Assembly: GCA_020137815.1 (NCBI GenBank) | Contig: CM035362.1 | Span: 1,178,001-1,242,000, forward strand | Origin: Hormiphora californensis | Lineage: Eukaryota; Animalia; Ctenophora | DNA length: 64,000 nt | Direction: 5' to 3' | In this document: positions 1 through 64,000 of the stretch, piece after piece | How the letters are laid out: the number at the start of each line of letters is the position of its first letter | How positions within the stretch are numbered: position 1 is the stretch's first letter | Notes under the pieces: model-generated | Told to the model about the DNA's origin: nothing | The model's database searches: none | The model's input: only the letters and a program-made list of their open reading frames with translations | Made by a program: the position numbers and the translations under genes

Positions 1-1967
1 TCTTTATGAGAAATGATTGCATGTTGTCATTGCTTTGTCGCAGGAAGGACATTTTGCTTTCTGTCTTGCTCATCCAGGATCTAATAACAAATTGAATGTG
101 ATTGATTAGCTTCTTCATTATAATAATGTTGCCGTGTTACTGTACCTGTACAATTACTCCACTCTATTATAAAGCCCCCCCCCCCCCTCTAACTACCTGT
201 ATTGTTCGTCCCAGGTTGCAGTAGTGTGCTCCTTGATCCTCTCTATCTCTTCATCCATCATATCCTCCCTGTCCTGCAGCTCCTGAACCAACTTCTTCAC
301 CTTGCTCCTCAGTTTACCATTCTCAGTGTTTATATGGCGAACCTATAACAATTGGAGGGGTGTGATTTAGAGTGCAATCAAACTTCAATTTACCGGACTG
401 TATCCCGACCTTCCCTCAAGAGAGGCAGCACGTGTTATATATCAATGTTTGACAGTACCTGTTCCTCCATGCGTCGTTTTTCCTCGGCGTACAAGTGAAA
501 CACACCACCAGCACCTGCGTGTGCCTGTTTACTGCTATTCTCCTCCAGAGCTGTCTTTAGTGCCGCGTTGAGCTGGACAATTGTATCCTTCAATCCTGAT
601 ATCTCCTTGTTATGGGCTGCCTGGAACAGTAGTGTGTGCAGTTAGATGGATACATGGTAATGGGTCGAGTGGTGTGGAAGTTATCGTCAAAAAAGATCTG
701 ACATATGTATAGGTATTCGGTATATTTGTAGACCTGTATTCGGTTTCGTTCTACTTTATAAGCTGCTTCAATGGCCGCCAACTCGGCTGTGTGACTGTCA
801 GCTGAAATGTACTCGTTTGTTTTCATCCGACTTATAGTCCTGACCTCTGAAAATAAAACACTGTTGTCAGATGGAGGCAGATTGGAACTAAATTTGACTT
901 CGTAGTTCATAATTCGTATGTCAAGGGCTGAAAGGAAGGCTTTATCGAAGCGAAAGATGTGCAAGAGATGAGGGTCTCTCTATCTACAGTGATCCCCCGC
1001 TAACTGGGTAGTACCTGTTTGTGCAGGGGTAACAGTCCGTTGAACAGGTGTTGGTGGGGCTGGTGTGGTTGAATTACCAATACCCTCACAGTGGCACGTC
1101 TGCACAAAGTTAGCCTGTAGGAAGGAACAGTAACAAACAGCTGATTATCAGCTGCTGATATAACCATCCTAAGTGAGATACTTTGGTAATGAACATCTGA
1201 CCTGAGTCATCATAGAGGCAGTATACACTTGGCACTGACTCCAACCCTCCTTCACCCGCTTCCTTTGAGTCCTCTTTACCACTGGTTCAGGTTCAGGCTC
1301 TACTGGCTATAAATAAAAATATGATGATGTAGAGCAGTTCCTACTAGGGCATAAACTGAAGTTGATTTTATTTGAACTTCTACCGGTTTCGGAGGTGGAG
1401 GTGGAGGGGGTGGAGGATCAGTGTTTACACCAGTATGCTTTACAGGCTGTTTAGCAGGTGGTATACTGGGGATGACTGCAGTTGTAGCAGTTGGAGAGGT
1501 GGGCTGTTCCCCATTACTGTTGTTTCCTGCCAGGAGAAGGGATACTGGGTAAATTGTAGATTGTGATACTGATCTTTTTTATTGAAATAGAAGCTCTTTT
1601 AGGAGGAGGTATGACAGAGAAGTAACAGATTGATAAGTGCACTTACCGAATTGGGGTTCGAAAATGTTACGATTGATGATGGCTGTTTTTAGAACAGTCT
1701 GGTTTTTGGCCTTTCTCAGCTCTATCATACGGTCTTTTAGAAGAGTGACCTGAGGGTTGGAGACCAGTTAGACGGAGAGAATAATACGATAACAAAAAAA
1801 ATATCAGGCTTGTGAAATAAGAAGACTGTACTCCACCTGGAGCTATAGAAGTGCAGATACCTTTGTCAGGTCAATACTCTGACAGAGATACCTCATACCT
1901 GATTCTGGAGTTCAGATATCTGCTCCTTGGCATTCTTGTACTCCGCCTTGTAGTCAACCCTTGGCAT
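1..1967 (-). CDS. Multi-exon gene, unidentified coiled-coil/proline-rich protein (3' end beyond the window)
   Basis: GT-AG bounded exons join in frame: MPRVDYKAEYKNAKEQISELQNQ (ATG 1965-1967), VTLLKDRMIELRKAKN..., NTDPPPPPPPPPKP, AAHNKEISGLKDTIVQLNAALKTALEE..., VRHINTENGKLRSKVKKLVQELQDRED..., SWMSKTESKMSFLRQSND. Heptad-like content; family not recognised; start codon tentative. Confidence 0.6.
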
Positions 1968-3053
1968 ATCGTGTCACTAATACCAGAGCCCCAGGCTTTA
2001 TGTCAGATTCTCCGATAAGAAACTCGTTTCAAGATCCTACGTACCACCGTCCACCAACCCTATCACGCCTTACTCAACAAATAACGCCCTAAAACTGATA
2101 AGAACGATCATTAAGAAAGCAGCATTATACAGAATACACTGATGGCTGCTGCTACAGTTGTACACGCTCATCTCTCTCCGCTAACAAGCTTAACATGCAC
2201 TCTTTCTTGTCTCATTGTGCCTGACCACAAAAGGTTTCATCTCGTGCAATTCTAGCGTGTAAAAAGTAATAAATACTGCATATTATGTTACTGTACTTAC
2301 TTCACGCTGCTCTTGATTAAGTGCACTCGTACGCAACGGGCAGTGTGATTCTTCCTGGCGGCATTCTCTGAGTGCTTGCAAGAATGTACGGGCCAATGGA
2401 CTTGACATTTGAACATTTGCTTCAAACGTTTCGGGCTGAAGATTGAGTAAGAACTGCTACTACTTTTTATAGAACCTTTTCCTGAATATACAGTAAGACT
2501 TGGCAAACGTTGCTGGCCCCCTGTTCTGCGCCACGCGCAGCGCGGGATAAGGCAGCGCTTTTCAACAGTAAGACTGGAGATGAAACCGAAAATTTGGGGA
2601 TTTGAACAGGCGCTTGTCAGCGCTGAAACTGAATTTAAAAAATTTTTGTTACAGAACTAAACGCGCGCGGCGCGCCACCACCCTTAAACTGCGCGGCTTG
2701 TGTATTGCGCGTTCGCATTTGCGTGCGTGACGCGAATGCTGACAATTAAAACTTTCGTCGCAAGAAAATTGCCCGCTCTCTGCTCCGCGAGCAGAACCTA
2801 CTGAATCTGCGACCGAAGTTGCAGGACTGGCGAACCACCTCATTTCACTGCATTTACCAGTTTTAGATAAACCAAGAAACAAAACACGACAAGATAATTT
2901 TTGGGTCCACTTGAAACAGCTAGGAAGGGAACTCTCTCACATCAAAGTAATATCATACAAAAACAACACTACGATAATATGCGAATAAGTTATGTATGAG
3001 TTAAAACACTCTCTCTATGTTTTTATCATGTCTCTGTCGGGAGTTTTCGTTTT

Positions 3054-6000
3054 TTAAAGTTTCGCTCCAGTGAATTTGATCAGTCCATCGGTGCTCATAG
3101 ATTTAGGTCGCTCCAAAGGCAGTCCAAGAGCTCGGTCCCAAACCTGCGAGAGGGGAGTGGGATTAGAGATGGGTGGGATTAGAGAGGGGTGGGATTAGAG
3201 AGGGGATAATAAAGTGATAGAAAGATTAGTAAGATCTAAAAGGACTAGAACTGAAGTGAGAGAAAGAGATGTATAGAGAGATAGATAATAGAGTGTAAAG
3301 ACCAGGCCAGGCCGGAGGCCCAAGTGTTAAAAACTATTTTAGAAACACGCACACATAGAGAACAAGCAGCAGAAGCGTCGAGCAATTTGGAGCTCTACTG
3401 TACATTTAATTACCGGAACTCGAAAAGAGTCATTAACACGACTATAAATTAAGTAATAACATCAGCGTGAATAGTGAACTGTTAGTATGCACTATGGTAT
3501 GGACTATCAATTATTCTCTATTAAATTAGAAGGGGAATGAGAGGGTAGAGGAGGGATGGGAAGGAATGAGGGTATCAACTTACGAGGGAAGAGAGGACTC
3601 CAAGGGCACGAGATACTCCAAACATAACGGTATAATAGCTCATCTCGTTCAAGTTGTAGTGCTGTGAGGGGTGGAAGGGGTTAGTGGTGTAATGAGACGG
3701 GGGGAAGTAGCCAAGATAGGGATGATAATAGTTCACTTTGGATGTGGACATTTGAATGAGTTAGTACAGTTTCTATTACAGTTTCTAGTACAGTTTCTAG
3801 TATAGTTTCTTACCTGTAGAAGAACACCAGAATGGGCATCAACATTGGGCCAGGGGTTCTTGGCCTTACCCTGCTCCAACAAAACACCAGGTACAATACT
3901 GAGGGGGAGAGGAGTGTTAGTGAGAGTGGTACTTAGAGCGAGGGAGTCAAGAGTATTACTGAAAGGGATGTGTTAGGGTTGACACAGAAAGAAGAGAGAA
4001 GATTGTTAGAGGTATAGCACACAGTAGTTCCTTCTCCTTATCTTACTTGTAAAGTTGAGAAACAAGTTTGAAGAGCTCATCATCAGGTAGATGTTTCAGG
4101 GCAAACTCCCTCTGACAGGTATATCGGGGATCGGTCTTTCGGAGGACAGCATGACCATATCCAGGCACAACCTGATTGGAATATTGTGTAACGAACAGGA
4201 ACAATCTTATATGGATATTCAGCAAATATTAATACGTCGCTTATATACTTTGAAGTACGATGTCAAATTGTCAACAATTCAATTTGTAACGAATTCTTCA
4301 AGTTTCAACCCACCTGTCCTGATGCGAGAGTGTTCCAGATAAAGTCCCTCATGTCAGCATCAGATACACCATCACCAACCTGCTCTCGCAGCTTGGTCAA
4401 CCAGACAAGCACCTGATGGGGAGATGGGTTTAGTTGGAGGTGCAAACTGTATCCATCATTGACAGATGGAAAAGTTCTGGGGGATATAATCAGTTTGCCC
4501 ATAAAGCAAACAAATCACAATATATTTCCAATATTTGTGGAAATTGAATTGTCTGTAGGAAGAAGACTGTGAGGCACTTTTGTCATTCATAGCAACTCCC
4601 ACGAGTAGAGGGATCATAGACTCCCTATAATGATACCCCCTCCCGCCCCCCCTCCTTATTAAATGAAGTGGTACTGTTACTACCGATCACACCGGCGTGT
4701 TACTAATGCAGGAACTGCAACCGGCGTGATAGAAGTGTGTAGGGAATAATGCGGGGTAAAATGTAAAAGGGCAAAAAGGGGAACATAGCATGTTTACACA
4801 GGATACCTTGCTTTTGGGCACTGCCCCCCCCCCCCCCCCGGCCCCCAGTACAGTATTTAAAGTGTGCGGAAATTACCTAGCATCTACCCAGCGATCTAAT
4901 TAGCTTATTAACGATATAATTAGCCAATTAATGACCTAACCATCTAATTAACTAACTAACGAACCTCTTGGTTGGCGAGTCCGTGGAGGGGTCCAGCGAG
5001 GCCGTTCATACCAGCAGCGAAGGACAGGTAGGGGTCAGACAGGGCGGATCCCACCAAGTGGGTTGTGTGAGCTGACACATTGCCTCCTTCGTGGTCACTT
5101 GGAGGGGTAGGGGGGATTAGTAATGATGAGTGGTTAATGAACTAATTAACAAACTAATTAATGAACTAATTAAACAACTAATTAAACAAATAATTAACGG
5201 TTTAATTACCTGTGGATGGTAAGGTAGAGCCTCATGAGTTCAATAAACTGAGCATCATCGAATCCCATCATGTTGGCGTAGTTGGCACTCCAATCTTTGG
5301 AAGGGTCAATGGGGGCAACCTGCAATTAGGGGGATGGAGGGGTCAATAAGAATTAAATAGTAGTTAATTATTAACTACTTAATTGAAAAAGAAGTTGTCT
5401 CTTCAAGGGTTTTGGTGAGGGTCTGAGTGGTAAACCTACCTGTCCGTCCTTGAAGGTATTCCTGTAGATGGCGGCAGCAATGACTGGTAGTTTAGCAATC
5501 AGATCCATAGCGTCCTCGTAGCAAGTCTGGAAGGGTGGGAGGGTGAGAGGGAGATTGTGAAATATAATAATTTAGAATGTGATGTGTATAACATGATAGT
5601 ATAATGAGAGAATCGAACTTGGGAGCCATGTTGGTAATGGCGGAGCCCTTGGTTGGTTAGTGCTTTGCTTGTTTCAAACATTTTCCCGAAAGTATTACTT
5701 ACATCCCAGTATTTGGTCTTGTGGACTCCATCAGCGTATGCCTTAGCGAACTTGCTCTCAGACTGTAGGGCAGTGATGGCAGCGCTGAACTGGGACATGG
5801 GGTGGAGGGTGGAGGGGAAGTTCTTGATCATGGAGGCAACATGTGAGGGGATGTCAGCCCTGGCTGCCCATTCAGAGGATAGAGCTGCAACCTGAGGAGG
5901 AAGGGTGTTAGTAAGTACCTCGACCAAAACGCGGCGTTTTTACGTCAGCCGACCCGAAACCGGATTAAATTTGGCCACCCGCTGGTCTCAGGGCCTCCAA

Positions 6001-9000
6001 ATATGTCAAAATATGTCTGAATTGTCATTTGGGATCATGCAGACCTTTTAATTACATGTAATTACCCTTTAATTACATGTAATTACGCTTTAATTACATG
6101 TAATTACTTCCAATTACATTCCAATTACTTCTGCACCTCGAGAGCTTTCGAACGCACCCTAGAACACCTTTCTACTCCTTCCAATTGCCGAGTTCTGTAT
6201 ACCCCTTATTTTGACTGTTTTTCGCGTCCTACCCCTTATAGGTTTGGGTATGGCCATCGCCACACCCCCTATACGTCGCGGGACCTCGAGACCTTTCCAA
6301 CGAGCCATAGAACACCTCCCTACTACTTCAGGGGGCTTCAAAACTTTCACTCTAAAAATATCTATGGTTTATGGTTTATGGTTTATGGTTTTACTAGTTA
6401 CCAAAACGCGGAGTTTTTACGTCAGCCGACCCGAAACCGGATTAAATTTTGCCACCCGCTGGTCTCAGGGCCTCCAAATGTGTCAAAATATGTCTGAATT
6501 GTCATTTGGGGTCATTTAGACCCTTTAATTACATGTAATTACCCTTTAATTACATGTAATTACCCTTTAATTACATGTAATTACTTCCAATTACATTCCA
6601 ATTACTTCAGCATCTCGAGAGCTTTCGAACGCACCCTAGAACAACTTTCTACTGCTTCTAATTGCCGAGTTCAGCATACCCCTTATTTTGACTGTTTTTC
6701 GCGTCCTACCCCTTATAGGTTTGGGTATGGCCATCGCCACACCCCCTATACGTCGCGGGACCTCGAGACCTTTCCAACGAGCCATAGAACACCTCTCTAC
6801 TACTTCAGGGGGCTTCAAAACTTTCACTCTAAAAATATCTATGGTTTATGGTTATGGTTTACCTCGACCAAAACGCGGAGTTTTTACGTCAGCCGACCCG
6901 AAACCTGATTAAATTTGGCCACCCGCTGGTCTCAGGGCCTCCAAATATGTCAAAATATGTCTGAATTGTCATTTGGGGTCATTTAGACCTTTTAATTACA
7001 TGTAATTACCCTTTAATTACATGTAATTACATTTTAATTACATGTAATTACTTCCAATTACTTCAGCACCTCGAGACCTTTCCAACGAGCCATAGAACAC
7101 CTCTCTACTCCTTCTAATTGCCGAGTTCTGTATACCCCTTATTTTGACTGTTTTTCGCGTCCTACCCCTTATAGGTTTGGGCACACCCATCGCCACACCC
7201 CCTATACGTCGCGGGACCTCGAGACCTTTCCAACGAGCCATAGAACACCTCTCTACTACTTCAGGGGGCTTCAAAACTTTCACTCTAAAAATATCTATGG
7301 TTTATGGTTTATGGTTTACCTCGACCAAAACGCGGAGTTTTTACGTCAGCCGACCCGAAACCTGATTAAATTTGGCCACCCGCTGGTCTCAGGGCCTCCA
7401 AAAATGTCAAAATATGTCTAAATTGTCATTTGGGGTCATTTAGACCTTTTAATTACATGTAATTACCCTTTAATTACATGTAATTACATTTTAATTACAT
7501 GTAATTACTTCCAATTACATTCCAATTACTTCAGTACCTCGAGAGCTTTCGAACGCTACCTAGAAAATCTTTCTACTCCTTCTAATTGCCGAGATCTGCA
7601 TACCCCTTATTTTGACTGTTTTTCGCGTCCTACCCCTTATGGGTTTGGGTACGGCCATCGCCGCACCCCCTATACGTCGCGGGACCTTGAGACCTTTCCA
7701 ACGAGCCATAGAACACCTCTCTACTACTTCAGGGGGCTTCAAAACTTTCACTCTAAAAATATCTATGGTTTTATGGTTTTATGGTTATGGTTACTCGACC
7801 AAAACGCGGAGTTTTTACGTCAGCCGACCCGAAACCTGATTAAATTTTGCCACCCGCTGGTCTCAGGGTCTCCAAATATGTCAAAATATGTCTAAATTGT
7901 CATTTGGGGTCATTTAGACCTTTTAATTACATGTAATTACCCTTTAATTACATGTAATTACATTTTAATTACATGTAATTACTTCCAATTACATTCCAAT
8001 TACTTCAGCACCTCGAGAGCTTTCGAACGCACCCTATAACACCTTTCTACTCCTTCTAATTGCCGAGATCTGCATACCCCTTATTTTGACTGTTTTTCGC
8101 GTCCTACCCCGTATAGGTTTGGGTATGGCCATCGCCACACCCCCTATACGTCGCGGGACCTCGAGACCTTTCCAACGAGCCATAGAACACCTCTCTACTA
8201 CTTCAGGGGGCTTCAAAACTTTCACTCTAAAAATATCTATGGTTTATGGTTTATGGTTTTATGGTTTTATGGTTTTTTTTCATCTGGTATTAAGGGCCTG
8301 TCGGCTCGGCCCCGTTGTTTTAGTTTTAGGGGGGATGTTTTAGTGGGGATGGGTTGAGTTTGGGTTATATTCGGGTCGGGGGGCCTTGCCAGGCCCCGAA
8401 TCGACCAAAACGCGGAGTTTTTACGTCAGCCGACCCGAAACCGGATTAAATTTTGCCACCCGCTGGTCTCAGGGCCTCCAAATGTGTCAAAATATGTCTG
8501 AATTGTCATTTGGGGTCATTTAGACCCTTTAATTACATGTAATTACCCTTTAATTACATGTAATTACCCTTTAATTACATGTAATTACTTCCAATTACAT
8601 TCCAATTACTTCAGCATCTCGAGAGCTTTCGAACGCACCCTAGAACACCTTTCTACTGCTTCTAATTGCCGAGTTCAGCATACCCCTTATTTTGACTGTT
8701 TTTCGCGCCCTACCCCTTATAGGTTTGGGTATGGCCATCGCCACACCCCCTATACGTCGCGGGACCTCGAGACCTTTCCAACGAGCCATAGAACACCTCT
8801 CTACTACTTCAGGGGGCTTCAAAACTTTCACTCTAAAAATATCTATGGTTTATGGTTATGGTTTATGGTTTTATGGTTTTTTTTCATCTGGTATTAAGGG
8901 CCTGTCGGCTCGGCCCCGTTGTTTTAGTTTTAGGGGGGATGTTTTAGGGGGGATGGGTTGAGTTTGGGTTATATTCGGGTCGGGGGGCCTTGCCAGGCCC

Positions 9001-9738
9001 CGAATACTATAGGGGAAGGTAAACGCAATGTTTTCACCTCAGAACATTAAAAAAACGAGTCTCACTGGGTCCTAAACCTGTTAATTACCTGTTCCTGTGT
9101 GGGTACCTCTCCAGTACACAGCAACCAAAAGAGGCCCTCAGGCAGGGGTTCCTCACCTCCCTCGGCGTGGGGCAGGAGCTCCTGGCAGTCTGGGATGGTG
9201 TATCCTCGGAATCGGATACCCTCATCAGGGTCAAGAACTGAGGTCTCAGTTACCAGACCTGAAGATTTGGAATCACTCGATTAGTCAATAAAGTTCAGAT
9301 TTTCAGGTTGAATGAGAGACATTATAAAGCAATGAGAAACAAAGTAACAACAATACAAAAACACCATGTTTTACAACAGGACTGTTTTGGAAAATAGAAC
9401 TGTTTTTTAACAACTCACCCTTGATTCCCCTCATACCACCATACATCATGTCCACGGTGACCTCTCCAACTACCTGGTTACCAGCAGCCTTCCTAAACTC
9501 CTTGATCTGGGCCTGCTTCTTTGGGATGAGCTCCTCAAGACGCTCCTTCAGTCCCTGTATCATGGAGATAGGGGTCAGGGAGGGAAATCAACCAAGATAG
9601 ACATAAAATAACGGTGTCAGGGAAAGAAGAAGATAAACAGATGTGACAACTTACACATGAGGAAGACATGGCTCGTGTTAGAAGGACATTACTGTTGGCG
9701 AACTGCTGACCGAACTTTCGAACAAAGTTAAGGCTCAT
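3054..9738 (-). CDS. CS: Citrate synthase (eukaryotic type), multi-exon
   Basis: Exons encode [28 protein letters not shown] (presequence-like), [161 protein letters not shown] (stop 3054-3056). Confidence 0.97.
5920..9004. repeat. Head-to-tail array of six ~460-600 bp units in a citrate synthase intron (Helitron/Helentron-like non-autonomous concatemer)
   Basis: Units start at about 5920, 6400, 6864, 7321, 7795 and 8401. Each has AAAACGCGG(A/C)GTTTT, CCGACCCGAA, 2-3 palindromic TAATTACATGTAATTA and a (TTATGG)n microsatellite. Only the last two units add a ~120 bp tail with TTCGGGTCGG and the hairpin GGGGCCT-TGCC-AGGCCCC. The array is directly visible; the TE class is inferred. Confidence 0.85.
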
Positions 9739-10283
9739 TTTCCTAGCTGGGACCGGGACACGGTACTATACAGGAGAGTTGGGTTAGATAAACGTGGTAC
9801 TAAGGGACGGTTTAAAAACAAAATACAGAAAGTGAGGGGGTTATATATCTTCAGAATGTATTGAATGGGAAAAGTAGCAGTCTGGTTCAAGTTACAACAG
9901 GGTGATAGTCAAGGAATAATAAAACTCGTGTTGTAAAATATGAAACACAAACGATCAAATAAATGAGAAATAATATAAAATGCACGCTCTGATAACACGA
10001 GTCTGATACTGGTCCTGATATTACAAAATCTTACTGAGGTGAAGACTTCATTCACTCTCAATCTAGCAAAACCCCATCCGTTGGTCCAACCCATTCGTTA
10101 GTAGAGTCACCTCAACTGTTTGATATTTCATGCTACAATAAGCCTTGGATCTCCGAAGTAAGAAGTCTGGTACATCTCTCACTACCATAGATGAACATTC
10201 TGCGGATCATCAATCATGTTTAGGAACTTGGACAACACCGAATAACACCATATTTGGCTAACGCCATATTTGGGTATGTATCC

Positions 10284-13200
10284 TCATGACCGTCGTTTCA
10301 GTGTGAATTTACCCTTTTGTAATTGGGAAATTGTGATCTTCAGCTTTGTCATATCAGTAATCTTCTTCACTACAATATCACTGAGGGAAAGAGGGTCATT
10401 CAATTATTGGGATAAAATAGTCGAGTGTTGTATAGAGTTGTGAAGAACACAGCAAGAGGTCAGTACCTGGAACAGATTGACTGAATGACAGCAGGTAGTT
10501 TCCCCTGTTCCCTACTTTCCACAAACACATTCTGATATCGCCCATACCACTTTCTCTCGTAGTAAAGTCTGCCATCTTCAACCTAGCAGAATTAGCTATT
10601 TGTAAAAAAGGAAAGTAAGAGATCCCCGGGCCCTTTATTATTACAAGTAGGCACGGCAGTATGACGTGACTCAAATGGTTGTATTAGAGCAACGGACAGT
10701 AGAAGAGAGTGTTAAACTAAAACAGCACTGAAGTTTCATGAAGTGTGCTATTGAGCTAATGTTTGTGTTACACCTATATTTCCGGTACCGGCATTTTGCA
10801 CACACACGGCACACACACCTACCCATACACACACCTATATAACGCCCAGTCACACACAATGAAACATTGTGGCCCTCCAGATGTCTTAACATAGCTGCAC
10901 TCTTTTCTTCCGTGTGTGTAATAGTGTCACTATTTCGTGTAAAATTCCCTCAATACTCTCACTGACTCTCTCTCTCTCTCTTTCCTCTTCTAAATCTCCC
11001 CTCTCTCTTCAACAAGGAATAATCTAGCAGACCTGCTTCTTACATCTTAGCATCATACAATCTCACTATAACTAATACTCATGCATGAATAACAAGATAG
11101 AAATGGTTTGATTTCCCTAAAGAATTATTATTAACAGGTTGTGAATATGTGAAACCTGTACAGCGTACCTTGATGTCGGTTACAGGGCGTTCTCTGTGTT
11201 CAGTTTCCTCACAAAAACTCAGGTTGGCTTTCCGTTCTCGTAACCTCTCAGCTTTATGAGGCGGGAGAATCTGACGTGGAGAGGAGTTTGGTTATTTTGT
11301 TGTAAAACTCTTCAAACCCGTCGTGTACAAGGGAAGATCACCAAGTCTAACTGCTACTCATGTTGTTCTAAATGCAGCCTCTTACCTGGAGTAGATCTTC
11401 CTCAATCTCAGCATCAGAAAGAAGGAAATTGATGGCAGGAGAGGGAGGTTTATTGCTCTTTCCATCATCCTTATCCTGATGTAGAAATAGGAAGATGGTT
11501 AGTTTTATGAAGGAGTAACTTTAAAGACCCGGTATGTATCCACTCTCTACCCTACCTTAAATGAATTTGCACTGCTACGTGGTTTTATCAGTAGGGAAAT
11601 GAGATACTGGACTCAGATTACAGAAAAAGGAATTAGAAGTAGCAGCAAGAGAATGGGGATTATTTTACACTATCCAAATTCCACGTTCTACCACGAGGGA
11701 TGGAATGGTAGTGATGTGGTGCTGAACTGAGCTTCGCTCTTCTTGGCGCCATATCACTACAAGCCCGATCAGTCAACCTCCGCGTCGGTCCATCCTGGAA
11801 ACGTACTCCGTGTGTGTGGTCCGGTTTTTTGCTCGGGGTTGGGTGGTCTTTGGCCTTGTTGTGGGTGGTCGTGCTCCTGGTTCCGGCCGAGATGGGCTCT
11901 CTGTCTTGGCGGGGACTGGGGTGCGGTCGTCTTGGGCGGGGTCGGGGTCTTCCCTGTCCGTCGGGTGGGGGATCGGGCTGTGTGCGTGTTGTGCGGCTAA
12001 TGACTGCGGACGTGAGCTGCTATCTCCCATTAAGGGAGTAAATTAAACGCCAGAGAACTAGCCTCGCTCAATATTGGCACCGAGGGCCTCTGCCTTGTAG
12101 GCATGCCTGTTGACCCGGCAGCTGTAGCCTTTAAGACAGCCCTTCAGTCCAGCATACCATTGGTAGGACGGAGGTTACCTTCTCTCGCAAAAAATAGGGG
12201 TTATTCCCCTGGGGAACCTCTGCCCAAATTTTTGCCACATACTACCGTGTGGGGCAATAAAAATGCCCCCCCAGGTCTACCATAGTTGCAGAAATCGTGG
12301 AGCGCTAAAATTTGGTTCAGTAACTCTATGAGACAAATAAATAACTTGACCAAAATTTCAGACCTCTAGCTCAAAATTCATTTTTTTGATCGGAATGAAC
12401 ATTGTCATTCATTCCAGGAAAAAATATTTTCCGGTTCAAATTTTAACCAATTATGTTTGGCTATCGATTAGCTTTCCAATGTGACCAAGATCAGCTAAAT
12501 TGGACAACCACAAGAGACACAGTGTCATGTTTCTTAAAGTTAGTCAGGTCATGTGATCTTCACTGATTCGTTGATCGTGTTCAGTATTACGAATTGGTCT
12601 AAGTGGTAGAGAATCACGTATCACATCTGCTAAAGAGGGATGACGATGCTGATTGGTCATGAGATCTGTAGCTCTTTGATAAATGTCCTCTTTCCTCGAA
12701 TCACATCACCCTGTATTGGTACACATACCCAATTAGCGGCCATGATACGAGATTCCTTTGCCCATTGGCCCGATTAGCAATCCCGGAAACTCAACGATTC
12801 GGTGAAGATCACATGACCTGACTAACTTAAAGCAACATGACACTGTGTCTCTTGTGTTTGTCCAATTTAGCTGATCTTGGTCCCATTGGAAAGCAAATCG
12901 ATAGCCAAACATAATTAGTTAAATTTTGGACCGGAAAATATTTTTTCCTGGAATGAATGACAATGCTCATTCCTATCAAAAAAATGAATTTTGAGCTAGA
13001 GGTCTGAAATTTTGGCCAAGTTAGTTATTTGTCTCATAGAGTTACTGTACCAAATTTTAGCGCTCCACGATATCTGGAACTATGGTAGACTTGGGGGGGC
13101 ATTTTTATTGCCCCACACGGTACCTTTGCAATATCTCGCAAATTAAAAATCAAATATTCCACTGCACGGACTACTATACTGCTGGAAAACCTACTACAGG

Positions 13201-16200
13201 CTACCCAAACTAAACCAAAGAAGTATTAGTTTTTTGATTCCGAAAATATGCCTAAATTCAAATTCCTCTCTCAGCCCTAGATGTCCTTGCAAACACAGCG
13301 AATAATATATATGTACTCCAATCTGCTTCAGATTGAGAGATAAGGATATGTGATCCGTAAAGCCTACTCACAGGAGGGCGCGAAGATACTTTTATAGAGC
13401 TAAATACCGCGTGGCCCAAATTAAAGGGAGGGTACGTTGGCCTTCTTTTTACCCAGAAGTTTAATTTCAATCACTCTGATATTTTGACACAATGTCTGCA
13501 TGGGTACTCATTCGAGGAATCTGAAGTTTCAGCCCTCTGGATAAAAGTTCATTTTTTTCGACAGAATGAACATTGAATGAACACCAATATGGGGCCATAT
13601 TTCGGTACCAGAGTTTCACAAATTTGTTTGGCTATCGATTTCCTTTTGAATGGGACCAGTTTGAGCTTAATTGGATCACCACAAGAATCACAGTGATCCG
13701 TTTTCTAAGCCTAGGGTAAGTCATGTGATCCCCATCAAATTATGACGTGTTAGCAAGAGAGCTTACATTTTAACGGATGCTGTATCGGTACACCATCCTC
13801 ATTAGCAGACGTGATACGTGATACTCGACCGTTACACCTGCTTATTGGCACTTAGTAATGACGCTATCGTCTCATTAGGTGTCAGATGACCAAACCTAGA
13901 GTTAGATAACTAGACACTGTGTCTCTTGTGGTGGTCCAATTGAGCTCAAACTAGTCGCGTTTGAAAGGAAATCAATACCCGAAGGCGACTGTGAAATTCC
14001 GGTTCTAAAAAGCATTCCTGTTTTCAAGTTCATTCAGGATTCATTCCAGTCGGAAAAATGAATTTTAAGATAGAGAGTTTAAATTCCGGCTAACATCAAA
14101 ACTGATAAAGTGTAGTGGCCGTACAGATTTTTAGCGCCTGAATTTACCGATTTCTGGTCAAAACAGGTCAAAATCGATATTTGGTAAAAAATATCATCTT
14201 TAAATAACTTATTTCACCCACTAAACTAGATTCAATTTTAATAAAAATGCAGATTGCCATTTGTTGATACTTGCTCTATTGTATGGCGGTTTTTTAAATA
14301 ATTAAATCGAATTTAATAAGGAGAAAACCTCAAAAAACCCGAAAAACGAAAAATTGAGTTCATTAATGAACTTTCAACTTTTATGATTTGAAACTTCGGA
14401 TTCCTCGAATGAGTATCCATGCAGACATTGTGTCAAAATATCAGAGTGATTGAAATTAAACTTCTGGGTGAAAAGAAGACCAACGTACCCTCCCTTTAAT
14501 TTGGGCCACGCGGTACATCACCCGAGTATCCGATAATGGATAAAGCAATGATCATCCTTATCGTAGTCCCGTAAATAGGAAGATGAACTAATCAAATAAC
14601 ACCACAAGCCACTACGCGATATCAACCACCGAGATTTGTAGTTTAAATTAAGGCCTAGCGGCCTCCTAATCGCATTAACAAATACACAAATAATGACAGG
14701 CTAGACAACCACTCGGCACATATCTCCCCCTATAGCAACCTACATGACTCTGTTTTCGTAAGCCCCGCAACAGTTGAGTACCACTTCTACTACTCCTCCT
14801 CGCACCAGTCCACATGGTACGCAAACCACTGTGTACCACCGCGAGTAACCCAGACACAATTGGCACTCCGGCCGGTGACCTAGTCACAATTGGAACACCG
14901 CCAGTGATCCAGTCGCAATTGGAACCCCGCCAGTGACCCAGTCGCAATTGGCACCCCCGCCAGTGACCCAGTCACAATTGGCACCCCTGTCACACATGAC
15001 ACATTAGACAAACTGTACTGCTTCGGCAGTGCATATACCAAACCTAACCTCGCATGGCAAAATGTAGCCTAAACAATTGCAATCCCCCCGCCAAAATCTA
15101 TGATCTGAAGAGTATTCACGAATACGAGGGGGAAATACTTATGGTGTTAATATGATCGATAAGAGCCCGTGACCACCGGGCAGGTCGAGGTCAACAGGAC
15201 CACCTACGGCCAGACATCTCTGGAGACATTAGAAAACGCAAAGTGCCGCCTCTGGAAGCTGATACTTAGCAAATGCTTGCCAGTGTGAATCGATTTAAAG
15301 CTACCGCTATTGGAAAATAGTCGCCGGACTCCCAGGCCGTAGGCAGATCTGTCATACTAAGGGTACTGACCCAAAGCCTGAGATGTGTAAGATACGTTGT
15401 CAGCGACACCGTAGTCCGCTACAGTGAACCATCGTTACATCGTATCCGGCAACCCACCTACTTCTACAGTTGCTTGCAACAGTAGTAACCAGAGACCAGT
15501 CACTCGGACAGGTAAATTCCGCCACTGTCCTTGTAATAGACGGGCGTCTACTTCCTTCGTATGCAATACCTTTCTCGCGGTGCCAAACAGGGCAGGGGGG
15601 AACTCAGCGGGCAGCAAGGAGGGGGGGGGGGAGTAAGATCCCCTATCCCCTCTGCGCGGCCTGCTGGACGAACCCAGGCTCGACTTGGAGAACACCGACA
15701 CGTGACCTTTTTGTGTGGGGACATGTGGCGAGAGGTGAATTCCTAGGGGCAGGCTGTCTCGTCTTACATGACAGCTAAGTGGGTCGGAATGTTGGGAGGT
15801 ACTAAACACACACACACACACACACGTTCTACCACGAATCAAATTCCCAGACACGGAACGAGAGCTCTAGATCTAAACACTAAAACTCTTGGTAACACTT
15901 ACTGGATCATTTTGACGTCTCCTCAGTTTTCTAGTGAATGAAGGTCTGTTCTCGAAGTTATCAAGGGGTGCTCCGTTCAACTCCGCTGCATTGTGTTCCG
16001 CTTCTATCATCTTCTTCTTTTCCTCTAAACCTGGACATTGAATCAGCTCGCGACATTTAGGACATTGACCCAACCAACCATTACCCGGACTAAAATGTGA
16101 GAATAAACATTTGAAATGTCTAATTATAATTTTACCTACTTGATAATAGGTTTTCCTTCAAAGTCACTTTCTTGTGGTCGAAATCATCCTTCAGCCGCTT

Positions 16201-16863
16201 ACTTTCCCTTTGAAACTTCTCATCAATCTGAAATTAGAAATGAACCATTAGTTATTGATTGTTGTTAGCACACAACTTAACAAATTAACCAGAGAAACTG
16301 ACAACACACTGTTCTTAATTGAATATTAGTACTGCAAAATCGTTGTTTCTCTTTACTTTAATTGACAACACACAACTAAAGGAAGACTGCAATTGACAAC
16401 TAACCATCTGTAGCTCTATCTCCTTATCAACGTGACACTTTTGTATTCTCTCCTTGTGCTGTGCCTCTAACTTGGCTAGCCTACTCAAATAACCAGGTAG
16501 CGTTCCACTCTGTAATTGTCGTAGCAAATCCCGTAAATTGTGAACTTTCTCGTGTACTGAACTAGTTTTCTCCTCAGTCTTGATCTCTGTTACGATAGGT
16601 GGTCCTTCATCAGCAGGTCTCTGATCTGGTTGGAACAGGGTTTTAACACAAGATACTAATATCCACTGGGTGACGGGTATGTACCAAAATATTTAGTGTT
16701 TTTATACAGTTATACAGTTGACCCCGGATTATAACTCCGAATTATTGGCCCAGTTTTTGCATACAATGCAATTTGTACCTGTTTCACTGGCATCTTCCGT
16801 GTCTTCAGAACTATCAACCCCTAAATCAATGCAGTCGTCCGAGTACAAATCAACCATTACCAT
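10284..16863 (-). CDS. SUDS3: Sin3 histone deacetylase corepressor complex component SDS3, multi-exon
   Basis: Exons encode [50 protein letters not shown]...[69 protein letters not shown] (stop 10284-10286), collinear with metazoan SUDS3. Start at 16863 or 16857. Confidence 0.93.
11697..12006 (+). ncRNA. HDV-like (delta-like) self-cleaving ribozyme
   Basis: P1 GGGAUGG (11697-11703) / CCAUCCU (11790-11796) with G1-U wobble; P2 CAGUCA (11770-11775) / UGACUG (12001-12006); P3 ACC/GGU closing L3 UCCGCGUC; P1.1 CC/GG (11797-11798); J4/2 GGCUAA with putative catalytic C11997. All elements are in canonical order. Folded by eye. Confidence 0.8.
12245..13120. mobile_element. MITE with ~330 bp terminal inverted repeats and TA TSD (Tc1/mariner/pogo-type)
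   Basis: TA|CCGTGTGGGGCAATAAAAATGCCCCCC ... GGGGGCATTTTTATTGCCCCACACGG|TA; arms remain reverse-complementary for several hundred bp. Confidence 0.88.
13407..14513. mobile_element. MITE with ~125 bp TIRs and TA TSD, related to the 12245-13120 element
   Basis: TA|CCGCGTGGCCCAAATTAAAGGGAGGGTACGTTGG ... CCAACGTACCCTCCCTTTAATTTGGGCCACGCGG|TA; shares internal motifs (TTTGGCTATCGATT, CACAAGA..CACAGTG, TCATGTGATC) with the neighbouring MITE. Confidence 0.88.
14843..14988 (+). repeat. ~30-bp minisatellite, about 5 copies, inside the ribozyme-capped element
   Basis: Repeated CAGTGACCCAGTC(G/A)CAATTGG(C/A)ACCCCCGC. Confidence 0.85.
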
Positions 16864-17065
16864 AACCGCATAGGCTGCAGCTGTTCCTTAAATTTGGGGT
16901 TGAAGTTGATGAGCATCAGTATTAAAACTCAAAAATCTTTAACCAGTTTTCCAAAACTGACTGTTTGCGGTAACATAAGGAAAGAACTATGTATGCGCGC
17001 ATCAAAAGAGCTGTTCTGAGCTGCAATTGGTGGGCGTGACTTGAGGCCCCTCACTCAGAAATAAA

Positions 17066-17315
17066 GATTTTTTGAAGTTGTCAACCCCCTGGGTGGCGTG
17101 CGAGTTTTATTTGTGCGCCGGAAACTTGTTTTGGCTCTCACGCCTTTGTTTCTTGACCAATTTCGTCAAACCAAAGTTTTACGGACTCACAAAATTATGT
17201 TCTTTCCGGTGATATGCGGCTTTTTGCCGAAAAGTGAGAGCAAGTGGGGGCTGTCGCGCAAATACAACCCGGGACGCCGCACGTGAAAAGGGGAGTGACA
17301 ACTTCAAAAAATCTG
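17066..17315. repeat. Short inverted-repeat element (degenerate MITE-like) upstream of SUDS3
   Basis: GATTTTTTGAAGTTGTCAACCCCCT (about 17066-17090) versus AGGGGAGTGACAACTTCAAAAAATC (about 17290-17314). Confidence 0.5.
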
Positions 17316-17603
17316 ATTTTAACTAGAGAATTGATATGACACTGCCTCTCTTCTGTGCTGTTTCTAGACGATACATAAGGCATTGCCGGTTGTGCCTACT
17401 GCCTGGCAGGGCTTAACGAAGTCTAAAAAACTCTAGATTTTTCCTTGGCCTACAGCGCATGCCAAGATTTTTCCAAAAAAAAGCTCCGTCACTTTTTTTG
17501 GGAGCGGAGTTTTTTTCTAAAAGGGGGTTAAAATGGGATTAGATAACAATATCAATATAAAAACACCGGTCTCCCATGGGGGAGAAGATTAATAAATTAC
17601 TGC

Positions 17604-18037
17604 ATTGATTAAAATTGATTAAATCGGGTAGAATTAAAAGAATTATATAATAAGTTAATATCTTGTTTTTCACTCTTGTATTGTATTGTTTTGGTAAACT
17701 TATTGCCTCTATGGCCCCTTAAACTGATCACAGTTGTTCTGAGCAGGGTGAAGGACAATCGCTGCCTGATATAACGGATGGTATCAGGATAAGCCTGTTT
17801 GGTTTTGTCAGCAAGCAGCTTTGCTAGGCGCCTGTAGAATTTTTCTGCCTCGTTGCCCAGGGCACCAGTTATTGAAAACACAAGAGGGCAAAAACAGCTC
17901 TGCTCGACCTCAAGGACCCGTTCGTTATAGCACCGTTTTTTCTCGTCCTCGTGCCGTTTCAGAGCTGTGTCGAGCGGGATGGCACTGTTGGTGGGTGCCA
18001 ATGGATTAAAGATACGAACATCCGTGTAAATTTTGTC
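17604..18037 (-). mobile_element. 3' part of a CRE/SLACS-like non-LTR retrotransposon (restriction-like endonuclease C-terminus)
   Basis: DKIYTDVRIFNPLAPTN...RHEDEKKRCY...FCPLVFSITGALGNEAEKFYRRLA...IRQRLSFTLLRT continues in frame from the 20841-21400 fragment; possible TTTAATCAAT x2 tail. Confidence 0.75.
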
Positions 18038-18068
18038 TATTGTGACAAGTGAAAACAAGTTTTTTACA

Positions 18069-18109
18069 CAATCAACAAATGTTTCACGCGAATGCGATCG
18101 TCAGGATTA
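18069..18109 (-). ncRNA. Minimal type I hammerhead ribozyme in the Penelope 3' pLTR
   Basis: Reverse complement of the 20706-20746 copy. Confidence 0.7.
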
Positions 18110-18150
18110 AAAATGTAAACTTGTTTACTCGTTAACAGTCCTCTGCTCCT

Positions 18151-20185
18151 TCATAAAGTTGGATGTTTCATGAGTTTAACGGCTAGATACTTCCTCTTGT
18201 GCGGACACTTGTTTAACAGTTCGCTCTTCCTGTTTATCAGGTCCTTCCCTCTGAGGATGTGGTACTTTTCCGCCAGACACAGATTACAGGTTATATTACC
18301 AGGTTGATATGTGCGAGCTTTGGCTAATAATCGCCATGTTATGTCATGTCTTATGTCTCTGTCCTTTAGTCTCCAGACTAGTTTGGACAGTTCTGTCTCG
18401 TTTTTGTATCTGTCGTGTCTGAATGTAGTTTTGTGTGTGTTCAGTCTGGATTTAAACGTCCCCTCGGCCATTCCGACGTATTTTGACTCCTTGTTCCCGT
18501 GCTTCACAGTAGCCTCGTACACTACCCCTGTTGTTAGGCACTTTTTATTTACGGGGCATGATTCGGCTTTCCTGCAGTTGCATTCCTTTCCCTTCCCTTC
18601 ATGCATCTCTTCTGCTTTCTTCAGGAGCTTCTTGTTGGTAGCCTTGACGATGCTGTCCATGTTCATCATTGTAGAGTAGGACAATTTTACCGTCTTTTTG
18701 TTGAAGAGCCGGTGAAATGGGTGTTGGGGAGGAAAGTGCAGCCTCAGTAGGTCGAAAAACTGTTTTCCGATATCCGTAGCCACATTTTTCGAGAATGGCG
18801 GGTTGAACCAAATGATTTTTCTCGCCCTTTTCCTCTTCCGGTGTTTTCCACCTTGCTGAATTTTTGTGAACTTCATGTCAGATTTGTATCCTGCTTTTAC
18901 CAATGCCTCTTGGTAGACATCCTTGCATTCTTCGAATTCTTTCTCCGAGTGCGATAGACTGCATAGGCGGTCCTGTATGGTCCTTGGGATGTTTTTCAGG
19001 ATTACAGGTGGGTGGTTTGAGGATTTGTTCACGTAGGTGGTGTTGCTATTGGGTTTCCGGAATGGTTTGAAGGTTCCTGTCTCTGCGTTGAGAGTGACGT
19101 CCAGTATATTCACAATTTTTCCCACTTGTTCCACCGTTATTTTCATTCCGTTGTTCTTGAATAGCCGGTGCAGGTGTTTTTCAATTCGGTTTAAAAGTGG
19201 TCCGTTGCTGTTGTTGATGTATATCAAACCATCGTCTCTGTACAGTCCGCTGTGGCAACCCTCGTGGTTTGATTCTAGGTAGTTCTGGATTTGCTGTAGC
19301 AGGTATATTCCTACCAGGTCAGATGCTTCGGCTCCATCTAGTGCACCCATGGTAATATCGAAATTTTTGTCTTTTTTCCTCCACACTTTGTTGTCACTGA
19401 ACAGTACGCTCTTCCTGCATGCCTTAATCACCTCAACATGTTCTGGTGGTATGTCTGTTAGTGATTTTGCACTCTCTATTGCTCTGTCCATGAGATTTTC
19501 GGAGATTGATGGGTAGAACTCGGCAATATCAAATTGGAGTAATGATGCTTTTTCTGGTTTCGGATTTCCTTCGTGCCTTTTTTGAAACCATGATAGCAGT
19601 TGTTGGGTGCTGATCCATTGGGATACTCCGGATTTCCTCTTTACTTCTTTGATTATGCCTTCCAGAATTAGCTTGCTGGCTTTTCCCAGTTGGTTTGAAG
19701 ATGGGTTTATTAGCCTGCATTTGGGAGCATTCTGGAACCCTTCTTTGTGGTCTTTGACCGATATGAATGCTGGTGCCTCGCTATGGCATTCGATTCGGTC
19801 CTCAATTTTCAGTGTCCTGGCTTGGTTGCAAATCTCTTGGTTGATCTTTTGTAGATTGTTGTCATTGTCAATTTTGTAGTCTTTTGTAATTGTGTTGGTC
19901 AGTAGTTGTCTGTAGTCAGTCAAGCTCACACTGTACCTGTTCTGTGTTTTATCTGCGTTGAGGATGATGTTCTTAGTCTCTCTGATCTTTTTTGCCTCCT
20001 TCCCCATTTCCAGTAGCGTTGGGTCTTGAACTTTCCGGAATTCTATATTCCCTATGAGATGGTATACATCCCGTTCAAAGGGCTTTAGAAGATCGTGTAT
20101 GGGAGGAGTTTTTGTAGATTTCAGGATTTTTTTGAACTTTGTTCCTTCTTGGTCTTGGTCTTGGTCTTGGTCCGTGGTTTCCTCC
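18151..20185 (-). CDS. Penelope-like reverse transcriptase-GIY-YIG endonuclease ORF (5'-truncated by the inversion)
   Basis: ADKT, CRLINP, FDIAEFYPSI, MGALDGAE, LYRDDGL, PFRKP, YVNKSSNHPP, WFNPPFS, CNCRKAESCP, GVVYEA...YVGMAEGTFKSRLNTHK, CNLCLAEK, CPH; about 680 codons uninterrupted. Confidence 0.93.
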
Positions 20186-20705
20186 AGCTCCTGAAGAAAG
20201 CAGAAGAGATGCATGAAGGGAAGGGAAAGGAATGCAACTGCAGGAAAGCCGAATCATGCCCCGTAAATAAAAAGTGCCTAACAACAGGGGTAGTGTACGA
20301 GGCTACTGTGAAGCACGGGAACAAGGAGTCAAAATACGTCGGAATGGCCGAGGGGACGTTTAAATCCAGACTGAACACACACAAAACTACATTCAGACAC
20401 GACAGATACAAAAACGAGACAGAACTGTCCAAACTAGTCTGGAGACTAAAGGACAGAGACATAAGACATGACATAACATGGCGATTATTAGCCAAAGCTC
20501 GCACATATCAACCTGGTAATATAACCTGTAATCTGTGTCTGGCGGAAAAGTACCACATCCTCAGAGGGAAGGACCTGATAAACAGGAAGAGCGAACTGTT
20601 AAACAAGTGTCCGCACAAGAGGAAGTATCTAGCCGTTAAACTCATGAAACATCCAACTTTATGAAGGAGCAGAGGACTGTTAACGAGTAAACAAGTTTAC
20701 ATTTT

Positions 20706-20746
20706 TAATCCTGACGATCGCATTCGCGTGAAACATTTGTTGATTG
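20706..20746 (+). ncRNA. Minimal type I hammerhead ribozyme in the inverted pLTR
   Basis: Stem I UAAUC/GAUUG; CUGACGA; stem II (U)CGC-AUUC-GCG(U); GAAA; 1-bp stem III C-AUUU-G; GUU cleavage triplet. Matches the minimal hammerheads known from Penelope-like elements. Confidence 0.7.
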
Positions 20747-20840
20747 TGTAAAAAACTTGTTTTCACTTGTCACAATAGTTAAGCTCTCCGCATCCCCGGA
20801 TCGAGCACTCTACCAGGATACTAACTTCTACATCTAGCTA

Positions 20841-21406
20841 GTGTAAATTTTGTCCATAGGAAGCCAAAAATCCCTAGCAGCAACATCGAGGCGAGCATCG
20901 TTTGCAGTGTTCGCGGATTTTAGCCGGAACGTTTCGCCAGTGATTGGGAGAAGATGGGGTTCTCTTGAAACATCACGGCATCCGGCCTCTTTCAACAAGT
21001 TTGCAGTAAGGTCCCGGATCTCATTGTGTCGGAGCTGTACGTAACCGCCAAGATGACAAGAGAGGCTGTGTTCAGTGGTGTTAGGTTTTCCACACGGACA
21101 ATTTGGTGGTCTACCCTCAAGTTCCAAGCAGTAGCGGAGGGACATGGAGTCCCAGAACTCCTGTTTGTTCAGATTGAACCTATGTTCCTTGAGGGGGAGA
21201 GATGTTACCCATATGGAAGACCCTCGCCGTGTTCTCTCTTGGTGGAAACGCTGTTCGTTGGGTGGTAGTGCCTCTCTCACAAGTTCTTCAGCCTTGGTCT
21301 GGTTCAGCCGTTTGGTGGTCAACATCTCGGATTCCAGCTCCCGCTTAAGCAAGTGCAAACTCTCTGGATCAAATTTGGGAGCGGAGTCCGAATTTGTTGA
21401 TATATG
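20841..21406 (-). mobile_element. 5'-truncated CRE/SLACS-like non-LTR retrotransposon fragment (zinc knuckle and RLE start)
   Basis: SSIWVTSLPL...EFWDSMSLRY...CPCG...HSLSC...RHNEIRD...ARLDVAARDFW..DKIYT; RT domain absent. TTACTGC at 17597-17603 and 21407-21413 is a possible TSD (tentative). Confidence 0.75.
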
Positions 21407-21462
21407 TTACTGCGCGCGCGTATACTTTATTTTTAGCGCGGCTACAACTTTGCGCGTGTATA

Positions 21463-21581
21463 AAGTGCGTTTCAAACGACTTGACCTGAGATTCCTGGAA
21501 ATTCAGGATTTCCCCTTTGTAAATACACGCGCAATGCGCCGAATTCCAAGAATTACGGGTCAAGTCGCTTGAAACGGACTT
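21463..21581. mobile_element. 119-bp MITE, TA TSD (copy 1)
   Basis: TA|AAGTGCGTTTCAAACGACTTGACC ... GGTCAAGTCGCTTGAAACGGACTT|TA; near-identical inverted copy at 56388-56506. Confidence 0.88.
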
Positions 21582-22774
21582 TAAATTTTCAACATTTTTG
21601 ATATGAGTGATATGATACTTTGTCACTGGCACTCAGTGTCACTGAGTCGCTGTGAGGGATAGTGTAGCCTATCAATGGCTGTCGTGAGTTGTAGGGGATG
21701 CCAATGATGTCATTTGCAGGATTTTTAGAGGCAACTACAAGCCTTGGATCATGATTCATGTGGCACCTCATAATGTAAAGAGCAAAACACGTTGTTCACA
21801 AAATCACAAACTCAAAAAGTAAGGCATATATGTCTCAGACAAAATGTGAGATACATAACACAGCTGCTACAATTATATACACACGGGGGAACATAAATCT
21901 TCTCTTTCACAAAAATTAACTATTTCTCAACTCTGAATTTGGAAAAACCACACAATAATATCACATAGTAATTCCGTGTGCACAGCACGCAACAAATCGC
22001 GTTATAGGTAGGTAGGTACAAAACAAGTTTCTAAAATACACACAGTCTTTATAGCTCTGCAGTAGAAATAAAATCGTAAAAAAGTCCCAGGATCTGATGT
22101 GCACGTGTTAATATTCCACGTACTCCGACTGCACGTGCAATATAACCATGTTTATAAGCATCTGCAACATCTGTTCCAGCAAGATTCGTCTTCAGAGGGC
22201 GGCTGGAATCGTTTCTTTTTTGTTTGCTGCAACCGGTAAATAAACCGCTCTTGAATTATCTGGTGGAGAGGGGATGTTAAATAATGTGAAACTATGGAAA
22301 TTAAAATGTTTCGGGTTTGTGCTATAGATAAGAAAGGAGGAGTGATTGTGCTTGGAAATGCTTAGAACAACACACAGAAAGCGAATCAAACCACCCACAT
22401 TACGGTGTTACAGTCACCAGGTTTTTAACTTAGGCTTCGTTACATAATAAATACACAACATTCGACACTTGCTGACTTGTAAACACACGTGCAGTCAATT
22501 CTTATTACAATTGACAGGCTAATTGAGATTAATTGACGTCTAGTAATGACTTTGGATAAGTCGGGACTCGGGAAGGAGAGGGGAAGGGATTGAAAAGCAA
22601 ATTGAGAGAACGGGAGAGAGAGACCAGATTGTCTCAAATACTACTTATCACAAACGATAACACAAAAAGCAGGATGCACAGCTATTTCTTTGACAGCAAG
22701 AAAGAAGGACGATTTATGAATGGAGAATGAGAGTCGAACGAGAGAAGATTGTGATCTAACTGGGATTCAAGGAG

Positions 22775-22781
<7 letters not shown>

Positions 22782-22861
<80 letters not shown>
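22782..22861. repeat. (GA)n microsatellite
   Basis: About 40 GA units just downstream of the VPS13 stop. Confidence 0.95.
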
Positions 22862-22865
<4 letters not shown>

Positions 22866-22926
22866 AAAGAGATATTAGCAGATCGATAGCTTACCAGATA
22901 AGACCACAGAGTGAGCTAAAGGTGCG

Positions 22927-50468
<27,542 letters not shown>

Positions 50469-52751
50469 CTAATGAATTAATTCGATAAATTGGTAACCAA
50501 GGTACAGATGTACTGGAAGAATGACATTGAATATTTAATATTTACCTTTTTGTCTTTAGATTGATTCCTCCTTTACTCGGGCCTTGTTGGTAACTCCGTA
50601 AAATATCGTTTTATCATACTACTGCATGTATGACACTAGAACAAGGATAATATCGGGTTATAGCGTGAAATGGACGATTTACAAAAAAAACAAATGAATA
50701 ATTTAAGATATAAAACTTTAGAAAGCAGCATAAAAATAGCCCCGGCCCCACGGCACAGACCTAACTACCAAACTTGTTACATATCATCAACAAAGGCATA
50801 ACAAAACAAGACAAACACTCAGTTTAATCAAACTGTGTATGTTTGAGTATTGAGGCAGTGTGTCAATTTGCAAACACGCTAACACACAAAGAGAAAGAGA
50901 GATAGGTCGATATTATTCAATCGCCTCAGTTGGATATGCAATAATGAGACACAGTTCATCTTCTCTATTCAAGAATCAGAATCGATTAAAGAATAGCACG
51001 AGACAAGCTTCTCACCATACACATACAGACTCGGTCGCTTCTTCTTCTATAAAAGTGTGTAAACCTACTATTGCTATAGAACTGTGTACATTCTAAAGTG
51101 TGTGTCTACCACCACGAGCAAAAAGGCGGCGGATAAATGTTTTGCCAAAAAAGGGCACAACTCATGAGCGACTTTCTAGACGAAGTTACAGACTCTATCT
51201 AATATCACCCTTTATTTGTTGTTGACCTATAATAACGAAGTAAATAGTAAGTTGAAGGCAGCTGTTGATGTTCTTGGAGGGGCGTGTAAAACAAACGCTT
51301 GAGTAATTTCACAGATCCACGTCTACTCTGTCATAGATTTGCGTACACACGTGTCAAAATAAGCAAGCCCTAACAGTTAGGCCGGGCGTTTCTGAATTTA
51401 TTTCACCGAGGCTTCAAATTTAACTTCTAATTTTCATGCCACTTTTCTTTAAATTTTCTTTAGTCTTCAGTTGTTTCGAATAACAAACTCGTATCAACGA
51501 TAGCAAATTCAAATCGTTTGCCACAGCATCGAAAAGATTTGTAAAGAACATGGAACCCACATGGAAATTTGTATTTTAGCATCTGATTGTGTTATTGGGA
51601 TTTCTTGTTTGTAGAATGAAAAAAAAAACAGAACGACAGGCACAGTGCACCAGAATTTTAAGGGGAGAGCGCTCCCATAACTAGTCCTTGATACTGAGAA
51701 TTATCAGCTGTACAGAAGTCAGAAATGGATGCTCTGTGCTAATTTTACGAAAAATATCACAAAGAATAATACATCATAACAAGGTGCACCAGGTGCGTGG
51801 AAGTTTGGGGGAAATTGTATTGAATGATATCTGATCAAGATTAAATAGTGAAGAAAAAAAAGAAAAATGTCTGGCGAGGGCCGGGCTGAGCCCGGCCATC
51901 GCCAGACATTGTTCTACCCCAACGACAGCTACCCCAACGACAGTTTAACTAAATTTTCCCGCGGTATATCCATCGTGTTCCTATAGTTAAGCCTTTAGGC
52001 CTTTAGGGAAGAATGGTAGAATTAACTCAATTCAATTGATCGACCAATTTTCATTAACTTTTAGCCTATTCGCTAAAATTAACGTTTTTAGGAGCTATCA
52101 TGTGTTCTCAAACCAGAGGGAAGAACTACCTCTACATGGCAGTGGACTGAGAGCCGTGAGGTAGTGAGCAGATTTCTAACTTAGTAAACAGGGTGTGAAC
52201 TGCATGTCGTGTTTGCTAGTCGCGAGCGCGCTTGCGAGACAAGCAAACACGTCTAGGTTCATTAACAAGCATGCTGCTCAGTCATTTTAGATTTAATACA
52301 CAATGTAAGGATACCATGTAATAGGTGAGACTCTTGCCGTCACCCTCGTTCAAGTCCCGTGAAAAACGGAGCAGTACACGCAAACTGATGCCCATTTTCC
52401 TCGCGTGACCCCGATTCAGCAGTTTGAGACACCAACTCTTTAGGGGGCCATATCTCAGGAACCAGACAAGATAGGAAAAATCGCCGTCTAACGAGGCGTA
52501 CAGTTTTTAATCTAGTTTACCACTGTACCGGCCGTTTCACTCTCCGACCTAAAACAAAAATCGCAACCCCACAAAACTTCAAAATAATGAAATTCGCATC
52601 TCGCATGTCGTGTTGCATGTCGTGTTGCATGTCGTGTCATGTTATTGACGCGCTCGCGTTCAACTCTCACACAGCAGCTGCAGAACATGGCGGGAAACAT
52701 CGAGGAGTAGAGAGAGGGTCGGTGCCGAATCAAATATTTCTTGATCTTGAT

Positions 52752-53340
52752 CTACTCCATCTCTCAGCTATCCTACCCCTCATCAACTCGATCTCTCAGC
52801 TACCCTACCCCTCATCTACTCCATCTTTCAGCTACCCTACCCCTCATCTACTCCATCTTTCAGCTACCCTACCCCTTATCTAGTCCATCTCTCAGCTACC
52901 CTACTCCTCATCTACTCCATCTCTCAGCTTCCCTATTAGGGAAGCATAGAGATGGAAACGATTAGGGGTAGGGAATCCCTATCCATAATCGTTTCCATCT
53001 CTATGCTTCCCTAGCCCTCATCAACTCCATCTTTCAGCTACCCTACCCCTAATCTAGTCCATCTCTCCGCTACCCTACTCCTCATCTACTCCATCTCAGC
53101 TACCCTACCTCCCTTACTCCTCTCCACTACCCTACCTCCCTTACTCCACTCTCAGCTCCACTCCCATTTACTCCATTTGTTACCTACCCCCATTTCCATA
53201 TTCAGCTTCCTACTGCCATTACTCCATCTCTCAGTACCCTACTCCCTTTACTCCATCCTCATCTACCCTTTTCCCCCATTTATCCATCTCTCAGCTTCCC
53301 CCTTTTCCTCCCTTTACTAACCCTTTCCATTCTCAGCTTC
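52752..53340. repeat. 32-bp C/T-rich minisatellite, decaying rightwards, with an embedded 77-bp hairpin
   Basis: CTACTCCATCT(C/T)TCAGCTACCCTACCCCTCAT units; hairpin at 52937-53013. Confidence 0.85.
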
Positions 53341-56139
53341 CACACTGCCGCAACATACTTCTTCTTCGCAGGACTTCTAGCTTCTCCTCACTGTGTGGAT
53401 GGTAGGTTATATTGGAAATCGTGGAAAGTATGGCATCAACATGACTGATGGAATAGTTTGATCAGGATTTAGCCGCGGTTTATTTATATCAGTGACGCAG
53501 TGACGCATGGTATACACACAATACCTGTAAGGAGCGGCTTCTTTTGGGACTACTAGGAGCACCACATTCTCTACATACACCTTGGTAGGGGCAGTCCATA
53601 GGGCCTTCCAGGGGATCTGAGAGGGGGGATTGGGTCACAGTTCTGATTTCGATAGGGGTGGCTCACATTTTGAGTCTCAGGAAGAGAAGTGTAGAAAAAG
53701 GACTAATAGAATATTAGTGCTGAGGGAATGGACGAACAAGCAAACCCATGTCAGCTATTGTGACACATCCTCTGTGTACCGCATAGAATATGCAAAAGCA
53801 ATTGACAATTACGCACAGACAGACAGACAGATAGACAAACAGACAGACAGACAGACATACAAAGTAATAGATTTATGGCATGTGTGAATAACTCATTACC
53901 AATAAATTGACTTGATAGAATCTTGGTTTCATTGTTCACACCAATAGTGTTGGAGGGTGCGATATGATATACTACCCCACCAGCCTCCACCATCTCCAAA
54001 TATGACTTGATAGAACTTTATAGCAAATTACTAATAAAATGTCATGATAAATTAATGAAACGTGGTATCGAGATGACTTGTAAATGGGATGGTATTTTGA
54101 TGTGTCACTATACTATGCATCTTATTTAATTGATTATTTAATTGTTGGGTAATTACAGTGACATTGCGTAACAAAGAGTAGTGTGCATTGTTCTACGTAT
54201 ACACAGATCTAGCGAAAGGTCAAAAGTAAACACACAGTAGCTGTCAATAGAAGCCAGCAGTATATTCAATTCAATACACGCCAGTAGTATATTCAATTCA
54301 ATACACTACATGCCAGTATACGCAATAGTTAATTCCAAGACTGTACAATGATTAACACACCTGTAGTTCGAGTGATCCAATAAGGCCAGTGTGTACAAAA
54401 ACAGGTAGATCAAGTTTAGCTAGGGCTTCTGATTTTAACCGCAGGTTCTTCAGCACAACTTTGCCTGATGGAAACATCAAATAATTAGATATGAGTTGAT
54501 CTTCAAGTTAGATTTATTGGCATGTTTTATATCCCCACTACTATTAGATCAATATCATCTCAGATTAGTTACAGGGTGGTCCAGGAAGTTATATCTAGAA
54601 AGTGGCTCCCTGAAGCACCCTGTATAATAATCACATACCACTCCATACGGCTAGTTTCAGATCTTTGCTGTTGATATCCTGAACGAACTCGCCAAGGGCC
54701 TTGTCTAGTACCGTCTCTAGCACCCTCTCAAACATCTAATGAATTAATTCGATAAATTGATAACCAAGGTACAGATGTACTGGAAGAATGACATTGAATA
54801 TTTAATATTTACCTTTGGTCTTTAGATTGATTCCTCCTTTACTCGGGCCTTGTTGGTAACTCCGTAAAATATCGTTTTATCATACTACTGCATGTATGAC
54901 ACTAGAACAAGGATATATCGGGTTATAGTGTGAAATGGACGATTTACAAAAATAACAAATGAATAATTTAAGATATAAAACTTTAGAAAGCAGCATAAAA
55001 ATAGCCCCGGCCCCACGGCACAGACCTAACTACCAAACTTGTTACATATCATCAACAGAAGGCATAACAAAACAAGACAAACACACGGTTTAATCAAACT
55101 GTGTATGTTTGAGTATTGAGGCAGTGTGTCAATTTGCAAACACGCTAACACACAAAGAGAAAGAGAGATAGGTCGATATTATTCAATCGCCTCAGTTGGA
55201 TATGCAATAATGAGACACAGTTCATCTTCTCTATTCAAGAATCAGAATCGATTAAAGAATAGCACGAGACAAGCTTCTCACCATACACATACAGACTCGG
55301 TCGCTTCTTCTTCTATAAAAGTGTGTAAACCTACTATTGCTATAGATCTGTGTACATTCTAAAGTGTGTGTCTACCACCACGAGCAAAAAGGCGGCGGAT
55401 AAACGTCTTGCCAAAAAAGGCACAACTCATGAGCGACTTTAGACGAAGTTACATAGTCCATATAATATCACCCTTTATACTTTTATATATACTTTGTTGT
55501 TAACCTATAACGAAGTAAATGGTAAGTTGAAGGCAGTTGTTCTTGGAGGGGCGTGTAAAACAAACGCTTGAGTAATTTCACAGATCCACGTCTACTCTAG
55601 CTTAGATTTGCCGCAGACACTAGACAGCGTACACGTGTATCAAAATAAGCAAGCCCTAACAGTTAGGCCGGGCGTTTCTGAGTTTATTTCACCGGGGCTT
55701 CAAATTAAATTTCTAATTTTCATGCCAATTTTCTTTAGATTTTCTTTAGTCTTCAGTCGGATCTGGTTTCAAATAACAGACTCATATCAACGATAGCAAA
55801 TTCAAGTCGTTTACCGCATTATTGAAGAGCTATGTAAAGAACATGTAGCATCTGATTATGTTATTGGGATTTCTGTTTGTAGAATGAAAAAAAAACAGCA
55901 TGACACACGCGGTGCACAAGATTTTTTAAGGGGAGAATAGTAGGCTCCCGTAACTAGTTCTTGATACGAGAATTCTCAGCTGTACAGAAATGGATGGACG
56001 GGCAGGGAAAAATATCACAAATAATAAGACACTATAACACGGTGCACCATAAGGAGGTAAGCGTGGAAGTTTGGTGGAAATTATATTGAATGAGATCTGA
56101 TCATCAGGATTAAATAGGGAAGAAAAATAGAAAAATGTC

Positions 56140-56209
56140 TGGCACGGGCCGGGCTCGAACCGATACCCTTTGGGTTTCGCAATCCATTCTTCTACCATTG
56201 AGCTACCCC
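56140..56209 (-). pseudogene. tRNA-derived pseudogene or SINE head
   Basis: GGGGTAGCTCAATGGTAGA (A box) ... GGTTCGAGCCC (B box) ... GCCA, followed by T-runs; acceptor stem does not pair. Confidence 0.55.
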
Positions 56210-56387
56210 AACGACAGTTTAACTAAATTTTCTCGCTGTATATTCATCGTGTTCCTATAGTTAAGCCTTTATAAGGAAGAATGGTAGAATTGACTCAACG
56301 AATAATTTTCGTTAATTTTCAGCCCGTTCACTAAAAATTGACGTTTTTAGGAGCTATCATATGCCCTATAACCAGAGGGAACAACTA

Positions 56388-56506
56388 AAGTCCGTTTCAA
56401 GCGACTTGACCCGTAATTCTTGGAATTTGGCGCATTGCGCGTGTATTTACAAAGGGGAAATCCTGAATTTCCAGGAATCTCAGGTCAAGTCGTTTGAAAC
56501 GCACTT
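56388..56506. mobile_element. 119-bp MITE, TA TSD (copy 2, inverted); empty site visible in the paralogous segment
   Basis: CAAC-TA[MITE]TA-CCTCTAC here versus GAAC-TA-CCTCTAC at about 52123-52135. Confidence 0.9.
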
Positions 56507-57580
56507 TACCTCTACAGGCCAGTGGACTGTGAGGCTCACGGTGTGAGCTGTTGCCCGTTAGGCAGTACGCAAATTTCTCAAAACGGGAACAAAATTTTGT
56601 TTTTGGTTTTTATTGGCATACGTTGCAGGCCCCTTATAATATAATATAAGGGGCCTGGAGGGAATACCGCGCTGGGGGGGAATACATAATCAATCATATC
56701 TCCGGTTCCAGATAAGGTACAGAAATCGTTTTGGTAGCGTTGGAAAGAGGAAGATAAGAGCTTTCAAATGCAACCAGTTTCAGGTCTCTATCTTATCAGG
56801 AACAGGAGATATGAACCAAACTCCGCAAAATCGAGTGCGGTAAAATCGAAATTTGAATGAAATTTAAAAAAGGTGTCCCTGCAGGAATCTGTGACGTCAC
56901 TTTTTGAAAACAACCCATCTTCCAACGGCAATTGCTCAGCCTCCTTAAGTCCAATTAACTTCTCTCAAAAACAGGAAGGTAGATAATCGTCAGATCTAAC
57001 AGCTGGTGAAAGAATCAAGTCAAACGGACTTCAGGAGCCAAAGTTATAAGCACCGCCGTTTTTTCGACCGCAAAGTTATCTTCGACCCAGCCGGGCTCAG
57101 GCCAAACGCGCGCGCGGCATTCCCTCCAGTCCCCTCGTTGCGGGGGTGCGCGCATGAGGGGGCTGCAGCGCATTCCAATGGTTTTTAAAAAAAGGAGGAA
57201 AGTTGAAAAAAACAAGCAAGCTCACCTGCGCGGCGCGGCACTGCATTTTAAATTTGTCACGTAACGCGCAGAATATTATTTGTAACGCTGCATTTTGTAG
57301 AGTCATATTGAGCGCGCGCTTCATAATTCCTCCGAAAAGAGTGTAAAATGTCGCGTTGGATGAGTGTTAGTACTCTAAACTCCAAATCTCTCCCCGTGTC
57401 TGATAACACTTCTTCTCTCAATTGGCGGGCCCTTCCTCGCACCCTCCCACATCCTTGGTATCGAAGACACCTCACACTCTGTTTAATCGCGGCCTTCGTT
57501 TGGTGCGCTTTGCGCGCCGGCAAGGGAGGGGTAACTTCGTTACCAACCCACATCCCTTATTATTCTTGTTTTAGTGAACT

Positions 57581-59992
57581 ATGCTCGACGAGAGTCCCTT
57601 GCAACTCTCGCCTCTGTTCAGCGTCTCTTCAGACCCTGATCAACCATGTACACCGTGTGGCCCCATCTCCTGGTCCACCACGAACATTCTCGCTTTCACT
57701 TCCATCAACCGGTCATCCCGAATGCAGGAGAACAGTAAATTAGCCAGTTCTGTGTTGTATGTGCTGCACTTTGTACACCCTGAGGTTCCATGGGAGTATA
57801 CTACTAATGGGACACATCACACGTGTGATATTGAATCGCTGAGGTTCGATGGGAAGGGTGTCTTGCTCTTTGTGATTGATCGGAAATCTGTGGTCTCCAT
57901 TTGGTCCATGAAGGATGGAATAGTGAACGACTGGCAGATTGTTCAAACTACTGAAATCCCTGAAGCCCACTATTACAGAATCGATACACAGCCCATTGTT
58001 ACTAGCTCCTGGTCTAACGTTAGATTAAACTACCACAGAATCAACTGGAATGTACGGGCTGAAGATGTAACATCTCTTTGGACAAAGAAATTCAGTAAAT
58101 GTGGACCATCTTCCTTCCTTAAATCTAAAAGTCTTGAAACCTGTGTAATATCAGTCTCAACCCGGGGTCTTCTCTCCTTTGTGACTCCTAACAAGCCTGC
58201 TAGAACCACCTATCTCCCAATAACTAGTGTCCAATGTGCCGATGTGGTAGTTCCTGAAGTTGACACTGTCGATGTAGCGCTAGTTGACAACCAGTGTACT
58301 CTGAGGCTCTATACTGTTTCGACTGCTGAGCTTGGAAACATTAATAACAGTATAAAGTTGCTAAGGGTTGTTGAACTTGCTTCACCCACCGCTGCTCGGG
58401 TGTTGGCGATCAAATTTGACCGATTTCTGACATCAGATTCGGACTTTTTCGCAGTTATTACAGAGGAAGGAAAGGCCCGGGCTGAAAAATGGAAGTTAGC
58501 ACAGAGGCCTGTCACACTTAACTCAGCCCTTCAAACTACAGGTGAACTGGGAACTAAGTTACTTTGGGAGAAAGAGCATTCACTCCCCCTTCACTCTGAA
58601 AATGAGAACCCTCTTCCCTCCAATGCCACTCTCTCCGTTCCTCTTCTCTCGTATGGTGACTCACCATGTCACATGGGCAGGGCCGTTCTTGTTTCCTCTC
58701 CTGAGCACGGCACAGTCGTCCTGGACAGATCCACTTTGAAACTACTAGAAGAGAGAAAGGAAGATACACACGTCACGTTCTCTCCCGCTGCATGCTGCCT
58801 CGCGTCCCTCACCCCCACTGCACTGTCCCTCTACGCGTTCCGAGGCAGTATTGCACCACCCACTGACCCTCAGCAGGCACCCCAGCAGACCACTCCCCAG
58901 GAGGGGGAGAATGAGACAATTTGGTTGTCTTCTGTCCTGGAGCACTGCATTCTAAACAACTGGGACTTTTGGGAGCTGTTAGCAGTGGCATGTAAACGAG
59001 AGGACGCTCTGAGCACGCTGGAACTAACCTTCAACCGATCATTTGATAGCCAGAACAGGGAAATACGGCAGCTGTATTTTAGTAGAATCATGGGAATCAA
59101 GACATCTCTTTACAAGCTCCAACCATCTTACGCTCACTGGCCAAAACAGATCTGGTGTTCACAGTTCCTGGGTTGTCTGACTGAGAAACTCCGTTCTCTC
59201 CTACCCCCGGAAACATCCCTTCCTGCCCCAGTGGACCTGGATTTGAACAGTTGGGTATCCCACCTAGATACAAGACAATACACTGTATCAGAACAAGTCC
59301 TCATCTCACATCAACCCTTCTTTCAATGGATCCTAGACTACGCTCAGCTGATAGCGCTCTGTGTAATGCCCCATGCTCGGACCCACTCCTCCTATAGGAC
59401 TCTAGTAACGGACAGTAAATCTCTCCACAATTTGCGAGATGTACTGGGTATGATCAAGATTTGGAGTACTTTGTCGCCCCGGTGTGCTCCAGTGATACCA
59501 GGTCCTGATCATGATATAGCAGGGATTTTCAGGATTGTAGCCCAACTTGTGAAACAGTTCCCCGGTAAAACTGCCTGTGATGTTCCTGATTCTGAGTTTG
59601 ATAAGGTTCAATTGTACCAGCAGGAGCTGACCGTCATCCCCAGTGTGATGACATCATCACTTTGTGACGTCATGGCATCCTCTAAACCAGTAATGTACAC
59701 AATGCAGACCGAGCCAAACACCCTCAAATGTGCTAAAATCCTAGCTGACAGACCGGTGGTTCCTGTTGCTAAATCCAACTCAGTGCTAAACTGCCATGAT
59801 AGAGACATGCTAAGGAACACTGTGCTGCCTGCCCATGTGGTTCATGTGAAACAGGACCACCTGAAGGTGTGTGTGGTATGTGGGTGTTCCACCTCCATCG
59901 CACCACCCCAGACCCACATACAGTGGTGGGGCAGATGGAAGAATACTTGTGTGTGCGGGGGAAGCTGGAGAAAACCCAGTGTGCTAGCTTGA
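57581..59992 (+). CDS. MED16: Mediator of RNA polymerase II transcription subunit 16, single coding exon
   Basis: ISWSTTNILAFTS, HPEVPWE, IWSMKDGIVNDW (N-terminal propeller), LEHCILNNWDFWELL, LKVCVVCGC...WWGRWKNTCVCGGSW (C-terminal Cys cluster); 803-aa ORF. Confidence 0.88.
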   Translation: MLDESPLQLSPLFSVSSDPDQPCTPCGPISWSTTNILAFTSINRSSRMQENSKLASSVLYVLHFVHPEVPWEYTTNGTHHTCDIESLRFDGKGVLLFVIDRKSVVSIWSMKDGIVNDWQIVQTTEIPEAHYYRIDTQPIVTSSWSNVRLNYHRINWNVRAEDVTSLWTKKFSKCGPSSFLKSKSLETCVISVSTRGLLSFVTPNKPARTTYLPITSVQCADVVVPEVDTVDVALVDNQCTLRLYTVSTAELGNINNSIKLLRVVELASPTAARVLAIKFDRFLTSDSDFFAVITEEGKARAEKWKLAQRPVTLNSALQTTGELGTKLLWEKEHSLPLHSENENPLPSNATLSVPLLSYGDSPCHMGRAVLVSSPEHGTVVLDRSTLKLLEERKEDTHVTFSPAACCLASLTPTALSLYAFRGSIAPPTDPQQAPQQTTPQEGENETIWLSSVLEHCILNNWDFWELLAVACKREDALSTLELTFNRSFDSQNREIRQLYFSRIMGIKTSLYKLQPSYAHWPKQIWCSQFLGCLTEKLRSLLPPETSLPAPVDLDLNSWVSHLDTRQYTVSEQVLISHQPFFQWILDYAQLIALCVMPHARTHSSYRTLVTDSKSLHNLRDVLGMIKIWSTLSPRCAPVIPGPDHDIAGIFRIVAQLVKQFPGKTACDVPDSEFDKVQLYQQELTVIPSVMTSSLCDVMASSKPVMYTMQTEPNTLKCAKILADRPVVPVAKSNSVLNCHDRDMLRNTVLPAHVVHVKQDHLKVCVVCGCSTSIAPPQTHIQWWGRWKNTCVCGGSWRKPSVLA

Positions 59993-60411
59993 AGTGGTGA
60001 GAGAGTTTAGAATTGTGAATATTTTTGATACTTTTGAGAGATGAGTGATCTTGAGAAAAGTATTAAGTTATTGATGTTTTATTTGTGTGTGCTTGATTGA
60101 AATTTATTTTTGACAGTGATTCACTGTAACTGCCCTTTTAAAATACAGCATTTATCAAATCACCCTCCCCCCTCAGCCCTCAGGGCTCCCCCCTATTTTC
60201 AAGATCAAACCATCTCACTATATTATTCTAAAGGGTCTAAGATAGTGAAAGTCCAACTTCTTTCTGCCCCCATTCTCCTCTATAACCATAACTTATTCAT
60301 GCTATTGCTAATATATTCTTCCCATTCTAGCAAGGTTTATCATTATTGAAAACAGTCAAACAACTACCAGAGATACCCACTATTACACACAGTTACTACA
60401 TCAGATATATA

Positions 60412-63400
60412 ATGCCGCTTACTCGGGCCACCACCAGATCCACCACTTCTACCAAGGTACATTGAGGTTGGAGTAGTGGCTATTTAAACAGAGTGGGCCG
60501 GGTCATGTCAGGAAGAGGGGTCATGAGATTTGGTTCACTCACCTCTAATATATGGCGGGTAGATTACTTTACGAATGGTGAAATGGCGGGCATATTCATA
60601 TTGATGAGGGCCCGGTAAAAAAAGTGAACTAGAGCTCTCATGTAATTTGATATGCCCCTGCAGCAGCAACACTAATTCCCACACACACACACGTCAGACA
60701 TGTGAAAAGGGAGGGGGGTTCTTGGCATTAATCCAGCACTGTCAGTCCCGGAGTTAGCTTAGCTCAAGTTTCATTTTTCACACACTGTGATTTTCTAAAA
60801 CCATCTGTCATTTCCCACTTTTTCTGTTTCCCTCAATGTTTCTTTGTCATCCATCTCAGAAGATTTGCTGCTTGGTAGCACACGTCTACACTGTCATTAC
60901 ATATCTCCCTTATCGCAAGAGTATGCTGTTATCTTTTAGATATGTGATCCAAGATTTAAGAAGCACAATTCCACTAATATCTCTCACCGGCCACTCTCAT
61001 CACACATCCAATAAGAATATGAGAGTCTCTTGAGATATATATGATGTATAATGAGTCTCATAATAAGACCCTGACCCTAACTTCTCCTCCCCTCCCAGAT
61101 TCCCTCTACCTCTGGAATCCCCAAGCCAACTAGCAGGAAGAGAGCCATGGTCTCCCCTGGGCCTCACAAGCACTGCAACGCCAACAAAAGAACTGCTCTT
61201 GGAGATATCACCAATGTAAGTTATCCTTCTCAACCCCCTTATATTGTCTATCCCCTTCTCACCCCTTATATTTTCTATCCCCGTTTCGTCTCTCATTCCT
61301 TATTTCTCGGGCCAGCCACCACCCCATCCCCTATCTCTAATCACATCTCCACTCCCAACAGGGTATTGCTGAGGAGATCCAGCAGGGAGGTAAGGGTAAG
61401 ATGGCCAAGAAACCAGCATTCGCCATATTCGAGGAGAAAGCCCCGGCACAAAAACCAACAGCAACTAAACAGTTAGAGTAAGTGTTCTGTTATTTAGCAA
61501 TGAGTTGGCCCAAATACTCTATTTATGGAGCTCTAGTATGAATATATGAAAAAGAAAGATGTCTTCAGTGGAGCTAAACCTTCTAAAACCTTCTTTGTTT
61601 CAGTACCAAGAAATCAAAATTATCAGAGCGAACAGTTCTCTCGGAACAAAAACAGTCTCCCAAAGTAAGTCCCTAATTTCGTTTATTCCTAATTCTGTCC
61701 CATTTCTACCTCGGCTGGGGGGGGGGGACATGTTAATTGTTAATAAATCACCTCTTTTTTTCGATTTTGTTAATTAACGTTAATTAACAAAATTAACAAA
61801 ATTAACAAATGCTAAAAGACTGTTCTTATTGGTTAATAATACGACTTTAACTGGTTTAATTTTATAGTTTAATGAATTATCTAACACATATATACCCAAA
61901 CAAGGCCTTTTCCGATAACCAAAGTCCGACATACAGGTTTTTTGGCTCAAAATCGATAAAATTCCAAAAGTTACAAATATTTCAATTTAGCGTATAAAAT
62001 CTCACTTTAACGTAATTTTTAAATTGGTAATCGATTCTTTGGACGTAATAAGATGATGTACAACGTTTCTGTTGAAAAAAGAAATAAAATTTTCCCAAAA
62101 TCAATTTTTTGGTCAAGGATTGAAAATTTGCTTCGCTACAAATCCTTGTGTTTTTTTAGAAAAATTGATTTTTGGGATGTTTTTCGTTTTAAGGTAAATT
62201 CATGAGTCTTATTTAGTTTTTAGGGTGCGAAAATGTGGATTAGTGTCATTTGACTTCAATTGCGGTTTAGTTTGGCTAGTATTTATTAACATTTACAAAA
62301 TGGAATAAATCGCTGTAGAAAAGCCGTAGTAGAGGTAGTAGGGGTATGTAAATCGTACAGAATGAACAACTTTGCTCGCAGAACAAGTGTTAAATACTAA
62401 AAATACGTGCTAAAGGGGATTTAGATGGCATAAATGGCATTTGTTAACGTTTGTTAACTTTTTGTTAATTTGTTAATAAATCACCTGTTTTCTCGATGTT
62501 AATATTAACAAAGTTAACAAAATTAACATGTCCCCCCCCCCCTCGGCTGCCTTTAGCATTATACTCTAGCCTTTCAAAACAAGATCTTGTTTGCAGTGTC
62601 TGTGTGTATCATGTATTGTTCGGGGTGTGACGTGTATAGCTGTGTTTTGTATGTTTTGGCGCGTTACTGCCCCAGCTCTCTCTCTTGCAAGTTAGCCCGC
62701 CCAATTTTAAGTGCGCTCCCGGTGTGCAAGCAATTAATACACACACCACCACCGCTAACGGTCCCCTGCCTCTCCCCTAAACAGGATTTGGGATACAGAG
62801 ATATTGATGCAGAGATCACAGATCCCGCCTTGTCACCAGAGTATGCTAATGATATCTTCATCAATCTGAAAGAACGGGAACTTCACTTTTCTGTTGGAGA
62901 TTACATGCCCAGACAGACTGACTTGAATATCACTATGAGAGCCATTCTCATTGATTGGCTTGTTGAGGTTTGTTATTGACCTGTTTTTTGTTGTGTTAAT
63001 CCCGCCCAATTTAGTTCACCAATCTCCTAGGACTCTCCATCCCCGTACTATACACACTGAAATGCTGAACATGCGCACTTTGTAGCATTCTTCACTCTTA
63101 AACCTATGAAAGTTGTGCATTGTAAGCACGACTGCTGCGCGCAACGCGCTCCCAACCCTTCAGCGGGATGCATTCGAAAATTTGGTGGGAACCGATGCGT
63201 GTGTGTGTGCAGTTTTTGTGTGTTCCAATGTTCAATGTTTACATTTCAGGTGCAAGAGACGTTCGAGCTGTTCCATGAGACACTGTACCTGGCAGTCAGA
63301 ATGGTTGACAGGTATCTGGATCTGAAGGAATGCAAGAAAATGAACCTTCAATTGCTTGGTGTCACAGCTCTATTTCTAGCGTCCAAAATGGAGGTATGTG

Positions 63401-64000
63401 GGGATTTTCTGTTAATTTCAATACTGAAAAGTTCAAATTATCATTACTTCTATACCTCTCTACCCCCCCCCCCCTACCTAGGAGCGATACCCACCTCCCC
63501 TGGAAGACTTCATCTTTGTTTGTGATGCTGCCTATACAGACGCTCAAATCCTGAAAATGGAGAGGGTTCTGTGTGCTGACTTGGAATATGAGGTTTACAT
63601 GCCACATAGCTATAGTTTCCTACGTCGCTATGGGAAATGTATCAATGCTGATATGAGGCAGCTCACTATCGGAAGGTAAGGAGACAATTGTTTCTTTAAA
63701 CGAGGTGTCTTTCTGTCATTTTCCCAAAATAATGGCATCCAGTGACTCATTCACTAAAAGAAGGCAAACTGTTTCAATTCAATACGACCCTTTCATCCAA
63801 AATGTATATCCCTAGGTACGCATTGGAGCTCTCTCTACAAGAGTATGGCTATGTCACAAAGAGGCCCTCACAGCTGGCTGCTGCAGCCCTTCTCTTCTCA
63901 ATGCGAAAGGGAGGTGGTGAGAAACAGGACTGGGATACCACATGCCAACATTATACCGGCTACACCGAGGCAGAGCTAGAGGACCTGATAGACATGATGG
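60412..64000 (+). CDS. CCNB3: G2/mitotic cyclin B3, multi-exon, 3' end beyond the window
   Basis: D-box KRTALGDITN; cyclin box [59 protein letters not shown] (B3-type signatures). First exon MPLTRATTRSTTSTK at 60412 is tentative. Confidence 0.85.
61718..62540. mobile_element. Poly-G/poly-C-ended MULE/foldback-like non-autonomous element, 8-9 bp TSD, in a cyclin B3 intron
   Basis: CCTCGGCTG|Gn-ACATGTTAATT ... AATTAACATGT-Cn|CCTCGGCTG (61709-61717, 62541-62549); TTAACAAA subterminal repeats. Confidence 0.85.

Follow-up and report, generated by a model that had tools for sequence, protein, structure and literature searches.

In the window, which is the whole 64-kb stretch of DNA analysed and likely comes from a ctenophore, an element extending over 11697-15822 sits antisense within an intron of an Sds3-family gene (Table 1). 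The element is bracketed by a target-site duplication (TSD) whose two copies are identical at 15 of 15 positions and whose leftward extension is impossible; the base directly after the left copy is G11697, and at the opposite end this copy bears a simple-repeat 3' tail, (AC)8A, whose phase runs on into the first three bases of the TSD. The initial annotation had reported a 15-bp direct repeat around about 4.1 kb ending in (AC)n, and both features were recovered, the repeat as an exact match; the internal minisatellite is also present, with a period of 29 instead of the 30 bp given there. Neither long terminal direct repeats nor terminal inverted repeats, the marks of LTR elements and DNA transposons, were found at the ends of the element.

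Two MITEs interrupt the element and had been taken for later nested insertions, a reading that is borne out by MITE-free forms in public sequencing runs, where 12242 is joined to 13121 and, in X5, 13404 to 14514. Without both MITEs the core measures 2139 bp, in agreement with the annotated 2.1 kb; however, a third and commoner repeat, for which terminal inverted repeats were looked for and none was found, probably starts at about 12061-12078, and the true core may therefore be shorter than 2.1 kb. The core comprises an A/C-rich middle of about 1.3 kb (14516-15600) and a 3' region whose fold has a z-score of -3.19, with equal stability in 1 of 200 shuffles; in the small hairpin that follows the ribozyme, organism B (see below) carries a two-sided change from U-A to C-G.

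Table 1. Coordinates of the features in and around the insertion (numbering of the window)
Feature	Position	Strand	Basis or remark
Sds3-family exon of the host following the insertion, starting at residue 189 of P0014	11386-11475	-	
Left target-site duplication (15 bp)	11682-11696	+	Single copy in empty alleles of X5, X13, X17
Predicted HDV-like ribozyme, 310 nt	11697-12006	+	Fold and descriptor
P1.2 hairpin in J1/2, 22 pairs (10 G-C, 8 A-U, 4 G-U); not A-poor	11708-11760	+	Fold
P4, extended 84-pair hairpin (41 G-U, 38 G-C, 5 A-U)	11802-11995	+	Fold
Small hairpin 3' of the ribozyme	12024-12038	+	Fold; variant letters from runs
Probable third nested high-copy repeat, host of the MITE1 insertion	12061-13190	.	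Approximate limits, from depth
MITE1, long palindromic arms, TA duplication	12245-13120	.	MITE-free joint 12242 to 13121 in X3, X5
MITE2, 127-bp inverted ends, TA duplication, inner part MITE1-related	13407-14513	.	
Minisatellite, period 29, 5.1 copies	14839-14987	+	
Structured 3' region, candidate recognition site for a putative helper RT	15596-15805	+	Folding
(AC)8A tail	15806-15822	+	
Right target-site duplication	15823-15837	+	Direct-repeat comparison
Sds3-family exon of the host preceding the insertion (P0014 residues 146-188)	15903-16031	-	

The lack of a long ORF and of a recognisable Pol III head, both noted in the initial annotation, holds. The longest stop-to-stop frames of the core span 116-143 aa; 19 small frames of the element gave no Pfam match above the curated cut-off, the 116-aa frame had 0 matches among 1.84 billion representative proteins, and Atlas recognition was low, so that no protein remnant emerged from these three resources. 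No tRNA head, A/B box match, or 5S or 7SL head, as expected of a Pol III SINE, was found. The 64-kb window holds neither a second copy nor a helper LINE: blastn matches outside the element are short AC runs and chance words, and RT-like frames at 17609-21406 have neither a ribozyme nor an (AC)n end. Pattern scans of viral contigs for the ribozyme core and for the 3' end gave 0 and 0 matches, while the 9 matches of a metagenome pattern scan, none of which is window-like by blastn, are due to chance. That the 3' end pairs with the head was rejected, since 90% (core) and 78% (P1-P1.2) of 500 shuffles pair equally well; a duplex of -55.5 kcal/mol between the 3' end and the G/U-rich P4 was left out of account.

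Copies and empty sites in public sequencing runs

Copies were judged from the public DNA runs X3, X5, X7, X13, and X17. X3 possibly represents the same sample as the window and does not count as independent; X13 and X17 belong to a second organism (organism B). Across the 5' junction depth rises 17-, 61-, 199-, and 62-fold in X3, X5, X13, and X17, steps which show many copies and not how many, contig depth being unreliable as copy number. The multi-copy step falls at 11695-11709 in all four runs, and at least eight contigs carry foreign sequence ending at 11696-11699 (one in X5, three in X13, and four in X17); the family proposed in the annotation is thus a multi-copy one, with an edge within 2 nt of G1. 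Other loose ends, among those listed, begin within the head at 11749, 11786, and 11934-11976 and belong to diverged or truncated copies.

The site is also found empty. In particular, one contig of X5, another sample, with a depth of 87.7, joins 11696 to 15895 with a single copy of the TSD, and in the second organism record 2 of X13 matches up to 11696 and record 9 of X17 up to 11690 before running into other sequence; this supplies the empty allele that the initial annotation had called for. Cover of the core is uneven, in that X13 has none at 15048-15231 and the X5 depth at 15416-15783 is 2-6 times that at 14680-15415; head, middle, and tail may sometimes move apart from one another.

The predicted HDV-like head and its adenine-poor hairpin

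A complete HDV-like fold starting at G11697, as had been annotated, can be placed with all its helices. P1 (11697-11703/11790-11796) consists of seven pairs, a G1-U wobble and six Watson-Crick pairs, while P2 (11770-11775/12001-12006), P3 (11776-11778/11787-11789), and P1.1 (C11780 and C11781 with G11797 and G11798), of six, three, and two Watson-Crick pairs, respectively, stand in the nested double-pseudoknot order. L3 (11779-11786) reads UCCGCGUC and has the conserved L3 bases of the HDV consensus, and J4/2 is GCUAA, with C11997 at the catalytic position plus A. A descriptor of this motif matched once in the window on both strands, with a P1 start at 11697, and 0 times in 300 dinucleotide shuffles of the window; the descriptor was written from the HDV consensus after the motif had been seen. 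Rfam returned no ribozyme, with 0 matches at the gathering threshold and, at E<=10, five weak miRNA/lncRNA matches, none at the element head, a miss that may be ascribed to the 190-nt P4.

In the main forms, no change is listed for P2 and P3. Two X3 loose ends, if they form one contig, have a diverged P1 in which five of five visible positions pair, three of them by two-sided change; in organism B, P1.2 contains an A-C mismatch through the fixed change 11754 T>C. Of the 18 changes at paired positions in one diverged X5 contig (depth 658.6 of 4651.7 there), all are one-sided and 5 break pairs. The segment 11762-11770 can also pair with 11971-11979 at -13.6 kcal/mol versus -10.6 for the P4 partner, and by this calculation such a pairing is a possible misfold.

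P4 is the unusual part of the head and was absent from the initial account. It contains only 5 A in 191 nt; on the sense strand its fold has a z-score of -7.53, with 0 of 200 shuffles as stable, and on the antisense strand the z-score is +0.49, the hairpin being predicted on the sense strand only. Shorter forms occur on the same conserved core: in X13 and X17, 11809 is joined to 11991 with 4 letters between, giving a P4 of 7 pairs, and in X17, 11829 is joined to 11968 with 11 letters between. Positions 11829 and 11968 form a base pair in the fold; the abundant forms of organism B are shortened symmetrically, in a series of 7, about 30, and 84 pairs, and these abundant short and medium forms indicate that the long P4 is dispensable for spreading. 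A further X13 joint, of 11762 to 11971, was dropped from the P4 variants, its middle not being known; it is maybe a misplaced medium form. In a low-depth inner-P4 piece of organism B, three of six paired changes break pairs, and a signature of CpG decay in P4 was non-significant. Most likely, to judge from the predicted folds, P4 persists through pairing in the sense RNA, where it would keep the ribozyme core closed, while cDNA, antisense RNA, and DNA would not fold back.

Route of movement, origin and rival explanations

The insertion is best read as a polymorphic copy of a multi-copy, ORF-less family that quite probably moves as a ribozyme-headed non-autonomous non-LTR retroelement by means of a helper LINE. 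The predicted ribozyme would cleave the transcript immediately 5' of G11697; a putative helper would probably recognise the structured 3' end, reverse-transcribe the element RNA, and leave the 15-bp duplication, and the (AC)n tail, by pairing with the CAC that opens the target, would aid priming. Dispersed sites, a 15-bp TSD, and a microsatellite tail point to RTE or Ingi/Vingi as the likeliest helper clade. Release from host-gene read-through, as the annotation had suggested, is ruled out for Sds3, because the copy at 11697 lies antisense to this gene.

Other origins have been weighed against this one. The reverse transcriptase may have made a chimera, the 3' end of an abundant retroelement having template-switched to the ribozyme head of another, which would still move by TPRT and whose middle would differ between subfamilies; R2/R1 hybrid SIDEs are a precedent (PMC3414825), the 3' 370 bp are the deepest core part in X5 and present in X13 despite its gap, and the points at which relatives diverge are marked by loose ends that precede 15443 in X7 and 15452 in X3 and by others that follow 12012-12021 in X3, X13, and X17. 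However, 5' truncation and old subfamilies yield the same pattern, the X7 loose end is still window-like by eye, and the depths compared are those of contigs and hence unreliable; such a chimera is considered very unlikely. A slightly lower probability is given to the fold being a relic, with an internal promoter or other cutting and a head kept for protein binding. The diverged X5 contig mentioned above, one of multiple depth, has G in place of C11997, some folding SIDER ribozymes do not cut (PMC4035085), and long single-stranded linkers combined with a short P2 make such ribozymes slower (PMC4908430), about 12 linker bases flanking P1.2 here; against this, the changes listed for the main forms of both organisms leave the core positions intact, foreign flanks stop at G1 within 2 nt, and the sequence allows three more P2 pairs over a 2-nt bulge (11765-11767/12007-12009). 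Least probable of all is that the element descends by decay from an autonomous or ORF1-only LINE of HAL1/HeT-A type instead of being a selected non-coding family: the core is too short for RT plus endonuclease, its frames match nothing in Pfam, the representative library, or the Atlas, and a polymorphic copy with a perfect TSD moved in its present form, barring the later DNA-transposon insertions. In favour of such a descent stand the A/C-rich middle of the core and one diverged X7 contig end that, by eye, continues the reading frame of the 116-aa ORF without a stop.

A separate question concerns how P4 arose. It could have begun as a Watson-Crick inverted repeat in which ADAR converted A to inosine, fixed as G by reverse transcription over rounds of retrotransposition, a proposal that is judged rather unlikely. 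ADAR1 and ADAR2 are both present in the ctenophore studied, where repeats are the main targets of editing (PMC9989829). If the G-U pairs are read as former A-U pairs, P4 would have had 46 A-U and 38 G-C pairs, i.e., 45% G+C in a window of 41-46%, against the 94% required by former G-C pairs; moreover, G-U pairs are few in the DNA-transposon palindromes of the same window (12 of 388 and 6 of 290), and a 5' G precedes four of the five remaining A. This last pattern is, however, non-significant (p 0.15), and the neighbour test lends no support, with a true G standing 5' of 10 of the 41 wobble G versus 11 of the 38 G-C G. A is missing from all 26 unpaired P4 positions (0/26), from which ADAR is not expected to clear it, and the 13 pair-keeping changes of one diverged copy comprise nine C/U and four A/G toggles. 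That P4 is a germline-written record of RNA editing, a wobble helix in the sense RNA only, near-nil as an ADAR substrate and without fold-back of cDNA or DNA, is an unlikely reading; if true, ribozyme-headed retroelements would show a heritable editing ratchet traceable on the tree of copies.

A ribozyme-headed element moving through a helper LINE would add ctenophores to the hosts of such non-autonomous LINE derivatives and raise their size to about 2 kb, the described R2 SIDE being several times smaller. With its 7, about 30, and 84 pairs, the natural P4 series is a ready test of the effect of a peripheral helix on cleavage, and the A-poor G-U hairpin opens two questions to testing: can mobile RNAs retain long helices yet escape both dsRNA editing and DNA palindromes, and does retrotransposition ever fix A-to-I edits in the germline?

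Comparison with known systems

In its manner of working the element is likely a non-autonomous LINE of the SIDE/NARTc type, a class (SIDEs, NARTc, and RIME) that is already described, so that the surprise is limited; what is unusual is the length together with the A-poor G-U P4. Among the papers listed from the openly available literature, none deals with a ribozyme-headed non-autonomous element of ctenophores or with an A-poor G-U P4. The ribozymes of drz-Agam-2-1 and R2 share the nested double pseudoknot, P1.2 in J1/2, and a variable, dispensable P4, with no A-poor, half-wobble P4 of 84 pairs in the parts of PMC4908430 and PMC3774820 covered.

NARTc, RIME, and SIDERs of trypanosomatids (L1Tc/ingi clade) are dispersed non-autonomous elements with an HDV-like ribozyme start and TSDs, as here, and NARTco ribozymes cleave (PMC4035085); the likeness is one of organisation, and these elements are short, with a compact 77-nt Pr77 ribozyme that doubles as a promoter. 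The bipartite, ORF-absent non-autonomous LINEs of RTE, Ingi, Vingi, and R2, in the sections of PMC5786205 covered, which do not mention ctenophores, share the arrangement of 5' and 3' ends, the absence of a Pol III head, and a poly(A) or microsatellite tail comparable to (AC)n, and 5' ribozymes can occur in RTE, Ingi, and R2; these LINEs are defined by LINE similarity at both ends, whereas the element of the window is likened to them by organisation and is longer.

R2 SIDEs and R2/R1 hybrid SIDEs of Drosophila (PMC3414825) also have no ORF, a 5' HDV-like ribozyme, an unrelated middle, a structured 3' end, and reliance on a helper. The R2 SIDE is 529 bp long and rDNA-specific, with a poly(A) tail, a known helper, and a ribozyme whose cleavage has been shown; in contrast, the element described here is about 2 kb long and dispersed, with an (AC)n tail, a putative helper, and a predicted ribozyme carrying a 190-nt G-U P4.

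Boundaries, copies and empty sites

The element is bracketed by two identical 15-bp copies of the target site duplication (TSD), which enclose 4126 bp starting with G11697, so that the direct repeat claimed around 4.1 kb in the initial annotation is exact. The excision of two nested DNA transposons, MITE1 and MITE2, leaves a core of 2139 bp, matching the about 2.1 kb then estimated, and the (AC)n end is present in the window copy as (AC)8A; the internal minisatellite is also present, with a period of 29 instead of the claimed 30 bp.

Features of the element, its predicted ribozyme and the host gene
Feature	Position	Strand	Remark
TSD copies	11682-11696 / 15823-15837
MITE1	12245-13120		TA duplication
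MITE2	13407-14513		TA duplication
Tail	15806-15822		(AC)8A, 3' end of element
Sds3-family exons around insertion	16031-15903 and from 11475	minus
P1	11697-11703/11790-11796		G1-U wobble
P2	11770-11775/12001-12006
P3	11776-11778/11787-11789
P1.2			hairpin of predicted ribozyme
P1.1			two pairs
L3			UCCGCGUC
P4	11802-11995		long hairpin
J4/2			GCUAA, includes C11997

Copies were sought in contigs from five DNA runs, out of 22 public runs listed (X3, X5, X7 and X13 over 11000-16500; X3, X5, X13 and X17 over 11620-12060), X3 being possibly the source sample of the window and X13 and X17 belonging to a second organism, B. Depth increases over the 5' junction in all four runs covering it (17-, 61-, 199- and 62-fold in X3, X5, X13 and X17) and is back to flank level in bin 15784-15967, a count that leaves out the tail repeat itself; this shows many copies, whose number is not given by depth. 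Copies with the G1 start, as the initial annotation expected, are also indicated by foreign sequence ending at 11696-11699 in at least eight contigs (five rows among those listed), while further loose ends, among the rows listed, fall inside the head, the 5' ribozyme part. The contigs ending at 11699 from X5, X13 and X17 have upstream letters in common, which suggests a single old insertion in both organisms.

The empty site that had been proposed as a check was found in one X5 contig (depth 87.7), an empty allele in which 11696 is joined to 15895, the TSD occurs once and the right flank differs somewhat, and in organism B, where the site is empty because the flank match ends at 11696 (X13) or 11690 (X17) and continues as other sequence. 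Joints skipping MITE1 occur in X3 and X5, and one skipping MITE2 in X5. Judged from a further depth jump alone at ~12061-12078 (implied means 3368, 69837 and 9967 vs 63-141, 4652 and 0 immediately upstream), a third nested high-copy repeat, 12061-13190, is probable; no terminal repeats were found for it.

Host gene and neighbouring sequences

A 351-aa Sds3-family protein aligns to the window at 100%, with minus-strand exons on both sides of the insertion, and the element therefore lies antisense within an Sds3 intron, which measures 4427 bp with the element and would measure 286 bp if empty. In the host pre-mRNA the opposite strand is present, which is unable to act as ribozyme, so the Sds3 gene supplies no read-through RNA for the window copy and the claimed 5' release from read-through transcripts does not hold with this gene as the source. 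The antisense placement would fit selection against sense insertions.

Elsewhere in the window, MED16 is an intronless 804-aa frame (57578-59992, plus), unusual among intron-rich neighbours, with only four close relatives (46-48% identity) and a best cluster including Mnemiopsis and Bolinopsis proteins, which makes a ctenophore of some other genus the likely host. Repeats comprise 474-bp tandem units (5919-8955; five copies at 93% plus extra partial units), a 3-kb direct duplication at 87% identity (49076-52128 and 53336-56387) in a VPS13-like gene region, to go by its translations, a 644-bp MITE-like palindromic element (44848-45491), and two inverted copies of a 123-bp repeat (21461-21583 / 56386-56508) that are 99% identical and lie 35 kb from each other. 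An insertion at 18037-20778 contains a minus-strand frame of 700 aa (18151-20253) together with an inverted repeat of 593 bp at 100% (18037-18629 / 20186-20778). By appearance it is a young Penelope-like element carrying RT and GIY-YIG motifs, for which neither Pfam nor PDB returned a match. It separates the halves of another frame (17609-18100 and 20834-21406, minus), which looks similar to the end of CRE-type elements that bears the zinc knuckle and the restriction-like endonuclease, and which falls in unnamed Atlas clusters (0.96-0.97) with sponge and cnidarian members; lacking ribozyme and (AC)n end, it was set aside as a candidate for the helper, the LINE presumed to supply reverse transcription.

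Predicted ribozyme and its P4 hairpin

All parts of the HDV fold occur in the right order within the first 310 nt of the element, so that the double pseudoknot claimed from G11697 is complete as a predicted fold. Its descriptor, composed once the motif was already known, matches the window a single time, placing P1 at 11697, and none of 300 shuffled windows; the Rfam search detected no ribozyme at the element head. By the HDV consensus, C11997 occupies the catalytic position; one diverged X5 contig has G there. In organism B a small hairpin (12024-12038) carries a two-sided change. Three more such changes would appear in a P1 assembled from two X3 loose ends, provided that these belong to one contig. 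A 9-pair Watson-Crick alternative, 11762-11770 / 11971-11979, uses bases that part of P4 and the first P2 pair also need and may be a folding switch or misfold.

P4 is a single hairpin between P1.1 and J4/2 with 84 pairs (41 G-U, 38 G-C, 5 A-U) and a fold energy of -103.6 kcal/mol (z -7.53; 0/200 shuffles equally stable). No other 200-nt stretch of the window is as poor in A as P4, which has 5 adenines in 191 nt (binomial 2e-21 given the window's A content); its complement strand has no fold (z +0.49), folding with DNA parameters yields -20.9 and -10.1 kcal/mol, and the G-U share in the window's MITE palindromes is 3% and 2%. Organism B has a variant joining 11829 to 11968, a predicted pair, via 11 stem-closing letters, and another in which P4 is reduced to 7 pairs, the long inner stem occurring at low depth only; these natural length variants confirm the pairing register. 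Paired positions carry 18 changes, all one-sided, in the diverged X5 contig with G at 11997; 13 of these leave the pairing intact, and in an inner piece from organism B only 3/6 do.

An origin of P4 by ADAR editing, through which its adenines would have been lost, is doubtful: the composition suits A loss (45% G+C if G-U was once A-U, 94% if once G-C) and the ctenophore examined has ADARs acting on repeats (PMC9989829), but the ADAR neighbour test is negative, A is also absent from unpaired positions (0/26), and C/U toggles exceed A/G toggles (9 vs 4). A candidate alternative is selection of P4 as a helix formed by the sense strand only. Among known ribozymes, P4 of R2 is variable or absent (PMC3774820) and P1.2 domains accelerate cleavage (PMC4908430).

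Mode of spread and known systems

From the observed boundaries, TSD, empty site, multi-copy edge and ORF absence, with cleavage, priming and helper as putative parts, the element quite probably spreads by a ribozyme-set 5' end plus LINE-driven TPRT. Pol II would read a source copy, either from outside or via an internal promoter, and the predicted ribozyme would make G1 the first base of the RNA. A LINE protein would bind the structured 3' end (the last 227 nt exceed shuffles in structure, z -3.19), the (AC)n tail would pair with the CAC of the nicked target, and the 15-bp TSD would result from TPRT, the MITEs presumably arriving afterwards. That head and tail were joined as a chimera is improbable, that the ribozyme is a relic slightly more so, and that the element is a decayed coding LINE the least probable; all three overlap in part with the favoured reading. 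The claimed lack of a long ORF is borne out by 19 small frames with nothing above the Pfam cut-off (best E 0.039, DUF2576), the 116-aa frame having weak Atlas scores and 0 matches among 1.84 billion representatives; neither tRNA nor Pol III box was found in the element, in line with the claimed absence of a Pol III head, and no helper LINE within the window or by pattern scans.

A literature search, with Repbase and Dfam outside it, returned no account of the element family or of an A-poor wobble P4. R2 elements are known from ctenophores, the available part of that source not mentioning non-autonomous forms (PMC13188248), and related elements are reviewed (PMC6765202). The element is real and its class already known, ordinary by now: a similar mode of working is found in R2 SIDEs, which are 529 bp and have demonstrated cleavage (PMC3414825), in NARTc, RIME and SIDERs (PMC4035085), and in bipartite ORF-absent LINEs of the RTE/Ingi/Vingi/R2 clades (PMC5786205). 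What most sets the element apart is the sense-only A-poor P4 with its natural length series; its size and its host lineage are also distinctive.

What the first reader, a model, noticed from the sequence alone, without database searches (positions are those of the whole stretch)
11697..12006. HDV-like ribozyme with 66-nt J1/2, ~195-nt P4 and an extra long-range pairing
Seen: besides canonical P1, P1.1, P2 and P3, J1/2 contains an 18-bp hairpin rich in G-U pairs (11708-11725 / 11743-11760) capped by GAGC-UUC-GCUC, which suggests RNA-level structure. P4 is a long G/U-rich insertion. AGCCCGAUC (11762-11770, directly 5' of P2) is exactly complementary to GAUCGGGCU (11971-11979) inside the P4 insertion. 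Inference: an additional helix or pseudoknot may stabilise or regulate folding of this expanded variant.
Basis: partly seen in the sequence, partly recalled or inferred. Interest (0 to 1): 0.75.

Follow-up and report, generated by a model that had tools for sequence, protein, structure and literature searches.

The report
Self-cutting RNA heading a comb-jelly retroelement
This is a predicted self-cutting RNA of the hepatitis-delta type that sits exactly at the start of a multi-copy, non-coding jumping element in what is likely a comb-jelly genome; its job is likely the ordinary one of trimming the element's RNA, the proposed extra pairing is probably incidental, and the odd part is a predicted 84-pair hairpin almost free of adenine.

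Summary
The HDV-like fold is real: every core element is present, and it is the only descriptor hit in the window (0 in 100 shuffles). G11697 is the first base of a 4.1-kb insertion (11697-15822) with a 15-bp target-site duplication and an (AC)n tail, lying antisense in a host intron. In public runs 15 contigs join foreign flanks at 11696-11699, one contig bridges the site without the element, and no coding remnant was found. It is most likely the 5' processing ribozyme of a non-autonomous non-LTR retroelement, a known arrangement; the host is probably a ctenophore. The extra 9-bp helix is complementary as stated but poorly supported: its 3' strand already pairs inside P4, exchange is uphill, P4 pairs as well or better with other segments, one short-P4 variant lacks it, and no compensatory change was seen. 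The unusual feature is P4: a predicted 84-bp rod with 41 G-U pairs and 5 A in 194 nt that folds on the sense strand only. An ADAR-editing imprint fixed by retrotransposition is possible but weakly supported. Cleavage and transcription are untested. The scan held no earlier look-alike.

The parts
11682..11696 (+). left target-site duplication (15 bp), ending one base before the predicted cleavage site
   Evidence: exact repeat of 15823-15837, extends no further either way
11697..15822 (+). whole non-coding non-LTR retroelement insertion, 4126 nt; 2139 nt without the two nested MITEs
   Evidence: TSD, tail, depth step, shared 5' junction, empty-site contig
11697..11703 (+). P1 5' strand; G11697 = G1, predicted scission on its 5' side
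   Evidence: pairs with 11790-11796
11708..11760 (+). P1.2-type hairpin in J1/2: 18 bp (7 G-C, 7 A-U, 4 G-U) plus a 4-bp cap at 11729-11739
   Evidence: fold -33.4 kcal/mol
11761..11769 (+). J1/2 3' linker; 5' strand of the proposed extra helix; 11765-11767 could instead extend P2
   Evidence: no variant listed at 11762-11770 among 40 rows shown
11770..11775 (+). P2 5' strand
   Evidence: pairs with 12001-12006
11776..11789 (+). P3 (3 bp) and 8-nt L3; U11779 and G11784 at the positions of the L3 U-G pair; C11780-C11781 form P1.1
   Evidence: sequence; matches the Rfam RF00094 consensus line printed by eye
11790..11801 (+). P1 3' strand (11790-11796), P1.1 GG (11797-11798), 3-nt joint to P4
11802..11995 (+). 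P4: predicted 84-bp unbranched rod, 41 G-U, 38 G-C, 5 A-U pairs; 5 A in 194 nt
   Evidence: -102.0 kcal/mol, z -8.5 sense; -28.9, z +0.4 antisense
11971..11979 (+). 3' strand of the proposed extra helix; predicted to pair with 11818-11826 within P4 instead
   Evidence: pair probability 0.98-1.0 in P4 alone; extra pairs about 0.01 in the nested ensemble
11996..12000 (+). J4/2 with the candidate catalytic C11997
   Evidence: same letters as the RF00094 consensus J4/2 shown
12001..12009 (+). P2 3' strand (12001-12006) and possible 3-bp P2 extension (12007-12009) across a 2-nt bulge
   Evidence: -6.3 without and -9.2 kcal/mol with the extension
12243..13122 (.). nested palindromic MITE-like insertion with TA at both ends
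   Evidence: self-blast, ends, skipped by joints in X1 and X5
13405..14515 (.). second nested MITE-like insertion, 127-bp terminal inverted repeats, TA at both ends
   Evidence: skipped by joints in X1 and X5
14839..14987 (+). 29-bp tandem repeat inside the element
15806..15822 (+). (AC)n 3' tail
   Evidence: sequence
15823..15837 (+). right target-site duplication
11476..15902 (-). host intron holding the element in antisense orientation (4427 nt; about 290 nt before the insertion)
   Evidence: GT/AG ends and in-frame flanking exons 15903-16031 and 11386-11475; Sds3-like Pfam hit on an upstream exon is weak, E 0.05, below cut-off

Best explanation
The sequence has the complete core of an HDV-like ribozyme and begins at the first base of a multi-copy, non-coding insertion bounded by a 15-bp duplication and an (AC)n tail; it likely cuts itself out of read-through transcripts 5' of G11697, and the released RNA would be copied back into the genome by the reverse transcriptase of an unidentified partner LINE. 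Shown: the core, the boundary at G1, the TSD and tail, many copies sharing that 5' end, a contig without the element, nested MITEs, P4 length variants, no coding remnant in the frames scanned. Inferred: co-transcriptional folding into the double pseudoknot, Mg2+- and C11997-dependent scission (established HDV chemistry), trans-mobilisation by target-primed reverse transcription starting at the (AC)n end, and harmlessness of this copy to the host pre-mRNA because it lies antisense. P1.2 and the P4 rod are peripheral, self-contained hairpins: P4 can shrink to about 17 nt in a related organism, and pairing with itself likely keeps the sticky G/U strand away from the core. The extra 9-bp complement is probably incidental.
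For: Unique descriptor hit, 0 of 100 shuffles. The left TSD ends at 11696; only 2 of 53,980 window positions have a 15-mer that recurs within 10 kb right after an AC run, this one and a local tandem repeat. 7 of the 18 loose-end rows shown (15 contigs, 3 runs, 2 organisms) attach foreign sequence before 11696-11699, with agreement 0.55-0.72 in the multi-contig rows, so the flanks differ (36 rows not shown). Summed depth rises from 12-556 in the flank to 1,100-42,800 over 11622-12104 in X1, X5, X12 (not a copy number). X5 record 17 runs from 11676 to 15872 with only 42 letters between. No RT or endonuclease family in 12 frames scanned; no tblastn hit of a LINE RT protein in the window. 5' HDV-like ribozymes on LINEs and on non-autonomous derivatives are documented (PMC6765202, PMC4035085 passages).
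Against: No activity assay and no RNA evidence: the one RNA run laid gave 0 contigs, and no raw reads were offered. No two-sided compensatory change was seen in core or P4; the core is merely nearly invariant in the listed rows, with minor variants at 11774, 11781, 11787, 11802 and 11803. Rfam misses it. The nested minimum-energy fold does not show the pseudoknot. 13 unpaired linker bases with a 6-bp P2 resemble a construct that was about 175-fold slower in PMC4908430. The empty-site contig has 42 letters where 54 are expected, and its junction letters were not shown. The partner LINE was not found. The antisense frames of 11697-12244 and 13123-13406 were not scanned against Pfam.
Confidence: 0.85

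Rival explanations
1. One reading: 11762-11769 pairs with 11972-11979 as a third long-range helix that stacks on P2 and stabilises the fold, or acts as a folding switch.
For: Perfect complement, 4 of 1500 to 87 of 3000 by chance depending on framing. The Watson-Crick duplex (-15.8) is locally stronger than the wobble-rich P4 stretch it competes with (-12.1). No linker variant listed in three runs; 2 of 3 short-P4 forms keep the partner. One of P4's five A residues lies in it.
Against: Net uphill by 2.1 (9 bp) or 4.5 kcal/mol (8 bp) before loop penalties; about 1% in the nested ensemble; the fold with the extra helix is 4.9 kcal/mol worse than the one with P2. Cap loop (-16.5), downstream flank (-23.3) and tail (-17.7) pair with P4 better than the linker (-14.4). 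Partner absent in the 181-nt-skip form; C11974>U in all X12 depth at that place with no listed change at G11767. Only 11 nt would have to span from above P2 to below P1.1 (count; the geometric conflict is my inference from the recalled HDV architecture).
Confidence: 0.1
2. Origin of the P4 composition (compatible with the best explanation): ADAR edits the long duplex, reverse transcription reads inosine as G, and repeated retrotransposition fixes A-U pairs as G-U until almost no A is left.
For: Lowest A count of any 190-nt window in the 64 kb (4; 1st percentile 30; lowest T count 19), while the rest of the element has 21-35% A. 4 of 5 remaining A have a 5' G (p 0.12); G in G-U pairs has a 5' U in 17 of 41 against 8 of 38 in G-C pairs (two-sided p 0.058), the direction expected from the ADAR preference in PMC9989829, which also reports repeat editing in a ctenophore. 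A11890>G occurs in three runs.
Against: Neither neighbour test is significant, and without the basal GU repeats p is 0.15. Substitutions among copies keep pairs at the chance rate (19 of 30 against 18.4) and cannot be polarised. The 18-bp P1.2 keeps 7 A-U pairs. Selection against DNA palindromes or against a hairpin in antisense host transcripts, or growth from GU-type repeats, would give a similar rod.
Confidence: 0.2
3. This long-P4 copy is a slow or dead ribozyme; the family spreads by 5' ends made by other, compact copies or by an internal promoter like Pr77.
For: Long unpaired linkers and short P2 (analogy); sticky P4; this copy carries two MITEs and private changes; L1Tc's first 77 nt act as both promoter and ribozyme (PMC3383444, abstract in listing).
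Against: All core pairs are intact here; the long P4 is covered at high depth in both organism A runs laid, so long-P4 copies have multiplied; R2 ribozymes are reported with 216-498-nt J1/2 loops (PMC3774820).
Confidence: 0.15

Closest known systems
HDV-like ribozymes at the 5' end of non-LTR retrotransposons (R2, L1Tc/ingi, RTE, baggins)
   Same: Same core; cleavage site at the element's 5' end; conserved downstream and differing upstream sequence among copies; intronic location (PMC6765202 passages; PMC3774820).
   Different: No ORF found; not rDNA-specific; probable ctenophore host; 194-nt A-free G-U rod as P4.
Non-autonomous derivatives with a 5' HDV-like ribozyme (NARTc, RIME, SIDER, R2 SIDE)
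   Same: Non-coding, TSD-flanked, ribozyme at the 5' end, needs a partner's enzymes (PMC4035085 passages).
   Different: About 2.1 kb, (AC)n tail, partner LINE unknown, a ribozyme of 310 nt rather than about 77.
drz-Agam-2-1 (P1.2-containing HDV-like ribozyme)
   Same: Stable hairpin in J1/2 between P1 and P2 (PMC4908430).
   Different: Agam-2 has a 12-bp P2 and short linkers; here P2 is 6 bp (9 with a bulged extension) with 13 unpaired linker bases, and P4 is very long.
Rfam RF00094 HDV_ribozyme
   Same: L3, P3, P1.1 and J4/2 letters agree with the consensus line by eye; 11 loci pulled out by the same core pattern were among those tested and 9 of 14 tested loci hit RF00094 at E<=1.
   Different: The window's copy itself gives no Rfam hit.

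Membership tests
HDV-like ribozymes | Nested double pseudoknot: 7-bp P1 starting with G (G-U first pair), P2, 3-bp P3, 2-bp P1.1 | tested here: met
   0 of 100 shuffled windows
HDV-like ribozymes | L3 with U-C-C...G and J4/2 with catalytic C and following A | tested here: met
   11779-11786 and 11996-12000 against the RF00094 consensus printed (by eye)
HDV-like ribozymes | Rfam covariance-model score at or above the gathering threshold | tested here: not met
   compact models of 74-89 positions do not span the 66- and 194-nt insertions (inference), so this is a detection limit rather than a defining failure
HDV-like ribozymes | Covariation of core helices among homologues | tested here: inconclusive
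   only two close organisms, short contigs; core nearly invariant, no two-sided change listed
HDV-like ribozymes | Mg2+-dependent self-cleavage abolished by C-to-U at the catalytic C | not testable with these tools
   needs a bench assay
Non-LTR retroelement insertion | Target-site duplication and simple-repeat 3' tail | tested here: met
   15-bp TSD and (AC)n tail
Non-LTR retroelement insertion | Interspersed copies sharing the 5' end, and an empty site | tested here: met
   15 contigs with foreign flanks at 11696-11699; bridging contig in X5, junction letters not seen
Autonomous LINE | RT and endonuclease ORF | tested here: not met
   0 such Pfam families in 12 frames; no tblastn hit
RTE-clade dependent SINE-like element | 3' end shared with an autonomous RTE partner | not testable with these tools
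   no host genome held; no body similarity to the 27 fetched loci, including the LINE in L014

The most novel reading that the evidence does not exclude
The P4 rod is a heritable record of RNA editing: a ribozyme-headed retroelement of a ctenophore whose long duplex was edited by ADAR and copied back into the genome over many cycles, turning an A-U/G-C hairpin into a G-U/G-C rod that forms only in the element's sense RNA and is largely invisible as DNA palindrome, as antisense hairpin and as further ADAR substrate.
Probability: 0.2. Interest if true: 0.75.

Novelty: new variant of a known kind. Interest (0 to 1): 0.42.

Why it matters
The core finding extends a known device, the 5' HDV-like ribozyme of non-LTR elements, to a non-coding family in a probable ctenophore; my searches listed no such report, though key papers and their supplements were not readable. 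The TSD ending one base before G1 and the shared junction give genomic support for the cleavage site without an assay. Natural P4 lengths of about 17, 58, 77 and 194 nt in one family make a ready series for testing how much peripheral RNA the fold tolerates. If the A-free wobble rod came from editing fixed by retrotransposition, it would be a clean, datable case of RNA editing rewriting a genome.

Tried and rejected
No host genome is held, so no genome-wide copy alignment or R-scape-type test was possible. Rfam: no HDV family on the window; the single weak hit (RsaE, E 6.5) is chance. Exact 23-base core pattern in metagenome contigs: 0. Degenerate core pattern: 27 loci in metagenome contigs, 0 in viral contigs; none shares the element body, three share only the 25-29-base core, so they are other ribozymes or chance. 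My strict descriptor recognised only 3 of those 27 loci, so it is specific but insensitive. No second copy in the window. tRNA head (tRNA-derived SINE): 0 tRNA genes in the window. X7 (organism B) gave only 6 low-depth pieces. G-quadruplex in P4: 12 runs of three or more G, but the rod still wins with G4 allowed. Endogenous delta- or viroid-like RNA: rejected, since there is one ribozyme in one polarity, a TSD and a tail, and no Pfam hit in the sense frames. Covariation in P4: 0 two-sided changes among 30 pairs touched in three contigs grouped by equal depth; those contigs carry gaps, so registers may be off. Paper searches for an ADAR imprint in retrotransposed hairpins, for G-U long hairpins with ribozymes in retrotransposons and for extended P4 listed nothing on point by title and abstract start. 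Earlier scan notes: none alike; one unrelated phage ribozyme note, not used.

Full report
1. Observation. L3 and J4/2 agree by eye with the RF00094 consensus line printed. A descriptor of this topology gave one hit on the two strands of the window, with a single P1 start (11697) and a single P2 partner (12001), and 0 hits in 100 shuffled windows. Rfam itself does not find it; I attribute that to the insertions. The J1/2 hairpin has 18 pairs, of which 4 are G-U.

2. A self-comparison showed an exact 15-base direct repeat, 11682-11696 and 15823-15837. The left copy ends one base before G11697; the right copy follows an (AC)n run; the repeat extends no further on either side. 15-mers recur within 10 kb at 4102 of 53,980 window positions because the window is repeat-rich, but only 2 of 53,980 do so right behind an AC run, this one and a local tandem repeat. 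The enclosed 4126 bases hold two MITE-like insertions with TA at their ends (12243-13122, 13405-14515); without them 2139 bases remain. Twelve frames of the non-MITE parts (six of 14516-15822, three sense frames each of 13123-13406 and 11697-12244), read through with X at stops, gave no RT or endonuclease family; the only hit was DUF6083 at E 0.027, below its cut-off. A LINE RT protein gave no tblastn hit in the window. The element lies antisense in a 4427-nt intron (11476-15902) between two in-frame minus-strand exons with GT/AG ends. An upstream exon has a weak Sds3-like hit (E 0.05, below cut-off); the flanking exons have none, and the SDS3/BRMS1 label otherwise rests on my recall. A Med16 ORF of the window has 4 hits at 46-48% identity; the only named members of their clusters are from Mnemiopsis leidyi and Bolinopsis microptera, so the host is probably a ctenophore, not close to those two.

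3. Other copies. 20 of 22 listed public runs hold part of the stretch; all are contigs. Laid on 11300-16100 (X1, X5 organism A; X7 organism B; X12 organism C), summed depth is 12-556 in the two left-flank bins and 1,100-42,800 over 11622-12104 in X1, X5 and X12 (the tool warns that this is no copy number). One 1001-nt X5 contig at flank depth covers 11300-11676 and 15872-16100 with 42 letters between, where one TSD copy would give 54: an allele without the element, junction not shown. Joints skip each MITE in X1 and X5. On 11660-12040, 7 of the 18 loose-end rows shown, 15 contigs in three runs, attach foreign sequence before 11696, 11697 or 11699, with low agreement among contigs; 36 rows were not shown, and 3 other 'before' rows lie inside the ribozyme. 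So many insertions begin at the predicted cleavage site. In X12 three joints shorten P4: 11809 to 11991 (4 letters between; about 17 nt, by eye a 7-bp stem), 11816 to 11970 (17 letters between; about 58 nt) and 11846 to 11967 (3 letters between; about 77 nt), one contig each. All keep the base of the stem. The RNA run X8 gave no contig, so transcription is not shown.

4. The extra helix. The complement is exact, but C11770 belongs to P2, leaving 8 pairs. Against shuffled P4, 9 pairs arise from the linker in 4 of 1500, from J1/2 in 32 of 1500 and from the non-P4 part in 49 of 1500; 8 pairs in 60 of 3000 and an equally stable duplex in 87 of 3000. In the folded P4, 11971-11979 pairs with 11818-11826 at probability 0.98-1.0; freeing it costs 17.9 kcal/mol against 15.8 gained, or 17.4 against 12.9 for 8 pairs. 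With the core held open, the fold that uses the extra helix is 4.9 kcal/mol worse than the one that forms P2. P4 is sticky: of six single-stranded segments tried, three pair with it more strongly than the linker. One of three short-P4 forms lacks the partner strand. C11974>U is seen in all three DNA runs and in all X12 depth at that place, with no listed change at G11767; it gives a G-U pair in either helix and so does not discriminate. For the helix: no variant is listed at 11762-11770 in the 40 rows shown (4 hidden), two short forms keep the partner, and the energy gap is not large. A simpler use of the linker is a 3-bp extension of P2 (11765-11767 with 12007-12009; -9.2 against -6.3 kcal/mol), which fits the report that P1.2-type ribozymes need an extended P2 and short linkers to be fast (PMC4908430, first quarter of the text read). 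I put the extra helix at about 10%.

5. The P4 rod. P4 folds as one unbranched hairpin of 84 pairs: 41 G-U, 38 G-C, 5 A-U. Sense strand -102.0 kcal/mol, z -8.5, 0 of 200 shuffles as good; antisense -28.9, z +0.4; as DNA -19.9 and -9.3. Nesting depth is 84 against at most 68 in 200 shuffles. It is the most A-poor 190-nt window of the 64 kb. Variation among copies adds no support: 19 of 30 touched pairs are kept against 18.4 expected for those substitution types, and none changes on both sides (phasing inferred from equal depths, contigs gapped). Among six common variants five keep a pair and one (11754) breaks it. For an ADAR origin: 4 of 5 remaining A follow a G (p 0.12), and G in G-U pairs follows U more often than G in G-C pairs (17 of 41 against 8 of 38, p 0.058; p 0.15 without the basal GU repeats); PMC9989829 (passages) reports repeat editing in a ctenophore and a 5' preference for U and A and against G. 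This is suggestive only. Selection against DNA palindromes or antisense hairpins, or growth from GU repeats, are equally open.

6. Mechanism. Most likely (85%): read-through transcripts of copies fold co-transcriptionally, C11997 and Mg2+ catalyse scission 5' of G11697 (established HDV chemistry; PMC13635239 passages), and the freed RNA is reverse transcribed from its (AC)n end by a partner LINE, giving TSD-flanked copies that all start at G1. Steps shown are genomic; all RNA steps are inferred. This copy, being antisense, would not cut the host pre-mRNA.

7. Comparison. It works like the 5' ribozymes of R2, L1Tc, RTE and baggins elements and their non-autonomous derivatives (PMC6765202, PMC7761336, PMC4035085, passages; PMC3774820, passages and one section). 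Long J1/2 insertions are known (216-498 nt in silkmoth R2; P1.2 in Agam-2), and large L4 loops are mentioned for R2. Membership of the HDV-like class is met on structure and untested on activity; it is not an autonomous LINE; the LINE clade is unknown. I found no paper on a ctenophore HDV-like ribozyme (passages of two listed papers read were not on point) or on an A-free G-U rod as P4. Ruminski et al. 2011 was not held, Webb et al. 2009 was not read, and I saw no supplements; their species lists may already include such elements.

8. Verdict. A real feature; new variant of a known kind; interest 0.42. The proposed extra helix is probably incidental. The strand-specific, A-free P4 rod is the part worth following.

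Noticed in passing
L014 499-3537 (similar 5' ends in L003, L006, L009): An HDV-like core directly behind a (GT)n run heads a LINE ORF of over 1000 aa with endonuclease and RT domains; Rfam gave no HDV hit on these four loci at E<=1. An RTE-like clade is my guess from recall.
   Followed up: partly
L001, L004, L005, L015, L020, L021, L022, L025, L026: Compact HDV-like ribozymes in metagenome contigs, often several per contig (4 RF00094 hits in L004, 3 in L025), several just upstream of an ATG.
   Followed up: no
window 15325-15807: The element's 3' part is deeper than its 5' part in X5 (52,000-75,000 against 17,000-43,000): 5'-truncated copies or a 3' end shared with a partner LINE.
   Followed up: no
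window 11714-11717: One X5 contig has 37 other letters here, a different J1/2 hairpin.
   Followed up: no
window 15804-15822 with about 11962-11990: The (AC)n tail can pair with the GU-rich 3' arm of P4 (-17.7 kcal/mol); possibly only P4 stickiness.
   Followed up: no
window 12243-13122 and 13405-14515: Two related high-depth MITE-like elements with similar ends and 70-79% internal similarity, both nested in this one copy.
   Followed up: partly
window 17609-21406: A 700-aa minus-strand ORF (18151-20253) that looks like a Penelope-type RT with GIY-YIG end (label from recall; no Pfam hit), with a perfect 593-bp inverted duplication 18037-18629 / 20186-20778.
   Followed up: no
window 5916-9005: Tandem array of about 474-bp units inside the citrate synthase gene region.
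   Followed up: no
window 49076-52128 and 53336-56387: 3.1-kb direct duplication at 87% identity.
   Followed up: no
window 44848-45491: 644-bp palindrome, 89% self-complementary.
   Followed up: no
window 57581-59992: Single open frame of 803 aa for Mediator subunit 16, used to place the host.
   Followed up: yes
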